NCBI GenBank assembly: GCA_965222615.1
Contig: CBDCUI010000007.1
Coordinates: forward strand, 128,001-192,000
DNA length: 64,000 nucleotides
Reading direction: 5' to 3'
From: Gammaproteobacteria bacterium
GTDB lineage: Bacteria; Pseudomonadota; Gammaproteobacteria; UBA4575
The notes below the pieces were generated by a model. That model searched no databases, was not told the origin of the DNA, and saw nothing but the letters and a program-made list of their open reading frames with translations. Numbering within the stretch: the stretch's first letter is position 1; the number at the start of each line of letters is the position of its first letter. This document shows positions 1 through 64,000 of this stretch, one piece after another. A program made the translations under genes and the position numbers.

Positions 1-1
1 A

Positions 2-514
2 AAGGCACTAGATATCGGGGCAGTTGGTATCATTGTTCCACAAATCAAAACTGCAGCTGAAGCAAGACTAGCTGTTCAATCCGCTAAGTATCCCCCTATT
101 GGTGCTCGTGGAGTTGGCTTAGCGCGTGCACATGAGTATGGAATTTCATTTAGTGAGTATTTAACTACTGCAGATCAACAAATCTGTGTGATCATTCAAG
201 CAGAAACCCAAGAAGCTATAGATAATATTGAAGAAATTGCCGCTATCGAGGGTGTAGATGCAATTTTAATTGGCCCCTATGACCTGTCTGCAAATCTCGG
301 TCACAGTGGCGAAGTAGAGCACCCAGAAGTAATCAATGCAATCGAAAAAGTAGTTCAAGCTTGTCAGAAAGAGAATGTGAAGCTTGGATATTTTGGTGTA
401 AATGTTGAAGCGGTACGCCCGTATATTGATAAAGGCTTCACACTTATTACCGTGGGAGTAGATAGTTTACTAATACTAAACAGTGCTCAACAGATGCTCA
501 CAGAGTTACGCTGA
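2..514 (+). CDS. HpcH/HpaI family aldolase (5'-truncated by window edge)
   Basis: Frame open from base 2 (KALDIGAVGIIVPQI...KYPPIGARG) into ORF 188..514; QAET...IEEIAAIEGVDAILIGPYDLS motif. Confidence 0.88.
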   Translation, partial: KALDIGAVGIIVPQIKTAAEARLAVQSAKYPPIGARGVGLARAHEYGISFSEYLTTADQQICVIIQAETQEAIDNIEEIAAIEGVDAILIGPYDLSANLGHSGEVEHPEVINAIEKVVQACQKENVKLGYFGVNVEAVRPYIDKGFTLITVGVDSLLILNSAQQMLTELR

Positions 515-534
515 GACTGCTTTATTTACCCTAA

Positions 535-915
535 ATGCGCAAAATCGTTATTCAAGTTGGTGAATGTATAATACACGCGAAATTACGCAATACAGCAACT
601 GCTGATGCAATTTATGCACAATTACCATTTCAATCTTCTGCACAAACATGGGGGGACGAAGTTTATTTTGCTACACCAGTGAATTCAATTCGACTAGAGG
701 ATGACGCAAAAAATGTCGTTGAACTTGGTGAACTTGCCTTTTGGGTTGAAGGAAACTGTATCGCAATTGGCTTTGGGCCTACCCCGATTTCACACAATGA
801 TGAAATCCGCTTAGCTGCTAAAACCAATATTTGGGCCGATACAAAAGATGACTTAAGCATATTGAAAAAAGTGATACCAGGTGATCCGATTAACCTCTCA
901 GCAGTGGAAGATTAA
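535..915 (+). CDS. Cyclophilin-like fold protein (DUF369/TM1367-like)
   Basis: TADAIYAQLP...WGDEVYF...GELAFWVEGNCIAIGFGPTP motifs. Confidence 0.75.
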   Translation: MRKIVIQVGECIIHAKLRNTATADAIYAQLPFQSSAQTWGDEVYFATPVNSIRLEDDAKNVVELGELAFWVEGNCIAIGFGPTPISHNDEIRLAAKTNIWADTKDDLSILKKVIPGDPINLSAVED

Positions 916-929
916 AATAAGATCTAATT

Positions 930-1289
930 TTACGAAGCAACAGCTTGTCTCAAGCCAAGTAACTTAAACAACACTACACCAACAATTATTCCAACCAGAT
1001 CAGCAGTAAAATCAATCAAACTGAAAATACGATAAGGTAAAAAGTACTGCACTACTTCAATTACCAATCCAAACGTCGCTAGCATCAACATTGTCATAAA
1101 ATACGGTTTTTTTAATTTGTAAGCTGACAGCAATAAAAAAGTAATTACAGAAAAAGCAACAACGTGGGCGAACTTATCAAAATCAGATAATTGTGCAGAG
1201 GCGCCTGGTATTAGAGATACGAACAATATAACTATTACACACAGCCAAAATAATATTTTAGCAACAGAGGATTTAATCACTTTAAGCAA
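930..1289 (-). CDS. VanZ family membrane protein
   Basis: DKFAHVVAF, IEVVQYFLPYR, DFTADLVG motifs; about 4 TM segments. Confidence 0.85.
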   Translation of the reverse strand: MLKVIKSSVAKILFWLCVIVILFVSLIPGASAQLSDFDKFAHVVAFSVITFLLLSAYKLKKPYFMTMLMLATFGLVIEVVQYFLPYRIFSLIDFTADLVGIIVGVVLFKLLGLRQAVAS

Positions 1290-1520
1290 TCAATAATTAC
1301 TAGCCTATTTAGCATGCGTGATGTTGTTTCGATAAACAAGTAGTATTTATCAAAAGGCTCTCATAAAGATTAATCATGCGCAATGCCACCTTCTTAGACT
1401 ACCTCGATTTAGCGTATTTTCAGGCAACTAGTATATTGACTAATATCTAAACATAATCTATATGAATATAAATTTATGTCACAAAATACACTGCGTGTTT
1501 TATTGGTAAAATTTTAAACA

Positions 1521-2702
1521 TTGATGCCAAAGACAAATAAGAATTTTATATTTAGTTGCTTATTCATCCTATTAGTTTCAATAACTTTTTTCTTTACACT
1601 TGCTCCAAGCTATGTCGAAAAATCTCGAAACAAAATTGTGCATACAAATCATCCACATATTCCAGCAAACACAAAAACTTTTCATAACACACTAACAATT
1701 TCAGACCTGCATGCAGATTCACTGCTTTGGAATCGCGATTTAACAAAAAAATCGGACTATGCCCATGTGGATATACCACGTCTAATAAATGGGAACATTG
1801 CGTTACAAGTATTTTCTGTTGTCACCAAGACACCTAAAGGACTAAATCTCATCTCTAATTCAGATAAAACAGATAACATTACGTTGCTAGCAATGACACA
1901 ATTGTGGCCATCAAAAACTTGGAATAGTCTATTTGAACGAGCTAAGTATCAGGCAGAAAAACTACACCACGCCTCGAAGCGCAAACCTGATGAATTTTTC
2001 TTGATTCGCTCAAAACAAGATTTACAGAAGTATTTAAAACACCGCCAAACAAATAAAAAAATAACTGCTGGTATTTTGAGCTTAGAAGGCGCACATGCTT
2101 TAGAAGGAGACATAGACAATGTAGATCGTTTATTTGCATTGGGTTACCGCATTATTGGATTTACACACTTTTTTGATAATCAAGTGGGTGGTTCAGCCCA
2201 TGGTATAGACAAATATGGAATAACTTCTTTTGGAGAAGAAGTTCTATGGCGCATGGACAAACTTGGCATGTTTATCGACTTGTCGCATGCTTCTCCGACG
2301 TTAATAGACGACATCCTCGCACGTAGCTCGCGTCCTCTATTAGCAACCCATACTGGAATACAAGCAGTTTGCCAAACATCGCATCGAAATCTATCCGATA
2401 AACATATAAAACAAGTAGCAAAATCTGGTGGCTTAATCGGAATTGGTTTTTGGCCTGCCGCAACTTGCACAAATGATATCAGTGGTATTGTTAAATCTAT
2501 TCAATATGTGGTGAATTTAGTTGGTGAAGATTACGTTGCACTAGGCTCAGACTTTGACGGTAATGTACAGGTACCGTTTGCTTCTGACGAAATGTCCATA
2601 CTCACCCATGCACTCACAGAAGCAAAATTCACAAAAACTCAGATAGGGAAAATAATGGGCGGGAATATCGTGCGCGTCTTTTTACAAAACTTACCTAACT
2701 AA
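1521..2702 (+). CDS. Membrane dipeptidase (peptidase M19)
   Basis: DLHAD, LEGAH, DLSH, THTG, ALGSDFDG motifs; N-terminal anchor. Confidence 0.9.
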   Translation: MMPKTNKNFIFSCLFILLVSITFFFTLAPSYVEKSRNKIVHTNHPHIPANTKTFHNTLTISDLHADSLLWNRDLTKKSDYAHVDIPRLINGNIALQVFSVVTKTPKGLNLISNSDKTDNITLLAMTQLWPSKTWNSLFERAKYQAEKLHHASKRKPDEFFLIRSKQDLQKYLKHRQTNKKITAGILSLEGAHALEGDIDNVDRLFALGYRIIGFTHFFDNQVGGSAHGIDKYGITSFGEEVLWRMDKLGMFIDLSHASPTLIDDILARSSRPLLATHTGIQAVCQTSHRNLSDKHIKQVAKSGGLIGIGFWPAATCTNDISGIVKSIQYVVNLVGEDYVALGSDFDGNVQVPFASDEMSILTHALTEAKFTKTQIGKIMGGNIVRVFLQNLPN

Positions 2703-2705
2703 TTT

Positions 2706-3464
2706 TTACAATTGACGCAATGGCTTTAAAGTTCTATGGCGAATACTAAATGCTATTTTTTTCGTCCAAATACTCAAATACATTCTTTTGAATAAACGAA
2801 CTCTCTCCCAGAGCGTTTGTGGTGGCCGTTTCGCATTCCTTGGAACATACCAACAATTTTGACGTGTACGTTTAACCAAATGATAACCGTTTTTCTTTAA
2901 AAATCGATGCTTGGTTAAATAAAGATGCTTATCTTCCAATAAAATTAAATTTGGCTTATATTTTTTCAAATCTGTTCCTAATAACACTTCTAATTCTGCT
3001 CCCTCGACGTCTATAGATAGTAGATCAATCGTTTTTGTTTGTGCTTCTTCTAAGATTGAATTAAGCGTGCATGCTTGCACAACGATCTCTTTATGCCGTT
3101 GAAAATCCCCATCATCAATATTCCTGCCAATGGCTGAACGAGCAAATAATTCTTGTTCATTATTTTGAGCATAGGGTATATACAAAGTCATAGACTGCGG
3201 CGCATCTGGATTTACGCACACGCATTCAAATACCTCAGCGTTAGCCCTTGTCTCTCTACATTTTTTTGCTAATTCAGGAATAGGTTCTACCAAAATACCA
3301 TGCCAATTTAGCGTATTTTCTAAATGCCAAGTTTGCGAACCGTGATCGGTAGGGTCATTAGCACCTACTTCGACAAAGTACCCGTTTTTTTTATTATTGA
3401 AATATTCTTGAATTAATTTATTTTCAGCATAGGAACGAGCTTGTTTATCACGAAACTTTGCCAT
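2706..3464 (-). CDS. FkbM family methyltransferase
   Basis: FVEVGAND, WHGILVEP, IDLLSIDVEGAELEVL. Confidence 0.9.
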   Translation of the reverse strand: MAKFRDKQARSYAENKLIQEYFNNKKNGYFVEVGANDPTDHGSQTWHLENTLNWHGILVEPIPELAKKCRETRANAEVFECVCVNPDAPQSMTLYIPYAQNNEQELFARSAIGRNIDDGDFQRHKEIVVQACTLNSILEEAQTKTIDLLSIDVEGAELEVLLGTDLKKYKPNLILLEDKHLYLTKHRFLKKNGYHLVKRTRQNCWYVPRNAKRPPQTLWERVRLFKRMYLSIWTKKIAFSIRHRTLKPLRQL

Positions 3465-3542
3465 GAATATATTTATCTGAATTATTGATACACTAGTAGT
3501 TGCTCAACACTAAACATTATGAGCCAAGGAAGATCTGATTTA

Positions 3543-3944
3543 TCAATTCTTGATAGCTGAAGTTGGAGTATAATTCTTTTCCCTATAGCGCCTGTATACC
3601 ATCTCAGTGGCAATATCAGAAATCAGTTTTTTTGGTTGCTGCCTGCAGCGTTTAATTATTAAATCCGTAAGAATATAAACGTCTTCACCCCAAGTAATAT
3701 CATACACATCATCAGAGGTGAAATTGACACCAGACACAAAACCTGAAAGCCATACAGCACCTAATTCTTTATAGGCAGCATCATTATCGATCTTAACTAC
3801 GAATTCACTACAAGGCATATTCCCCAAACCAACTGCTTCCCAAAAACCTCCACCATATACCTCAGCAAAAGCATAAGACGATTTAAAAACACATAGTAAA
3901 AATATAAATACCAATGTAATTTTTTTTAGTTTAGTCATATTCAC
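3543..3944 (-). CDS. Exported two-cysteine helical hypothetical protein (loosely HdeA/Rap1a-like pattern)
   Basis: Signal peptide; GxGxxxC...WLSGFVSG...CxxxP pattern. Confidence 0.5.
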   Translation of the reverse strand: MNMTKLKKITLVFIFLLCVFKSSYAFAEVYGGGFWEAVGLGNMPCSEFVVKIDNDAAYKELGAVWLSGFVSGVNFTSDDVYDITWGEDVYILTDLIIKRCRQQPKKLISDIATEMVYRRYREKNYTPTSAIKN

Positions 3945-3947
3945 ATT

Positions 3948-4220
3948 TTAAAAATTACACCAAAATGGTGCATCTTCTTTTTTACATTCCTCTTCGGATT
4001 GATTTAATACCCCATCACGATATGCAAGTATTTTATTAAATACAGGCTCGCCAAATAAAGATAGTAGAATAATGATTGCCTCTATACTTAAAATCGAATA
4101 CAAAATATTTTTGTATTTCTTGTCTCGCAGGATCCCAAGCTTAATATAGTGAAATATTATTAATATAACTGTCAAAACAGTTAGTATTACGATTATCCAA
4201 AGAAATAAATTTGCTGCCAT
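3948..4220 (-). CDS. Hypothetical small membrane protein
   Basis: Two hydrophobic segments; tight operon-like spacing with neighbours. Confidence 0.55.
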   Translation of the reverse strand: MAANLFLWIIVILTVLTVILIIFHYIKLGILRDKKYKNILYSILSIEAIIILLSLFGEPVFNKILAYRDGVLNQSEEECKKEDAPFWCNF

Positions 4221-4235
4221 ATTACGTATTTATCT

Positions 4236-4826
4236 TTAGAGATTACATTTCATTAAAAAATTCGCACAAAGATTTCTAGTTGTAAAAAATGGGTGGCCTG
4301 CCAAATCCATTCTTTTCTCTTTAATAAAGCCGCAAGACTCATACAAATTAATTGCAGTTACATTGTTTTCATATACATGCAAGCTTAAACGCTGAATGCC
4401 ATTTTTCAATGCCCTTTGTGAGGCACAGTTGAGTAATTTTGTTGCGATACCATGACGCCGATACTCTTTAGCTACTCCTAGTGTATTGATATACCAACTA
4501 TTTTTAACTTGATTGTCAGAAAAATAACGCATCCACTCGATACGATCTTTACTAAAATAACTCTGCATTTCTGGAGTAAGAGCATTCGCATCTGCAGTAT
4601 AAGAAAATACTAAGCCCACAACGCGTTTGCCATCTAGAGCGAAATCAACATTTTTATAAGAATAATACTCATCCTCCTGCAACACTTTGGTTAATTGTTG
4701 TAATGCAGTCCGGCTTGCTACTAAACCATCAAATAAGTACTCAATATGACCATGGCCAATATCATTAATCCAGTCAGCAATTTGGCTACAATCTTTTTGC
4801 TGCGCTGGCAAGTACTTAATGTTCAC
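4236..4826 (-). CDS. GNAT family N-acetyltransferase
   Basis: YINTLGVAKEYRRHGIA acetyl-CoA motif; NVTAINLYESCGF. Confidence 0.9.
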   Translation of the reverse strand: MNIKYLPAQQKDCSQIADWINDIGHGHIEYLFDGLVASRTALQQLTKVLQEDEYYSYKNVDFALDGKRVVGLVFSYTADANALTPEMQSYFSKDRIEWMRYFSDNQVKNSWYINTLGVAKEYRRHGIATKLLNCASQRALKNGIQRLSLHVYENNVTAINLYESCGFIKEKRMDLAGHPFFTTRNLCANFLMKCNL

Positions 4827-4915
4827 AGCAAAGGAACTTTTACAATACTAACAATGAAATGCTCCAAGCATCGCTGCTTGATGAAGATAAATTCGACCTG
4901 TAACAGATTAATAAA

Positions 4916-5302
4916 TTAGCCTGCCTGGACTTTAGAATTGGTTAGTGAGTAGTTAAGCTTTAATACATGAAACCCTGCTTCATTTTTTGGCCAACTACCA
5001 ACAAATACATGCCCATTTAAACTCACGATTTTGCCATTTTCTGATTGCAGTAGAAATTCTGCGCCGGCAGGTACATGGGGGTGATCAGCGTAAACATTTG
5101 CTTGGTTGTAATCAAAATCATCGCTTAAGGCTGGCACGTAGTCTGGTAGTGAGAAGGTAGTCTTAAAACCTACCTCGGTGTATTTGCGGGATAAAACTTC
5201 CAACATCGCAATTTGCACGCGTAGGCGTTTTGAATCTACATCATCGATAGAGGCAAATTGACCTAAGACCTTTTTTTCTAATTTTGTTAGTGGGTCTGGC
5301 AT
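4916..5302 (-). CDS. Hypothetical protein
   Basis: 128-aa ORF, ATG start with upstream GGA; no function recognised. Confidence 0.6.
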   Translation of the reverse strand: MPDPLTKLEKKVLGQFASIDDVDSKRLRVQIAMLEVLSRKYTEVGFKTTFSLPDYVPALSDDFDYNQANVYADHPHVPAGAEFLLQSENGKIVSLNGHVFVGSWPKNEAGFHVLKLNYSLTNSKVQAG

Positions 5303-5447
5303 AGTCCATAACTATGAAACAACATCACACGATTTTAAACATAGCAAGTTTGACACTAAAATCATAACCATAAGTTATGTTTTGTAGACCACAACACAAA
5401 TTATTAGCTTGCGCCTATGGTTTACACAACCACAAAAAAGAAAAGGT

Positions 5448-5840
5448 TTAGCGTTTAGAGTATTGCTCTTTCTTACGTGCTTTTCGTAGACCCACTTTTT
5501 TGCGTTCTACTTCGCGCGCATCTCGTGTAAGAAAGCCATTTTGACGTAGTGGTAAACGTAGTTCATCGTTGTATTGCAACAATGCCCTAGCGATACCAAG
5601 CTGAATAGCCCCAGCCTGACCATTTGAGCCCCCACCCTTGACCTTTATATCAATGTCAAATGAATTCTCTAATTCAGATACTTCCAGAGGTTGGCGAATA
5701 ATCATGCGCGAAGTTACGCGACCAAAATAGTGGTCTAGTGTGCGCATATTAATCGTAATATTGCCTGAACCGGGGCGTAAGTAGACACGTGCCGTAGAGC
5801 TTTTTCTACGTCCCGTCCCATAAAATTGTTCTTGTGCCAT
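5448..5840 (-). CDS. rpsI: 30S ribosomal protein S9
   Basis: [13 protein letters not shown]...[12 protein letters not shown]...YSKR. Confidence 0.99.
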
Positions 5841-5845
5841 ATTCT

Positions 5846-6274
5846 TTAAAGTTCCAATACTTGAGGTTGTTGAGCAGCATGCTTGTGTTCTGGTCCCCTA
5901 TATACCTTCAATTTGCGAAACATCGCTCTACCTAAGGGGTTTTTAGGTAACATACCACGTACCGCGGTTTCTAATACACGTTCAGGATGTTTACTCAGCA
6001 TCTCGCGCAAGCTAGTGGATTTCAAATTGCCAATATAGCCGGTATGGTGATGATAGATTTTACCATCTAACTTATTACCTGTGACTCGCACCTTTTCTGC
6101 ATTAATTACCACAATACAGTCGCCAGTATCGACATGGGGGGTATAGATTGGTTTATGCTTGCCTTTTAAACGAATAGCGATTTCACTAGCTAGACGACCC
6201 AAAGTTTTGTCTGTAGCATCAATAAGATACCAATCTCTTTGCACTTCTTTAGGTTTAGCACTTACGGTCGTCAT
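5846..6274 (-). CDS. rplM: 50S ribosomal protein L13
   Basis: WYLIDA...LGRLA...[15 protein letters not shown]; start moved to ATG at 6274 (MTTVSAK) to match family length. Confidence 0.98.
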
Positions 6275-6320
6275 AGTGATTAATTCAGCGTTTGTTTTTG
6301 CACACATCGAAAGGCGCGAA

Positions 6321-6349
6321 ATAGTATCGAACTAATCACATGCTTACAA
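6321..6349 (-). promoter_or_regulatory. Sigma70 promoter of rplM-rpsI
   Basis: TTGTAA-17 bp-TACTAT followed by GC-rich discriminator TTCGCGCC. Confidence 0.65.
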
Positions 6350-6369
6350 GGAATTCACGGCCTCAAGAT

Positions 6370-6400
6370 AAAAAAAAGCGCGAATTTTGCAATCCGCGCT
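6370..6400 (-). terminator. Rho-independent terminator
   Basis: AGCGCGGAUU-GCAA-AAUUCGCGCU stem-loop followed by U run. Confidence 0.85.
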
Positions 6401-6460
6401 CAATAAATTATCTACCAGAAGTAGATGGAGGAGTTCTGAAAGTAAAGAACTATCAGAATA
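6370..6460 (-). ncRNA. Candidate ~90-nt base-pairing sRNA with exposed CUCCUCC
   Basis: Own TTGACA promoter, two hairpins flanking CUCCUCC, AU-rich linker, intrinsic terminator; no ORF. Confidence 0.6.
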
Positions 6461-6465
6461 TTCTT

Positions 6466-6494
6466 ATTCTCTAATATAATTGTATTATTGTCAA
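6466..6494 (-). promoter_or_regulatory. Candidate sigma70 promoter of the sRNA
   Basis: TTGACA-17 bp-GAGAAT; spacer contains ATAAT-N3-ATTAT inverted repeat. Confidence 0.5.
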
Positions 6495-6570
6495 CTAACA
6501 TTCTAGCTATCTTGCAAAAAAAAGTTGTTAAGTTGTGGATAAATGCCCTTAAATGGATAGACCCAAAGGC

Positions 6571-6882
6571 TCAGATCTTTAATCGTTCGACAATTTTACC
6601 GTTAATCAAGTGCTTGTCGATGATTTCATCTAAATCACTCTCATCTTTATAGGTGTACCAAACTCCATCTGGGTAGACCACTGCAATCGGCCCTTCATCA
6701 CAACGGTCTAAGCAACCAGAGCGATTGATGCGTACTTGACCTTGTCCCGCGATCCCCAATTCCTTGGTCTTATTTTTGGCATAGTCTCGCAGCTCGCTTG
6801 CCCCGTGGTCTTGGCAACAACTCTTATCTTCGCGTTCATTCACGCATATAAAAAGATGGCGTTTGTAATAAGACATAAACAC
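6571..6882 (-). CDS. Thioredoxin-like [2Fe-2S] ferredoxin
   Basis: HLFICVNER...CC...SGCLDRCDEGPIAVVYPDGVWY. Confidence 0.92.
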   Translation of the reverse strand: MFMSYYKRHLFICVNEREDKSCCQDHGASELRDYAKNKTKELGIAGQGQVRINRSGCLDRCDEGPIAVVYPDGVWYTYKDESDLDEIIDKHLINGKIVERLKI

Positions 6883-6995
6883 TCACCTAGGGCAAACTAT
6901 CAAGTTCTGTTATTAAAATTTATTGTATCAAGGCTTTACAGCTGACCTATTTCCTAATTGGGCCATAGCCATTATATCGTGATATCTAAGAAGAG

Positions 6996-8222
6996 ATGCC
7001 CATACCTAATATTACAAAACAAGATGTAATCAATGCTAGTGATCAATGCGTGATGTGCGGATTGTGTCTACCATACTGTCCAACATACCGCATTCAAAAA
7101 AATGAAGCAGAATCACCGCGCGGACGTATTGCACTAGTACGAGCTATATATGAGAACAACTTACAAGCTACACCAGTTTTAACAAATCATCTCGACTCTT
7201 GTTTAACTTGTATGACATGTGAGACTGTCTGCCCTGCCAATGTAGATTATGCAAAAATTATTGATGCAGGTCGAGAATTCACCTATAAACAACATAGTGT
7301 TTCAGATCGTTTTTATAAAGCATTTTTGTTGACGGTTCTAACTAATCCTAATGTTCGTAAATTTACTAAATTTATCCTCAGAATTTATCACGCACTTGGC
7401 TTCAATCACCTGCTAACAAAGATAAGTAACAACTCTTCACATGCATTGCTTCTGTTTAGATTAATTCCTAAACCTCAAAATCTAAACTTTGTTGAATCAT
7501 CAAAAAATGGGCTTGAAACACAGAGTCAAATTGTCCTGGTTAACACATGTGCCAGCGATTTGCTTTCTGATCAAACAAAAAATGCAGCAAGACATGTGCT
7601 AAATGCATTAAATTGCAAAGTAGTAGAGAAAACCCCCACACAATGTTGTGGTGCGCTGCACCAACACAATGGTGACTTAAAAAAAGCCCATCATTTAATA
7701 CAACAATTCGCAAGTTCCATTACTCATCAGGACTATGATGCATTAATTTCTCTGGCTACTGGGTGTGGAGTTCAATTAAACCGGCATCCAGATTTGATTA
7801 ACAAGCATATAGACATCAACGCCTTTGTATTAGACAAGCTTAAAAATAAGCAGCTAAACTTTAAACCTTTAGCAGAAGTTGTATTCATCCATAAGCCTTG
7901 CACTCAAGGTATTAAAAGTGACAATCAAATTGTAGAGAAATTGCTCAGCAATATTCCCGAACTAGAATTGAAATTTTTCCAAGACAATACGACCTGCTGT
8001 GGCGCCGGTGGCATTAACACGCTAACTCAAGCCAAACTTGCAAATAAAATAATCGGTGGGAAAATCAATGAAATAAAAGCCTCCGATGCTACATATTTAG
8101 TATCAAGCAATATCGGTTGTGTCCAACACTTTCAAGCAAACTTGTACCAAGAAGGCCGAAATAGTCGAAAAAACATTATTGTTTGCCACCCAATAACTCT
8201 ATTAGCACAGCAACTGCTATAA
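6996..8222 (+). CDS. glcF: Glycolate oxidase iron-sulfur subunit GlcF-like
   Basis: Two CxxCxxCxxxCP motifs, ESPRGRI, two CCG domains. Confidence 0.8.
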   Translation: MPIPNITKQDVINASDQCVMCGLCLPYCPTYRIQKNEAESPRGRIALVRAIYENNLQATPVLTNHLDSCLTCMTCETVCPANVDYAKIIDAGREFTYKQHSVSDRFYKAFLLTVLTNPNVRKFTKFILRIYHALGFNHLLTKISNNSSHALLLFRLIPKPQNLNFVESSKNGLETQSQIVLVNTCASDLLSDQTKNAARHVLNALNCKVVEKTPTQCCGALHQHNGDLKKAHHLIQQFASSITHQDYDALISLATGCGVQLNRHPDLINKHIDINAFVLDKLKNKQLNFKPLAEVVFIHKPCTQGIKSDNQIVEKLLSNIPELELKFFQDNTTCCGAGGINTLTQAKLANKIIGGKINEIKASDATYLVSSNIGCVQHFQANLYQEGRNSRKNIIVCHPITLLAQQLL

Positions 8223-8229
8223 TCAGCAC

Positions 8230-8871
8230 ATGCGTAATTATAATACTATCGATAATCTTCTAACCCATATAGATCGTGGTATTCGTACCATGTTTGTTAA
8301 ACCTGATTTTAAATCAAATCCATCGCCTGCAGATACGATCGATACAAAAGACTCACTAACTAAATCTGATCAACAACTTTCGGCACGCCTGATGCGTGTG
8401 AATCATGCCGGAGAAATTGCTGCTCAAGGGCTTTATCATGGTCAAGCACTTACTGCAAAAGATGAAAAAGTCAAACAACAAATGCAAAAATCTGCACAAG
8501 AAGAACAAGCCCATTTGGCTTGGTGTGAAAAACGTTTAATAGAATTGGATGATCATCCTAGTGCATTAACACCAGTCTGGTATTTAGGCTCTTATGCCAT
8601 TGGTGCTACAACTGGAATGTTAGGAGACAAATGGAGTTTAGGCTTTATTTCTGAAACTGAAAAACAAGTAGTGAAACATCTTGATAAACATCTATCACGA
8701 CTGCCCAAACAGGATAATAAAAGCAAAGAAATCTTATTAAAGATGCGTGAAGAAGAAATGATGCACGATAAAACTGCTCAGGCTGCCGGCGCATATGAAC
8801 TCCCCAAACCTGCCAAGCTATTAATGAAGGCTGTCTCAAAAGTAATGACTAAAACTGCTTATTGGGTTTGA
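8230..8871 (+). CDS. coq7: Demethoxyubiquinone hydroxylase Coq7
   Basis: MRVNHAGEIAAQGLYHGQ; ExxH di-iron motifs. Confidence 0.95.
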   Translation: MRNYNTIDNLLTHIDRGIRTMFVKPDFKSNPSPADTIDTKDSLTKSDQQLSARLMRVNHAGEIAAQGLYHGQALTAKDEKVKQQMQKSAQEEQAHLAWCEKRLIELDDHPSALTPVWYLGSYAIGATTGMLGDKWSLGFISETEKQVVKHLDKHLSRLPKQDNKSKEILLKMREEEMMHDKTAQAAGAYELPKPAKLLMKAVSKVMTKTAYWV

Positions 8872-8883
8872 TAGGGCTCTGAG

Positions 8884-9714
8884 TTAGAGCACAGAATTGA
8901 TTCCGTAGAATATATCACTCATTTCTTTTCTAAGCTGTTGTTCAATCGTTTCTAGCTCTTCTCGGCCAAACTCATTCCCGCCTCTTCCAAATAAATAATT
9001 ATCAATATCAAATTCATTCAGAAGCATTTTTGTATGAAAAATATTTTCCTGATTTACATTCATATCAGTCATTCGATACTGTTTTTTAGTTTTATCTGAC
9101 AAAAAATCTTGAATAGAAGTAATTTCGTGATCGATATAATATTTTTGTCCTATCATATCGCGAGTAAACCCACGCACTCGATAATCCAGGATAACAATGT
9201 CTTCATCAAAACTATCAATAAGGTAATTAAGTGCCTTGAGTGGCGAAACGCGGCCACATGTAGAAACATCGATATCGACACGAAAAGTACTGATACCATT
9301 ATCTGGGTGATATTCAGGATAAGTATGTGCAGTTACATGACTCTTATCTAAATGTACCACTGTAGATCTTTTTAGCTCACTTCGCTGCTCTTTAAAACAC
9401 TTATTGTCATCAGAAATTATAGCTTCTGCTAGTGTTGGTTCTTCTGATATCAAGCAAGCAACACTTGCGCCACGTGGTTCATAATCATGACTAGCCATGT
9501 TTAAAATATTAGCGCCAATTATTTCAGTGACTTCAGACAACACATGCTGTAAACGCTGAGCGTTGTACTCATCATCTACATACTGCAGATACTCCTGCTG
9601 TTGTGCTGGGGTGTCTGTATAACAAATATCGTAAAAATTAAAACTTAAAGTTTTAGTAAGATTATTGAATCCATGTAGTTTTATTTTCGAATTTCCAATG
9701 CTCATGTTATCCAT
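8884..9714 (-). CDS. speD: S-adenosylmethionine decarboxylase proenzyme
   Basis: [20 protein letters not shown] cleavage site, DVSTCG. Confidence 0.96.
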
Positions 9715-9726
9715 TAATATAAAGTG

Positions 9727-10164
9727 TTATGAATTTTCACTTGTGGATTCAGCTACGAGTAGTTCATGATCATATGAAATGTTCACATTTGGACGTAGCA
9801 TTTTTATCACGGAACAGTATTTTTCCACAGATAAGTCTATTGCCCGTTGTACTTGCTTCGTATTCAAATCTCGTCCACCTATGAGGTAATGTAAGTGGAT
9901 CTTGGTAAACACTGCAGGAATTTCATCTGCACGTTCCGCCTCTATGGCAACTTGACAGTCTTCGATCAGTTGACGGCTTTTTTTCAGGATTTTTACCACA
10001 TCGAAAGCACTGCAACCGCCTAGTCCAACCAATATCATCTCCATAGGCCGCGCGGCAAGATTTTGACCGCCATGTTCTGGTGGCCCATCCATGATGACAA
10101 TATGCCCACTACCCGTCTCAGCCATGAAGGTCATCGGCTCAATCCATTTGATTCGTACTTGCAT
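9727..10164 (-). CDS. OsmC family protein (YhfA-like)
   Basis: RPMEMILVGLGGCSAFDV...EKYCSV; divergent from crp. Confidence 0.9.
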   Translation of the reverse strand: MQVRIKWIEPMTFMAETGSGHIVIMDGPPEHGGQNLAARPMEMILVGLGGCSAFDVVKILKKSRQLIEDCQVAIEAERADEIPAVFTKIHLHYLIGGRDLNTKQVQRAIDLSVEKYCSVIKMLRPNVNISYDHELLVAESTSENS

Positions 10165-10234
10165 TACTACCGTTTGGCTATTTTTTCGGTCGACATCAGT
10201 AAGTTACTTGCATAGACTAGCTTAATATCTTGTT

Positions 10235-10885
10235 ATGAGGTCTAGTTTGAACACATTAAGCCCTACCGTACCAGCACATGCTGCTGTTGTGGAGCGTTTT
10301 TTAGAACACTGCCACACCAAGCGCTATAGCTCTGGAAATAGAATCATTCATGCGGGTGACCCATCGAATACCCTATATTTCATTATCCGCGGCTCAGTTC
10401 GCGTTATGATCGAAGATGAAACCGGACATGAAATGGTACTGGCTTACCTCAATAAAGGGGACTTCTTTGGTGAAATGGGGCTGTTCGAAGAAAACACACG
10501 TAGTGCATTAGTAATCGCTCGCGAAGAATGTGATGTCGCTGAAATCCAATACTCTAAATTCCGTGATTTAGTTAGTACTGACTCTGAAATTTTAATGCAC
10601 TTAACTGGACAACTTGCCAAACGTCTGCGAGATACTAGCCGCAAAGTCATTGATCTGGCCTACTTGGATGTTACCGGTAGAGTCGCTCATACCCTGCTTG
10701 ATTTGGCCAAACAACCTGATGCCATGACTCACCCTGAAGGCATGCAGATTCGCATTACTCGCCAAGAAATTGCCAAAATTGTAGGCTGTTCGCGCGAGAT
10801 GGCTGGCCGAGTATTAAAAGAGTTACAACAACAAGGTTTGATTTCTGCTCACGGCAAAACGATTGTTGTATTTGGGGCCCGCTAA
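10235..10885 (+). CDS. crp: cAMP receptor protein CRP/Vfr
   Basis: [35 protein letters not shown]. Confidence 0.96.
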
Positions 10886-10997
10886 GCCACCACTATATAT
10901 TTCTACCTGTGTAGCCACACGCATTGTTGGGCGTTTGTGGCCTGACTTCCATGTAAGTTATATGCATAAACCAACATAACTCGCACTTAGATTTATT

Positions 10998-11014
10998 ATG
11001 TTATAATATAGCAT
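10998..11014. promoter_or_regulatory. Zur box
   Basis: ATGTTATA-A-TATAGCAT, one mismatch from the proteobacterial Zur core ATGTTATAnTATAACAT; 21 bp upstream of the zur-like gene. Confidence 0.8.
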
Positions 11015-11035
11015 TTTTAACGAGTACTACATTTC

Positions 11036-11500
11036 ATGTGGAAAAAACATAGCCACAAAAAATGCATTAAGGAAGCACTTCATCGAGCAAAATTGATATG
11101 TAAGGAGCGTAATTCACGACTTACCCCAATACGTAAAAAAGTACTTGAACTTATATGGAATAGCCATAAGCCAATAAAGGCCTATGACTTATTAGCACAA
11201 CTGAGCTCGGCAGACTTTGTTGAAAAGCCACCTACAGTATATCGCGCACTAGAGTTTTTATTAGAAAACAACTTAATTCACCGTATTGAAAGTCAAAATG
11301 CTTACATCGGTTGTAATGCTAATCATCAAAACATGGATAGTAAGTTTTTTATTTGCGATCAATGTAATGAAGTTGAAGAGCTCACAGAAACGATAATTAA
11401 TAAGACTCTAATTGATGTTGGTAAAAAAAGAGGCTTTATTCCAAGTCTTGTAAATGTAGAGATACATGGAACATGCGCTCAATGCGCACAACAACAGTAA
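11036..11500 (+). CDS. zur: Fur family regulator, Zur type
   Basis: HSHKKCI N-terminus, KAYDLL, PPTVYRALEFL, IHRIES, two CxxC. Confidence 0.85.
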   Translation: MWKKHSHKKCIKEALHRAKLICKERNSRLTPIRKKVLELIWNSHKPIKAYDLLAQLSSADFVEKPPTVYRALEFLLENNLIHRIESQNAYIGCNANHQNMDSKFFICDQCNEVEELTETIINKTLIDVGKKRGFIPSLVNVEIHGTCAQCAQQQ

Positions 11501-11506
11501 AGAAAT

Positions 11507-11932
11507 ATGATACAAACCAATTTTGACCGTTTTGCAATTCTTTTATCAGGCATATGCGCTATCCATTGTATAGTGTTGCCTGTTGTTGCTAGTCTAGCCC
11601 CTCTATTAGCTGCAACAATCCACCATGGTAATATTTTACATGAATTTTGGTTTCACCAATTTATTATTGTATTTATTTTACCTGTAAGTATTTTTGCATT
11701 AGTTACAGGTTTTCGTAATCACGGGCAAATCACACCTATTGTGCTTGGCAGTATAGGATTAACAATCCTGGTTTTCACTGCTTTATTCGCTGAATATCTG
11801 ATTTCTCGACAATTCCTTCCACTTAAAGGAGAAACAGTACTCACTATACTAGGCGGAATTATTCATGCAGCTGGACATATCGCGAATATATTTGCGACTA
11901 AAGCATTTCGAACCAGCTGTGTCACAGAATAA
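11507..11932 (+). CDS. MerC-domain membrane protein
   Basis: DRFAILLSGICAIHCIVLP motif; His-rich loop; 4 TM; C-terminal GH. Confidence 0.8.
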   Translation: MIQTNFDRFAILLSGICAIHCIVLPVVASLAPLLAATIHHGNILHEFWFHQFIIVFILPVSIFALVTGFRNHGQITPIVLGSIGLTILVFTALFAEYLISRQFLPLKGETVLTILGGIIHAAGHIANIFATKAFRTSCVTE

Positions 11933-11999
11933 ATTATTTTCTCATCTTTGTAATCGTTATAAATTAGCTTACTGATAGTAAACATATGACCAAGTATAA

Positions 12000-12022
12000 C
12001 TGAGCTTATACGACAAGCTCAG
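12000..12022. terminator. Hairpin between convergent genes
   Basis: CTGAGCTT-N7-AAGCTCAG overlapping the alkD-like stop; no clear U tail. Confidence 0.35.
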
Positions 12023-12723
12023 ACTACACCTTGCAAATATTTTTTTCTCTCTGATTCAGGAAATTTCTCTATTGCATAACGCAACATCGTTCTAGGCATT
12101 TTTTTATAACGTGTCTTTAAAAACGCCTTTTCAACTGCTAGCTCACGGTTTCCAATTTCTCTAAGCATCCAACCAACTGCTTTATGGATTAAATCTTCTT
12201 CGTCGTTTATCAATTGCTTGGCCAAATCTAATGTTGTAGTAAATTTATTCTTTTTAATAAAATGGAAGGTCGACATAATTGCAATGCGTCGCTCCCAGAG
12301 ATCATCTGACTTAGAGAGCTTATAAAGCACTTTTTTATCTTTATTTTCTAAATACGCTCCTACGATTTGATGGGCCGAACTATCGACTAAATCCCAGTTA
12401 TTGATGTATTTGGTGTTATCTAAATATAGCTTATAGATAGATGCTTGCTCTTTTTGATTACCTTTAGAAAACTTCAGTACTAACATCAGAAGTGCACACA
12501 GGCGCTCCTCATGAAAAACAGACTTTAGCAAACGTTGGATTTCTTTTAGTGGCATGGCCACATATTTTTTTGCTTGCTGCCTGAGAACTGGCACGCGGAT
12601 GCCAAGAAATTTGTCACCTTCGCCATACTCACCTTTTCCGGTTTTGAAAAAACGTTGCGAATGCTCTGCAATTGAAGGATCAGCTAAATCTCTTAGAATT
12701 TTACTAATTTCTTTTGATTTCAT
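12019..12723 (-). CDS. DNA alkylation repair protein (AlkD-like HEAT-repeat glycosylase)
   Basis: FFKTGKGEYGEGD, NNWDLVD, WERR, KAVGWMLRE. Confidence 0.9.
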   Translation of the reverse strand: MKSKEISKILRDLADPSIAEHSQRFFKTGKGEYGEGDKFLGIRVPVLRQQAKKYVAMPLKEIQRLLKSVFHEERLCALLMLVLKFSKGNQKEQASIYKLYLDNTKYINNWDLVDSSAHQIVGAYLENKDKKVLYKLSKSDDLWERRIAIMSTFHFIKKNKFTTTLDLAKQLINDEEDLIHKAVGWMLREIGNRELAVEKAFLKTRYKKMPRTMLRYAIEKFPESERKKYLQGVV

Positions 12724-12767
12724 TTTTTATCGCTATTATCAATAACATTACGAAATAGGCCGAGTTC

Positions 12768-13201
12768 TTAAATGCCTAGCATGGGAAGGTACTTTATTTT
12801 GTGATATTGAAGTGATAATACAATACAATGTTTTAGCTCTTTTTTCGGCACTTTGTCATTGATATGGAATATGATTGCTCTGTTACCCGAAAAATTAAAC
12901 TTATCTGAATATACCTCTTCAAAAGTATCGACTAGTTTCGTTTTACAATGAAAATACATCGCATAGTTCTCAGGACTATTTTTTTCCAACCTATTCTCAC
13001 TGCACTGCCCCCATCAGTTAGATAACTAGGCTCACCCCACTTCAAAGTTTCTTCGACATTAGCTAATTCCTTGTTTTCAGAGGCTGCCTCAAAAATAAGT
13101 TGGCGAAGATATAATAATTTCTTACGTACATTGTTTGGATACGATTGAAACTTTTTTAGTACATCTTTGTTTTCAATATCTTTAACTTTTTTTCCAGCCA
13201 T
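12768..13201 (-). pseudogene. DUF1801 family gene split by a 1-nt frameshift in an A7 run
   Basis: 5' ORF (ETLKWGEPSY...RIGWKK) and 3' ORF (NSPENYAMYFHCKT...GNRAI) join if A7 at 12979-12985 were A8. Confidence 0.8.
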
Positions 13202-13925
13202 AGTGTGGATGTCTTTTTACTAATTCAGAATCTTTGAAAAGTTGTATTAATAAAGCCCCTGCCATAAAACCACCAATATGCGCCCAAAACGCCACACCAC
13301 CTCCAGTTTTCCCAATTGAAGTAAATCCACCTAGTAACTGTATTAGAAACCAATAACCAAGCATCCAAATTGCTGGTATTGCAAAGGTTGTAATATAAAA
13401 GCCCAATATGACTAACATATGCACTTTAACGCGTGGATAAAGCACTACATAGGCACCCATTACCCCTCCAATCGCACCCGATGCCCCTACCATTGGAACT
13501 ACAGAATCAGGATTTGAGAAAATTTGCAAGCCAGCTGCAGCCAATCCGCATAGCAAATAAAAAATCATAAATCGCAGATGTCCCATAGAATCTTCAACGT
13601 TATCGCCAAAAATCCACAAAAACCACATATTGCCAATGATATGCATCCAGCCACCATGTAAAAACATGTGATTTATTACAGACATCCAATTTGGTGATGA
13701 TGTAATCTGACAATAAGTATCGGGCCCAATTTGTGTTGCCGCTCCTGGTGCAGCAAGTTGTAGAAGCTCACCAGGGAGCAACCCTAATTGACATACAGAT
13801 TGCGAGAGTGAGGGCTCCATCCCTAGTCCTTGGATAAATACCCAAGCTAATACATTTAGCCCTAGAATGATGTACGTCGCGTATGGCTTGAGGTATTGAG
13901 GATTGTCATCACGAACGGGAAACAT
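13182..13925 (-). CDS. Rhomboid family intramembrane serine protease
   Basis: FLHGGWMHIIGNM, GASG, AFWAHIGGF. Confidence 0.95.
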   Translation of the reverse strand: MFPVRDDNPQYLKPYATYIILGLNVLAWVFIQGLGMEPSLSQSVCQLGLLPGELLQLAAPGAATQIGPDTYCQITSSPNWMSVINHMFLHGGWMHIIGNMWFLWIFGDNVEDSMGHLRFMIFYLLCGLAAAGLQIFSNPDSVVPMVGASGAIGGVMGAYVVLYPRVKVHMLVILGFYITTFAIPAIWMLGYWFLIQLLGGFTSIGKTGGGVAFWAHIGGFMAGALLIQLFKDSELVKRHPHYGWKKS

Positions 13926-13931
13926 ATCTAA

Positions 13932-14060
13932 GGAAACTCCGATTTATTTTGATATATCGTTAAAAAATGTCTCGAAATGCTCATGTATTTGCATATACAC
14001 TCCGCTTTCTCAACATTTTTTGCCTCATCTCAATCATTTCATTAATAAATCAGAGCTCCC
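13932..14060. mobile_element. MITE-like palindromic element, family 1 copy A
   Basis: 17-bp TIRs close to GGAAGCTCTGATTTATT; CTAA/TTAA flanks; core CTCATGTAT..ATACACTCCGC. Confidence 0.85.
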
Positions 14061-14101
14061 TTAAGCTATGGGGTTAGCTGATAATTGTTTTTGAGTTGTT
14101 A

Positions 14102-14434
14102 TTATTTATCTAGCTCTATTGCTTGCTTTAAATATTTTTTTATTTCAGTTATTTTTACTTCATTTACATGTTTGTATTTAATGTGCCTCATTCCTTTACC
14201 TGAACCTTCTAGCTTATTGGCATCTTTTATTTTTGCCCCTTGAAAAATTTGCAAATTTACATGGTTCTTATGCGCCATTATGGAACATATATTTTTATTT
14301 ATTGAATAGGTTGGCACATTCCATTTGATTTCTTCTTTCAGTTTTTTAGATGTTCCCTTTACGGCTCGCCGTAATTTTTCAACAATTTCCTTCATAGGGT
14401 CATCGATGCTATTTACGTATTCACCAACATTCAT
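14102..14434 (-). CDS. DUF1801 (YdhG-like) protein
   Basis: EEIKWNVPTY...LEGSGKGMRHIK. Confidence 0.85.
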   Translation of the reverse strand: MNVGEYVNSIDDPMKEIVEKLRRAVKGTSKKLKEEIKWNVPTYSINKNICSIMAHKNHVNLQIFQGAKIKDANKLEGSGKGMRHIKYKHVNEVKITEIKKYLKQAIELDK

Positions 14435-14661
14435 ATTTTATCTAATCCAATTTTATTTAGATTCAAATTATTACCATTCATTATGCAATGCTTCAACAAC
14501 ATTTTCTTTATTAATATTTTTGTACTAATTTTTAAACTTTGTTCGATACGATTGCCACGGCTCTGCAAGCTCAGGTCTAGAGTTTTTACTCAACTCACAG
14601 GCCATTCCTTATTCTTAACCACTCTGGAACTCCTAACATACGAATTTATAGGAGGTCGCTG

Positions 14662-15840
14662 TTAATTTAATGCTTGTTCAAGATCAGCCCAAAGATCCTC
14701 AACATCTTCTAATCCAACCGAAATACGAACCATGCCATCAACTATGCCACGCTTAGCGCGTTCTTCAGCTGTTAAATTATAATGTGTAGTTGTTATAGGC
14801 TGGGTAACAAGACTTTCTACACCACCAAGACTAGGCGCAATCGAGAATAGTTTTAGTCGGTCAACCACATCTGCAGTTTCCTGCGCATCTCCATCAATCA
14901 CAAAACTAATCATTCCGCCAAAGTCTTTCATTTGAAGCCTAGCTGCGCTGTGTCCAATAAAATCAGGCAAGCCTGGGTAATTTACTTTGTTAATTCGAGG
15001 ATGCTCAACCAATCGTTCAGCCAGTATTTGTGCCGTCGCATTGTGTGCATTCACCCTTACAACTAGTGTGCGCAAGCTTCGTGCTAATAAATATGCAACC
15101 TCAGGTGCCATCATTTGACCAAGATTCTTACGCCAAGTCCAAATAGGGCTAAGTAATTCTGTTGACCCAATTACTGTTCCCCCAGTTAGATCGCTGTGGC
15201 CACCTAAATATTTTGTAGTGCTGTGAACGACGAGATCTGCACCTAATTCAAATGGCCTCTGGTTAACTGGAGTTGCGAAGGTATTGTCTACAACTGTGAG
15301 TACACTATGTTCTTTCGCAAATGCAGCAATTTCTGCAATATTCAATACTTCCATATTTGGATTCGTAGGTGTTTCAAAAAAGATGATGCGTGTATTACTT
15401 TTTATAAACTCATTAAGCTTGTTAACTTCATTACCTAGTATAAAAGTAGTGGTAATACCTAAATCGGGTAAATTAGTATCGAGTAATTCATACGTTCCGC
15501 CATATACATCACCAATACATACGATATGATCGCCAGACTTACAGTGGGCTAAAAAAGTAGCTGATTCAGCAGCCATCCCGGAACTAAACACCCAGGCAAC
15601 TTCACCGCCTTCAATCGCTGCAAGTTTTTTCTCCAGAGCTTGGATTGTTGGGTTTAGACCATAACGAGTGTATAGGCTGCCTTCCACTCGTCCCTCCACC
15701 ACATCAAGCACACTTTGCGTGTCAGGAAAACCAAACGTGGAATGATTATATAGAGGGGTAAATATACCCCCGCGTTCGTCAAGATTGTCTCCTGCATGTA
15801 TACAGTTAGTAGCTAGACCCAAGCCGGTTGTTTTTTTCAT
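14662..15840 (-). CDS. PLP-dependent trans-sulfuration enzyme (cystathionine gamma-synthase/lyase or methionine gamma-lyase family)
   Basis: YTRYGLNPT, SSGMAA, ETPTNP, DNTFAT, HSTTKYLGGHSD, SLGGVESL. Confidence 0.92.
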   Translation of the reverse strand: MKKTTGLGLATNCIHAGDNLDERGGIFTPLYNHSTFGFPDTQSVLDVVEGRVEGSLYTRYGLNPTIQALEKKLAAIEGGEVAWVFSSGMAAESATFLAHCKSGDHIVCIGDVYGGTYELLDTNLPDLGITTTFILGNEVNKLNEFIKSNTRIIFFETPTNPNMEVLNIAEIAAFAKEHSVLTVVDNTFATPVNQRPFELGADLVVHSTTKYLGGHSDLTGGTVIGSTELLSPIWTWRKNLGQMMAPEVAYLLARSLRTLVVRVNAHNATAQILAERLVEHPRINKVNYPGLPDFIGHSAARLQMKDFGGMISFVIDGDAQETADVVDRLKLFSIAPSLGGVESLVTQPITTTHYNLTAEERAKRGIVDGMVRISVGLEDVEDLWADLEQALN

Positions 15841-16059
15841 GGCGTTACCCTTAAACGAAGTTGTCTTCGTATTAATAAAAATAGAAAGTACTTGATGTTA
15901 GGATAGCGTAAATAGTGGCAGCTATTAAATAAACCATCCACTCTCATTTGAGGAGTAGAAGTAATCAAATTGTTCTAGCGTTTAGCGTAGTAGGGAAATG
16001 AAAGTACATTCTGGATAACAACCAATAGCGGCCATTAAACTATTTCTTTAGAAGTACTC

Positions 16060-16353
16060 TTAGTTAAGTTGGATCCATCCACGAATTAAATCAAAATAAA
16101 TAAACTCCACACCGATCGATTCTACCCTGCGAATGTCGCCATTATTCGGCATGTCATATTCTTCCAGACCTTCTAAAGCAAGCGCGTTTGCCATAGCGGA
16201 CTTTTGCTGCCGCTGACGAGGAAGTTGTTCGAGATGTAATTCTTTGGCAGTCCAGATCATTCCATCTCGTTCTACAGGTGACGCCTTTGCAAAATCAGCA
16301 AAAAGAAATACTGCAGATGTACCTGCCATTTTTTTGTAGACGGGTTCAGTCAC
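16060..16353 (-). CDS. Hypothetical protein
   Basis: 97-aa ORF with protein-like composition; start uncertain (GTG or downstream ATG). Confidence 0.55.
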   Translation of the reverse strand: MTEPVYKKMAGTSAVFLFADFAKASPVERDGMIWTAKELHLEQLPRQRQQKSAMANALALEGLEEYDMPNNGDIRRVESIGVEFIYFDLIRGWIQLN

Positions 16354-16574
16354 AAGAAGCTTATCTGACCTTACAGTATGATAAATGACTCAATGTAGAT
16401 TAGGCTTTCTTAAACTAAAATTCCCTGTTTTACCTCAGCTATTTGTCGATTTCAGGTATAGGAAGAATAAAAAAACTCAACATATATGAAGTATGTTCGG
16501 ATTTTTCACCAAGCTTTATCGGATTTTTTGGATGTCTGATTTAGGGTTATTAGCGGTCGTTCAATTTTTATAAT

Positions 16575-17372
16575 TTAGAAAAACAGCTCCTTCAATTTTG
16601 CACCCGGTTCTTCTGCAACCATAAAGGCTTCTCCTACTAGAAATGAATTGACTCCTTTTTCCGTCATTTTGGCAACATCATCTTTAGTATGAATACCGCT
16701 CTCGGTAACGATATGACATTCATCAGGAATTTTTGGCAACAAATTTAGTGTTGTGTCTAAGCTTGTCTCAAAAGTGTGTAGATTTCGATTATTAATCCCA
16801 AGCAATGTAGGCTCAAGTTTGAGTGCACGATCTACTTCTTCTTCATTATGCACTTCTACTAATACATCTAAACGTAATTCCTTTGCCAGCTGATTGAGTT
16901 CAACCATTTGATCATCTTCCAAGGCTGCTACGATTAATAGCATACAATCTGCATCGACCGCGCGTGTTTCATACACTTGATAAGGATCAATAATAAAATC
17001 TTTACGTAACATGGGTAAAAAACAGGTCTTACGTGATAGCTCTAAAATTGCACATGAGCCTTTAAAAAACTCACTATCGGTAAGTACGGAAACACACGTC
17101 GCACCATTCATTTGATAGCTTGCCGCAATCTGCATAGGATTAAAGTTTTCACGCAAAATACCTTTACTTGGCGAGGCACGTTTAATTTCAGCAATCACAC
17201 CCGGACGCTGTGCTGCTTGAGCCCCTCGTAATGCAGACTCAAACCCCCTGGGACTCGGTGCTTCTTTGGCCCATTCCTGCATTTTTTCCAGTGGTACGCG
17301 TTGTTTACGCTCCACCAATTCATTTTTTTTATGCTCAATTATTTTTGTGAGAATCTCAGGTTGATCGGTCAT
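16575..17372 (-). CDS. trpC: Indole-3-glycerol phosphate synthase
   Basis: [34 protein letters not shown]. Confidence 0.98.
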
Positions 17373-17374
17373 GA

Positions 17375-18394
17375 TTATGTCAAGCTGTTGGTGTATTCAA
17401 TATATTGTTGAAATTTTTTCTTGGCCTCGCCACTTGTAATTGCCGTTGTTGCCATTTCTATCCCCTGCGCTAACGAATTAGCTACATCACTTGCATATAA
17501 GGCTGCTCCCGCATTGAGTTTTACAATATCTAGCGCAGCTCCTGGCTCATTATTAAATACATCATTCACCATCTGTAGACTCTGCTTAACATCTTGCACA
17601 ACAATGTTCTCAAGCTTGTTTTGCTCAATGCCAAATTGTTGCGGAGAAATTTGATAACAAGAAATATCTCCATCTTTTAACTCTGCAATTTCAGTTTCAC
17701 TACCTATGCTAATTTCATCTAAACCATCTTGCGCGTGTACCACTAAGACATGTTTGCTACCCAATGATTGCAACACCTTTGCCAACGGTTCTATCCAATC
17801 TACACTGAACACACCTAGTACTTGATGCGGCGCATTCGCAGGATTGGTTAAAGGACCTAGTAGATTAAACATAGTGCGCACTCCTAGTTCTTTTCGAGGT
17901 CCAATAGCATGTTTCATAGCACTGTGATGTGCAGGTGCAAATAAAAACCCAATACTTAGTTCTTCAATACAACTAGCTACTTGTTCAGACGAGAGTTGTA
18001 AATTAACTCCGGCAGCTTCTAGCAAATCAGCACTACCGCTGTTACTGGAAACGGAACGATTACCATGTTTGGCTACTCTGCCGCCAGCAGCAGCTACCAC
18101 AAAGGCTGCAGTAGTTGAAACATTAAACGTGCCTTTTGCATCACCACCAGTGCCACAAGTGTCAACAAGATTTTTTGTTGCAACATTTACCTTAGAGGAA
18201 AGCTCGCACATCACTGAAGCTGCGGCAGTAAGTTCTTCCACCACTTCACCTTTCATGCGCAAAGCAACTAAAAAACCTGCAACCTGAGCAGCTGTGGCAT
18301 CACCAGTCATAATCGCGCGCATTACCGAAGTCATTTGCCCGGTATTCAGGTCATTGCCCTCAATAACAACCTGTATCGCTTGCTGTATATTCAT
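17375..18394 (-). CDS. trpD: Anthranilate phosphoribosyltransferase
   Basis: [21 protein letters not shown]. Confidence 0.98.
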
Positions 18395-18399
18395 TTTTC

Positions 18400-18484
18400 G
18401 TAAACTCTGATTTACTCAGCCTTAATTAATTTTATTGGTCGTTAAAAAATGTTTCAGCCATTGTATTAATAAATCAGAGCTTCC
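18400..18484. mobile_element. Internally deleted family 1 element (copy B) between trpG and trpD
   Basis: Degenerate left TIR GTAAACTCTGATTTACT; intact right TIR AATAAATCAGAGCTTCC; GTTAAAAAATGT retained. Confidence 0.7.
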
Positions 18485-18496
18485 TAAGTATCTTGA

Positions 18497-19078
18497 TTAA
18501 TTCTGTTTTATGAAGTTTGTTAACAGATGGTGACCAAAATCTGTAAGAATAGATTCAGGATGAAATTGCACGCCTTCAACTGCATATTGTTTATGTCGCA
18601 CACCCATTATTTCATCTAATTCACCTGAATTATTTTGTGTCCACGCAGTAATTTCTAAACAATCTGGCACACTGTCTTTTTCTATTACTAGTGAGTGATA
18701 ACGTGTGGCCGTAAATGGATTATCACATTTTTCAAATACATGTTTGTTGTGATGATGCACCATCGAAGTCTTACCGTGCATGACTTGTTGCGCTTTAACG
18801 ATCTTGCCGCCATAGGCCTGACCTATGCTTTGATGGCCAAGGCAAACACCTAATATCGGGATTTCACCACCCAATTTACTAATAATATCTAAAGAGATTC
18901 CTGCTTCATTTGGTGTACAAGGCCCTGGTGAAATAACAATGTAGTCTGGTTGCAACGCCTTGATTTCGCTGATACCGATTTGATCATTGCGCACTACTTT
19001 TACTTCCTCACCAATTTCACCCAAGTACTGCACTAGGTTGTAAGTGAAAGAATCATAATTGTCGATCATTAAAATCAT
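18497..19078 (-). CDS. trpG: Anthranilate synthase component II
   Basis: IDNYDSFTYNL, SPGP, GVCLGHQ, RYHSL, QFHPES. Confidence 0.95.
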   Translation of the reverse strand: MILMIDNYDSFTYNLVQYLGEIGEEVKVVRNDQIGISEIKALQPDYIVISPGPCTPNEAGISLDIISKLGGEIPILGVCLGHQSIGQAYGGKIVKAQQVMHGKTSMVHHHNKHVFEKCDNPFTATRYHSLVIEKDSVPDCLEITAWTQNNSGELDEIMGVRHKQYAVEGVQFHPESILTDFGHHLLTNFIKQN

Positions 19079-19099
19079 GATTTTATTTTTACCGAGTAT

Positions 19100-20566
19100 T
19101 TATACAATGAATTGCGCAAGTACTGCAGCCTTCATCATGGCGCCTGCTTTGTTATTAGTTTCTATCCATTCATTTTCGGGCACAGAGTCATACACAATAC
19201 CTGCACCAGCTTGAATATAAAGTCTTTCATTTTTAATGACAGCCGTACGAATAGCAATGGCGGTATCCATATTTCCATCCCATGAAATATACCCTACCGC
19301 ACCAGAATAGATGCCTCTTTTTACAGGTTCAAATTCATTAATGATTTCCATCGCGCGAATCTTAGGTGCACCACTTACCGTCCCAGCTGGAAAGGTGGCT
19401 TTAATCACATCAATCGCATCAAATGGCTCGTTAATTTTGCCTATTACATTTGAGACAATGTGCATCACATGTGAATAACGCTCAATGATCATTTGATCAG
19501 TCAATACAACCGTGCCTGTCTTGGCAACACGACCCACATCATTGCGCCCCAAATCTATCAACATTAGATGTTCAGCAAGCTCTTTAGGATCTGCTAACAA
19601 TTCTCTCTCTAATTCTAAATCATGGGTATAATCTTTTCCTCGTGGACGTGTACCCGCAATGGGCCTTACGGTAATTTCACCTTCTTCAAGTCGCACTAAT
19701 ATTTCTGGAGAAGATCCAACAATATAAAAATCATCCATATTCATATAATACATATAAGGTGATGGATTAAGACTGCGTAGACTTCGATATAAATTTATCG
19801 GTGGGCTTGTAAACTCGGTATTTTGTCGTTGCGATAACACTACCTGCATGATATCACCTGCACGTATGTAATCACGCGCATCATCAACCGCTTGTTTAAA
19901 TACCTCTTCAGAAAACTCTGAAACAAAGTTTATCGTTGATGCTTTTATTTCATTTGATGCTAAATCTGGTTTGGGTTTTCGTAAAAGTTGCACAAGTTCA
20001 TCTAAACGCTGCTCACCTTTTCGATAGGCTTGTGCATCTTTAGGATCAACATGCACAATTAAAAATATTTTGCCGCTTAGATTATCGAACACCACTAACT
20101 CTCTAGATACCATAAGAAAGATATCTGGAGTTTGCAAAACATCAGGCTTTTCATTACCAACAAGCTTTGGCTCAATATAGTGCACCGTTTCATAACCAAA
20201 GTACCCCACCACCCCACCAGTAAAACGTGGCAACTCAGGGATATCTGGTACATTAAATTGTTGCAGAAATTCTTGTATCCATGTCAATGGATCTTGGGTT
20301 TCAGTTATATTGAGTTTTTTTTCACGCAATTCATGCTCAACTCGATTGCCAAACACTTTAATACGTTCTGCGCAAGACAAACCGATAAATGAGTAACGTC
20401 CCCAGCGTTCGCCACCTTGTACTGATTCGAACAAATAAGTGTAAGGTTGATGCGCGAGTTTTAGATAAGCACTTAATGGTGTATCGAGATCGGCGAGCAC
20501 TTCTCGAACCAGTGGAATACAACTGTATCCTTGGGTTTTTAGTGCATCAAAAGTTGTGAGGTCCAT
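19100..20566 (-). CDS. trpE: Anthranilate synthase component I
   Basis: LFESV, NPSPY, PIAGT, EHLMLIDLGRND, GTVSGAPK. Confidence 0.97.
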   Translation of the reverse strand: MDLTTFDALKTQGYSCIPLVREVLADLDTPLSAYLKLAHQPYTYLFESVQGGERWGRYSFIGLSCAERIKVFGNRVEHELREKKLNITETQDPLTWIQEFLQQFNVPDIPELPRFTGGVVGYFGYETVHYIEPKLVGNEKPDVLQTPDIFLMVSRELVVFDNLSGKIFLIVHVDPKDAQAYRKGEQRLDELVQLLRKPKPDLASNEIKASTINFVSEFSEEVFKQAVDDARDYIRAGDIMQVVLSQRQNTEFTSPPINLYRSLRSLNPSPYMYYMNMDDFYIVGSSPEILVRLEEGEITVRPIAGTRPRGKDYTHDLELERELLADPKELAEHLMLIDLGRNDVGRVAKTGTVVLTDQMIIERYSHVMHIVSNVIGKINEPFDAIDVIKATFPAGTVSGAPKIRAMEIINEFEPVKRGIYSGAVGYISWDGNMDTAIAIRTAVIKNERLYIQAGAGIVYDSVPENEWIETNNKAGAMMKAAVLAQFIV

Positions 20567-20614
20567 ATCATCTCCATCATTGTTAAAAAGGAAAAATGAG
20601 CAAGTAAGTCGACG

Positions 20615-20671
20615 TTATCGGCAACGCCAACTAAAAAACTCTGCAAATCCTTTCTGTATAGAGATGGACAT
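20615..20671 (-). CDS. trpL: Putative trp leader peptide MSISIQKGFAEFFSWRCR
   Basis: 18-codon ORF between gph and trpE with AAGGA RBS, ending W-R-C-R-stop; followed by pyrimidine-rich tract. Confidence 0.65.
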   Translation of the reverse strand: MSISIQKGFAEFFSWRCR

Positions 20672-20684
20672 TGAATACTGATCC

Positions 20685-21374
20685 TTATTTTGTCGGTTGA
20701 ATAAACTCTGCAACTTCTACAATGGAGCTGATTATATAGTCTGCGCCCAAAGCATCAACTCCTTTGCCCTGATGATATCCATAATTCACACAAAAAGACT
20801 TCATTTTGGCGGCCTTAGCAGCATGTATATCACTCGCAGAGTCGCCCACCATCAAGGCCTGAGAAGGATTTAGCTTTGCTTCATTTAATATATGAGTTAG
20901 TGCTAAAGGGTTTGGCTTTTTTGCTGGCAAGTCATCACCGCAGACTACATATTTAAAATACTTATCTAATTTAAATGCTTGCAACAAAGCTGGAGTGAAA
21001 CGCCGTGGTTTATTAGTGATGATAGCCATTTTAATTGAGCATGCCTGCAAAGCCTCCAAACCTTCATATACACCTGGATATACCACGCTTTCATTACTGA
21101 TATGTTGTTCATAAATATCAAAAAATAATTGTTGTGCTTGTTTAAACAAATTCGTTTCTGGTTCTCCATCCATTGTCCCGGTTAATGCACGTTTAATTAA
21201 AAATGCTGCACCGTTACCTATCCAACCACGAACTTGTGCTACATCTCGCGTTGGGTAATTAAGTTTTTGTAACATCTTATTTAAGCTGATCGTAATGTCT
21301 GGAACACTATCGACTAAGGTGCCATCTAGATCAAACATTACGCAACGCGTATGCACAAAAGAAAAATCGTCCAT
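20685..21374 (-). CDS. gph: Phosphoglycolate phosphatase
   Basis: FDLDGTLVDS HAD motif, TNKP, KP, MVGDS; rpe-gph-trpE synteny. Confidence 0.93.
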   Translation of the reverse strand: MDDFSFVHTRCVMFDLDGTLVDSVPDITISLNKMLQKLNYPTRDVAQVRGWIGNGAAFLIKRALTGTMDGEPETNLFKQAQQLFFDIYEQHISNESVVYPGVYEGLEALQACSIKMAIITNKPRRFTPALLQAFKLDKYFKYVVCGDDLPAKKPNPLALTHILNEAKLNPSQALMVGDSASDIHAAKAAKMKSFCVNYGYHQGKGVDALGADYIISSIVEVAEFIQPTK

Positions 21375-21439
21375 GCAAAAAATATCTGAACGTGCTTCTA
21401 GAAATAGTGAATTTTATTGGGATAGTGAGGAAGAACTGC

Positions 21440-21490
21440 GCGCAAAAACAAAGTGTATAAAGTGTATAGGTAAATACATGAGTATTTGAT
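21440..21490. repeat. Degenerate family 1 core (copy C), no TIRs
   Basis: AGTGTATAGGTAAATACATGAGTATTT at 21461-21487 with a short tandem duplication AAAGTGTAT. Confidence 0.65.
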
Positions 21491-21506
21491 TACGAGACTG
21501 ACGACG

Positions 21507-22199
21507 CTATCGCGAAAAAGACGCATTTATAGAAGTGCCTTCCAGTTGTTCGCGCATTTTAGCGATAGTACCTTGATAGTCTTTTGTGTTGAAGATTGCA
21601 GAACCGGCTACGAAAGTATCTGCCCCAGCAGCCTTTATTTTTGCAATATTATCAACTTTCACGCCGCCATCAATTTCTAAGCGAATAGGCAAACCAGATT
21701 GATCAATTAACTTTCTTGCTACTTTCAGCTTATCTAAAACTGCTGGAATAAACTTTTGCCCGCCAAAACCTGGATTAACAGACATTAACAACACCATGTC
21801 TATCTTATCCATAACATATTCCAACTGATCAAGAGGAGTGGCAGGATTAAATACTAAACCTGCCTTACAGCCTTGATCATGAATTAGTTGAAGACTGCGA
21901 TCGATATGCTCTGAGGCTTCTGGATGAAAGGTAATAAAACTGGCTCCTGCAGCGGCAAAATCAGAGATGAGCCGATCTACAGGTTTTACCATTAAATGCA
22001 CGTCGATAGGTGCTTGCACCCCATAATCTCGTAGCGCCTTACAAACAACAGGCCCAAAGGTTAAATTGGGCACATAGTGGTTATCCATCACATCAAAGTG
22101 AATAATATCAGCACCCGCTTCTAACACAGCATTCACTTCTTCACCGAGACGCGCAAAGTCGGCTGATAATATTGAAGGGGCAATCCAATCTGCTAACAT
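21507..22199 (-). CDS. rpe: Ribulose-phosphate 3-epimerase
   Basis: [38 protein letters not shown]. Confidence 0.98.
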
Positions 22200-22370
22200 G
22201 ATTTAATAACCGCTATTATTTAAGATCTGCACTTTAACGTATAACCATGTAATTTGCAGCTAAGTTCCAGTAGACTTTATGCATAGAATTTCACCTACTA
22301 TCAAAATGCCATAAAGAACTTCTGAAAAATTAGAACTTACATAACTTTAGAATAAAGAGAGTACAAAATA

Positions 22371-22853
22371 ATGGACTTACAACCCTACTATATGCCTGCT
22401 GCAATTGCCGGGCATTTACTCGCTGCAGTAATCTGGGTGGGTGGTATGTTTTTTGCGTACACAGCACTCCGTCCTGCTGCCGCAAAACTTCTTGAAGCCC
22501 CACAAAGATTAAAGCTGTGGCGTAAATCTTTGAGCAGTTTCTTTTTTTGGGTTTGGATTTGCATCATCGCTTTGCCAGCAACAGGCTATTGGATTATCTT
22601 TGCTCATTATGGCGGCATGGCCCGTGTGGGCTGGCATGTACATATCATGCAAGTACTTGGAATAATAATGATACTAATTTTCTTGCATGTTTTCTTTGCT
22701 CCATTCATGCGTTTACGTAAAGCCGTTAAGCAAGAAGACTTTCAAACTGCAAGCCAACACCTGGCACAAATTCGAAAGCTTGTTGGTATTAACTTAACTT
22801 TAGGAATTATTGTTTTAATTGTGGCAGGCGGGCTGCGTTATATAGCAATTTAG
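22371..22853 (+). CDS. CopD/DUF4149-like membrane protein
   Basis: HLLAAVIWVGGMFFAY motif; 4 TM. Confidence 0.75.
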   Translation: MDLQPYYMPAAIAGHLLAAVIWVGGMFFAYTALRPAAAKLLEAPQRLKLWRKSLSSFFFWVWICIIALPATGYWIIFAHYGGMARVGWHVHIMQVLGIIMILIFLHVFFAPFMRLRKAVKQEDFQTASQHLAQIRKLVGINLTLGIIVLIVAGGLRYIAI

Positions 22854-22881
22854 TCAAAGATCCACCCCTATTAAATTCTGC

Positions 22882-23039
22882 GGAAGCTCTGATTTATTAA
22901 TGGAATGACTGAGATTAGGCAAAATGATTTTGAAAAAACGGAGTGTATACTTCCTCTATTTTCTCGGCATACATGAGTATTTTGAAAAATCATTACTAAT
23001 TTACCTTTTTGGGACATATCAGAATAAATCAGAGCTTCC
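22882..23039. mobile_element. Family 1 element copy D (expanded core loop)
   Basis: Perfect TIR pair GGAAGCTCTGATTTATT / AATAAATCAGAGCTTCC. Confidence 0.85.
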
Positions 23040-23068
23040 TTAACACCTCATGTCAAAAGATGCTCTTT

Positions 23069-23380
23069 TCACTGACAACTTAGCGAAGCATAATATGCAG
23101 CAAGATTGGCAATATCTTCATCTGAAAGAGCTGAAACCATTGGCTGCATCTGTGCACTTTCTCTATCACCATCTCTAAATGCAGTAATTTGTGCAATTAG
23201 ATACTCCTCTTTCTGACCCGCAAGATTTGGGAAGGCGCCCACCGGACTAATCCCTGCACCTCCATGACATGCCGCGCAAGTTACTGACTTGGCCTTACCC
23301 GCTTCAGCATCGCCAGCATAACTTACTGTTACAAACAGAAACAAAGCTAACACACAAAAAGCTCCGCTTATGGTTTTCAT
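23069..23380 (-). CDS. Monohaem cytochrome c553/c554 type
   Basis: Signal peptide, CAACH, PNLAGQ, axial Met; start set at ATG 23380 after AGGAG RBS. Confidence 0.93.
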
Positions 23381-23541
23381 TACATTCTCCTGTGAATTTA
23401 AAAGATAAAAATTGAATAAGTTAGAAAGTGATATAACTTTAAAAGTTCGAACTTTTCCTGAAATTAAAAAGTACACAGTTTGTAAATTGTACTACTAGTA
23501 GCTATCAATACATTTGACAAAAATCAGTTTCTACACACTGA

Positions 23542-25014
23542 TCACGAAGTATCAACACGCAAATTTCGGGTTACATACATGAGTACCATCAACACTAATA
23601 ACAACAGCATCGTGCCCATTAATAAGGCATAATCTTCAAGTCGTAACAACGAATATAGAACAATGTATAAAGCTGTCAATAAGATGAATATGATCCCTGC
23701 TTTCGACCAACTCTTGAGTGCTGCAGCGGTATAAATGGTTATTAGTCCAATGTTAATCAATGCCGCAAGTATGTACGCCGTCAAAAATGATACGTGTTCG
23801 GCGATTGACAACAAAACCAAATAAAACAAGGCAAGCGCGATACCAATCAATCCATACTGCACAAAATGTAAACGCGATTGTGTGGTAAGTTCAAAAATTA
23901 AAAATGTAAGAAAAGTTAAACCGACAAATAATATTCCATATTTTACGGCACGCGTTACTTTAGAATACAAGAACACAGGCTCAAACAAATCCACACCTGC
24001 TACGAATTCATTTAAGTTATATGCTTGCGTTGGTGCTACCCATGTTTGTGGGAAATTGCGTGCCAAATGAGGGATAGACCATGTTGCAACAAAACCATCA
24101 TCTCTAATTTCTCTTGTTGCTGGTAACACCATGCCCTTGAAACTCGGATGCGGCCAACTGGATTGCATCGTTACCTTGGTAACTTCACCAAAAGGAGCAA
24201 AACGAAATCCTTCACTGCCATTAACTGACATCTTGGTACTGAATTCATACCGATCTGCATGTTGATCGAATGCAGCAATGTCTGCATGAAATCCGTGACT
24301 TAATAGTTCTGTTAATTTTGTACCAGGAGAAAAACCTAATTCCATCCCATTCCAATTCAAAGAATTAACTTGATTAATGGCTCTTGTATCAGACAAACCC
24401 AAAATTAAAAACGCCTTATCCCAATTAACCTGGTGTATATGTTCTGATAGGCTTTCGATATTAACTTTTTCGAAATTGCCATTAACTGAAATCTCAGAGT
24501 TATAGACTAAAGACTTATAAATACCACGTTTGCGGTGCTGTTCTGAAAGTGAGACATCTAAATTCAATTCTTTTGGCAAATTTACTGCATATTTAGTTAC
24601 ATAAGTAGTTTTTGATTTAACTTTTTCTCTACCCTGCTCATCTGTTGTAGTCTCTTCACTTACATGTTTTTCAATAAATGGTATTACGAGAACAGGGCCC
24701 TGTAATAACTGCTGACCACCCCAAGAATTTGCGATGTCATATAAAACATCTCTATACAAATTGTTTCGTTCATGTACGACTTCATGCATTAAAGCTAATG
24801 GAATCAGCATAACTAATGCAATAACACCAACAATAATACTGCGCAGAGTTAAACTTTCATTCATATTGTTTGTAATATCCTGGTAAGTGTTTCTATCACT
24901 TTGAGCGGGATTATTCACTGGCCTCACAAATTTTCGCACTAATAAAAAAATTAGTGTTCCTACCCCCGCCAATATGGCAAGCACTATTAATAAAGCAAGT
25001 ATCCCGTAAAGCAT
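23542..25014 (-). CDS. creD: Cell envelope integrity protein CreD
   Basis: WGGQQ...GPVLVIP, RGIY, SWPHPSF, RAVKYG, HFVQY, LLSIAEH. Confidence 0.92.
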   Translation of the reverse strand: MLYGILALLIVLAILAGVGTLIFLLVRKFVRPVNNPAQSDRNTYQDITNNMNESLTLRSIIVGVIALVMLIPLALMHEVVHERNNLYRDVLYDIANSWGGQQLLQGPVLVIPFIEKHVSEETTTDEQGREKVKSKTTYVTKYAVNLPKELNLDVSLSEQHRKRGIYKSLVYNSEISVNGNFEKVNIESLSEHIHQVNWDKAFLILGLSDTRAINQVNSLNWNGMELGFSPGTKLTELLSHGFHADIAAFDQHADRYEFSTKMSVNGSEGFRFAPFGEVTKVTMQSSWPHPSFKGMVLPATREIRDDGFVATWSIPHLARNFPQTWVAPTQAYNLNEFVAGVDLFEPVFLYSKVTRAVKYGILFVGLTFLTFLIFELTTQSRLHFVQYGLIGIALALFYLVLLSIAEHVSFLTAYILAALINIGLITIYTAAALKSWSKAGIIFILLTALYIVLYSLLRLEDYALLMGTMLLLLVLMVLMYVTRNLRVDTS

Positions 25015-25301
25015 CTCGAAATTCGTACTGTTTAATCGAAATAAGCAAAAATCATAGTTTTAAAAATATTAGAGAAAATGTTTTTTATTTAGTTTTTTTG
25101 AACTGTTAATAATAAGCTAAAGTATTAGGAAAGATACCCCAAAGTCCTCTAAGAGCATACATTATAAAGCTGTGTCAAAGATCTTCCGGCCAGTAGCTAA
25201 ATATGGTCGTTTGGCCATTTTTTATTGGAAATTCAGTCAATTAGCCTCTCTAATCACGCGTATATAAATAATGAGTACAATACAAGTGAGGACTCATCCC
25301 C

Positions 25302-26036
25302 ATGCAATTTGAAAAGATTCTACCCTTCATAAATCAACCTCAAATGTACGTTATATGCGTATTGATGGTACTTTTATTTGTTTCGATATCACCGGCCTCA
25401 GCAAATATGGTGTTGAGTGAAGCCATTGTACATTTCGAGCCTGGAAAGCCTTTACGTAAAGATATTGAAGTTGAAAATCCCAGCTCAGAAAACCTATATG
25501 TTGAAGTCACTCCTGCGGTCGTACTGGAACCTGGCACAGAAAATGAACAACGCCAATCTATTAGCGATCCACGTGAGTCCGGTTTACTTGTCACTCCAAA
25601 CAAACTTGTAGTCCCCCCAGGCGGGCGTAAATTAGTACGTTTAGTTTCTTTAGAACCACTTGGTGAAAAAGAGCGCGTGTATCGCGTTACTTTTAAACCT
25701 GTTGTTGGGGATTTAGAAACCGAACATATCGGTATCAAAGTTTTGATTGGTTACGAAGTGCTGATATTAATGCAACCTTCAACACCAAAACCGAATCTCG
25801 TTGCAATACGTAATGGCAAAAAACTTTCGTTTGCAAATAAAGGCAACACTAATGTGTTACTACGTGAAGGCACACAATGCCCCAAAGGTTCATCAAAGAA
25901 TCCTGATGATTGCGAGAGCCTGCGCGGTAAACGTTTATACCCCGGAAATAGCTGGTCTGTAGATCTACCCTACAATATGCCAGTTGAATATCAGATAAGC
26001 ATAGGCACCAAAAACTCAGTTAAAACCTTTAACTGA
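25302..26036 (+). CDS. Fimbrial chaperone (PapD/CooB-like)
   Basis: Signal peptide; LLVTPNKLVVP..RKLVRL; ERVYRVTFKP; NKGNT; start uncertain. Confidence 0.85.
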   Translation: MQFEKILPFINQPQMYVICVLMVLLFVSISPASANMVLSEAIVHFEPGKPLRKDIEVENPSSENLYVEVTPAVVLEPGTENEQRQSISDPRESGLLVTPNKLVVPPGGRKLVRLVSLEPLGEKERVYRVTFKPVVGDLETEHIGIKVLIGYEVLILMQPSTPKPNLVAIRNGKKLSFANKGNTNVLLREGTQCPKGSSKNPDDCESLRGKRLYPGNSWSVDLPYNMPVEYQISIGTKNSVKTFN

Positions 26037-26074
26037 GCTTTCTTACTCTTCCTAAGACACGCTTAGGTGTCATC

Positions 26075-28534
26075 ATGCAGAGCGAGATACTAAGTACTAT
26101 AAAAAGTATACCGTCTTTTAGCTGGGGCATTTGCGTGTTGTATATTTTATTTTTTTCACAGAACATACTTGCTCAAGGCCCCCAAAAAATTCGTGTAAAA
26201 GATGCTCCACCACCAGGCTTTGAGGATTTGGTACGCCCTCAAACCACTGAAGTTGATGTGTATTATGGTAACGAAAAGGTCGGTAGTACTCTAGCCACTT
26301 ACACTCCTGATAGTATTGAGTTAATTTCACCAGAAGAGGTCACAGCAATAATTCCACATTTAATTGATCCAGACATAATTACTAAATCGCTATCAGGACC
26401 AATTAACACGCATGCAAGCGAAGTATGTTTATCAGAATTACAACGAGAATGCGGCATTATCGAACCAAATATTGCAGGCGTAATCTTTGATGAAAGTCGT
26501 TTTCGCTTATATGTATTTGTTAATAGCTTACAGTTACAGCCACAGGGAATTGTCTCTAATAAATTTTTACCTAAAATAACTTCACCTAAATTCTCGAGTG
26601 TCAATGCCTTCTCAAACAGCTTTAGTGGAGAAGATGGCGATTCCTCCTACACATCAGGTGCCAATCATATAATTTCTTACGGGCAATCACGGCTTCAAAC
26701 TCTATGGGACTATTCAGACACACTCGGTTTTAGCGTAGAAACATTGTCACTACAAAATGATAATGAGGGAATAGCTAAAGAATTGGGGTTTTTTAATTCC
26801 AATACACGCTTTACTTCTTTTACTAACAATTTAGATATAGCGGGCACACGTATTTATAGCTCTACTAACACACGCACAGATTTAGATTACTCGCAAGCTA
26901 CAGAAATATTTTTGTTTTTAAATTCACGCAGTCAAATTGAAGTTTTCAAAGACAATAAACTTATTGATGGTGGTTTCTATGATGCCGGCAACCAGCAGTT
27001 GGATACTTTGCGACTGCCCTCTGGATCGTATCCGATTACACTACGCATTACTGATTCTGCTGGAAATACAAGAGGGGAGCAATTCTTTTTTGTAAAAACT
27101 GCAATCTTGCCACCTCAGGATCAACCCTTACACTTCTTAGAAATGGGCCTGTTGGAAAAAGATAATTCTGAAGATAGTTTGCCAGAAATATCTGATAGTG
27201 AACTCATACGAGTTGGCACCGCCTACCGTTTGCAAAATAATCTCGGAGGTTCGATCGAATACTTACATTCTGCAGATATAGATTTAATGCAAGGCAGTTT
27301 AAGTTATTTTGGACCGGGTTATCTTTTACAAAACTCTATTATGTATGGAACCGACAGCGAATGGGGCTTGCAATTTTTAGGGCACTATCGCCGCGAGAAT
27401 TTTGCGATCAACTTTGATTACCGCCAAGTTGACTCTGCTCAAGATGATTTTGAAGAAGATATAGAGGCACGTATTTTGCCTGATGACTTTAGCCAAGGAA
27501 GTATCTCAGCAAGTATCCCTTTTCGCAAAGGACAATTAACATTACGTACACAATATAACGATAAGCGAGATGAAGATTCTAGAACTTCATATGGATTAGA
27601 TTACCGCTATCCACTCTTACAACGGAACCGTTATTCTATAGAAGCTAACTTTAGTTCCGCTTTTGAAGAAGACGACTACAGAATTCAATCCGGCCTACGT
27701 ATAACAAGAACAAAGCCAGGCCAATTTCTAACTATACATCCAAGTTATTTAGCCAGAGAAATTAATGGCGACTCTGAACAAGGACCACTTTTATTCGCAG
27801 GATTAACGAACAGCTATGAAAACACTCGTTATGGAAGATTTACATATGGTGGTTTTCTATCTGAAGAATTAGAACGCTCTACGGCTGGTGTACGCGCCGA
27901 AAATAGCTCTTCATATGGACGTGCTGATGTGCAATTTGAATGGATAGATGATGAAGATCGTGGTGATTTTACACGTTTCCGTGGAGTACAAAACGCTAAT
28001 GTTTTATCGGATGGCAAACAATTGACTTTTGGTGGAGATCGAAATACTAGCAGTGGTATTGTACTAAATCTGCAAGGACCATCCATTGATGAACCTTTTG
28101 AAATATTCGTAAATGGCCAACCACGTGGATTTACTAAAGTTGGTAAACGTACTGTGTTACCTTTAGATGCTTTTAACACATACTCAATACGCATTCGTTC
28201 AAGGAGTAATGAACTATTACACTTTGAAGAAGGCCCTCGTAAAATTACACTATATCCAGGTAATGTGCAGACTATCACTTATGATGTACAACCCGTGATA
28301 GTATTAATTACACGTATATTATTGGCCGATGGCTCACCTGCCGCACATGTGCGCATAGAAAATGCAATTGGCTATGCAGTGACGGATGAAGATGGCTGGC
28401 TGCAGGCAGAATTATCCGGTAATACCTCTTTGCAAATTTCTAAAAACGGTAAAGAAATTTGTAGCATTAAACTACCAAAGCTTGAAATTAATCAAGGTGT
28501 AGCGTTTGTTGATAATCTCAGCTGTAGTGAATAG
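26075..28534 (+). CDS. Fimbrial usher, CS1/TcfC-like
   Basis: PPGFEDL..PQTTEVDVYY N-terminus; GNQQLDT..LPSGSYPITLRI plug; TLYPGNV C-terminal domain. Confidence 0.85.
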   Translation: MQSEILSTIKSIPSFSWGICVLYILFFSQNILAQGPQKIRVKDAPPPGFEDLVRPQTTEVDVYYGNEKVGSTLATYTPDSIELISPEEVTAIIPHLIDPDIITKSLSGPINTHASEVCLSELQRECGIIEPNIAGVIFDESRFRLYVFVNSLQLQPQGIVSNKFLPKITSPKFSSVNAFSNSFSGEDGDSSYTSGANHIISYGQSRLQTLWDYSDTLGFSVETLSLQNDNEGIAKELGFFNSNTRFTSFTNNLDIAGTRIYSSTNTRTDLDYSQATEIFLFLNSRSQIEVFKDNKLIDGGFYDAGNQQLDTLRLPSGSYPITLRITDSAGNTRGEQFFFVKTAILPPQDQPLHFLEMGLLEKDNSEDSLPEISDSELIRVGTAYRLQNNLGGSIEYLHSADIDLMQGSLSYFGPGYLLQNSIMYGTDSEWGLQFLGHYRRENFAINFDYRQVDSAQDDFEEDIEARILPDDFSQGSISASIPFRKGQLTLRTQYNDKRDEDSRTSYGLDYRYPLLQRNRYSIEANFSSAFEEDDYRIQSGLRITRTKPGQFLTIHPSYLAREINGDSEQGPLLFAGLTNSYENTRYGRFTYGGFLSEELERSTAGVRAENSSSYGRADVQFEWIDDEDRGDFTRFRGVQNANVLSDGKQLTFGGDRNTSSGIVLNLQGPSIDEPFEIFVNGQPRGFTKVGKRTVLPLDAFNTYSIRIRSRSNELLHFEEGPRKITLYPGNVQTITYDVQPVIVLITRILLADGSPAAHVRIENAIGYAVTDEDGWLQAELSGNTSLQISKNGKEICSIKLPKLEINQGVAFVDNLSCSE

Positions 28535-28587
28535 CTATTTTTTCCAAGGACTATTTTCTTATTTTAAGTTTTATTTGCACTTCATAG

Positions 28588-29067
28588 TTATTCTGGTCCT
28601 ACAATTAATACTACTGTTCCCGTATAACGCCCTGCAGGCATCTGCGCTAAGTCGCTATCCGAAATAAGAATAGAAATATTTGCATTGGGACGATTGCATT
28701 GAGTCTGATTGCGACCTCTTCTTCTAGCTCTTAAACTAGCTAGCGCTCGTCCAGCTACAAGCTCCGTGGCACCGTTCGGACGTGGACGATCATTAAAAAA
28801 CAAACGATAGGGTAAAGTATTCCCAGCATTAGAAAGAACAAATGTATTTATGCCACCCTGGCCGTAAGCAGTTATTTGATAAAGGGGTGCTCCAGGGGGT
28901 CTAACTGTCACACATAGATTAGCATTAGCTCGTAATGGTCCCGCACCGATGACCCATCTGCCAAGGTTGAAATCTTCTAAACCATAGATGCGAATCTCTG
29001 CGAGTACAGATACAGAGCTAAACAATAATAACAGTATTACTAACAAGCATTTTGAATGCTTGAACAT
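28588..29067 (-). CDS. Pilin-like subunit 3 (Arg-rich, no N-terminal donor strand)
   Basis: Signal peptide; one Cys pair; C-terminal AGRYTGTVVLIVGPE; paralogous to upstream subunits. Confidence 0.7.
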   Translation of the reverse strand: MFKHSKCLLVILLLLFSSVSVLAEIRIYGLEDFNLGRWVIGAGPLRANANLCVTVRPPGAPLYQITAYGQGGINTFVLSNAGNTLPYRLFFNDRPRPNGATELVAGRALASLRARRRGRNQTQCNRPNANISILISDSDLAQMPAGRYTGTVVLIVGPE

Positions 29068-29099
29068 ATGACAACTACTTGTTTTGAGAAATGCTAAGA

Positions 29100-29714
29100 T
29101 TAGTCGGGAATGACAAGTAGTGTCAATGTCCCACTGTATACTCCTCCAGCGGCACTAGATAGTTCAGTATCTGGGATTTCTATTTCAACATTGGCATTGG
29201 TAATACACAAACCTATTACATTAAGAAAAAATACAAAGGCACTTCCAGTTTGGCCATGTAGAATCAAACCCGGTGTAAGCTGCTGATTACCTCCGGTTCC
29301 ATTTGCATCATTCCAATACACATTGTAATAAATCTGGTCTACTCCATTGCTAAGCGTGAATGCAGCTGGATCAAATCCATCACCATTGCCTGCAGCACGG
29401 ATTGCATAGGGTCCAAAAAAATCATTTTTACCTATACATACGTTGTCATTATCTGACAAAGTACCGTCACCTAAATTCCAATTACCAAAGTTGAAATCAC
29501 GTAAACTTCGTATCCATATTTGACGCCCAACCACGACTGTATTTTCTATAGTGCCAGTAGAGGTGACACCTTGTGAACCTTGCGTCGCAGCATCAAGAGA
29601 TGAAAATGATAAAATAATAAATACGGTCAGACAGTACAGCAGTACACCGCAAGAATGTCTAAAAAATAACCATATAGGTAATTTATTATTTTGTGAAATC
29701 TTTGAAAGATACAT
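29100..29714 (-). CDS. Pilin-like subunit 2 (minor)
   Basis: AATQGSQGVTSTGT N-terminus; Cys pair; GGVYSGTLTLLVIPD. Confidence 0.75.
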   Translation of the reverse strand: MYLSKISQNNKLPIWLFFRHSCGVLLYCLTVFIILSFSSLDAATQGSQGVTSTGTIENTVVVGRQIWIRSLRDFNFGNWNLGDGTLSDNDNVCIGKNDFFGPYAIRAAGNGDGFDPAAFTLSNGVDQIYYNVYWNDANGTGGNQQLTPGLILHGQTGSAFVFFLNVIGLCITNANVEIEIPDTELSSAAGGVYSGTLTLLVIPD

Positions 29715-29727
29715 ATTCGCTTACAAA

Positions 29728-29767
29728 CAAAAAATGCCAGCAGAAAATTATTCTGCTGGCATTTTTG
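29728..29767 (-). terminator. Intra-operonic terminator after the major pilin
   Basis: 16-bp perfect stem AAAAATGCCAGCAGAA / TTCTGCTGGCATTTTT with T tail. Confidence 0.85.
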
Positions 29768-29797
29768 CAAAGTAAAAAACTATTGAAGACTTCAGAT

Positions 29798-30346
29798 TTA
29801 TCTAGGTGCAACTACAATAGTTAAGGTATCTGCATAAGTACCAGCACCCACTGCGCCCAAATTTGCATCTGGAACATTGATTGCGATAGTTGACTGAGGC
29901 GAACCACCGCAAATAGGTGATGTGGTATTTGCATTCGTGAAGTTAGTGTTATCCAGGACATTGTTATCCATATCAACAGCACCAGAAACACTGTCACTAA
30001 ACGTAACATCATAAACTACAAATGTGCCCGCATCATTTAACCGAAAATCTGTTCCACTTCCATTAGCGCTGGTGATTGTTACGTTGAAATCACCTGTGCC
30101 GCCGTTACGATATACACAAGCAGTGCTGCTGCCAGTGAAATCGGAGCCAGGCACATATGGACCTGTGATGTCTGCCAGACCTGAAATTTGAATTTGATCA
30201 CCAACACCCACAGAGATATCAACTGTACCTGTAGAATTTGGTCCCAAATTACCCTGCGTAGCTGCGAAAGTGCTACCAGCAACGACTAATGCGCTTGCTA
30301 CAAATAATCCTTTTAGAGCATTTTCGATTTTTTTCATTTGAATCAT
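29798..30346 (-). CDS. Pilin-like subunit 1 (probable major subunit)
   Basis: Signal peptide; AATQGNLGPNSTGT; Cys pair; AGTYADTLTIVVAP; followed by terminator. Confidence 0.8.
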   Translation of the reverse strand: MIQMKKIENALKGLFVASALVVAGSTFAATQGNLGPNSTGTVDISVGVGDQIQISGLADITGPYVPGSDFTGSSTACVYRNGGTGDFNVTITSANGSGTDFRLNDAGTFVVYDVTFSDSVSGAVDMDNNVLDNTNFTNANTTSPICGGSPQSTIAINVPDANLGAVGAGTYADTLTIVVAPR

Positions 30347-30640
30347 TCCTAATTTGATTGTTAAAAAATCTTCCCAATTTGTCTTGGGCGTTACAAATTT
30401 TTCTGCTGGATTTGTTCCTTACCAAATGGACTAAATCGCAGACCAATGACCTAAAGTATATCGAGGTTTGTGTTTTTGAATCGTTTGAGCCGATGAAATA
30501 AAGCCCTTTAGTTACAATCGGTTAGCGTTGATGCTAAAGTGTTAGAGCTGGTCAATTAGTGACGAAAAAGGTCCAAATTTTTCTCATTGTCAGACAATAT
30601 ATGTCACTGTTATTAAGCTATAAGTCATTGATTCTTAAAA

Positions 30641-30955
30641 TTGTTTGAACACTTCAAAAAATTCGGTGTACTGCGTATCCTATTGTTGATCGCTGCATTA
30701 ATACTGATGTTCATTAGGCCTGAACCAGGCAGTCCTGCTGCACGCAGCGGAGTAGAAATGATCCCAACGCTAATTGCGCCGGCATTGACCCCTCTTGTTT
30801 TTATGCTTCTACTCTTTGATCTCATGATGAGTCGCATACGCATGACTGAAAATCATGTGCGCGAAAAATTTCGACACATTAGTTATATAGAGTTTGCGGT
30901 TGCATTGCTCTTATTCTTAATTTGGCTACCATTTTTTTTAGCCATAGGTCGCTAA
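30641..30955 (+). CDS. Hypothetical membrane protein
   Basis: 3 TM segments; 13 bp upstream of next gene. Confidence 0.65.
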   Translation: MFEHFKKFGVLRILLLIAALILMFIRPEPGSPAARSGVEMIPTLIAPALTPLVFMLLLFDLMMSRIRMTENHVREKFRHISYIEFAVALLLFLIWLPFFLAIGR

Positions 30956-30968
30956 GTCAAGAGCCTGA

Positions 30969-32201
30969 TTGATGCTCAATTACATTTGGTTTGGATTTTT
31001 TATTGCAGCTTTTCTTAGCTGCGTATTGCAATTTTTATTGTATGACAATAATGCAATTTTTACTCAAGTTATACAGGCTACATTTGACATGGCAGCATTG
31101 AGTGTTGAAATTGCTTTAGGTTTAGCAGGCGTGCTTTGTTTATGGCTTGGATTTTTCAGCATTGCTGAACGCGCCGGATTTGTCGAGTTATTAACCAAGC
31201 TGTTTCGACCTTTATTTAAGCATCTTATGCCAGATGTACCCAGCTCTCATCCAGCAATTGGCTCTGTCACGATGAATATGGCTGCCAATATGCTTGGCCT
31301 TGATAATGCGGCTACACCACTTGGACTTAAAGCCATGCAAGATTTGCAAAGCTTAAACTCGCAAAAAGATACAGCAAGCAACGCACAAATTTTATTTCTA
31401 GTATTAAATACCTCTTCTGTTACGCTGTTACCAGTAACAATCTTTCTTTTTCGTGCACAACAGGGTTCAACGGACCCAACTGCCGTATTTATACCCATCT
31501 TACTCGCAACAAGTGTTTCTACACTTGCTGGGCTGCTGCTTGTTGCATCCATACAAGGCCTTAAATTATTCAACAAAACTGTATTGTTATATGCAATAGG
31601 GTTTACAGCACTTATTGCACTTTTACTTAGCATCTTATTAGTGGGAGATTCCACTTCCTTAGCGGAACGATCTAGTCTATTAGGTAATTTACTTCTATTA
31701 ATGGTGATAATAGTATTTTTAACCCTGGGATTTGTACGCAAAGTTAATGTCTATGACGCTTTTATTGATGGCGCCAAACAGGGTTTTGAGGTAGCCGTCA
31801 AAATTATTCCCTATTTAGTTGCAATGTTAGTTGCAATTGGAGTATTACGCGCCAGCCTAGTTCTAGATGCTGTACTTGGCATTATTGAAAAAACATTCGC
31901 TGCAATTGGACTCAATACCGACTTTGTAGCAGCCTTACCCACTGCGCTGATGCGACCATTCTCAGGTAGTGGCGCACGTGCAATGCTATTAGAAACCATG
32001 AATACCCATGGCGCCGATTCCTTTGCAGCCAATGTTGCCGCTATTGTACAGGGCAGTACCGAGACGACTTTTTATGTACTGGCTATTTATTTTGGTAGTG
32101 TAGGAATCCAACGTGTACGACATGCCATTGGCTGTGGGTTGTTTGCTGACTTTGCGGGAGTGACGGCAGCGATACTACTTGGGTATTGGTTTTTCTCTTA
32201 A
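30969..32201 (+). CDS. SpmA/SpmB fused nucleoside-recognition membrane protein
   Basis: ANMLGLDNAATPLGLKAM, RPFSGSG, GSTETTFYV. Confidence 0.92.
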   Translation: MMLNYIWFGFFIAAFLSCVLQFLLYDNNAIFTQVIQATFDMAALSVEIALGLAGVLCLWLGFFSIAERAGFVELLTKLFRPLFKHLMPDVPSSHPAIGSVTMNMAANMLGLDNAATPLGLKAMQDLQSLNSQKDTASNAQILFLVLNTSSVTLLPVTIFLFRAQQGSTDPTAVFIPILLATSVSTLAGLLLVASIQGLKLFNKTVLLYAIGFTALIALLLSILLVGDSTSLAERSSLLGNLLLLMVIIVFLTLGFVRKVNVYDAFIDGAKQGFEVAVKIIPYLVAMLVAIGVLRASLVLDAVLGIIEKTFAAIGLNTDFVAALPTALMRPFSGSGARAMLLETMNTHGADSFAANVAAIVQGSTETTFYVLAIYFGSVGIQRVRHAIGCGLFADFAGVTAAILLGYWFFS

Positions 32202-32400
32202 GAGGGCTCTGATTTATTCTGAGACTTTGTTAAAAAATGTCTCGAAATGCTCATGTATTCGCATATATACTCCGCTTTGACTCGCACCTTCCTGGTGCTC
32301 GGCCTACGGCTAGCAGAGCTTCCCAAATCTGCTCCCGGCAGATTTATCTCGAGATTTTTTGCCTCGTCTCAGGCGCTTTCGCTAATAAATCAGAACCCCC
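32202..32400. mobile_element. Family 1 element copy E carrying a 69-bp nested insertion (32279-32347)
   Basis: TIRs with TTAA/TTAG flanks; collinear with copy F (inverted) apart from the insert. Confidence 0.85.
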
Positions 32401-32593
32401 TTAGTACACTCCAGTGTGAGTCAACTAAAAACTTAATTGATAGTAAAAGATAGGTTCTAATAACTTATCTTTTATCGTCAATTAACTTTATAATTTGGAT
32501 TACACCGAGCTATTATTAAAGAAAGTTGTGATTTAATAATTAACTCTATTACTTACATTTACAATAAAACTACTTAATAGGATCTTTACTCAA

Positions 32594-33031
32594 ATGCAAC
32601 AATTCCCTCATCACTATCACGCCAAAGCCCATGGACAACCTACCGGCATAGTAGCAACCCATTCAGGAGAATTAATACAACTAGATGTAGCCGCTCCCAA
32701 GGAATTTGATGGCCCTGGTGATAAATGGTCACCTGAAGAACTTCTCGTCGCATGTGTTGCAAACTGTTTTATATTGACATTTCGTGCTATTGCGAACGCA
32801 TCAAAATTACAGTGGTCCGAGTTAACTTGTGAAGCAAAAGGAATATTAGATAGGGTTGATCGAAAAGCTCAATTTACTGAAATGTTTATCAATGTCTCAC
32901 TCGTAACCAATTCTCAGGAAGATGAAGAAAAAGTAGTGCGACTACTAGAAAAGGCTGAGAGTAATTGTCTGATTACCAATTCACTTACTGCAAAGACACA
33001 TTTAGAAACAAATGTATCTGTCGTTTCTTGA
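32594..33031 (+). CDS. OsmC family protein
   Basis: PKEFDGPGDKWSPEELL...NCF...CLITNSL. Confidence 0.88.
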   Translation: MQQFPHHYHAKAHGQPTGIVATHSGELIQLDVAAPKEFDGPGDKWSPEELLVACVANCFILTFRAIANASKLQWSELTCEAKGILDRVDRKAQFTEMFINVSLVTNSQEDEEKVVRLLEKAESNCLITNSLTAKTHLETNVSVVS

Positions 33032-33065
33032 AAAATCTGTTGTTAGCTACACAACAATCACCTAA

Positions 33066-33195
33066 GGAAGCTCTAATTTATTAGCGATAGCACCTGAGAC
33101 GAGGCAAAAAATGTCGAGAAAGCGGAGTGTATAAGTGAATACATGAGTATTTCGAGACATTTTTTAACAAAGTCTCAGAATAAATCAGAGCTTCC
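33066..33195. mobile_element. Family 1 element copy F (130 bp)
   Basis: TIRs GGAAGCTCTAATTTATT / AATAAATCAGAGCTTCC; abuts TAA stop of the neighbouring gene. Confidence 0.88.
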
Positions 33196-33759
33196 TTATT
33201 TTAGTAATTTAGTAATCAGCTTTTCAATCTTCTTAGCATTACGATCGCCTTCATGCGTCTCACCGATAAATGCGCCTCGAATCTTACCTTCCTTATCGAC
33301 AATATAATAAGCAGGCCAATAGCGATTGCGTAAAGCACGCCAATAAGCGAAATCGTTATCCATCATCACTGGATGATGTAACATAAATTCTTCAACTTTT
33401 TTCACAACATTATCGCGCTTTTTTTCACGATCGAATTCTGGAGTATGAATACCGATGACCTGAAAATCCTGATCAGCAAATTTTTCTTCTAATTTGCGTA
33501 ACCAAGGAAAAGATCGATAACAATTCCAACAACCAAACGTCCAAACATCGATAAGTATAACCTTACCGCGTAAATCAGCTGCTGTTAGGGGTTGAGAATT
33601 AATCCATGCCGCAGAATCAACTTGAGTGAATTCAGGCATTTGATCAGGTGGATTTAATTTTTTTGCAAAAACTGTCGCACTAACGAGCATTAAAATAGCA
33701 AAAGCGATACCAACGTAAGCGAGTCGATCACGAATGTTATGTTGCATTAATCTATTCAC
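33196..33759 (-). CDS. Thioredoxin-like redoxin (DipZ C-terminal type)
   Basis: WINSQPL, WTFGCWNC, IGIHTPEF, NRYWPAYY. Confidence 0.88.
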   Translation of the reverse strand: MNRLMQHNIRDRLAYVGIAFAILMLVSATVFAKKLNPPDQMPEFTQVDSAAWINSQPLTAADLRGKVILIDVWTFGCWNCYRSFPWLRKLEEKFADQDFQVIGIHTPEFDREKKRDNVVKKVEEFMLHHPVMMDNDFAYWRALRNRYWPAYYIVDKEGKIRGAFIGETHEGDRNAKKIEKLITKLLK

Positions 33760-34747
33760 TATTTACCTCCACAAGCACTCTACCCTGAAGTTCATTGTTT
33801 AACAGCTTGTTAAATACATCGGGTAAATCAGCTAATTTTGATGTCTGCGTATGAATTCTTGCAATATGATCCGGATGTAGATCATTTGCTAAACGCTGCC
33901 ATATCTCTTTACGTAAATCCTGTGGACAATTAGACGAACTTACACCTAACAAGTTCACACCCCGTATTATAAAAGGCATGGTTGACAGCTCAAATTGAAT
34001 ACCACCCGCAATACCTACACTTACAACATTCCCCCAAGCTTTTGTGGCACGTACGAGTTTACTTAATGTTGAACCTCCAACATTATCAATTGCACCAGCC
34101 CAACGAGTTTTTTCCAAAGGCCCATCGCCAACATCAATTTTTTCACGCCCCACTACTTTATGCGCACCAAGCTGAACCAAATACTCTTTTGCCTCTTTTG
34201 TACCCGTAACTGCTATCACCTCGAATCCAAGCTTATGCAATAAATCCACTGCAAAACTTCCCACTCCACCGCTTGCACCGGTTACAACAATCGGACCATC
34301 CTCTGGTTGTTGCTCATTTTGTTGCATAAGGTGTATACACAAAGCAGCGGTAAACCCCGCAGTACCAATAATCATACTTTGACTAAGTGTTAGCCCCATG
34401 GGCAGCGGCACTACCCATTCTGCGGGTACACGAGCAAACTCAGCATACCCTCCATCATGCACTTCACTGAGACCACTACCATTTACAATAACTTGATCAT
34501 CAGGTTGAAACGCAGAATCTGAAGATTCAACAACCTCTCCGGCAAGATCAATCCCTCCTACCAATGGAGAACGTCTTAAAATTTTAGCCTTACCGGTTCC
34601 CGCAAGTGCATCTTTGTAATTAACACTAGAATAGCGCACACGAATCACGACATCACCGTCAGACAAATCATCTAAACTAAGTTGCTCTATTCCAGCTTTT
34701 GTGCCTTCTTCGTTTGAATGAATGTGAAATGCCGAAAATTTTTTCAT
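33752..34747 (-). CDS. YhdH/AcuI family NADPH oxidoreductase
   Basis: YSSVNYKDALA, GTAGFTAAL, VTGASGGVGS, MPFIIRGV. Confidence 0.88.
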   Translation of the reverse strand: MKKFSAFHIHSNEEGTKAGIEQLSLDDLSDGDVVIRVRYSSVNYKDALAGTGKAKILRRSPLVGGIDLAGEVVESSDSAFQPDDQVIVNGSGLSEVHDGGYAEFARVPAEWVVPLPMGLTLSQSMIIGTAGFTAALCIHLMQQNEQQPEDGPIVVTGASGGVGSFAVDLLHKLGFEVIAVTGTKEAKEYLVQLGAHKVVGREKIDVGDGPLEKTRWAGAIDNVGGSTLSKLVRATKAWGNVVSVGIAGGIQFELSTMPFIIRGVNLLGVSSSNCPQDLRKEIWQRLANDLHPDHIARIHTQTSKLADLPDVFNKLLNNELQGRVLVEVNSE

Positions 34748-34764
34748 AGATAAATTTTTATTGT

Positions 34765-35892
34765 TTAATTTTGTAGCATAGAAAACAATTCATGGGCTTT
34801 GTTTAGCGTATCTGATCCCAATGTACCCAATACACTAAAATGACCCATCTTTCTTCCAGGTCGAGCTTCTTTTTTTCCATATAAATGTAGTTTTATATGA
34901 TTACCCAACATGATTTTTGACCAATCAGGTTGCTCCGGTTTCCATAAATCACCCAAAAGATTCACCATCGTCACAGCACTATGGCATGTCGAATTTCCTA
35001 AAGGCAATCCACAAATAGCTCGAACTTGCTGCTCAAACTGCGAGGTATAACATGCGTCGATTGTATAATGACCGCTATTATGAGTCCGCGGCGCCATTTC
35101 ATTGAAAAATAAATTACCTTTGGAATCGATAAAAAACTCAACTGCAAGCACACCCACGTAATCTAATGCCTCAGCTATCTTTTGTGTATAAGACCTTGCC
35201 AAGTTTTGTAATTCTTCATTCACTGTAGCAGGAACTGTGCTAGTAAATAAAATCCCATCTTTATGAATATTTTCTGCAACTGGGAAAAAGCTAATCTCAT
35301 TATGCACCGAACGAGCAAGCACGACTGAAACTTCACCAGTAAGATCAATCTTTTTTTCTAGCACACATTCTACATTTGCTAAATCATTCCATCTTTGTAT
35401 ACATTCTTGCACAGAATTTACAAATGCCTGACCTTTGCCGTCATAGCCTAGGCGAGTGGTTTTTAATATTAGAGGGGCATCGAGCGCTTTAAATGCTTTC
35501 TGAATATCTTCTTCATTATTTACTGAGTGAAATGGGGTTGGTGGGACATCCACACTCTGAGCAAATTGTTTTTCTTTTATGCGATCCTGCGCAAGTTCTA
35601 ATGCACGCGCACTGGGCGATATTTGACATGTCTTTTCTAGATACTCAAACACTTCTGCTGGTACATTTTCAAATTCGGTGGTAATAACCGCACATTCTTG
35701 TGCTAAGGCTTTAAGAGAATGCGCATCATCGTAATTTGCTTGCAAATGTAAGTGAGAAATTTCACCTGCAGGACTGGAAGAATTAGGGTCGAGCACAATC
35801 ACTCGATAACCCATCGAGGTTGCTGCATGCACAAACATGCGGCCCAATTGGCCGCCTCCTAACATACCGAGTGTTGCGCCAGGTAAAATCAT
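34765..35892 (-). CDS. purK: N5-CAIR synthase
   Basis: GGGQLGRM, TTEFENVP, GYDGKGQ, NEMAPRTHNSGH, RKMGH. Confidence 0.97.
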   Translation of the reverse strand: MILPGATLGMLGGGQLGRMFVHAATSMGYRVIVLDPNSSSPAGEISHLHLQANYDDAHSLKALAQECAVITTEFENVPAEVFEYLEKTCQISPSARALELAQDRIKEKQFAQSVDVPPTPFHSVNNEEDIQKAFKALDAPLILKTTRLGYDGKGQAFVNSVQECIQRWNDLANVECVLEKKIDLTGEVSVVLARSVHNEISFFPVAENIHKDGILFTSTVPATVNEELQNLARSYTQKIAEALDYVGVLAVEFFIDSKGNLFFNEMAPRTHNSGHYTIDACYTSQFEQQVRAICGLPLGNSTCHSAVTMVNLLGDLWKPEQPDWSKIMLGNHIKLHLYGKKEARPGRKMGHFSVLGTLGSDTLNKAHELFSMLQN

Positions 35893-35998
35893 TACAATCC
35901 CATGTGAGCTTGATATTTTTCGTTCTTTGAATGCCTCATTCCATGCAGAATTTTATGTAGGTGAAACTTCTTACTACAAGAAAAACAACATTACATCA

Positions 35999-36076
35999 GT
36001 CATTGCGAACGTAGTGAAGCAATCCAGTATAAATAAAGATGGACTGCCACGCTGTCTAACGACAGCTCGCAGTGAC
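35999..36076. repeat. REP-like palindromic repeat, family 2 (GTCATTGCGA...TCGCAGTGAC)
   Basis: Terminal inverted repeat with internal hairpins; related copy at 48301-48440. Confidence 0.75.
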
Positions 36077-36121
36077 CAATTCTTCGTTCAACATGTTAAA
36101 TACAAAACATTACACATTAAG

Positions 36122-36610
36122 CTAGTCTGGAAGTTGAGTTTTTAAAACCTTTTCCGATTGTGATGCACGGAATTCTTCTAATTTCGTTTTCAATGCAGAA
36201 TCATTATTAGCCAACATGGCAACTGCAAATAAACCTGCATTTGCCGCCCCGGCTTCACCAATTGCAAAAGTAGCAACCGGCACGCCTTTAGGCATTTGCA
36301 CAATTGAATACAATGAATCTTGACCAGAAAGATGCTTACTTGGAACGGGAACACCTAACACAGGTACCGTAGTCATTGCGGCGACCATTCCAGGTAGATG
36401 GGCAGCGCCTCCCGCACCAGCGATAATACATTGAATACTACGTGAGGCTGCGCTTTCCGAAAATTCTGCCATCAATTTTGGTGTACGATGGGCAGAAACT
36501 ACGCGCTTTTCATACAATATGCCGAATTGGTCCAGAATTTCTGCCGCAGCTTGCATTACGGGCCAATCACTATCACTGCCCATGATAATACTCACTTGTG
36601 GATTGGCCAT
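36122..36610 (-). CDS. purE: N5-CAIR mutase
   Basis: [30 protein letters not shown]. Confidence 0.98.
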
Positions 36611-36716
36611 GTCGATACCTCTATTATGCTAACCGAAAAAATGAAACGCGCATTTTGGCTGAGACAGCCAAATAAAACCAGTCCACTAAGGATATTTAGC
36701 ATATAAGGATATATAG

Positions 36717-37601
36717 GTGTTATTCGAATCCAACCTAAAATCGCTCAAAAAGGTCTATCAAGGCAAAGTCAGAGACATTTACGAGGTTGATGATCAGCAC
36801 TGGCTGATCGTCACCAGTGACCGGCTTTCTGCCTTCGATGTGATATTGCCAGATCCCATCCCTAAAAAAGGCATCGTACTCACCACAGTATCTAATTTTT
36901 GGTTTAACCGATTCTCTAATAAAGTAAAAAACCATCTTAGTGAAATTAAACTTGAAGACGTCATTAAAGATCAAGATGAATTAGTGCAACTAAAAGATCG
37001 AAGTGCTATAGCGCGCAAAATGAAGGCCCTTCCCTTTGAAGCTATTGTACGTGGGTATATCATTGGTTCAGGTTGGAAGGAATATCGAAATACTGGTGCT
37101 ATCTGTGATGTAAAATTACCTCCTAACCTAAAACAAGCACAACAATTAGATGCACCCATATTCACACCTTCAACAAAAGCAGCCGTAGGTGATCATGACA
37201 TTAACGTCAACTTTGGAAAAATTATCGAGCTAGTTGGGAAAGAAGTTGCTGAAAAAATTCGTGAAATAAGTTTACAAATTTATACTGAAGCTGCTGAATA
37301 TGCTTTAGAACGCGGCATTATCATCGCAGATACAAAATTTGAATTTGGTTTAGACGAAAACGAAGAAATTGTATTAATTGACGAAGCTCTTACACCCGAC
37401 TCCTCCCGTTTTTGGCCACAAGACACATATAAAGTTGGAGAGAGCCCTAAAAGTTTTGACAAACAATATGTGCGTGACTATTTAGAAACTTTAGATTGGA
37501 ATAAAAAAGCGCCCGGACCAAAGCTCCCCCAAGAAATTATTGAAAACACGAGCAAAAAATATTTAGAAGCATGTGAACGATTGACAGGAAAAATACTTTA
37601 A
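36717..37601 (+). CDS. purC: SAICAR synthetase
   Basis: GKVRDIY, SDRLSAFD, FTPSTKA, ADTKFEFG, TPDSSRFW, DKQ. Confidence 0.97.
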   Translation: MLFESNLKSLKKVYQGKVRDIYEVDDQHWLIVTSDRLSAFDVILPDPIPKKGIVLTTVSNFWFNRFSNKVKNHLSEIKLEDVIKDQDELVQLKDRSAIARKMKALPFEAIVRGYIIGSGWKEYRNTGAICDVKLPPNLKQAQQLDAPIFTPSTKAAVGDHDINVNFGKIIELVGKEVAEKIREISLQIYTEAAEYALERGIIIADTKFEFGLDENEEIVLIDEALTPDSSRFWPQDTYKVGESPKSFDKQYVRDYLETLDWNKKAPGPKLPQEIIENTSKKYLEACERLTGKIL

Positions 37602-38202
37602 CTCGTATAGTGTTCAACAAGCAACAATTTCCAAAGCTTGTTTATCGATACAGGGCTTCAAACACAATAGCTTTGATATCGCGTTGAATGATCCTTGTAA
37701 ATTTAAACGGTCTATTTAAAAATGCAAGGATAATTGAGTGTCAAATCACGAAAATTTCACTCGAAATTGCTCTTCATTTTGAATGGGACATATAGATCAC
37801 TTATACACACCGTGACCTTTAACACCTGTAAAACTGAAATAGGCTCAACCCAACACAATGAAAATTTACTATGTGCAACTTAATTCTTCTCTCTACCAAT
37901 AACTGGTATCGTTATAAGGGGCAAATCAGTGTTTGTATGAACATACCTTTGTTTAGAGCCCAATTAAAAAATAAACCATACAACAAAACAGCAGACAAGA
38001 AACCTTTAATTTCTAAAACACTAGTCGGATAAGTCTGTTATCAGTTCATCTAGTCTCCAATCAAAAGACATTTTTTCTTTTACCGTTAATCACGATTTAA
38101 TAACCGTTTATCTTGGGCGACATGTTGGCTCTTTTTAATTCGTGAAAATACACAACTTCACGCTTCGATAATAAGTTACTCACAAGAGAGGGGGCAGTCA
38201 AG

Positions 38203-39225
38203 ATGAGACTCTTATATAGACTCTGTAACAAAGTAGTGGCCTTAATATTTTGTTTGTTGATCAATTCATTTTGCATTGTTCAAGCAGAGCCTGGTTTTGG
38301 TGACAATGTTGATGCATTTTGTGTGGGGAAACCAGGTTTTGAAAACCCACCGGTATTTGGTGGTCTTATACTTGAGAATTGTGCTAAATGTCATAATCCA
38401 GCCAATAAAAATCTAGATCAGACACCTGCATTTGATCTATACAAAAAAGCCAAAGGTGGAGACTACTCTGCCCTATGTGATTATATTTCACCACCAATAC
38501 CAATGTGTACAGATGCTGACCTTGATGGCTTTTATATGGAGCCTAATTGTGGCACCCCTGTAGATTGTAACGATAACGATGCCATGATTAATCCTTTGGC
38601 GGATGAAATTTGCACAGATGGAAAAGACAACAACTGTAATGGTTTAGTCGATAGTGCCGATCTAGCTGTACAAAATTGTCCGATACCTAACGCCTGTACA
38701 GATATGGATAAAGATAGCTTTTCAATAGAAGGTGGTACTTGCGGTCCAATAGATTGTAATGACAATAATGCAATGATCTATCCAGGTGCGGTAGAACTTT
38801 GCGCAGATAAAATTGATAATAACTGTAGTGGTAAAGTTGATCTCGCTGACCCTGCGGTAGATAAAAATACTTGTCCAGTTGAATGTATTGACGAAGACAA
38901 AGATGGATACAGTATTACCGGTGGCGAGTATTGTGGCCCAATAGATTGTAATGATGCAGATGCCTTCGTAAATCCTGGTGTAGCAGAAGTTTGCAGCGAT
39001 AATATCGATAATAACTGTAATGGCACGGTCGATACAGCAGATCAATATTGCCCAGCCATGGATCCTAAGGCTAAATTAAAAGAGTTAAAAGATCAGATTA
39101 AACAGCACAAACGAGATTGTAAAACTAAAGAAAAGCAGCTCAAAAAAGAATACGAAGCGCTAAAAAAACAAATGGAGCAAGCTAAAGAGCGCGAAGACGA
39201 TGAAGATGATGAAGATGAAGACTGA
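38203..39225 (+). CDS. Exported c-type cytochrome with three Cys/Asp-rich putative metal-binding repeats and charged coiled-coil tail
   Basis: Signal peptide; CAKCH; 3x DxDxD..DCND..P...E.C.D..DNNC.G.VD; KE-rich helix; poly-D/E end. Confidence 0.8.
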   Translation: MRLLYRLCNKVVALIFCLLINSFCIVQAEPGFGDNVDAFCVGKPGFENPPVFGGLILENCAKCHNPANKNLDQTPAFDLYKKAKGGDYSALCDYISPPIPMCTDADLDGFYMEPNCGTPVDCNDNDAMINPLADEICTDGKDNNCNGLVDSADLAVQNCPIPNACTDMDKDSFSIEGGTCGPIDCNDNNAMIYPGAVELCADKIDNNCSGKVDLADPAVDKNTCPVECIDEDKDGYSITGGEYCGPIDCNDADAFVNPGVAEVCSDNIDNNCNGTVDTADQYCPAMDPKAKLKELKDQIKQHKRDCKTKEKQLKKEYEALKKQMEQAKEREDDEDDEDED

Positions 39226-39277
39226 AATCATCTTCACTAATACAAATAAATATTGCATGTAAAGATGCAATGTGTGG

Positions 39278-39304
39278 AAAGGGGCTTTTACTAGCCCCTT
39301 TTTT
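39278..39304. terminator. Probably bidirectional terminator
   Basis: AAAGGGGCT-TTTACT-AGCCCCTTTTTT between convergent genes. Confidence 0.8.
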
Positions 39305-39314
39305 ATTTTTGCTG

Positions 39315-40457
39315 CTAAAACTTGATTGTGTATCGTATATAATAATCCCACTCTCTGCGTTTGCGTTCTGCACTAGTTCTTTTATCAATATCTTCTCGAT
39401 TGCGTATGCGAGCTTCTAACTTCTGGTTTTTTGTAACCTGCCAACGATACCTAGTTTCAAATAACTCTTGGTTGTTGCCAAAATCCCCGGACAGTAACCA
39501 AGCTCCACCAGTTTGGGCATATACCATACCAATGCTATGTTTTGGCCAAATATCGATAAGATTAAAACTAGTTTGAAAAGCCAAACCATTGGTATCTTTA
39601 TCTCCACCAGTTCGAATTGCAGACTTTCTTGGCTTATCAAAGGCATAACCAAGTTCATTACCCCATAGAAACTTTGTCCCTTTTTCGCCCAGCGGCCATT
39701 GCATGGCAAGACGCCCACTGATTGCAGTGTAATCTTCAATACTGCCAGTTGCGTTCCCGTCACGTTGTAAAGCATCGGGAATATGCGTGATATCAATGCC
39801 TTTCTGAATGACGGTTTTAGTTTTATCCTTTTTCTCAACACCTAAATAATAGGTGATATGGCTATCGCTATCTTCAAAATCCAAAGGACTTCGTCTAACC
39901 GTGGTAGGACCCTCATCTTTACTTCGCTGCAATATCGCATGCAAATCCCACCCATTTGGAATGGTGTATTTAACATGCACACCATCGGTCCAGGTTATAT
40001 TGGTATTGTCACTATCATTTCTAGAAAATGATTTTTTAGCAACACCTTCTAATTCAAACTTGGTTTGAAACCGCCCTACTTTTATATCTAGCTTCTCATC
40101 GGGGTTATAACGAAAATAAAACTCATCTATAGTGGAATCCCCTAACCTGAGACCACCACCACTTGGAATCGATTCAAAAATTTCAAAATGATAAGTATTA
40201 AAGCGGTCGTCAGAACTATAACGACCTGCAAAACGAATTTTGCCACTGAATGAATCTGTAAAATTTAACTGCGTACCCACTCGCGCACGAATTCGCAGTT
40301 CGTCTCTACGAGAGTGCTCACCATTTCGATCATCTCTGTCTCTACCAAACGCCCCAAAACGCACATCACCACTAAACTGTACTATATCTTTATCATTCGA
40401 ATACACTTGCGTAGCCAAATTACATGTGAGAAAAAATAGAAGCGCCAATCGCCACAT
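39315..40457 (-). CDS. Putative outer-membrane porin
   Basis: Signal peptide; amphipathic beta strands (FSGDVRF, RIRARVG, KVGRF); C-terminal YTIKF; start set after GGAG. Confidence 0.75.
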   Translation of the reverse strand: MWRLALLFFLTCNLATQVYSNDKDIVQFSGDVRFGAFGRDRDDRNGEHSRRDELRIRARVGTQLNFTDSFSGKIRFAGRYSSDDRFNTYHFEIFESIPSGGGLRLGDSTIDEFYFRYNPDEKLDIKVGRFQTKFELEGVAKKSFSRNDSDNTNITWTDGVHVKYTIPNGWDLHAILQRSKDEGPTTVRRSPLDFEDSDSHITYYLGVEKKDKTKTVIQKGIDITHIPDALQRDGNATGSIEDYTAISGRLAMQWPLGEKGTKFLWGNELGYAFDKPRKSAIRTGGDKDTNGLAFQTSFNLIDIWPKHSIGMVYAQTGGAWLLSGDFGNNQELFETRYRWQVTKNQKLEARIRNREDIDKRTSAERKRREWDYYIRYTIKF

Positions 40458-40512
40458 GTTAGTGACTCCATAAAAAAACATATTAAAGTATCCGCTTACT
40501 GTAAAAGAATAA

Positions 40513-40597
40513 ATGTAGCCAAAATGTAAACAGATAAGTCTATGAATGATAGAATGTTTTAATTTAAGAACACCATGTGTTTACATATTATTTACAT
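40513..40597. promoter_or_regulatory. OmpR-type direct-repeat boxes in the divergent porin/regulator promoter
   Basis: TTTACAT at 40580 and 40591 (+); TTTACAT/GCTACAT at 40530 and 40519 (-); 11-bp period. Confidence 0.6.
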
Positions 40598-40640
40598 TCT
40601 TAGTTGTACAGTAGCTAGATAAAATACATCCTAGAATGCT

Positions 40641-41321
40641 ATGCAAGTCTTAATCATTGAAGATAATGCTGAAATCGCAACAAATATTGGCACCTATTTA
40701 GAAACCAAGGGGCACGCAATTGATTTTGCTTCTGACGGTGTTACCGGCCTACATTTAGCAGTGACCAATACTTATCATGTTATTGTGCTCGATTTAATGC
40801 TACCTGGTATGGATGGTTTAGAAGTCTGTCGCAAACTACGAGAAAGTTCTTCCTTACATGTCCCCGTGTTAATGCTAACCGCAAGAGATACCATTGAAGA
40901 TGTTGTACAAGGCTTTGAAGCCGGCAGTGATGACTATTTGATAAAACCATTTTCACTACAAGAGCTTGAAGTGCGTATTGATGCCCTGCATCGACGTGCA
41001 AGTCGACAATATGATAATCCTATTTTATGTGTTGAAGATGTCGAAATTAACTTAGAAAAACATACTATTATCCGTGCGGGTAAAAATATACAACTCAAAC
41101 CTGCAACCATGAGAATTTTAGTTTACCTCATGCGTAACACTCACCGTGTCGTCACCAGAAAAGAATTAGAGCTTGAGATATGGGGCGACACACCTCCCGA
41201 AGGAGATCCACTACGAGCTCATATCTATAATATACGTAATAGCTTGGATAAGCCCTTTGATCAAAAATTAGTGCATACTGTACATGGTGTAGGCTATAGA
41301 ATAGCGAAACAAAATGGTTAA
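40641..41321 (+). CDS. OmpR family response regulator, ColR-like
   Basis: EDN..I..N...YL..KG, DGVTGLHLA, LRAHIYNIR..LDKPF..LVHTVHGVGYR resemble Pseudomonas ColR. Confidence 0.9.
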   Translation: MQVLIIEDNAEIATNIGTYLETKGHAIDFASDGVTGLHLAVTNTYHVIVLDLMLPGMDGLEVCRKLRESSSLHVPVLMLTARDTIEDVVQGFEAGSDDYLIKPFSLQELEVRIDALHRRASRQYDNPILCVEDVEINLEKHTIIRAGKNIQLKPATMRILVYLMRNTHRVVTRKELELEIWGDTPPEGDPLRAHIYNIRNSLDKPFDQKLVHTVHGVGYRIAKQNG

Positions 41322-42579
41322 AGTTAAAACTCTTGGTGCACGTATAGCATTTGCAATGCTAAGCATTGTCGCAATTGGTGTTTTTATTCTAGGCATTGTG
41401 TTCTTTTTCACGTTTGACCATATGGAACATAAGCTATTGGAAATGTTAGACAGTTATGCAGTTCAGAACCTAAGTGAAGACGAATTTCAAAATACTACAC
41501 CAAATAGTGAACCTGAATTATTAGAAGAACAATTATTTTCAAGATTCTCCTCTTCTGACAATATCCCAGTTGAATTTAAGAAATTGAATGTGGGTTTTCA
41601 TCACGATGTCAAATACAACGGACGAAGTTATCATGTTGCAGTTAAAGAATTTGAAGGCACAAAAAAATATTTGCTTTTTGATATTACAGATATCGAAACA
41701 CAAGAACATGCACTTACTACAGTTATCATAGTTGCCACAACTGGTGTACTTATTATTGCAATTTGGGTTGCATATTGGCTATCGAGAAAAGTTATTCGAC
41801 CAGTACGAGAACTTGCTGAACAAGTCGGAGCTTTAGATCCAAATCAACGCAATATTCGTCTGGCAAAACAATATAATGATGTAGAAGTCGGCTTAATCGC
41901 CCAGTCATTTGATCATTATATGGAACGTTTAGATGGATTTGTCGAACGCGAACAATCTTTTACTTCTACTGCTAGCCACGAATTACGTACACCGCTTTCT
42001 GTTATATCAACTTCTGTCGAACTACTAGAAAATTCAGGGGAGCTTTCCACAAACTCTAAACAATATTTGAGTAAAATTAAAAAAAGTGCTAATGAAATGA
42101 CAAACCTTATCAGCTCATTATTATTTTTAGCACGCGAAGACTTACCTAATAATTATAAACAAATTGAACATACTGATATTTCACAACTCGCACATAACAT
42201 CGTTGACACCTATAGGTATATTGAAAAAGATAAAGACATCAAGCTATCAGTAACGGGGAACCAAAAAATGGAAATTGGTGCCCACAAAAGCCATGTGCAG
42301 ATTGTAATCAGCAATCTTTTGAATAATGCTATACGTTATACTCAAAAAGGTCGTGTTCAAATTATACTGCATGACAGTAAACTTGAAGTTGTGGATACCG
42401 GAAGTGGTATCGATGAATTAACATTGCAAAATGTTTTTGAGCGCGGCTTCCGTGGACTTGATAGCGCTGGTTATGGCTTTGGACTGTATATTTGCAAGCG
42501 CATCTGCGAACGCTATGGTTGGGATATATCTATATTTCGTAATAAAGATATCGGCTCTACAGCTATCGTTAGCTTCTAG
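41314..42579 (+). CDS. Sensor histidine kinase, ColS-like
   Basis: 2 TM, HAMP, SHELRTPL H-box, N and G boxes; periplasmic ExxE (ETQE) just before TM2. Confidence 0.9.
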   Translation: MVKVKTLGARIAFAMLSIVAIGVFILGIVFFFTFDHMEHKLLEMLDSYAVQNLSEDEFQNTTPNSEPELLEEQLFSRFSSSDNIPVEFKKLNVGFHHDVKYNGRSYHVAVKEFEGTKKYLLFDITDIETQEHALTTVIIVATTGVLIIAIWVAYWLSRKVIRPVRELAEQVGALDPNQRNIRLAKQYNDVEVGLIAQSFDHYMERLDGFVEREQSFTSTASHELRTPLSVISTSVELLENSGELSTNSKQYLSKIKKSANEMTNLISSLLFLAREDLPNNYKQIEHTDISQLAHNIVDTYRYIEKDKDIKLSVTGNQKMEIGAHKSHVQIVISNLLNNAIRYTQKGRVQIILHDSKLEVVDTGSGIDELTLQNVFERGFRGLDSAGYGFGLYICKRICERYGWDISIFRNKDIGSTAIVSF

Positions 42580-42626
42580 ATAACTGGACTAAAAAATAGC
42601 GATGAACGGCAAATCCTCTTTTGTCG

Positions 42627-42655
42627 TTTACATTTTGTTCACATCCTATTTACAA
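42627..42655 (+). promoter_or_regulatory. Triple direct repeat upstream of the biosynthetic operon
   Basis: TTTACAT (42627), TTCACAT (42638), TTTACAA (42649); exact 11-bp period. Confidence 0.65.
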
Positions 42656-42738
42656 ATGAACCACACCTATTTTTGTAATCTTTTCATATAGTTTGAACAT
42701 ATAAAGAGATTTCTTACACCAACAAGGCAATAAAACTC

Positions 42739-43398
42739 ATGGACGAATATAGTGGAGATCACAGCATGCTGGCCCTAAAAGAAGCTTCTTTCGATAATCC
42801 TATCCAATTACTAACAAAGGATAAGACACAATTTTTGCCATTGATACATAGGAACAATGATCCCAGCGCCTTTGCTGCAACTCAGTTTATAAAATCAGAA
42901 TTTCGCAAGCATTACAACGCATATGTTACTGAGTTCATGCCCAATCTAGTATCAATTATCAATAAAAATAAGAAAGTCAGAGCAGCTGTAGGTTATCGTG
43001 GCGCCACTACTGGTGAATTGTTTCTTGAACAGTATCTAGATAAACCTTTAGATACATATATCTCTGAATACTGCGGAGCTGACGTAACACGCGATCAAAT
43101 TGTTGAAGTTGGGAACTTGGCTTGTGCAGCTAATGGCTATGCAAGATTAGTCATTATTCGCTTGACAGAAATTCTTTATCGTAGTGGTTATCGATGGGTT
43201 GGTTTTACTGCAACACAAAATTTACTAAATTCTTTTCTTCGCTTAGGCCTCACTCCACATGCAATTACCTCTGCGGATGTATCACGCTTGAAAAATTCTA
43301 CTAACGATTGGGGCACCTATTACGATAATAATCCACAAGTAATGTTTGGAAGTATTGAGTGGGGATATAACAAACTCAAAGAAGAACATTTTATATAG
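42739..43398 (+). CDS. 'Thermostable haemolysin' family protein (probably acyltransferase-like)
   Basis: AAVGYR, LFLEQYLD.P, IVEVGNLA, WVGFTAT, WGTYY..NPQV; likely start 42766 after GGAG. Confidence 0.85.
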   Translation: MDEYSGDHSMLALKEASFDNPIQLLTKDKTQFLPLIHRNNDPSAFAATQFIKSEFRKHYNAYVTEFMPNLVSIINKNKKVRAAVGYRGATTGELFLEQYLDKPLDTYISEYCGADVTRDQIVEVGNLACAANGYARLVIIRLTEILYRSGYRWVGFTATQNLLNSFLRLGLTPHAITSADVSRLKNSTNDWGTYYDNNPQVMFGSIEWGYNKLKEEHFI

Positions 43399-43416
43399 AA
43401 AATTACATTTTGATAG

Positions 43417-44919
43417 ATGACTATATTAGAACAGCTACCATTACAAAATAATTCGGACTGTGCTCTTATTTCATCGCATGGAATAATGAAGTATGCCGAT
43501 GTGGTTGAAAAAATTTATCTCTATGCAGATTTCTTACAAGGACTTCGGCCTAAGTGCATTGCACTGTATTTAGATAATTGTTTCGAGTGGGTTATTACAG
43601 ATTTAGCTGCACATTTAAGCAATATCCCAGTCGTTCCACTACCCACTTTCTTTTCTCAAGCACAACTAATTCACTTAATAGATGATGTAAATGCTGATTT
43701 ACTCATTACCAACAAACAACTTAGCAAACAGCCATTACTTAGTCTATTCCAAAAAGAACCTATAAAAAGAGAACCTACTGGTGTTGAGCTGTATCAAAGA
43801 ACAATTTCATCAACAGTAAAGTACCCTGCTGGACTATCAAAGATTACTTATACTTCAGGCTCTACTGGCAGTCCCAAAGGAGTTTGCTTAAGCGCTAAAG
43901 CTCAACTCGAAGTAGTTAGTAGTTTACGCACTATCCTACAACCACTAAATATTAAAAAACATCTTTGTGTTCTTCCTCTTAGTACTTTACTTGAAAATAT
44001 TGCAGGTGTTTGGGCACCTTTATCGACTGGAGCTTTAGTTGCCGTACCTTCGTTACGAAAGCTCGGCTTTGAAGGTGCAAGTCAATTAAGACCACAACAA
44101 TTTCTAAATACTATTTTTCAGCATGATCCAGAAAGCATCATTTTGGTCCCAGAACTACTAAAAGTACTTGTATCAGCTTATGAAGCCGGAGCACTAAGAT
44201 CGCTTAATCTAAAGTTTATTGCCGTGGGCGGAGCGAAAGTAAGCTCATCTCTTTTAAAACGCGCACAGTCTCTAGGGCTTCCTGTATACGAAGGCTATGG
44301 CTTATCCGAATGTTGCTCAGTGGTTTCATTAAACCGGCCCTTCCAAAATAAATTAGGAACTTCGGGACAAGTCCTACCACACGCAAAAATGCGCATTTCT
44401 GATGACAACGAAATTGAAGTTTTGGGCAGCAACATGCTCGGATATCTACATCAAGAAAGCCTAATGCCTGATTTTTACCCAACAGGTGATCTTGGTGAAA
44501 TTGACGACGATGGTTATATTAAAATTAATGGTCGCAAAAAAAATATGTTTATCACATCATATGGAAGGAAAGTAAACCCGGAATGGATTGAAGAAGTTTT
44601 GCTTGAGCATGAGCTAATCAAGCAAACAATCGTTTTTGGAGAAAACCTGTCTTTTAACATTGCGATTATAGTACCAAACACAAAAGACATAAATAAGCAA
44701 AGTATTGCTCATGCAGTAGCTCAATCTAATTTATCTTTACCAAATTATGCAAGAGTTTCACGTTATCTGATTGCTGACTCTCCTTTTAATTTTAAAAGCG
44801 GGACACTCACTTCAAATGGAAAACTTAAACGTGATGCGATTTGGAAGTTATATGAAAAAGATATCCAGTTACTAACCGAAAATGCTAAGGGAATGAGCTT
44901 CACTGCTGCGGCTATGTAG
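43417..44919 (+). CDS. AMP-binding enzyme (long-chain acyl-CoA ligase-like)
   Basis: YTSGSTGSPKGV, YEGYGLSE, TGDLG, GRKK, GKLKR. Confidence 0.92.
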   Translation: MTILEQLPLQNNSDCALISSHGIMKYADVVEKIYLYADFLQGLRPKCIALYLDNCFEWVITDLAAHLSNIPVVPLPTFFSQAQLIHLIDDVNADLLITNKQLSKQPLLSLFQKEPIKREPTGVELYQRTISSTVKYPAGLSKITYTSGSTGSPKGVCLSAKAQLEVVSSLRTILQPLNIKKHLCVLPLSTLLENIAGVWAPLSTGALVAVPSLRKLGFEGASQLRPQQFLNTIFQHDPESIILVPELLKVLVSAYEAGALRSLNLKFIAVGGAKVSSSLLKRAQSLGLPVYEGYGLSECCSVVSLNRPFQNKLGTSGQVLPHAKMRISDDNEIEVLGSNMLGYLHQESLMPDFYPTGDLGEIDDDGYIKINGRKKNMFITSYGRKVNPEWIEEVLLEHELIKQTIVFGENLSFNIAIIVPNTKDINKQSIAHAVAQSNLSLPNYARVSRYLIADSPFNFKSGTLTSNGKLKRDAIWKLYEKDIQLLTENAKGMSFTAAAM

Positions 44920-44928
44920 GAGTACATC

Positions 44929-45603
44929 ATGGAATTTTTTAACGTAATCCAACAACACACACAAAAAGAGCGTGAGTATTTGTTGAGTTCGCCCATTATT
45001 ACTCAATGTATGCAGGGTGTAGTATCTCTTGAAAGTTACATTGCATTCTTAACTCAGGCTTATCACCATGTAAAACACACTGTACCGCTGTTTATGGCAT
45101 GTGGAAGTCGCCTACCAGAGCGTCTCGAATGGTTGCGAGAAGCGGTCGCTGAATATATAGAAGAAGAAATCGGTCATCAAGAATGGATACTCAATGATCT
45201 GCAAGCTTGCGGTGAAGACAAAGACAACATTCGTACTTCTACACCTAATTTTGAAACCGAGCTTATGGTCAGCTATGCCTATGATACGGTTAATAGAAAA
45301 AACCCTATGAGCTTGTTTGGCATGGTGAATGTTCTCGAAGGAACCAGTGTTGCTCTAGCCACAAATGCTGCCTCTATCATACAAAATAAATTAAATCTAG
45401 ATGAAGAAGCATTTAGTTATTTAAATTCTCATGGCAGCTTAGACCTGAAACATATCGAGTTTTATAAAGACCTTATGAACAGGCTAGATAACGAAGACGA
45501 TAAAAAAGCAATAATCCATTGTTCAAAAGCTGTATATATTTTATATGCAAATATTTTCCGATCTTTACCACTAGCAGATGAAAAACTTGTTCGGGTGGCA
45601 TAG
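44929..45603 (+). CDS. Haem-oxygenase-like (TenA/PqqC fold) iron-containing redox enzyme
   Basis: AYHHVKHT, EEEIGH, VLEG, HGSLDLKH dimetal-type ligand set. Confidence 0.85.
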   Translation: MEFFNVIQQHTQKEREYLLSSPIITQCMQGVVSLESYIAFLTQAYHHVKHTVPLFMACGSRLPERLEWLREAVAEYIEEEIGHQEWILNDLQACGEDKDNIRTSTPNFETELMVSYAYDTVNRKNPMSLFGMVNVLEGTSVALATNAASIIQNKLNLDEEAFSYLNSHGSLDLKHIEFYKDLMNRLDNEDDKKAIIHCSKAVYILYANIFRSLPLADEKLVRVA

Positions 45604-45606
45604 AGG

Positions 45607-46398
45607 ATGAAATTGAACAATACACGTGTATTACTCACCGGAGCAAGTGGCGGCATCGGCTCTGAAGTATGCAAACAGTTATTAGAGAATAATACCACTG
45701 TATTTGCTGTATCTCGTTATGAAAAAAAACTAAATGAGTTATTTTCTGTTGTAAGAAATCAGAAAGATCATTTTATTAAAATTGAAGCCGACATCACCAC
45801 GCAGTCTGGCCGTAATAAAATAATAGATATTATCAATGCTGAAAACAGTGGTATTAATGTCTTAATCAATTGCGCAGGCAGCAATTTATTCGCATCTGTA
45901 AGCGATCTAACAGAAAAAGACGTTATTCAACAAGTGAATACTAATTTAGTCGCGCCTATTTTGTTAATTCAATCCATGCTGCCAATACTCAAACAGCAAA
46001 CCAATGCAACAATAATTAACATCGGATCTAGCTTTGATTCAATTGGCTTTCCTGGGTTCTCAGTATATTCCGCTACAAAGTTTGGCTTAAGAGGGTTTTC
46101 GGAATCTTTACGAAGAGAATTATCCGATACCAATATTAAGGTTTGTATGGTTTCACCTCGTGCCACTAATACGGAAATGAATGGCACTAAAGTTCAACAC
46201 ATGAATAATGCTTTAAAAGTAAAAACTGATAGTGCAGATCAGGTTGCAAAAATAATTTTAAAAACGATTCAAAACTCCAGTTTAGAAAAATATATCGGTT
46301 GGCCAGAAAAATTGTTTGCGCGCATCAATAGAGTATTTCCATCTGTCGTAGATGGAGCAATATCTAAACAATTGCCGATAATAAAGCAGTATTTTTAA
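45607..46398 (+). CDS. Short-chain dehydrogenase/reductase
   Basis: TGASGGIG, NCAG, YSATK. Confidence 0.93.
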   Translation: MKLNNTRVLLTGASGGIGSEVCKQLLENNTTVFAVSRYEKKLNELFSVVRNQKDHFIKIEADITTQSGRNKIIDIINAENSGINVLINCAGSNLFASVSDLTEKDVIQQVNTNLVAPILLIQSMLPILKQQTNATIINIGSSFDSIGFPGFSVYSATKFGLRGFSESLRRELSDTNIKVCMVSPRATNTEMNGTKVQHMNNALKVKTDSADQVAKIILKTIQNSSLEKYIGWPEKLFARINRVFPSVVDGAISKQLPIIKQYF

Positions 46399-46412
46399 TA
46401 GAGGTACATATC

Positions 46413-47060
46413 ATGAAAAAATATGTTTTAAATATTCTAGTCATTTTAGTCATCTTTTTTATCCCATTTATAGCTGTGAATGCGGATTTTGATGGTGAGC
46501 TTCTAGAAATCCAACACGAGTGGGCAACTGCAAACTATCAACTTAAGGGAGATTCTCAGAAAAAAGCATTTGAAACTTTATTAAAAAAAACCAATACAAT
46601 AGTTTCTGCAAATCCAAATTCGGCCGAAGCCTTGATTTGGGACGGAATTGTAAATAGCACCTACGCAGGAGTCAGAGGTGGTGCTGGGGCATTAAAATAT
46701 GCAAAACATGCACGCAAAAATTTTGAAGCAGCAATTAAGATTAATCCTAAAGCTTTAGATGGCTCTGCCTATACAAGCTTAGGCACTCTGTATTACAAAG
46801 TCCCAGGTTTCCCAATTGGGTTTGGTAGCAATAAAAAGGCAGAATTGAACTTAAAAAAGGCCTTAGAGATCAATCCAAATGGTATTGACCCTAATTATTT
46901 CTATGGTGATTTTCTAATTGATAGAAAGCGTTATGACGAGGCTATTGTGATCTTAAACAAAGCCAAAGCTGCTCCAGATCGACCACAGCGCCCTATTGCA
47001 GATAGAGGTCGACGCGGCGAAATTGATAAAGCACTAGCAATTGCACAATCTAAAAAGTAA
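46413..47060 (+). CDS. Exported TPR-repeat protein
   Basis: Signal peptide; TPR helices; LYYKVPGFPIGFG, NPNGIDPNYFYG. Confidence 0.85.
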   Translation: MKKYVLNILVILVIFFIPFIAVNADFDGELLEIQHEWATANYQLKGDSQKKAFETLLKKTNTIVSANPNSAEALIWDGIVNSTYAGVRGGAGALKYAKHARKNFEAAIKINPKALDGSAYTSLGTLYYKVPGFPIGFGSNKKAELNLKKALEINPNGIDPNYFYGDFLIDRKRYDEAIVILNKAKAAPDRPQRPIADRGRRGEIDKALAIAQSKK

Positions 47061-47068
47061 CGTGGTTA

Positions 47069-48283
47069 TCAAAAATAATATGCAATATCAATTTGCAAAT
47101 AATCATCACGATGAAAATTATGCAACGGGTCTTGGTTGGCTACATTACTAAAGATTTGTAATTCGCTTTCTAAGCGCCAGCTGTCACTGAAACGGCGTTG
47201 TAGCTCAACACGAAAACTTTGACTATCAAAATCAAAATCATATATCCCACCCGCCAAAATCTCGGTATCTTGCACATCGTTAAATGCATAGCGCATGCCT
47301 AAGAACACATCGTCTTGAAAACCCGTAGGGGCATCTCGTTTTCGATCATCAAAGTGATATTCCGTTAACACTCCAATATCTGCAGCACTTTCCATCACGC
47401 CATAAAATGTGTATTCAAATCCACCTACTGCTGCGGTGAAGTCGCGACCTTTTTTAGTTTGCAAAATAGCTTCTAGTTTCCAGGTCCAATTACCTATAAT
47501 GGCTTGCAGATCCAAACCAGTTTGATCAATTAGCCCATAGAATGGAATAAGTTCTATTTCTCCATTTGAATTCAAAGTAGGTCGTAACTCCGGAGCACGT
47601 GAGGTGCCGTTGAAATGCGATAATCCTAAATCGACTGGACCAAATTGTGTTTTTAATCTTACTGCCCAATCAACATGATATTCCTCAGCTCCAGATTCAT
47701 ATTCTTCATTATCTGTGTCCACCACCAAACCCGTTCGTAACCGACCTTTGCGACCAGGAAAAGTTCTTTCGCGAAATCCTGGCAAGATATAAAACTGTAA
47801 TGCCCCCCAATCCTGTAACCAGGTGGTTTCTATCATTGGCTGCCCCAATTTATCTTCTGTATCTAAATTTTCGACTAAATCCGTCTGATTAATAATATCG
47901 ACAAGATGCTGAGACTCGGTTACACCCCAAAATACTTTGGCTAAACCAATCCGGAATTCCCAATCACCAATAACATGTAAATAATGTGCTTCACGAATAT
48001 CAACATGTGTACGTTCAGGATCGGTGGAATCTAAGCGTACAAATGGCGTGAACGTGATCGCACGAAAACCTGCGTTCCATTCTTGGTAATACTCGGGTTC
48101 AAATGCTAAAGAAAGATCGCCATCACGTTGTTGACTATGCTGTGCATCCTGCCAAAATGCACGACTTTGCCCCGAAACATAACCAGACCAACTACCGTGG
48201 TTATCTTCTGCACTAGACAGTGGTGCTGAAAGAATACACAGCGAGACAATTAAAATACTGCAAGTATCTTTTAAATATTTCAT
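47069..48283 (-). CDS. Outer-membrane beta-barrel protein associated with MMPL/LolA-like genes
   Basis: Signal peptide; DIREA, FWGVTES..LVDIINQTD; C-terminal IAYYF. Confidence 0.75.
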   Translation of the reverse strand: MKYLKDTCSILIVSLCILSAPLSSAEDNHGSWSGYVSGQSRAFWQDAQHSQQRDGDLSLAFEPEYYQEWNAGFRAITFTPFVRLDSTDPERTHVDIREAHYLHVIGDWEFRIGLAKVFWGVTESQHLVDIINQTDLVENLDTEDKLGQPMIETTWLQDWGALQFYILPGFRERTFPGRKGRLRTGLVVDTDNEEYESGAEEYHVDWAVRLKTQFGPVDLGLSHFNGTSRAPELRPTLNSNGEIELIPFYGLIDQTGLDLQAIIGNWTWKLEAILQTKKGRDFTAAVGGFEYTFYGVMESAADIGVLTEYHFDDRKRDAPTGFQDDVFLGMRYAFNDVQDTEILAGGIYDFDFDSQSFRVELQRRFSDSWRLESELQIFSNVANQDPLHNFHRDDYLQIDIAYYF

Positions 48284-48300
48284 TAATTATTAAATCACTC

Positions 48301-48440
48301 GTCATTGCGTGAGCGCACGGATGCGCGAATATCATATCCATCAGGAATGATGAAACACATTTTTAGTATTTTTATACGAAGCAATCCAGTCAACAATAAA
48401 AGATGGATCGCCACGTAATCTAAAGATCACTCGTGATGAC
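48301..48440. repeat. Family 2 repeat with nested family 3 insertion (~48310-48377)
   Basis: GTCATTGCG...GAAGCAATCCAGT...GATGGATCGCCACG...CTCGTGATGAC matches 35999-36076 apart from the insert. Confidence 0.7.
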
Positions 48441-48516
48441 AATACTTTTTGTTATCGTTAGGCCCAAGGTTCTAGCTCATACCCACCACTTTTAAATACA
48501 ATAATAGTCATCATTA

Positions 48517-49296
48517 CTATCGTAATCTCGGCAATGCATTAGGATTGAAATCGCGTTTTGCAACTTCCGTCTTGAACTTATAGTTTGCCCATTTCAGAGT
48601 TGTACTTTTCCCAGTTTGATGATTTTGCATAAACATTTCATCGGGCCGCCAGTAATAATCAATATGTTCTTGATAACCTGAATAGGTGAGTGTTTTGAGC
48701 AGAGCATTTTTGCGATCATAGAACTCGACTTTAACCGCGCGATATTCTTCTTTATCGATCCAGCCAATTTGTCTGGTATAACCTGAATATTCATATTCGG
48801 GATAACGTTCGACAACATAACACTCCCATTCACCACAGGCCTCATCGCGAAGGTATTTATAGGAATATTTTTCAACTTCCTGCGAGCCCAAGTCTTCAAA
48901 GGCAAATTCGCTACCTACAAAGGGTCCGGACTTATTACGCGAATTAATGCGCTTTACTCGTTTCAATGCGGGCAAGTAGAGCCACTGATCATCTGGTTCT
49001 AGGCCATGACTGTATGTAAGTACCGCAGTATGTTTTACATCGGCCGGCCGATCAAATATAGATAAAGTCTTATCTCCATCACCCTTTACCTCAAGCGTAC
49101 GTGTACGTATATATCGTGTACTTTCCTGACCTTTGCGATTACGCAATATCATGACCAAATCTGCAGTTTGCGTCTCAAAACCTGCATCGCGCTTATCTGC
49201 TGCAACAGCAATGGCCAAGCCTTTTTCTTCAGGTGTTTCAGCAAACGCGACAATACTAACTAGCAGCAGCCATGTCAGGAACCATATCTTTTTCAT
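48517..49296 (-). CDS. LolA-like outer-membrane lipoprotein-sorting protein
   Basis: PADVKHT, DDQWLYLPALKRVKRI, FVGSEFAFEDL; start set at MKKIW (signal peptide). Confidence 0.88.
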   Translation of the reverse strand: MKKIWFLTWLLLVSIVAFAETPEEKGLAIAVAADKRDAGFETQTADLVMILRNRKGQESTRYIRTRTLEVKGDGDKTLSIFDRPADVKHTAVLTYSHGLEPDDQWLYLPALKRVKRINSRNKSGPFVGSEFAFEDLGSQEVEKYSYKYLRDEACGEWECYVVERYPEYEYSGYTRQIGWIDKEEYRAVKVEFYDRKNALLKTLTYSGYQEHIDYYWRPDEMFMQNHQTGKSTTLKWANYKFKTEVAKRDFNPNALPRLR

Positions 49297-51589
49297 TCCT
49301 ACTCTCCTCAAGAGCAATCAATAACGGTGGTAAAAATAAGAAATCAATAATAAGTGCAATCACAATGGTAATTGCTGTTAAGAGTCCCATCGCTGAATTT
49401 AGTTCAAATGCAGACATCGCTAACACTAAGAATCCAGCTGCCAAAACAATCGTCGTAACTAATAATGCAGTGCCTACATTTGCAAAGGCATAGCGCACTG
49501 CATCGGTTGCACTAAGATTTTTTTCACGTTTCGCACGTAAATACTTGCTCATGAAATGCACGGTATCATCCACGACAATACCCAAGGTCATTCCAGCAAC
49601 CACGGATAGTGCCAAACCAATTTCGCTATCAAAAATTGCCCACACACCAAATGCAACCCCGATTGGTGTTAGATTTGGAATCATGCTTATTAGACCTAAC
49701 TTAAATGAACGCAAAGCAAAAATTAAAATGAGTGAGATTAGTGCTAATGCCGCTAAAGTGCCAACAATCATACTGTAAATGTTGCGCACTGCTAAATGTG
49801 AAAAGATCACTGCCGGGCTTGAAATAGATGCTTTTATTCCCTTGGCATTTTGCTCTAACCACTCTCTGGCTCTTGCTTCAAAATCAAGCATCTGTTTAGT
49901 ACTGAGTGTTTTTAATGTAGTGGATATGCGCGTTGATGATTTATCTACATTAATCTGATCGTTTAGATCTAATCCATACGGTAAAGACATTTCATAAAGC
50001 AAAAGATACTGCGCGGCTAATTCTCGATTCGTAGGTAAACTATATTGTTTTTCATTATCAGCATGCATATTTTTATTCAGACGTTTGAAGGTATCCGATA
50101 ATGTATTCACATGCATCACTTCAGGCTGCTTTCTATTCCAAGCAGTAAAGTTATCCATTTTTCTTAAAAATTCTGGTTCACTAATACCTCCAGAATCCTC
50201 CGTTTCTAGGGAAATTTGGATACTATATAAACCCGTGACTTTGTCTGCGACATAATCAGTATGACGACGAAACTCAATTGATTCATCAAAATACTCTACA
50301 AATCTATCGTTGATCTCATTACGTGGAACGATGGCAATAAATGCCACAATAATCGCACCCATTGTCCATAAAAGGATACGACGTTTATTGATAACAAACT
50401 CAGCAAAGTTTTGCATAAGTCGAGTTTTTCTATCCGGGCGCTGTTTCACTTTAAATGGCAACATTGCAGTTAATGCAGGTAAAAATAAAACAGACAATAA
50501 AAACGCATACGTAACACCCATTGCCGTGATATTGCCAAGATCACGAAATGGTGGCACATCACTAAAGTTTAAACTTAAAAAACCAATCACCGTGGTTAAG
50601 GATGTCAAAAAGATAGGATGAAAATTAATGCGTAGTGATTCTTTAATCGCAGCAATCTTATCCATACCGGAACGCATAGCATTTAAAAATGTTGTAAGAA
50701 AATGTACGCAATCTGCAACCGCTAAAGTAAGAATCATAGTAGGCGCAGATGCTGAAGGAGGTGTAAGTTTAAAACCTAACCAGCCGGCTGTGCCCATACC
50801 CATCAAGATTGAAAAAATAATAACTAGTAATGTAGAAAACGTCCCGGTAATACTGTGAGTAAACAAGAACAACCCTATAATGATGGCAACAAAAGCAAAT
50901 GGAATTAGATTTTTCATATCATTCTTACTTGCTTCTGGAAAAGCATTATTCATCATCACAATTCCAGTTGTATAAACATCAATCTCTGGGTGTGATTGTT
51001 CAAAATCTTTGATCATGCCACGTGTGAACGAAACTACCTCTGGGCCTTCGGCTGTTGGGTTTTCACCCGGTAATTCTATGGTGATATTCACCCCTGCTGC
51101 AGCAGAAGAGGCAGATACCAAACGATGCACTAACAGCGGTTCATTTAAGGCAACATTTTTTATGTACGCCAGATTTTCAGAAGTGAGGTTTTGAGCATCG
51201 TCTACTAAATCTATGACTATTAATTCATCGCCATCTGCATAGGTATGTTGAAAATTAGTAATCGAATCGACACGAATAGAATATGGAACTTGCCAAGATT
51301 GCTCAGTAAGTTCTTTTAACGCAGTTAAAAACTCTTTGTTGAATACATCTCCACTTTTTGGTTCCAACATAATATATACATTGTCATTTTTAGTATACGT
51401 ATCTTGGAGAGCTTCGAATTCAATCAACTGTGGATTATCTTCACTAAAAAAGTAACGATAGTCATTAGTAAAAACTAAATTTTTGCCTCCAGCAGCAAGT
51501 GTGAAGACAACTGCAATAGTTGCAAGGACAACTAGATACCGCCAGCGAATTACCCAATCTGAATATTTTCCAATCATTTTTATTCTCAT
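49256..51589 (-). CDS. MMPL/RND family transporter
   Basis: Duplicated TM architecture; AVADCVHF and GIVVDDTVHF; TSLTT..GF. Confidence 0.92.
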   Translation of the reverse strand: MRIKMIGKYSDWVIRWRYLVVLATIAVVFTLAAGGKNLVFTNDYRYFFSEDNPQLIEFEALQDTYTKNDNVYIMLEPKSGDVFNKEFLTALKELTEQSWQVPYSIRVDSITNFQHTYADGDELIVIDLVDDAQNLTSENLAYIKNVALNEPLLVHRLVSASSAAAGVNITIELPGENPTAEGPEVVSFTRGMIKDFEQSHPEIDVYTTGIVMMNNAFPEASKNDMKNLIPFAFVAIIIGLFLFTHSITGTFSTLLVIIFSILMGMGTAGWLGFKLTPPSASAPTMILTLAVADCVHFLTTFLNAMRSGMDKIAAIKESLRINFHPIFLTSLTTVIGFLSLNFSDVPPFRDLGNITAMGVTYAFLLSVLFLPALTAMLPFKVKQRPDRKTRLMQNFAEFVINKRRILLWTMGAIIVAFIAIVPRNEINDRFVEYFDESIEFRRHTDYVADKVTGLYSIQISLETEDSGGISEPEFLRKMDNFTAWNRKQPEVMHVNTLSDTFKRLNKNMHADNEKQYSLPTNRELAAQYLLLYEMSLPYGLDLNDQINVDKSSTRISTTLKTLSTKQMLDFEARAREWLEQNAKGIKASISSPAVIFSHLAVRNIYSMIVGTLAALALISLILIFALRSFKLGLISMIPNLTPIGVAFGVWAIFDSEIGLALSVVAGMTLGIVVDDTVHFMSKYLRAKREKNLSATDAVRYAFANVGTALLVTTIVLAAGFLVLAMSAFELNSAMGLLTAITIVIALIIDFLFLPPLLIALEESRNEKDMVPDMAAAS

Positions 51590-52203
51590 TAAGCCCTTAG
51601 ACTTTCAAGATAATCCTTTACGCTTTGTCCACATTGGTATAAAACTTTTTTGCTTTTGGCATTTTTGGCCATGCCAATGCATCCTTCCAAACTTGCAACA
51701 GTCATAGTTGCAATACTTTTGGTATCGAGATCTTTTTTAACAAAGCCATTTTGTTGGCCTTGTTTGAATGCTGCTTCAATTCCATTCCTCCACATTTCGT
51801 AAATCGCTTCTATCCGAGAGCGAAATCCTTCATCTACCGATGACATCTCTTGAGCAAGATTATTGAGTGGACATCCGCATTGAATGTCTGCTTCTGAAAT
51901 TTCTTGTCCCACTTGCATAATGATTTTTATAAATGCTGAAATTGGATCATCAGATTCTAGAAGTGGTGCTACCCATTGAGCATGAATCTGATTTGCTAAT
52001 AATTCATCCACTACCGCATAACCAAGTTCCAATTTAGTTGGAAAATAATGGTACAACGCGCCTTTAGTAAGATTTGTTGAGGATAGAATTTTCGTTAAGC
52101 TAGCAGCCTGATAACCATGCACATGAATTTCATCAAGCGCTGCTTGCAAAATAATTTGACGGGTCTCAGAGTCTCGCGTGATAGTTTCTGGGTTAGCTTG
52201 CAT
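51589..52203 (-). CDS. TetR family transcriptional regulator
   Basis: N-terminal HTH (LTKGALYHYFPTK); GCPLNNL. Confidence 0.93.
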   Translation of the reverse strand: MQANPETITRDSETRQIILQAALDEIHVHGYQAASLTKILSSTNLTKGALYHYFPTKLELGYAVVDELLANQIHAQWVAPLLESDDPISAFIKIIMQVGQEISEADIQCGCPLNNLAQEMSSVDEGFRSRIEAIYEMWRNGIEAAFKQGQQNGFVKKDLDTKSIATMTVASLEGCIGMAKNAKSKKVLYQCGQSVKDYLESLRA

Positions 52204-52226
52204 TTTAAGTTAAGGGTGTTGGTTGC

Positions 52227-52265
52227 ACATACCAATCGGTATGTTATACATACCGATTGGTATGT
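52227..52265. promoter_or_regulatory. Double palindromic TetR operator
   Basis: Perfect 18-bp inverted repeat ACATACCAATCGGTATGT-tat-ACATACCGATTGGTATGT; each arm itself palindromic. Confidence 0.85.
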
Positions 52266-52300
52266 ATGTCAAGCTATTTCATAACCTACTGTTTTAACAC

Positions 52301-52993
52301 ATGAATAAACTCATTCTCCAAAAAGGCATATTTATAACCGGTACTGATACGGACGTCGGTAAAACCTATATCGGTACGCAAATTGTGGCGCTACTGCATG
52401 ACAATCGCATTAATGCCGTGCCAAGAAAACCAATTGAGTCAGGATGTTTGTCTAGCGACGAGGATTTAATACCTGACGATGCAAGCAAATACTTTGCAGC
52501 TGCAAATCAAATCTATCCGCTTAACGACATTTGCCCGTTTCGATTCGAACCTGCAATTTCGCCACAACGTGCTGCACGTTTAGTCAATCAACCTGTATAC
52601 CTTCAAGAAGCAATCGAAGCATGTACTAAAAATTTAGCTGACAATGATTATTTAGTTATTGAAGGGGCGGGAGGATTTTATTCACCACTATGTGAAGATG
52701 GCAAAAATGCCGATCTTGCTGAAAAATTAAGTTTACCAATTTTATTAGTTGCCAGCGATCAACTCGGTTGTATCAATCACATTTTGTTAACTACGGAAGC
52801 AATTCATCATCGTGGTTTAGCTTTGTCCGCGGTGGTACTTAATCAACAACATGATGGGCATGATGAAAACATGAATAATCTTGAAGATTTGAAAAATTTG
52901 CTTGATGTCCCGGTTTTTTCTATTACAAAGAATGAAAAAATTAAGAAAGATTCAGTATTAATTGAACTCATTACTGGCCTTTATAGGTCATGA
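52301..52993 (+). CDS. bioD: Dethiobiotin synthetase
   Basis: FITGTDTDVGKT, KPIESG, EGAGG, LGCINH. Confidence 0.95.
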   Translation: MNKLILQKGIFITGTDTDVGKTYIGTQIVALLHDNRINAVPRKPIESGCLSSDEDLIPDDASKYFAAANQIYPLNDICPFRFEPAISPQRAARLVNQPVYLQEAIEACTKNLADNDYLVIEGAGGFYSPLCEDGKNADLAEKLSLPILLVASDQLGCINHILLTTEAIHHRGLALSAVVLNQQHDGHDENMNNLEDLKNLLDVPVFSITKNEKIKKDSVLIELITGLYRS

Positions 52994-53043
52994 GTGAGCG
53001 CAAGGATACGCGAATAAGAGTCAAATCATGGATGATTTGCTCT
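52994..53043. repeat. Family 3 GGA-loop hairpin element, free-standing
   Basis: GTGAGCGCAAGGATACGCGAAT is 20/22 identical to 48309-48330; second hairpin CAAATCA-TGGA-TGATTTG. Confidence 0.65.
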
Positions 53044-53186
53044 AATTAATTTCTTTTCTTAAATATCCGCTTTAGACTGCCGACTCAAGTGATCGCTGCA
53101 ACACAAGCATTAAAACGTTCAGCAGGTTCCTAAACTTGGTTACAGAGAAACTCGAAGTTATAAATAAAGCACATTGCGTTCTTACA

Positions 53187-53636
53187 TTAATCATTTTCCT
53201 CCCGAATTCCGTCAGCTTGGCTCTGTTGTAATGATTCAAATACGATGTCATATAGCTGTTTCTCAGATATTTTTCCATCCGCACTTTTAACCATTGCATC
53301 TACAATCGTTCCTCTATCTAGCGCGATAGCTTTCCATCCATGTTGGAGTAGAAATACGTTCATGGAAATAAATGCTGTGCGCTTATTCCCATCTTCAAAG
53401 GCATGTCCTTTTGATATTGCAACACCATACATAGCTGCAATTTCAAGTACGTCCGTTATCTCACCATAATGATAATTATTTGGGACACGGTGAAGTATGG
53501 ATTCTAAATCACCAGAAGTTTTTTCTCCTGGTTTTCCTCCACCGTAATCTTCAGAAATAGCAATTTCGTGGATATCTCGAACCACAGTTGATTCGAGCCA
53601 TTTAATTTGAACTTCTTGATTAGCTTGTGTGCTTAT
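53187..53636 (-). CDS. doc: Doc-type Fic-domain toxin
   Basis: HAFEDGNKRTA motif; Doc-like N-terminus IKWLESTVVRDIH lies upstream of GTG 53585, so start placed at ATA 53636. Confidence 0.85.
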   Translation of the reverse strand: MSTQANQEVQIKWLESTVVRDIHEIAISEDYGGGKPGEKTSGDLESILHRVPNNYHYGEITDVLEIAAMYGVAISKGHAFEDGNKRTAFISMNVFLLQHGWKAIALDRGTIVDAMVKSADGKISEKQLYDIVFESLQQSQADGIREEND

Positions 53637-53806
53637 CGCTTTGCTAACTCTCGAATAGTATCTTTATGTGTTGTTACTACCTGAGTGATAGCTGTTGCGC
53701 TAGACACATCTGTTTGGATAGGGTGCACAGGAGTAGACACACCATAACGATTGGTGCGTTTAGATTTTTTGTCATATGATTGTACAAATACGGCTCTTGT
53801 GTTCAT
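53633..53806 (-). CDS. 57-aa Phd-like antitoxin (below ORF-track cutoff)
   Basis: MNTRAVFVQSYDKKSKRTNRYGVSTPVHPIQTDVSSATAITQVVTTHKDTIRELAKR; AGGTAAGAGG RBS; C-terminal amphipathic helix like Doc-neutralising Phd tails; overlaps doc start. Confidence 0.75.
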   Translation of the reverse strand: MNTRAVFVQSYDKKSKRTNRYGVSTPVHPIQTDVSSATAITQVVTTHKDTIRELAKR

Positions 53807-54009
53807 GCCTCTTACCTATTTATTTTAAGGTGCATTTTTCCAATTGGTTTAATACTAACATAGCACTGCATATAACAGTTTAGATTCATATCACTATATA
53901 TGACCATATATCAGTATTAGTGGTTCCTAATATAAATAACTTATTGTTTTATATAGGCACAATCTCCTCTCCTAATACTCCACAATTACTTATCCGAACA
54001 TTCATGTGC

Positions 54010-55317
54010 TCATAAGTTATAGCCGGTCTCCTCGTGCTGTGTAATATCCAATCCTTCCGTTTCTTGTTGTTCGTCTACGCGCAAACCCACAACAAGTTTC
54101 ACAACTTGCAAAATAATAAAAGTTACAATTACCGTCCAAACTAGCACTGCTAAGATGCCTTGTACTTGTATCCAAACTTGCGAAGCTATTGTCATGCCAT
54201 CCCCTAAACCAGCTCCACCAAATTGTTCAGCCACCAAAACACCTACCAATAGCGTTCCTAAAATTCCACCCACTCCATGTACGGGGAATACATCTAAAGA
54301 ATCGTCTATTTGAAGCGCACGCTTGATAAAGTTAGTCGCAATAAAACAAATGATTCCAGCTAAAGCCCCTATAAGCAATGCACCTAAAGGGCCAACAAAA
54401 CCAGATGCGGGAGTAATCGTACCAAGCCCTGCTACCATGCCAGTAACAATACCAAGTACACTTGGTTTACCGTATTTGATCCACTCTGCAAACATCCACA
54501 TTAAAGATGCAGTGGCCGCACTAATATGTGTCACTAACATCGCCATCCCTGCATCGTTATTGGCGGCTACCGCACTACCTGCATTAAAACCAAACCAACC
54601 TACCCATAACATACCTGCCCCGGTCACTGACATGGTTAAGTTGTGTGGAGGCATTGCCGTACGAGGAAACCCTTTTCTTTTACCAAGCACAACTGCTGCA
54701 ACAATCGCTCCCACACCAGCGGTTAAGTGCACAACCAAACCACCAGCAAAATCCAACACGCCTTTCTGACCTAACCAACCTCCACCCCATACCCAATGAC
54801 AGACAGGTAGATAAACAAAGGCAAGCCATAACATTGAAAACCATAACATCGATGAAAACTTCATGCGCTCCGCGAAGCCACCCACTACTAATGCTGGAGT
54901 AATAATGGCAAAAGTCATTTGAAACATTACAAATACAGACTCTGGAATCGTGCCACTCATTGAGCTACGAGAAACATCAGATAAAAAAGTATTCGAAAAT
55001 CCTCCCAACCAGTTATTCATTGCACCGCCATCGCTAAATGCAAGACTGTAACCAAATACTAACCAAACAAGTGATGCGAAACACGTTATCGCAAAACACT
55101 GCATCATTACTGACAATACATTTTTACTACGCACTAAACCTGCGTAAAAAAGTGACAACCCGGGAATGGTCATAAACAAAACCAGAGCAGTAGAGGTTAA
55201 TAACCAAGCTGTATCACCTGTATCTAACCCATCTTCAGCAAATGCAACACTCGGCAATACAGTAATTAAAATTATTAACAACCAAAATTTATTTTTATGC
55301 GTTAGTTTGCTATCCAT
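54010..55317 (-). CDS. amtB: Ammonium transporter
   Basis: DTAWLL, FQMTFAIIT, DFAGG.VVH, WFGFNAGS, DDSLDVFPVHG. Confidence 0.97.
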   Translation of the reverse strand: MDSKLTHKNKFWLLIILITVLPSVAFAEDGLDTGDTAWLLTSTALVLFMTIPGLSLFYAGLVRSKNVLSVMMQCFAITCFASLVWLVFGYSLAFSDGGAMNNWLGGFSNTFLSDVSRSSMSGTIPESVFVMFQMTFAIITPALVVGGFAERMKFSSMLWFSMLWLAFVYLPVCHWVWGGGWLGQKGVLDFAGGLVVHLTAGVGAIVAAVVLGKRKGFPRTAMPPHNLTMSVTGAGMLWVGWFGFNAGSAVAANNDAGMAMLVTHISAATASLMWMFAEWIKYGKPSVLGIVTGMVAGLGTITPASGFVGPLGALLIGALAGIICFIATNFIKRALQIDDSLDVFPVHGVGGILGTLLVGVLVAEQFGGAGLGDGMTIASQVWIQVQGILAVLVWTVIVTFIILQVVKLVVGLRVDEQQETEGLDITQHEETGYNL

Positions 55318-55351
55318 ATTGTTTTACCTTTCTCACATCTACTTATTATTT

Positions 55352-55702
<351 letters not shown>

Positions 55703-55860
55703 CTAAATTTAGAATGATTTCTGTAATTACAGTTTAGGTGTAATTCTTATTTTAATAGGACCCGTGCTGGCCCGTTTTAGTTAAAGAACTATAAAGAATT
55801 TATTACGCAATTACACTACAACATGCTGCTTTGTAAAAGCGTGCACTAATACTAGCTATA

Positions 55861-55877
55861 TGCACCATTTACGTGCA
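55861..55877. promoter_or_regulatory. NtrC binding site
   Basis: TGCACCATTTACGTGCA, one mismatch from TGCACC-N5-GGTGCA; about 170 bp upstream of glnK. Confidence 0.7.
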
Positions 55878-55943
55878 AATAGATAGATCAGTGGGATGAA
55901 TTTTGAGCAGGTTAGCTGCCCTGCGTGAATTAAAGCTTATCGG

Positions 55944-55973
55944 TACACAGGGAAACCATTGCTTCCCTGTGTA
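55944..55973 (-). terminator. Hairpin at the end of the tkt-fba operon
   Basis: TACACAGGGAA-N8-TTCCCTGTGTA 11-bp stem; weak U tail. Confidence 0.55.
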
Positions 55974-55985
55974 TGGTCGGTTCAG

Positions 55986-57011
55986 TTAAGCAGCTTGCTT
56001 TTCCATTGCATCACTATATTTACCCAATGCAGCGGAACCATTGCATTTTGCGCGCCAAAGTAAGGCTTGCTGCGCCTTGCCTACATTTTCAGTTTCCCCA
56101 TTCCAAGTCTGCATCGCAGTTTGTTGTAAGGCGCGTCCATAAGAAAATGTTAGCGCCCAAGGTAAATTAATGCCTAGCGCATTCATGGCATTGAGATGTG
56201 CGCTGGCCTCTTCATCACTTTGTCCGCCTGATAAAAATGCGATGCCGGGTACCGCAGCGGGTACTGTATTTAATAAACAACGTACTGTTTGTTCAGCAAC
56301 GGTTTTTACATCTGCTCGATTGGTTGCAGATGCACCAGATATAACCATACTAGGTTTTAACACCATACCTTCTAAAACCACCCCTTGGTTTTTTAGTTGG
56401 TGAAACACAATTCGTTGGGTAAGTTCAGTCACTTCATAGCAACGCTCGATTGAATGATCACCATCCATGAGGACTTCCGGCTCAACAATAGGAACAATAC
56501 CCGCTTCTTGACTTAACGCTGCATAACGCGCAAGTCCATGTGCATTGGCTTCGATGCAAGACCAACTTGGAATGTGGTCACCAATGGTGATCACTGCACG
56601 CCACTTAGAAAAACGTGCGCCTAGCTCATAGTACTCTGCAAATCTTTCGCGTAATCCGTCCAAACCTTCTGTAACTTTTTCATCTTCATGTCCTGCAAGA
56701 GTTTTGGCACCGGCATCCACTTTGATTCCTGGAATAATTCCATTTTTGCTTAAATGGTCTGCAAAAGGCGTTCCATCTAAAGTTTTTTGACGAATGGTTT
56801 CATCAAATAAAATTGCACCGCTGATGTAATCGGATAAACCAGGTGCGGTAACTAGCATGTCGCGATAAGCTTGCCGCATTTCTTCCGTAGTCGATATACC
56901 TAGTTTTTCAAAACGCTTGTTACATGTAGGGTGACTCTCATCCATTGCTAAGATGCCTCGACCTGGGGCAACCATTGCAGACGCAATTTTATTTAACTCT
57001 TCTATATTCAT
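55986..57011 (-). CDS. Fructose-bisphosphate aldolase class I
   Basis: GILAMDES, GIKVD, KWRAV, VPIVEPE, LKPSMV, FLSGGQ, FSYGRALQ. Confidence 0.96.
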   Translation of the reverse strand: MNIEELNKIASAMVAPGRGILAMDESHPTCNKRFEKLGISTTEEMRQAYRDMLVTAPGLSDYISGAILFDETIRQKTLDGTPFADHLSKNGIIPGIKVDAGAKTLAGHEDEKVTEGLDGLRERFAEYYELGARFSKWRAVITIGDHIPSWSCIEANAHGLARYAALSQEAGIVPIVEPEVLMDGDHSIERCYEVTELTQRIVFHQLKNQGVVLEGMVLKPSMVISGASATNRADVKTVAEQTVRCLLNTVPAAVPGIAFLSGGQSDEEASAHLNAMNALGINLPWALTFSYGRALQQTAMQTWNGETENVGKAQQALLWRAKCNGSAALGKYSDAMEKQAA

Positions 57012-57086
57012 TTTTTTCTCCTACAACCTATTTTAAATTTCATGATAAATTAATTATGGGTATTAAATTAAAACATATTCTAACAA

Positions 57087-58565
57087 CTATTCTGGCTCAA
57101 TTAAGTGTCCTACTCGAACTATTTTCAATGCATTAGTACCCCCATCGACTCCCATTAAATCACCCTTGGTAATAATGACCAAATCATTTTCATGCACAAC
57201 TTCACAACATAACAAAACATCGATGGCATCTTTATTTACTTCGGCATGTGTTCGTCCCAGTAGCTCCAAACTGGCAGGATATACACCTTTATATAGCGTT
57301 ACTCTGCGCAAGGTTTTTTCGTGTCGCGTCAACGCATATATTGGTATTTCAGAATTGATACGGGACATCCATAGCGCTGTGGAACCCGATTCTGTCAAAG
57401 CGGCAATCGCAGCCACGTTGAGGTGATTAGCGATATACATAGCTGACATAGCAATGGCCTCATCGACGCGGTCAAAACGCGCTTCCAAACGATGATCTGC
57501 CATTTTTTTATACACTCGTCTTTCAGCAGCCAAGCAGGTGCGATTCATCGCCTTGACTGACTCGACTGGATATTTGCCCACAGCCGTTTCCCCAGACAAC
57601 ATTACCGCATCGGTTCCATCTATGACTGCATTGGCAACATCGGAGACCTCTGCACGAGTAGGGATTGGGCTATAGGTCATCGACTCCATCATTTGCGTTG
57701 CAGTAATCGCAATTCGGTTCTTATCATGCGCCATGTCTATCAATGACTTTTGTACACCTGGCACTTCGGCATCCCCAATTTCCACACCGAGGTCACCACG
57801 ACCGATCATAATGGCATCGCATTCATCTAAGATTTCATTGATCGTCTCTAATGCCTCTACTCGTTCGATCTTAGCAATGATGCCAGCGGTACCACCTGCT
57901 TCAATTAATAAGTCTTTAGCTTGTCGAATGTCTCGAGCTGAACGAGCAAAAGAAACCGCCAGGTAATCGATGTCTAGCTTGGCCGCATTTCGTATATCCT
58001 CCAAATCTTTGGAGGTTATCGCAGAAGCAGATAAGCCGCCGCCTTGTCGATTGATACCTTTATTACTACAAAGGTCGCCTCCCATGATGACATCAGATGT
58101 AATTTTTCCATTTGCAACACTTGTTACATTTAAAACAATGCGTCCATCATCAATTAATAAAGTATCTCCTTCCGTAATATCATCCGCTAAACCTTTATAA
58201 GTGGTTCCGACACGTTCCTGATCACCTTGGTCGATTGGTAGATTGACATCGATACAAAATTGTTCGCCTTCATTTAGCTGAACTACTTTATCCTTAAAAA
58301 TACCGATTCTAATTTTGGCGCCCTGCAAATCACCCAGCACACCCACTTCATAATTTTTTTCTTTAGTAAGTTTACGGAGTGTCTTTATACGCCATGCATG
58401 TTCTTCAAATGTGCCATGAGAAAAATTTAATCGCACTAAATCGATACCGGCATCCATTAACTTGCTAATAGTTTTCTCGCTATCGGTCGCGGGCCCTAAG
58501 GTTGCGATGATTTTTGTATGACGAAATCTATTTTTTCGTTGGCGAATTTCAGTAAGAATGCTCAT
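57087..58565 (-). CDS. pyk: Pyruvate kinase
   Basis: TKIIATLGPA, RLNFSHG, AKIE, RGDLGVE, ATQMMESM, MLSGETA. Confidence 0.97.
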   Translation of the reverse strand: MSILTEIRQRKNRFRHTKIIATLGPATDSEKTISKLMDAGIDLVRLNFSHGTFEEHAWRIKTLRKLTKEKNYEVGVLGDLQGAKIRIGIFKDKVVQLNEGEQFCIDVNLPIDQGDQERVGTTYKGLADDITEGDTLLIDDGRIVLNVTSVANGKITSDVIMGGDLCSNKGINRQGGGLSASAITSKDLEDIRNAAKLDIDYLAVSFARSARDIRQAKDLLIEAGGTAGIIAKIERVEALETINEILDECDAIMIGRGDLGVEIGDAEVPGVQKSLIDMAHDKNRIAITATQMMESMTYSPIPTRAEVSDVANAVIDGTDAVMLSGETAVGKYPVESVKAMNRTCLAAERRVYKKMADHRLEARFDRVDEAIAMSAMYIANHLNVAAIAALTESGSTALWMSRINSEIPIYALTRHEKTLRRVTLYKGVYPASLELLGRTHAEVNKDAIDVLLCCEVVHENDLVIITKGDLMGVDGGTNALKIVRVGHLIEPE

Positions 58566-58566
58566 C

Positions 58567-59745
58567 TTAATTGGCAGCTCTTTGCTCTAGAATTTCCACA
58601 GCAGGAAGAATTTTTCCTTCTAAATATTCCAAAAACGCACCACCTCCTGTTGAGATATAAGAGATCTGATCCCCCACACCAAATTTATCAACTGCGGCTA
58701 AGGTATCCCCACCACCCGTAATCGAAAATGCATCACTTGTCGCAATAGCCTTTGCTACAACTTCAGTACCCTTAGAAAATGCATCAAATTCAAATACACC
58801 TATTGGACCGTTCCAAACAATAGTACCAGCAGCTTGCATAAAATCGGCTAATTTTGCAGATGATTGCGGGCCGATATCCAAAATCAAATCTTCATTATTA
58901 ACCTCATCCACTGATTTGATTGTAGCCCTAGCCGTTTCACTAAATTCAGTTGCACAAACCACATCTGTTGGTAAAGGAATTTGAGTATCCTTTTTTTCGG
59001 CTTCGATTAGTAATTCTTTGGCAACATCGAGCAAATCTTTTTCATATAAAGACTGCCCAATGGGTTTCCCCACTGCTGCCAAAAAGGTATTAACGATACC
59101 TCCTCCTACAATTAATTGGTCTACGTTATTTAACAAAGATTTTAATACGGTCAACTTAGTTGAAACTTTTGAACCACCTACAATCGCCACCATCGGTCTG
59201 GCTGGATCCGATAGGGCTTTTTCTAAAGAATCCAGTTCTTTTTTCAATAATGGACCTGCACATGCTAGCGGAGCAAATTTTGCAACACCATGTGTTGAAG
59301 CTTGAGCACGATGTGCAGTTCCAAATGCATCCATTACATATACATCACATAGATTTGCCATTTTCTTAGCAAGTTGGTCATCGTTGCCCTTTTCACCTAC
59401 TTGAAAACGCACGTTTTCGCACAGAATGATTTCATTGTCATGAAAATCTAAGCCATCAAGCCAATTTTTCTCAAGTCTCACATTAAGACCACATTGGTCA
59501 CGAAGATAATTGGCTATCGGTAGTAAAGATTGCGCTTCATCAAAGACACCTTCAGTCGGTCTACCGCGATGAGACAACAAAATGACTTTAGCGCCTTTAT
59601 CGATTGCAAGCTTTATGGTTGGCAAAGCAGCTTCGATTCGTTTAGCACTGGTCACACGCCCATCTTTTATAGGAACATTTAGATCTTCACGAATCAGCAC
59701 ACGCTGATTCGCTAAATCTATATCTGCCATACTCAAAACTGACAT
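58567..59745 (-). CDS. pgk: Phosphoglycerate kinase
   Basis: [33 protein letters not shown]. Confidence 0.98.
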
Positions 59746-59823
59746 GGCGTGACTCTATATATTTGAGTCGTAGAAATTAACATAGAAGTCTGAATTAAAG
59801 CGTACAATAAAATTGTTAAGCAA

Positions 59824-59957
59824 AGAGCCTCTCACGGATAGCGAAAACACTTAGAACAAGGCAAAACTTTTCGAAAAAGCGCAGTGTATAAGTAATACAT
59901 GAGCATTTTGAGAAAAGTTTTAACGCAGTTATCAGTGTTTGCAGCATGCGTGACGCA
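59824..59957. repeat. Family 1 core with different termini (copy G) between gap and pgk
   Basis: AGGCAAAA..GAAAAAGCGCAGTGTATAAGTAATACATGAGCATTTTGAG..TTTTAACG; ends TCACG/CGTGA instead of the GGAAGCTCT TIR. Confidence 0.75.
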
Positions 59958-59960
59958 TTA

Positions 59961-60965
59961 TTACTTCGCGTTCATCAATGCGACGGTGGTGTCTATCATG
60001 CGATTCGAAAATCCCCACTCATTGTCATACCAAGAACAGACTTTCACAGTACGTGTACCCATCACCTTGGTCAGCGACGCATCAAAATTAGAGGAATGTG
60101 AGTCATGATTAAAATCGACCGAGACCAGAGGTGCATCAACATAATCAAGCACATGACCATCGGCGGCTTCTTTCATTACTGAATTTATTTCATCTACGGT
60201 TATGTCACGAGATGCCAGAAAAGTAAGATCCACTATCGAAACATTAATCGTTGGCACGCGCATGGCAAAACCGTCTAACTTTCCATTTAATTCTGGTAGT
60301 ACCAATCCAACTGCAGATGCAGCACCAGTTTTGGTCGGAATCATCGACATGGTGGCTGAACGCGCACGTCTTAAATCACTATGGTACACATCTGTCAATA
60401 CTTGATCATTGGTATAGGCATGAATTGTGGTCATCACACCATTTTCTACACCAATTTTTTCATGTAGTGGCTTCACCAACGGCGCCAAACAATTAGTTGT
60501 ACAAGATGCATTTGAAATCACTGTGTCACTTGCTTTGAGCACATCATGGTTTACGCCATAAACAATGGTAGCATCGACATCTTTACCACCCGGCGCGGAA
60601 ATAATTACTTTTTTTGCCCCCGCAGTTAAATGCCCTGAGGCTTTTTCTTTACTGGCAAAGAAACCAGTACTTTCATGTACAACATCAATGCCCAGTTCTG
60701 TCCAAGGAAGCTTGCTGGGGTCACGTTCCGCACATACTTGAATACGATCACCATTAATGACCATATAATCCCCATCGACTTCTACTGAACCATTAAATCT
60801 TCCGTGGGCAGTATCAAATTGCGTCAAATGTGCATTAGTATTTGCATCCCCCAAATCATTAATTGCAACAACCTGAATTTCTTTATTGCGGCCTGATTCA
60901 TAAATTGCACGCATAATATTTCTACCAATACGCCCATAACCATTAATTGCAACTTTTATAGCCAT
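59961..60965 (-). CDS. gap: Glyceraldehyde-3-phosphate dehydrogenase
   Basis: [24 protein letters not shown]; start at MAIKV after GGAGAAAGGA. Confidence 0.98.
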
Positions 60966-61015
60966 TTCCTTTCTCCATTCTTGTCTCAAATATTTATAAA
61001 ACTTTACTCTTACTT

Positions 61016-63013
61016 CTAACTTAACATTTCTAGTGCTTGCTGAATGATATTCTCTTCACTAAAACCAAAATGCTGCATTACCACATTTCCTGGTGCTGAA
61101 GCACCAAAAGTATCTATACCAATTGTACGTCCTTCAATGCCAACGTATTTACACCAGTAATCTGACACACCTGCTTCAATCGCTAGACGCTTGCCAACCG
61201 ACTTGGGTAAGACCGATTCTTTATAAATCTCATCTTGAGCATCAAACACATCTGTACTCGGCATCGATACCATGCGTACCTGCCTGCCTTGCTGATTAAG
61301 TTGTTGGGCAGCATTTAATGCAATGCTCACTTCAGAGCCGGTTGCAATTAAAATAAGTTCAGGCGTTTGCGAACAATCATGTAATACATACCCACCCTTA
61401 GAAATCGCATCGACTTGTTGCGAGTTGCGTTCAATGAAGGGTAAATTTTGACGCGAAAACACTAAACAAGTGGGGCCAGATTTTTGTTCGATCGCAAATT
61501 TCCATGCCACCGCTGTTTCAACAGTATCCGCAGTGCGCCAAACTGACATATTGGGGATATAACGCAACGTTGCGAGCTGCTCAACGGCTTGATGGGTGGG
61601 CCCGTCTTCACCAAGACCGATTGAATCATGTGTATAAATAAATATATTTTGCAACTCCATCAATGCCGCCATGCGTAAGGCATTACGTGCATATTCTGAA
61701 AACACTAAGAAAGTTGCGCCATAAGGGATAAACCCGCCATGTAAGGCTATACCCGAATTGATAGCAGACATACCAAATTCTCGAACACCATAATAAATAT
61801 AATTCCCGCTACTATCATTAGAAGTAACCGCCTTAGAGCCTGACCACCAGGTATTATTAGAACCAGTCAGATCCGCAGAGCCACCGATTAACTCCGGTAA
61901 TAATTTTGCATAACCATCCAAAGCCAATTCAGAAGCCTTGCGTGTCGCAACGGTTTTCTTTTCATCAACAGCACAATTGATAACTTTTTGAGATTCTATA
62001 GACCAATTATCCGGCAGCTTACCATTCACTCTTCTTAAAAATTCTGCAGCACAATCCGGGTATTTATTCTGATACTCATTGAATCGTTCTTGCCATTGAT
62101 TTTCGAAGGCAGCTCCTCTTTCCGTAGCACTCCACTCACTATATATATTATCTGGAATCTGAAATGGCTCATGCCCCCAACCTATTTCTACTCGTACCTG
62201 TTGAATTTCATCCTCTCCAAGCGGAGCACCATGCGTACTTGCTGTTCCCTGCTTATTGGGCGAACCCCAACCAATAATCGTTTTACAACATATTAAGCTT
62301 GGTTTGGTGGAATCACTTTGTGCTTCTTCAATAGCCGCTTTAACTTTTGCAGCATTATGTCCGTCCACGTTTTCGACAACTTGCCAACCATAAGATTTAA
62401 ATCTGGTCGGAGTATCGTCGGTGTACCATGCTTCGACTTCACCATCAATTGAAATTCCATTATCGTCATAAAAGACAATTAATTTTCCAAGACCGAGTGT
62501 ACCTGCTAGCGAACACACCTCATGAGAAATACCCTCCATCAAACAACCATCCCCTACAAACACATAAGTGTAATGATCAACAATCTCTATATCATTCTTA
62601 TTAAATGTCGCTGCAAGAATTTTCTCTGCCAACGCCATTCCTACTGCATTACTAATTCCTTGTCCAAGTGGTCCTGTCGTGGTTTCCACTCCGGGTGTGT
62701 CGCCATATTCAGGATGACCCGGAGTTTTCGAATGTAGTTGTCGAAAGTTTTTAATCTCTTCAATCGATAAATCGTAGCCGCTTAAGTGAAGTAAGGAGTA
62801 CAGCAACATCGATCCGTGACCGTTTGAAACGACAAATCGATCGCGATCGGGCCATTGGGGATTCTTCGGGTTATGTTTTAAAAAGTCACTCCAAAGCACT
62901 TCAGCGATATCGGCCATGCCCATGGGCATACCGGGATGACCTGATTTAGCCTGCTGTACAGCATCCATACTCAATGCGCGAATGGCATTGGCGAGCTCTC
63001 TACGATTTTCCAT
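61016..63013 (-). CDS. tkt: Transketolase
   Basis: [39 protein letters not shown]; start at MENRRELAN. Confidence 0.98.
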
Positions 63014-63216
63014 GCAATCGATACTTATATATATGGGAGTAGGGCCTGACGCCACTTGGTTTTATTTTTATGATCTTATTAATTAGGAAAGGCCCCGTTT
63101 ACAACAGGACCCAACAAATTCTATTCCCTTATTACGGGGTCGCTATTGTGAAATAGAACCCTAGTAAGGGCAACAATACATAGTGGATAAAACTTGTTCG
63201 ATTTCTACTCATATGC

Positions 63217-63999
63217 CTAATAATCGCTCATATTGGCAGAAAACTGCACCGGCACATTCACTGTAACCACGCCACCGTTAAGAATATCCGCTGTCAAGGA
63301 AACCGCATTGCCACCAATGCTTCCGCCACTAGCCGCACTACAACTGGAACCCGCAGTTGCCGAACAAGTCCATGGCGCAGACAATGTCACTCCATTTGGA
63401 AGATTATCTGCTATTGCAGCACCGGTAACATTATCAGGACCATTATTTCTCACAACAATGGTGTAAGTACCCGTTCCACCTGGTGTATAGGTCAAACTTC
63501 CATCGTCTTTAGTGATCGATAAATCTGCAGTTAAATTACTGTTTGTTACAGTACATACAACTGTCTCACTTATTCCAACAACAATTCCGGTAACAGGATT
63601 ACCAGGTGTTGATGAACCGTCGTCACAACTTGCACTTGTTAAACTCCAACCAGTAGGTACAGCCTCAGAAATTGAGTAAGTACCTGGAGCAACACTTGTA
63701 ACTATTGAATCTGATCCATTGATCGTCACCGAATTAGAACCACCAATAGAATCGGTAATAGTAAAATTAAATGCCGTTCCGTCATCAGGGGTTGCATTTT
63801 TAATTATGGTTATAAAGCCCCCTCCTACAACCGCAAGTAAATCAACAGGATTTGAATTTGGGCTAGAAGAATTAAACGAGGCCGCATTCACCTGCGCAGC
63901 TCCGGGTGGGATATCTCTAATATCTATTGTGCATTCCGCAACAGTATCATCCGGATAATCGTCTCCTGGGCCATTGGGAACCGTTGCATCAAATGGATC
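63217..63999 (-). CDS. C-terminal part of a surface protein with prealbumin-like and DUF11-type Ig domains (5'-truncated)
   Basis: Frame open to window edge; ITIIKNA.P...F.F...PGTYSISE...C...VVCTVTN; ADLSITK...YTIVV.NNGP. Confidence 0.8.
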   Translation of the reverse strand, partial: DPFDATVPNGPGDDYPDDTVAECTIDIRDIPPGAAQVNAASFNSSSPNSNPVDLLAVVGGGFITIIKNATPDDGTAFNFTITDSIGGSNSVTINGSDSIVTSVAPGTYSISEAVPTGWSLTSASCDDGSSTPGNPVTGIVVGISETVVCTVTNSNLTADLSITKDDGSLTYTPGGTGTYTIVVRNNGPDNVTGAAIADNLPNGVTLSAPWTCSATAGSSCSAASGGSIGGNAVSLTADILNGGVVTVNVPVQFSANMSDY

Positions 64000-64000
64000 G

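Follow-up and report, generated by a model that had tools for sequence, protein, structure and literature searches.

The Rfam family RF02278 is entitled 'Betaproteobacteria toxic small RNA', and the RNAs ncS03, ncS05, NcS27 and ncS62 of Burkholderia cenocepacia are described as 'double-hairpin' sRNAs (PMC5688073, PMC4603805, PMC10987360). The CU-rich unpaired stretches of these RNAs are predicted to cover ribosome-binding sites (PMC5688073, PMC10987360). For NcS27, a form of 92 nt is reported that has additional sequence at its 5' end and is trimmed to a shorter form. Overexpression of NcS27 is reported to slow growth, antisense RNA directed against its CU-rich 5' part to do the opposite, and members of RF02278 in general to be growth-inhibitory on overexpression in E. 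coli or the host (PMC5688073).

A second described system is the sRNA S17 of Bordetella pertussis, the gene of which is placed between a glycosyltransferase gene and coq7 in a preprint (PMC11722255). According to the same preprint, S17 is transcribed from a sigma-A promoter as an RNA of 190 nt, from which RNase E produces the stable 67-nt form S17S. S17 is described there as Hfq-dependent; its 5' single-stranded Site 1 represses the sigma-54 activator BP2158, and compensatory mutations restore control. Transporters are reported as S17-regulated besides sigma-54 activators. A stretch of 27 nt of S17 is given as 100% conserved across Betaproteobacteria and as 2 nt off a Burkholderia member of RF02278 (PMC11722255).

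The NmsRs and NgncR_162-163 sRNAs of Neisseria (RF02877) resemble these RNAs in that they pair with ribosome-binding sites through CU-rich stretches left unpaired; they differ in their gene context and are reported to target genes of the TCA cycle (PMC5688073). In the available text of PMC11722255, PMC5688073, PMC4603805 and PMC10987360, the studied members, i.e., S17, NcS27 and the 'toxic' sRNAs, are all described from Betaproteobacteria and from no other group.

The element described here is located between fdx and the rplM-rpsI operon in a window of 64 kb (the whole stretch of DNA analysed, G000:C7:128001-192000) from a genome of 3.1 Mb with a G+C content of 39%. Judged by its sequence, structure and gene neighbourhood, the RNA of the window is the divergent local form of an sRNA that is very widespread and consists of the core ACUCCUCCAUCCUCCUUUGGUGG and a terminator. 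We consider it likely that the element is an independently transcribed sRNA gene, a divergent relative of RF02278 and S17, and that its product is a repressor, probably aided by Hfq, which acts at ribosome-binding sites.

Gene neighbourhood of the element

Upstream of the element, on the minus strand, lies fdx (6571-6876), which encodes a thioredoxin-like [2Fe-2S] ferredoxin-like protein of 101 amino acids. The fdx product was compared to the Pfam family PF01257 and scored 20.2 bits, under the cut-off of 24.8. The operon downstream of the element (5448-6274) is encoded on the same strand and consists of rplM (6274-5846) and rpsI (5840-5448), with Pfam scores of 164.7 bits for L13 and 165.7 bits for S9. 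Two divergent neighbours on the plus strand, a gene for a CCG/4Fe-4S protein (6996-8222) and coq7 (8230-8871), are part of a widely conserved neighbourhood; in the window, coq7 is 1.7 kb away from the element.

The fdx stop (6571) is separated from the sRNA promoter by approximately 75 nt, in which no convincing terminator was found, and transcripts of fdx therefore probably end at the sRNA terminator too. A separate putative promoter of rplM-rpsI (6349-6313, minus strand) was recognised from sequence and conservation. It comprises TTGTAA (6349-6344), a 17-nt spacer, TACTAT (6326-6321) and the G+C-rich sequence TTCGCGCC (6320-6313). Its pattern, CTTGT(A/C)A...TA(C/G/T)TAT followed by a (T)TCGCGCC-like sequence, was kept below the terminator in all listed loci of the order, in agreement with the original prediction that rplM has a promoter of its own at this place. 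On account of this conserved promoter, the sRNA element can be regarded as a transcription unit of its own.

Structure of the element

The promoter of the sRNA (6494-6466, minus strand) was identified by a consensus scan and by conservation. It consists of the -35 hexamer TTGACA (6494-6489), a spacer of 17 nt ending in ATATTA, and the -10 hexamer GAGAAT (6471-6466). On the basis of the fold and of the match to the covariance model R1, a primary transcript of about 90 nt is predicted on the minus strand (6460-6370). Both of its ends were placed by inference: the start about 7 nt past the -10 hexamer, at the invariant AUAUUC, and the end in the U run. The R1 match itself covers positions 6370-6463 (G000:C7:134370-134463).

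Folding of the 91-nt RNA resulted in exactly three hairpins with a free energy of -29.3 kcal/mol, as compared to a mean of -12.9 for shuffled sequences (z = -6.28; 0 of 200 shuffles as stable). All parts of the RNA are given on the minus strand. In the predicted 5' hairpin UUCUGA.AGU...ACU.UCAGAA (6458-6434), UUCUGA (6458-6453) is paired with UCAGAA (6439-6434). It is followed by the seed CUCCUCC (6433-6427), which is complementary to the Shine-Dalgarno sequence GGAGGAG and was identified from the fold and from conservation; the probability of its being unpaired was 0.90 in the window, and 38 sequences of the order gave a mean of 0.87. Hairpin 2, AUCUAC UUCUG GUAGAU (6426-6410), is formed by pairing of AUCUAC (6426-6421) with GUAGAU (6415-6410) and was recognised from the fold and the alignment. 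An A/U-rich linker, AAUUUAUUG, connects hairpin 2 to the stem of an intrinsic terminator (6401-6370). The terminator was found by a terminator scan and consists of a stem of 11 pairs (6401-6376), a GCAA loop and a run of 8 U/T ending at 6370.

The original prediction had described the promoter, both hairpins, the unpaired CUCCUCC and the terminator on the minus strand, and each of them was recovered at its predicted position, accurate to the base. In the single sequence, the promoter scan returned 6 promoter-like sites with 5.6 expected by chance, and the terminator scan 1 terminator with 1.1 expected by chance. Both results are at chance level, and therefore the weight of the evidence rests on conservation.

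Protein-coding alternatives were rejected. There is no ATG on the sRNA strand in this region. An open reading frame of 44 amino acids on the plus strand (6340-6474) overlaps compensatory stems, and loops with indels of 1-2 nt, and was on these grounds taken to be non-coding.

Conservation within the order

The order to which the window belongs consists of one family only, and the search of the order therefore repeats that of the family. When the 141-nt region was searched with blastn, matches were obtained in 16 of the family's 24 other genomes, but in none of 16 genomes from different families. A pattern scan, which covered one genome from each of 185,579 species, resulted in 36 stretches. 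True copies with promoter, seed and terminator accounted for 34 of these, and each of the 34 belongs to a metagenome-assembled genome that is labelled Gammaproteobacteria, Pseudomonadota/Proteobacteria or Thiotrichales. The remaining two stretches, labelled Clostridia and Saprospiraceae, lack the other features and match by chance.

In all 51 loci of the order (38 distinct sequences), fdx upstream, the element, and rplM downstream are arranged on one strand. Of the 56 genomes of the order, 49 gave a match to R1, with exactly one copy in each. Four of the seven genomes without an R1 match were looked into, and G046, G058 and G013 were left out. A divergent copy with ACUCCUCUUG is present in G005, and a decayed copy with altered promoter and seed in G016. 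The contig of G009 stops inside rplM, and no rplM match was found in G054, which has an assembly gap; these two genomes cannot be judged.

Invariant in all 38 distinct sequences of the order are TTGAC, the 17-nt spacing, ATATTA, ATATTC, CUCCUCCA and CUCCUCC. Pairing was evaluated on a MAFFT alignment that was not fitted to the structure. The structure described above was paired in 89.7% of the cells, a value that was reached by none of 500 shuffles, and slid partners gave 34-43%. In the terminator, changes on both sides, i.e., compensatory changes, occurred in 7 of 9 counted pairs, and in hairpin 2 four of five pairs never vary. In hairpin 1, both-sided changes were seen in 3 of 9 pairs, and 79.7% of the cells pair. 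This 5' hairpin is present in every lineage, with a lineage-specific sequence and register. Alignment of the ferredoxin-rplM region among relatives had been put forward in the original prediction as a check for covariation and for conservation of the seed; when carried out, it revealed both, the covariation being seen in the terminator.

Homologues across the class

Matches to R1 were obtained in 38 of 149 other sampled families of the class, with scores of 35-53 bits. A CU-rich stretch is present in all 39 primary distant hits, together with a hairpin and a terminator; some of the hits depart from the canonical core, but all are recognisably the same gene as the element of the window. The distant copies often share the promoter layout TTGACA...TATTAGAAAAT, the 5' start CAUAU(G/U)CUGAU followed by a variable 5' hairpin, and the nearly invariant core followed by a GCGCGG-type terminator. 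The core, 22 nt in length, is almost unchanged in 35 different families.

For a reciprocal test, the model R2 was derived from the cores of 35 among the 39 distant sequences and from none of the window's order; L097, L109, L110 and L113, which are atypical or long, were left out. In the 64-kb window, R2 gave a single match at 6370-6439 (minus strand) with 40.4 bits and E = 5.7e-7, an E-value which, like all those of R1 and R2, is rough owing to a quick calibration of the models. This match was also the only one genome-wide. R2 matched 50 of the 149 other families of the class. In a phylum-wide sample, the matches were in genomes of the same class only, except for one marginal match (33 bits, E = 0.001) in another class. 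In the R2 alignment, the seed CUCCUCC of the window is aligned with 'Site 1' of the class-wide core.

The gene neighbourhood of the distant copies was compared to that of the window. In 30 of the 39 distant loci, rplM is located downstream on the same strand at a distance of 92-478 nt. It is absent from the fetched flank in the other nine, two of which are too near a contig end to tell. Upstream on the same strand, fdx is present in 20 of the 39 loci; coq7 was found at a distance of 3 kb or less in 16, and a CCG/4Fe-4S gene in 14.

A purely trans-acting role gives no explanation for this near-constant place before rplM-rpsI, which is shared by every one of the order's 51 loci and by the 30 distant ones. 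It would be expected of a cis-acting leader or attenuator of rplM-rpsI, in which termination or read-through at 6401-6370 would set the output of the operon, perhaps in a manner sensed by L13 or S9. The best sub-threshold Rfam match in the window, L20_leader with 27.2 bits (cut-off 58.7), is indeed a ribosomal-protein leader. However, the terminator is separated from rplM by a conserved promoter-like element with a G+C-rich discriminator, nine of the distant copies have no rplM in the fetched flank (with the two contig ends mentioned above), and copies of the family f150, considered below, lie by coq7 without rplM. Moreover, the Rfam scan, taken up to E = 10, gave no match to an L13-leader family, and the relatives are reported to act in trans (PMC11722255). 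A leader function is therefore considered quite unlikely, and an sRNA gene transcribed from its own promoter remains the preferred explanation of the element.

Relationship to RF02278 and its relatives

In the Rfam scan of the window, all matches were below their thresholds. Apart from L20_leader, they comprised nse_sRNA (26.2 bits), RF02278 (21.4 bits; cut-off 50 bits) and NmsRb (20.4 bits). The description of the element as unannotated in the original prediction was thus correct in that no Rfam family reaches its cut-off in the window, but the element does belong to a recognisable and partly characterised family. The distant homologues scored 25-48.7 bits against RF02278, with values of 32-42 bits in part of the comparisons, and its cut-off was passed by one of 151 sampled genomes, G204, with 54.5 bits and an R2 match at the same place.

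In f150, the family of G204, the copies adjoin coq7 in all three fetched loci, without rplM. Matches were present in 94 of 151 genomes of the order of G204, often as 2-3 copies; the count includes one unpublished genome, G374. This order comprises the families f150, f157, f160 and f192-f249, and the class sample comprises f2-f150. The overlap is f150 only, and hence 49 of the 50 families matched by R2 are outside the order of G204. We take this order to be the former Betaproteobacteria, from the name of RF02278 and the linkage to coq7. The identity of S17S with the core consensus, which appears probable, is based on the RF02278 scores, the reported difference of 2 nt and the coq7 linkage.

The consensus of RF02278 is composed of UCUCCUCCA, a hairpin with a CU-rich loop, and a terminator. 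The RNA of the window resembles it in a 5' single-stranded CUCCUCC(A), a short hairpin and a U-tailed terminator rich in G+C, and in the complementarity of its CU-rich parts to ribosome-binding sites. The unpaired 5' CU-rich site corresponds to the seed at 6433-6427, and the last hairpin is the intrinsic terminator with its U tail. In contrast to RF02278, the loop of hairpin 2 in the window is UUCUG and not a second CU-rich site. The RNA of the window is also encoded by a single copy between fdx and rplM, whereas 3-5 paralogues are reported for Burkholderia. The same replacement was found throughout the order: the canonical hairpin CCAUC-CUCCUUU-GGUGG is replaced by (A)UCUAC-loop-GUAG(AU), and the second CU-rich loop is lost; the loops stay pyrimidine-rich. 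The mean probability of Site 1 being unpaired was 0.87 in the order versus 0.46 in 28 canonical sequences. According to these fold predictions, the rebuilt hairpin would free Site 1 completely in the window's order.

The element shares with S17 an own promoter of the sigma-70 type, an intrinsic terminator, a single-stranded CU-rich Site 1, the coq7 neighbourhood and the reported homology to RF02278 (PMC11722255). Differences lie in the reported 190-nt precursor of S17 and its cutting by RNase E to 67 nt, in the position of Site 2 in a loop, and in a level that follows the Bvg virulence switch; a location beside rplM is not described for S17 in the available text (PMC11722255). Against RF02877 of Neisseria, the window scored 20.4 bits and the distant homologues at most 35.8 bits, all under the cut-off of 52. 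Tandem second copies were observed in three distant loci and resemble the sibling sRNAs of Neisseria.

The canonical core contains AUCCUCCUUU, which presumably resembles the 3' tail of 16S rRNA. This resemblance, together with the fixed position of the gene beside a ribosomal-protein operon, would be in line with a decoy that mimics the 16S rRNA tail and, as ribosomes are being made, titrates either a protein or, on a global scale, strong ribosome-binding sites. The growth inhibition reported for overexpressed family members would point in the same direction (PMC5688073). In the window's order, however, it is the second and most 16S-like site that is replaced, and no protein partner is known. 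In addition, S17 is reported to have specific targets, with compensatory base changes (PMC11722255). Little chance is therefore given to such a decoy as compared to a repressor that pairs with particular mRNAs.

Proposed mode of action and predicted targets

By analogy, the most likely mechanism of this repressor is that reported for the RF02278 sRNAs and S17. The sigma-70-type promoter would give rise to a transcript of about 90 nt, which would stop at the strong terminator just above the rplM promoter. In this transcript, CUCCUCC would be presented in single-stranded form, flanked by the two hairpins, and the A/U-rich linker and the U-tailed terminator would come after the second of these. 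Together with Hfq, the CU-rich seed would bind a group of mRNAs at their GGAG-rich ribosome-binding sites, and this pairing would block the entry of ribosomes and lower the translation of the target mRNAs. Trimming at the 5' end, as in the conversion of the long S17L to S17S or in the processing of NcS27, is possible by the same analogy.

We infer that the sRNA of the window is expressed, binds Hfq and acts in trans on target mRNAs. The genome encodes Hfq (102.7 bits) and gave three matches to RNase E/G. The build of the RNA is that of an Hfq client, with 8 U after the stem, where at least 6 were used as the criterion, and with the A/U-rich linker before the stem.

The genome contains 127 GGAGGAG sites, 35 of which precede an open reading frame of at least 50 codons. 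Targets were ranked with a crude call of open reading frames, which is over-called with 5036 entries. In this ranking, the best predicted target was a perfect match of 14 nt over the ribosome-binding site of a membrane protein of 177 amino acids (G000:C7:261596), with a dG of -25.8 versus a mean of -7.3; the protein falls in no Pfam family. It was rejected as a conserved target: orthologues were present in 26 of 55 other genomes of the order, and the complementarity was not kept even within the genus. An ABC substrate-binding protein was rejected as well, being strain-specific with no orthologue at E <= 1e-40 in the 55 genomes. An OmpA/BON protein (C8:111049) was a further candidate. Among the predicted sites that were checked against orthologues in the order, no conserved target was found.

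The missing terminator between the fdx stop and the sRNA promoter would also be compatible with the element being nothing more than the terminator and 3' untranslated region of fdx, without an RNA of own function, which was the outcome set against an sRNA in the original prediction. Several findings make this very unlikely. The promoter is invariant and its spacing fixed in all 38 distinct sequences, conservation extends beyond the terminator in that the interval from promoter to terminator is more conserved than a terminator needs, and 19 of the 39 distant copies have no upstream fdx on the same strand in the fetched flank. An sRNA derived from a 3' end and equipped with its own promoter fits the preferred explanation of an independent sRNA gene too.

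A Fur-controlled iron-sparing sRNA of the RyhB/PrrF kind, responding to iron or Fe-S, is extremely unlikely: the neighbouring genes do encode Fe-S and di-iron proteins (ferredoxin-like, CCG/4Fe-4S, COQ7), but the ATAAT-N3-ATTAT repeat, called only loosely Fur-like in the original prediction, is present in the window and in only 1 of 38 distinct relatives, the best match to a Fur box (11/19) equals the background of random 121-nt windows of this sequence, and no RyhB, PrrF or similar family was found in the Rfam scan. The original reading of the element as an independent sRNA gene with an invariant anti-Shine-Dalgarno seed and an Hfq-type build is retained; its metal- or Fe-S-responsive part found no support.

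Implications

The distribution of a base-pairing sRNA does not usually extend past one genus or family. In contrast to this narrow range, a core of 22 nt and the neighbours coq7, fdx and rplM-rpsI have been kept here across a class. An anti-Shine-Dalgarno sRNA family is known; the single-seed variant in the window's order is new. Within the literature searched, neither the occurrence of the family outside the range described for it nor its fixed position in front of rplM-rpsI appears to have been published: as far as the available parts of the papers go, neither a description of the rplM linkage nor one of copies outside Betaproteobacteria was found there. A search of the same literature with the core sequence as a text string returned no paper.

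A more far-reaching interpretation, which we hold to be unlikely but somewhat less so than a leader or a decoy, is that of an ancient sRNA that is older than the split of the RF02278 order from dozens of gammaproteobacterial lineages. Its placement at rplM-rpsI would be functional, the RNA being made in step with, or opposite to, the synthesis of ribosomal proteins. Instead of regulating just a few transporter genes, it would compete generally for strong ribosome-binding sites, and the supply of ribosomes would be coupled to the choice of the mRNAs that are translated.

If the spread and the relationships of the family described here are right, Rfam would miss most of the family related to RF02278, and the experimental knowledge from Bordetella and Burkholderia would be transferable to many uncultured lineages. 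The window's order would then provide a natural single-seed variant for asking what purpose the second site serves.

Conserved elements at the sRNA and rplM promoters

Two invariant hexamers were located on the minus strand at window positions 6460-6480, and both occupy the same place in relatives. ATATTA lies immediately 5' of the -10 hexamer of the sRNA, and ATATTC coincides with the predicted transcript start, so that together they form a direct repeat with a spacing of 16 nt. A comparable arrangement, TATTAGAAAAT-N4-CAUAU(G/U)CUGAU, was seen again in distant families. The repeat could serve as an operator to which a regulator binds, or the conservation could concern the 5' end of the RNA itself. 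In the rplM promoter (window 6313-6349, minus strand), the G+C-rich discriminator TTCGCGCC was conserved across the order in the loci compared. Ribosomal promoters under stringent (ppGpp) control are associated with discriminators of this G+C-rich kind.

Other elements of the source genome

A 325-codon ORF was found in five identical copies in the source genome, G000, outside the window or at its edge (C7:117645, C7:9445, C8:161251, C9:1005287 and C9:880221). Each copy is preceded by an identical GGAGGAG ribosome-binding site, which is complementary to the sRNA seed. The ORF probably encodes an insertion-sequence transposase.

The top sub-threshold scores in this genome for RF02278, the Rfam double-hairpin sRNA family, were 30.4 and 28 bits and belonged to two 77-nt copies on the minus strand of contig C9, outside the window (468750-468826 and 472088-472164; positions 250-326 and 3588-3664 of locus L136). 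The copies are 88% alike, both carry GACUCCUCCUGGAUUC followed by a G+C-rich terminator, and a cluster of six minus-strand ORFs lies between them. Additional anti-SD sRNAs are one possible reading of these copies; alternatively, they may mark the termini of a mobile unit.

Variant copies in relatives and distant homologues

Altered sRNA copies were found in small-genome genera of the window's order, about 90-230 nt upstream of rplM, at loci L176 (G005), L177 (G018) and L175 (G016). In g5 the promoter, hairpin 1 and the terminator have been kept, but hairpin 2 is lost and the seed sequence is ACUCCUCUUG. Seed and promoter are both degraded in the G016 copy, apparently through decay in a genome that has been reduced.

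The main copy is accompanied in three distant genomes by a weaker second one (21.5-27.9 bits with R1, the covariance model that finds the sRNA in the window's order), which lies 100-200 nt further upstream (L097:2846-2939, minus strand; L113:2798-2877 and L118:2813-2887, plus strand). These paired copies resemble the tandem siblings described for the Neisseria NmsRs. One distant homologue, L109 (G179:C71:577-678, minus strand), has the hairpin CUACC-UCCUCCU-GGUAG, in which a CU-rich loop is combined with the CUAC/GUAG stem known from the window's order. L109 may represent an intermediate between the two types of hairpin 2.

Follow-up and report, generated by a model that had tools for sequence, protein, structure and literature searches.

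The PF12261 family owes its name to hemolytic Escherichia coli clones of Vibrio genes. The delta-VPH protein is called a thermostable hemolysin "with unclear role in pathogenicity" (PMC5592226). In V. parahaemolyticus the genes VP1729 (thermostable hemolysin), VP1731 (iron-containing redox enzyme) and VP1735 (two-component system) are neighbors (PMC10469919). The V. cholerae ligase gene VCA1110 adjoins the delta-thermostable hemolysin gene, and the vca1110 mutant elongates a supplied C13 fatty acid differently (PMC12208996). Among the sensor systems compared here, the ColR box has been defined experimentally (PMC2689224), the ColS features were taken from PMC4074579 and PMC8306577, and the BqsR box TTAAG-N6-TTAAG was defined in PMC4358008. 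A PF12261 gene follows a ColRS-like pair in the window, the 64,000-nucleotide stretch of gammaproteobacterial DNA analyzed here. We propose, with slightly more confidence than doubt, that it opens a five-gene pathway for an N-acyl-type, membrane-active lipid product under ColRS-like cation/envelope sensing.

Organization of the locus

The region is best explained, from its predicted genes, as a seven-gene module in which a ColRS-type two-component system precedes a five-gene biosynthetic operon. The features are as follows.

39315..40481, minus strand: porin-like outer-membrane protein gene (388-aa ORF, hydrophobic N-terminal segment, C-terminal F)
40513..40531, minus strand: direct-repeat box TTTACA-N5-GCTACA facing the porin-like gene, 84% complementary to the operon-promoter box
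40580..40596, plus strand: direct-repeat box TTTACA-N5-TTTACA, 45-61 nt upstream of the regulator start codon
40641..41321, plus strand: OmpR-family response regulator (RR), ColR-like (Response_reg and Trans_reg_C)
41314..42579, plus strand: two-TM sensor histidine kinase (HK), ColS-like (HAMP, HisKA, HATPase_c)
42627..42654, plus strand: triple direct repeat TTTACA / TTCACA / TTTACA with 11-nt spacing, upstream of the operon
42739..43398, plus strand: PF12261 "thermostable hemolysin" family protein (T_hemolysin, 196 bits, cut-off 27)
43417..44919, plus strand: ANL-superfamily adenylating enzyme, an acyl-CoA or acyl-AMP ligase (AMP-binding, 146 bits, and AMP-binding_C_3)
44929..45603, plus strand: haem-oxygenase-like dimetal oxidase, HDO (Haem_oxygenas_2, PF14518, 104 bits)
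45607..46398, plus strand: classical short-chain dehydrogenase/reductase, SDR (adh_short, 157 bits)
46413..47060, plus strand: exported TPR protein, the last gene of the operon (TPR_19, 33 bits, signal-peptide-like N-terminus)

The RR and HK genes overlap by 8 nt, a 159-nt gap separates the HK gene from the PF12261 gene, and the gaps inside the operon are 18, 9, 3 and 14 nt in gene order. Every feature of this arrangement described by a sequence-only reading was present, except that its start at 39315 is the end of the minus-strand porin-like gene and not the start of the RR gene. The porin-like gene, which that reading did not mention, is divergent from the regulator gene. Its product has no family match in Pfam or NCBIfam, and a language-model comparison places it near "porin" clusters, offering no more than a lead. 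The window and a congeneric locus (L001) are homologous only over 40491-47055, leaving the porin-like gene outside the common block. The two genomes, out of 31 related ones, in which PF12261 was detected belong to the window's own genus.

The PF12261 protein and its fold

The AF2 model of the PF12261 protein (pLDDT 88.8) adopts a GNAT fold. Comparison of the model against 48,161 chains by VIA-align revealed TofI (Z 16.2), LasI (15.3), RpaI (14.4) and FeeM (14.3), versus Z values of at most 12.9 for generic GNATs, and the top eight Foldseek hits include LasI, TofI, EsaI, MesI and FeeM. The nearest solved folds are thus LuxI-type AHL synthases and FeeM, the structural group of AHL synthases and N-acyl-amino-acid synthases, as had been suspected from one strand, IVEVGNLA (residues 121-128). 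In this strand I121, V122, E123, V124, G125 and L127 are invariant among 47 homologues. A GNAT-like fold, the lack of which had been named beforehand as refuting the biosynthetic proposal, was found by AF2, Foldseek and VIA-align alike. The N-terminus reads as not hydrophobic and, as also noted earlier, the protein lacks a signal peptide. The modelling shows in silico a predicted cytoplasmic acyltransferase of the LuxI/FeeM structural type. The protein matches neither the Pfam LuxI family nor any NCBIfam model. Its acyl donor and acceptor are not readable from the sequence.

A genuine protein hemolysin encoded by the first gene, as the database name has it, would agree with the hemolytic clones behind the family name and with the label given to delta-VPH (PMC5592226), but is exceedingly improbable. 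A signal peptide is absent, the fold is that of a GNAT enzyme with an invariant strand bearing a glutamate, the gene is embedded among, and sometimes fused to, biosynthetic enzymes, and the family occurs in free-living soil and water bacteria. The hemolysis behind the name is most plausibly a secondary consequence of a lipid product that acts on membranes; hemolytic activity is described for N-acyl glycine and lyso-aminolipids (PMC11631085; PMC5643525).

Partner enzymes and conservation of the operon

Among 185,579 species genomes, a relative is encoded in 466 of the 477 pattern matches. Of 80 fetched proteobacterial loci, 74 retain all five genes with order and strand unchanged, and the remaining six end at a contig boundary; such counts across related loci overstate independence because the loci are kin, many of them from Stutzerimonas. 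RR and HK aside, no flanking gene family is common to more than 19 loci. Among the matches listed, 115 of 120 longer HDO homologues are ligase-HDO fusions (PF00501 and PF14518), and two proteins of 943 aa carry PF12261, PF00501 and PF14518, that is, all three enzymes. Four fusion proteins and P0123 were re-scanned for domains. Since ligase and HDO, and more rarely PF12261, ligase and HDO, are fused in other bacteria, the enzymes probably act in one pathway. That the PF12261 protein, ligase, HDO, SDR and exported TPR protein always go together is shown in silico, on the basis of gene content. The conserved order, the fusions and the Vibrio "hemolysin" genes in the same neighborhood all support the earlier view of a pathway instead of a hemolysin locus.

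The core motifs of the ligase are invariant among 27 homologues, and in NCBIfam it scores highest against MenE and long-chain fatty-acid-CoA ligases, staying under the cut-off in each case. These matches, together with the C13 fatty acid phenotype of the vca1110 mutant (PMC12208996), would suit a catabolic or salvage route in which ligase, oxidase and reductase use or detoxify an exogenous fatty or aromatic acid and the GNAT plays a side role. Such a route is very unlikely, as the operon contains no thiolase, hydratase or other beta-oxidation partner, the constant LuxI/FeeM-type synthase and exported TPR protein fit synthesis better, and so does the triple fusion beginning with the GNAT. The SDR shows the TGxxxGxG and YxxxK motifs and matches NCBIfam NF006565 with 326 bits (cut-off 238). 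The signal-peptide-like N-terminus of the TPR protein is also found in its homologues from other loci.

The HDO carries the motifs EEEIGH (E78-H83), E137 and H168-x3-D172-x2-H175, just as first described. Residues E79, E80, H83, E137, H168, D172 and H175 are invariant among 35 homologues, the six canonical ligand positions included. The AF2 model (pLDDT 89.8) is nearest to 3DDE and CtCADD, with TM values of 0.82-0.83; 3DDE is of unknown function and is the sole sequence match in the PDB, CADD is a self-sacrificing pABA synthase, and neither suggests lipid chemistry. An unlikely alternative is a pathway, switched on by excess metal, for a compound that chelates or detoxifies metal. The compound could, for instance, be an N-oxygenated acyl amide of the hydroxamate or diazeniumdiolate kind, with the HDO as N-oxygenase and the GNAT acylating an N-hydroxy amine. 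GNATs acylate N-hydroxy amines in hydroxamate siderophore pathways, and the kinases are of the ExxE metal-sensor type. In addition, the HDO literature presents N-oxygenation as a major reaction class, for example in SznF and RohS, and places FlcD in the pathway of the copper-binding fluopsin C. However, the flanks of related loci show no conserved transporter or TonB-dependent receptor beside the operon, the HDO sequence is not near any N-oxygenase, and the hemolysis attributed to the first gene suggests action on common metabolites.

Sensor pair and operon promoters

In a quick RR tree, not a finished search, the window RR falls with the ColR clade of Stutzerimonas (SH-aLRT 97) and is separate from the RRs of the downstream type and from five paralogues of its own genome. 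Five very long branches of this tree (4.3-4.5 changes per column; upstream rows of L002, L013 and L063, downstream rows of L037 and L075) are probably due to mis-called ORFs. The Stutzerimonas comparator pair shows the colRS synteny of a methyltransferase and a Kdo/InaA kinase (synteny per PMC2689224). The periplasmic domain of the HK, about 100 residues, contains E38 and E128-T-Q-E131. Aligned with Stutzerimonas ColS, the ETQE at residues 128-131, immediately before TM2, falls on FEARE (ColS FExRE), although an ExxE by itself could be due to chance, because the domain is glutamate-rich and has a second ExxE (ELLE); the HK lineage is represented by two sequences. The periplasmic ExxE recognized earlier is thus in place, and tree, alignment and comparator synteny together support the description of the pair as ColRS-like. 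Unlike ColRS and RaxHR, the pair has no adjoining lipid A remodelling gene.

Direct-repeat boxes are common to the RR and operon promoters, which supports the proposed wiring of the sensor to the operon at the level of predicted sites. The triple repeat at 42627-42654 lies 85-112 nt upstream of the operon start codon and is presumably the regulator binding site, the box at 40580-40596 is a presumed autoregulation site, and the porin-like gene is a possible third target. The exact repeat TTTACA-N5-TTYACA occurs twice in the window versus 0.13 expected and four times in the 3.1-Mb genome, twice inside genes and twice in intergenic positions, which are the regulator and operon promoters, and a relaxed motif has seven genome-wide matches, the box at 40513-40531 being one of the seven and three lying within one 2.2-kb stretch of this locus; the enrichment is partly circular, as the TTTACA motif was defined from both promoters in which it is counted. 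The non-circular support consists of the genome-wide rarity, the triple repeat conserved at the matching position before the operon in L001, and the likeness to the published ColR consensus. The 16-mer at 42627-42642 has one mismatch to this consensus, which at up to one mismatch is not rare in the AT-rich window (8 matches versus 4.15 expected).

Among the related loci, 27 have a flanking ColR-like RR, and 25 of these show the consensus at this stringency upstream of the operon; of the 49 that lack such an RR, none does. The background is 44 of 3617. The ColRS-like pairing belongs to the window's lineage; outside it, the constant partner of the operon is a PmrAB/BqsRS-like pair downstream. 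In most beta- and gammaproteobacteria the genes for an HExxE kinase of the PmrB/BqsS-like type and its regulator lie at the operon's 3' end, with HExxE after TM1 in 58 of 62 downstream kinases. The 300 nt upstream of the operon contain the BqsR-type TTAAG-N6-TTAAG in 38 (perfect), 56 (up to one mismatch) and 64 (up to two) of 75 loci, versus 1, 29 and 81 of 3564 background 300-nt windows. As the same logic recurs with a different sensor, the five genes are best read as the effector arm of a cation/envelope stress circuit.

A quorum-sensing-like loop instead of a metal response is quite unlikely. In such a loop the LuxI-fold synthase would make a diffusible N-acyl signal, the linked two-component system would be its receptor and the periplasmic TPR protein would perhaps aid reception. 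The closest folds are indeed AHL synthases, including CoA-dependent RpaI, BjaI and MesI in keeping with an acyl-CoA supply, the sensor pair is the only constant neighbor of the operon, and its usual position at the 3' end with a box in the operon promoter suggests positive feedback. However, a dedicated receptor is expected to co-evolve, whereas two non-orthologous sensor types (ColS-like and PmrB/BqsS-like) are found, both carrying the metal-sensor ExxE/HExxE at known positions, and the PF12261 protein lacks a Pfam LuxI match.

For the favored lipid pathway, we infer the sequence of reactions, the type of product and the metal response of the locus as follows. The ligase would convert a carboxylic acid, most probably a fatty acid, into an activated form, either acyl-AMP or acyl-CoA, and the GNAT would move the acyl group onto an amino-acid-like amine to give an N-acyl amide. 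The HDO may then perform an O2-dependent oxidation (desaturation, decarboxylation, hydroxylation or N-oxygenation), and the SDR an NAD(P)H-dependent reduction. The product, an amphiphile, would have its site of action in the envelope or outside it, and the periplasmic TPR protein might handle it there. The kinase would sense a periplasmic cation of the Fe or Zn type via the TM2-proximal ExxE, and the regulator, once phosphorylated, would switch on transcription of the operon and of the divergent porin-like gene as well as from its own promoter. The label "heat-stable hemolysin" would thus misname an acyltransferase that opens a widely conserved pathway of five genes, and this pathway appears to be tied to a membrane sensor resembling those that respond to an excess of iron or zinc.

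Organization and conservation of the module

The sequence-only reading had described a response regulator (RR) and a histidine kinase (HK) followed by five tightly packed genes. ORF and family searches bore out this gene set and its spacing, and every motif that it quoted was found in the sequence or the alignments. Its extent was right in gene content but wrong at the left coordinate, as position 39315 belongs to a porin-like gene that it had omitted. Eight genes lie within window positions 39315-47060:

Gene layout of the region
39315-40481, minus strand: porin-like gene, divergent from the RR gene, matching 0 Pfam or NCBIfam families
40641-41321, plus strand: RR of the OmpR family
41314-42579, plus strand: HK with two transmembrane (TM) segments and HAMP, HisKA and HATPase_c domains, overlapping the RR gene by 8 nt
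42739-47060, plus strand: five-gene operon (PF12261 protein, ligase, haem-oxygenase-like dimetal oxidase (HDO), SDR and exported TPR protein), starting 159 nt after the HK gene, with inner gaps of 18, 9, 3 and 14 nt

The porin-like protein has 'porin' look-alikes in the protein atlas, which is a lead only. Its gene is adjoined upstream by one for a secreted 340-aa protein (38203-39225, plus strand) whose three MopE-type repeats (PF11617, 113 bits) are putative metal binders; it also has a Lys/Glu-rich coiled tail that ends in an acidic run. A strong terminator-like hairpin lies at 39276-39303. That a metal-binding protein adjoins a metal-sensor module may be no coincidence. At the other end, three minus-strand genes (47069-51589) converge on the end of the operon and encode a signal-peptide 404-aa protein without a family, a LolA_like protein (PF17131, 210 bits) and an HAE3/MMPL-type RND transporter (TIGR00921, 174 bits). 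This trio would fit a set for the export of lipids or hydrophobes; it lies outside the block shared with L001, a congeneric genome, and a link to the operon is unsupported.

Homology between the window and L001 is limited to 40491-47055, a stretch made up of the promoter, both sensor genes and the operon, and PF12261 was found in 2 of 31 related genomes, both from the window's genus. Therefore, the seven genes behave as one transferable unit. The window's taxonomic family has small genomes of 1.2-2.8 Mb, and PF12261 is missing from 17 of 18 other genomes sampled in the family. As only the window's genus has PF12261 within the family, this distribution suggests that the seven-gene module was gained by transfer. 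A search for mobile-element ends found no direct or inverted repeats flanking the 6.6-kb module.

The peptide pattern IVEVGNLA[ACS] matched 477 stretches in one-genome-per-species GTDB contigs, 466 of which encode a relative, and the best 80 loci were compared with the window's proteins by tblastn. The five genes keep the same order and strand in 74 of these 80 loci, the remaining six being cut by a contig edge. The hosts include Stutzerimonas, Pseudomonas, Rhodoferax, Thauera, Aromatoleum, Massilia, Duganella, Thiobacillus and Polynucleobacter. Clustering of the flanking ORFs in the best 80 loci gave no family besides the RR and HK in more than 19 loci. Among the matches listed, 115 of the 120 longer HDO homologues have both the AMP-binding and the PF14518 domain in a single chain some 700-750 residues long, a Rosetta-stone arrangement whose sources include Marinobacter, Gallaecimonas, Glaciecola, Pseudoalteromonas and Cellvibrio. 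In addition, two 943-residue proteins among the matches listed join PF12261, AMP-binding and PF14518 in the order of the window genes; four fusion proteins were re-scanned for these architectures. From sequence comparison, the five genes are predicted to be one conserved pathway.

The full texts searched name no product or pathway for the five-gene operon and offer only remarks on the neighbourhood. In the window the HDO is encoded right behind the adenylating enzyme, and in homologues the two are often fused; such a fusion is not mentioned in the passages of the HDO review PMC13108848 reached with five terms other than 'fusion' and 'AMP', nor in the HDO titles and abstracts examined. The parts (PF12261 protein, ANL ligase, HDO, SDR and ColRS-like system) are of known kinds, and their assembly is one without a described product.

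Enzymes of the operon and the Vibrio hemolysins

The PF12261 protein matches T_hemolysin with 196.3 bits (cut-off 27) over profile positions 4-172 of 174. Its alignment holds 47 homologues, and its AlphaFold2 model has a mean pLDDT of 88.8. A Foldseek search of the PDB with this model placed LasI, TofI, EsaI, MesI and FeeM all in the top eight. An independent structure search against representatives revealed Z scores of 16.2 for TofI (160 residues, rmsd 2.6), 15.3 for LasI, 14.4 for RpaI and 14.3 for FeeM, with ordinary GNATs at 12.9 or less. Among solved folds, the LuxI-type synthases LasI, TofI, EsaI, RpaI, BjaI and MesI together with FeeM come closest (Z 12.6-16.2 over 150-169 residues), and the model has the fold of the AHL-synthase / N-acyl-amino-acid-synthase (NAS) structural group of the GNAT superfamily. 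The acidic E123 of IVEVGNLA occupies the central strand, where the likeness to LuxI and FeeM first noticed by eye had placed the catalytic strand. Sequence identity to the AHL synthases and FeeM is just 8-14%. By sequence the protein lies outside the LuxI family, with PF12261 as its only Pfam match at E <= 0.01 and no Autoind_synth, and outside the curated NAS families (FeeM / exosortase-linked), with 0 NCBIfam families at E <= 0.01; PDB sequences gave 0 matches at E <= 10. We assign the PF12261 'hemolysin' as a predicted LuxI/FeeM-type GNAT whose likeness to FeeM and NAS enzymes is one of fold only, and the modelled fold contradicts the family name 'thermostable hemolysin'. The CoA-dependent RpaI, BjaI and MesI are paralleled here by the pairing of an acyl-CoA ligase with the PF12261 enzyme. 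The LuxR-type receptor of LuxI systems is absent here.

The same Pfam family contains delta-VPH and the 'dth region' of V. parahaemolyticus and V. cholerae. Vibrio surveys score PF12261 genes as hemolysin or virulence markers (PMC10469919 and PMC5592226, both in part), and delta-VPH is given an 'unclear role in pathogenicity' (PMC5592226, in part); a product or pathway for these catalogued genes is absent from the papers searched. In V. parahaemolyticus, VP1729 (hemolysin), VP1731 (iron-containing redox enzyme) and VP1735 (two-component gene) all lie within six locus tags (PMC10469919, in part). In V. cholerae, the adenylating ligase VCA1110 adjoins the hemolysin gene, and a VCA1110 transposon mutant showed an altered elongation pattern of fed C13 fatty acid (PMC12208996, in part). 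Beside this feeding phenotype stands the alternative that the operon is a salvage or catabolic route, which we consider quite improbable. The Vibrio arrangement, known here from the papers' descriptions only, matches that of the window. Since ligase, redox enzyme and two-component genes lie near the hemolysin gene, the founding Vibrio 'hemolysins' appear to sit in the same module.

N-acyl glycine and lyso-aminolipids are both hemolytic and membrane-disrupting (PMC11631085 and PMC5643525, both in part), which would give a simple reason for red-cell lysis by a clone carrying such an acyltransferase. The protein itself is without a signal peptide. That it is a true protein hemolysin, as its family name has it, is very improbable next to the predicted acyltransferase fold.

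The ligase matches AMP-binding PF00501 (146 bits) plus AMP-binding_C_3 and carries the ANL core motifs TSGTTGxPKG, GYGxSE, TGD and GRxK. The residues T146, S147, G148, T150, P153, K154, G155, G293, Y294, G295, E298, G357, D358, G372, R373 and K375 are invariant in 27 sequences. It scores only 93 bits against TIGR03098 (cut-off 592), and PDB sequences gave nothing at 1e-20. At residues 467-472, the position of the C-terminal adenylation lysine, the window has N-G-K-L-K-R and the consensus of 27 homologues is N-G-R-L-R-R in the alignment of the ligase (A3), arginine being common there instead of lysine.

The HDO matches PF14518 with 104 bits (cut-off 28.9). Its ligand positions E80, H83, E137, H168, D172 and H175, three His and three carboxylates, are invariant in 35 sequences and form the same ExxH...E...HxxxDxxH set as in characterised HDOs; the invariant H47, H50, E111 and H197 are additional to those enzymes. 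It is the best conserved protein of the operon, with homologues 53-79% identical to the window's and a mean column identity of 74%. The model (pLDDT 89.8) has 3DDE and Chlamydia CADD (CtCADD) as nearest folds (TM 0.82-0.83), with UndA at TM 0.71. The fold is common to UndA, BesC, CADD and SznF (TM 0.71-0.83), whereas sequence identity to UndA and CADD is 10-16%. The sole match among PDB sequences is 3DDE, a protein of unknown function, and the protein atlas holds generic automatic names only. Fold and ligand set place the protein in the HDO class as a predicted dimetal oxidase. Complex prediction for ligase and HDO scored 0.00, which is no call either way. With such an oxidase in the pathway, the product could also be a metal-binding or N-oxygenated metabolite, which we regard as unlikely.

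The SDR matches adh_short (157 bits) and NF006565 (PRK09072; 325.9 bits, cut-off 238) and has the classical motifs TGASGGIG (TGxxxGxG) and YSATK (YxxxK), while PDB sequences gave nothing at 1e-25. In the window and in the loci examined, the N-terminus of the TPR protein resembles a signal peptide.

The sensor pair and its probable control of the operon

The window RR is 46-50% identical to the Stutzerimonas RR encoded upstream of the operon, and 30-38% identical to the RR that lies downstream almost everywhere among the 80 loci. The HK shows 29-33% identity to Stutzerimonas ColS. In a quick maximum-likelihood tree without an experimentally studied ColR, the ColR clade of Stutzerimonas is sister to the window RR and its L001 orthologue (SH-aLRT 97), which stand apart from the downstream-type RRs and from five other OmpR-family paralogues of the window's own genome. 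This is not a finished search; five rows stand on branches of 4.3-4.5 changes per column, probably as mis-called ORFs in GC-rich DNA, and the Stutzerimonas 'ColR' comparator was identified by synteny. Behind the upstream pair of Stutzerimonas come genes for a methyltransferase and an InaA-like kinase of the Kdo/WaaP family, with sulfatase-family and DgkA genes further along, and the methyltransferase/InaA neighbourhood is that described for colRS of Pseudomonas (PMC2689224, in part). Downstream of Stutzerimonas colRS in three loci (L003 1791-5312, L038 1693-4510 and L051 878-2286), methyltransferase, Kdo/WaaP-family kinase, a 716-735-aa sulfatase-family protein (phosphoethanolamine-transferase-like) and DgkA make up what is, by family, a putative compact envelope-remodelling neighbourhood adjoining the operon.

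The N-terminal 175 residues of the HK run colinear with ColS of Stutzerimonas apart from four gaps 1-3 columns long. TM1 ends at about residue 34 and TM2 starts at about 135, giving a periplasmic domain of about 100 residues, a ColS-like size (about 96). E38 is kept, and I-E128-T-Q-E131 falls on F-E-A-R-E directly before TM2 as an ExxE motif, with IETQE in L001. P. putida ColS has a 96-residue periplasmic domain with conserved E38, E96, E126 and E129, and the glutamates of its FExRE are needed for the Zn and Fe(III) response (PMC4074579, in part); RaxH was called a ColS orthologue on size and TM2-proximal ExxE (PMC8306577, in part). The RR clade, periplasmic size, ExxE, E38 and promoter repeat liken the window pair to ColRS of Pseudomonas and RaxHR of Xanthomonas, whereas the methyltransferase, InaA, LpxE, EptA and ArnT neighbours of those systems are absent in the window. 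Lipid A or LPS remodelling neighbours, a third mark of ColRS, are not found at this locus, which is flanked by the porin-like gene and the operon. Unlike that of ColR, the apparent regulon of the window RR is tiny and local. The comparison of both proteins supports a predicted ColRS-like system. OprQ is a porin, and by analogy the porin-like gene is a likely target of the window RR. Targets known for ColR include oprQ (PP0268; PMC2689224, in part).

Promoter repeats in the module
40580-40596, plus strand: TTTACA-N5-TTTACA, in the RR promoter
42627-42654, plus strand: TTTACA-N5-TTCACA-N5-TTTACA, in the operon promoter
40513-40531, minus strand: third, degenerate copy, facing the porin-like gene

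The repeat TTTACA-N5-TTYACA, defined from the same sites and then counted, occurs 2 times in the window against 0.13 expected from shuffles, and 4 times in the 3.1-Mb genome. Both exact copies beyond the module fall within coding sequence and were dismissed as chance occurrences. A relaxed pattern gave 7 genomic matches, 3 of them within this 2.2 kb, and L001 keeps a triple repeat at the same place. The 16-mer at 42627 has one mismatch to the footprint-derived ColR consensus YYNASNNYTTTTTSAC (PMC2689224, in part), which at one mismatch or fewer is common in the AT-rich window (8 matches against 4.15 expected). The intergenic region between the porin-like and RR genes contains an imperfect 39-nt inverted repeat (40497-40613, 74% complementary) with boxes in both orientations, as would be expected of a shared divergent control region. 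A promoter and terminator scan found consensus sites no commoner than in shuffles, and a weak terminator-like hairpin at 42603-42630, overlapping the first operon-promoter repeat, decides nothing.

Elsewhere, 70 of the 74 complete loci have an RR gene behind the TPR gene in the same orientation, and in 62 an HK was called as well. These proteins score best against PmrA/QseB and QseC/PmrB models, below the cut-offs. HExxE stands just after TM1 in 58 of the 62 downstream kinases, and the four kinases without it are unusual in ORF length or at the N-terminus. HExxE has been cited for the Fe(III)-sensing PmrB and RExxE for the Fe(II)-sensing BqsS, and the BqsR box is TTAAG-N6-TTAAG (PMC4358008, in part). 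Within 300 nt upstream of the operon this box is perfect in 38 of 75 loci and present with up to one mismatch in 56 and up to two in 64, compared with 1, 29 and 81 of 3564 background windows of the same loci. The ColR consensus (one mismatch or fewer) was found upstream of the operon in 25 of 27 Stutzerimonas-group loci with a ColR-like RR in the flank and in 0 of the 49 loci that have none (background 44 of 3617), the 25 including loci with about 5 kb between colRS and the operon. As the loci are kin, these counts overstate their independence.

About half of the Stutzerimonas loci (L002, L009, L013, L014, L016, L017, L020, L023, L027, L028, L031, L033 and L042) have about 5 kb of other genes between colRS and the operon, at roughly 3000-7900; the other half have colRS and the operon side by side and divergent, with 190-310 nt between them. 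A ColR-type box is on the operon side in both arrangements.

The sensor operons pmrCAB and PA4773-PA4775-pmrAB reportedly carry their own envelope-protecting effector genes. The same holds for bqsPQRST of P. aeruginosa (PMC4358008, in part), as in most loci here. Most loci resemble Bqs/Pmr-type operons in the same-strand RR(-HK), the TTAAG-N6-TTAAG promoter box and the HExxE kinases, while the Bqs/Pmr effectors are PepSY proteins, EptA and polyamine enzymes, and here a four-enzyme pathway with a TPR protein takes their place. The window's lineage differs in having a sensor pair of another type, upstream. A synthase of LuxI-like fold beside a two-component system could also mean a signal-plus-receptor circuit. 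However, two unrelated ExxE-type sensor systems on the same operon would be less expected of a private signal receptor than of an effector against cation or envelope stress. We consider the circuit rather unlikely.

Proposed pathway and its meaning

We lean towards a ligase-GNAT-HDO-SDR N-acyl pathway whose amphiphilic product would act in the envelope and be induced by cations through the ColS-like kinase. The ligase would activate a fatty or other acid, the GNAT would form an N-acyl amide, the HDO would oxidise it with O2, and the SDR would reduce the product. The amphiphilic product would then work in the envelope, handled by the exported TPR protein, and periplasmic Fe or Zn-type cations would induce the operon via the kinase. 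We hold one biosynthetic pathway headed by an acyltransferase with more confidence than this reading as a whole, and the reaction order and lipid-type product with less. The NAS and acyl-CoA ligase of exosortase loci, reportedly described by Craig et al. 2011, have an N-acyl amino acid tailoring logic that may be likened to that of the proposed pathway. The tyzACB and trzAS oxazolones (PMC12856293) follow the same logic, amino-acid N-acylation and then ATP- and O2-dependent tailoring, with tailoring enzymes of different families from the window's (ThiF-like cyclase and flavin oxidase).

A bolder extension, which strikes us as doubtful, is that the PF12261 enzymes are a third, unrecognised branch of the LuxI/FeeM fold and, with the often fused ligase and HDO, make a new class of oxidatively tailored N-acyl compound that proteobacteria release under Fe/Zn stress and is also a cue read through the two-component system and the periplasmic TPR protein.

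The operon is a well-defined, widespread and experimentally tractable lead rather than demonstrated new chemistry. Its accompanying sensor and the promoter boxes that can be recognised allow a guess at what induces it, which puts the metabolite within direct reach of experiment. The operon brings together a LuxI/FeeM-fold synthase, an adenylating enzyme and a dimetal HDO, all of them kinds of enzyme that draw interest at present, and the adenylating enzyme and HDO are often fused. Instead of marking a hemolysin, PF12261 would supply the acyltransferase for a compact pathway. That pathway is conserved in no fewer than 466 genomes at species level, whose hosts range from Vibrio-like marine bacteria to Stutzerimonas, Thauera and Massilia. 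The ColRS, PmrAB and BqsRS cation-stress responses have been linked elsewhere to polymyxin and metal tolerance, and an inducible envelope lipid or surfactant would, if true, be a new effector for them. If the third LuxI/FeeM branch were true, the module would serve as a circuit for chemical signalling or shielding that is gated by metal, and the Vibrio 'hemolysin' phenotype would be merely its shadow.
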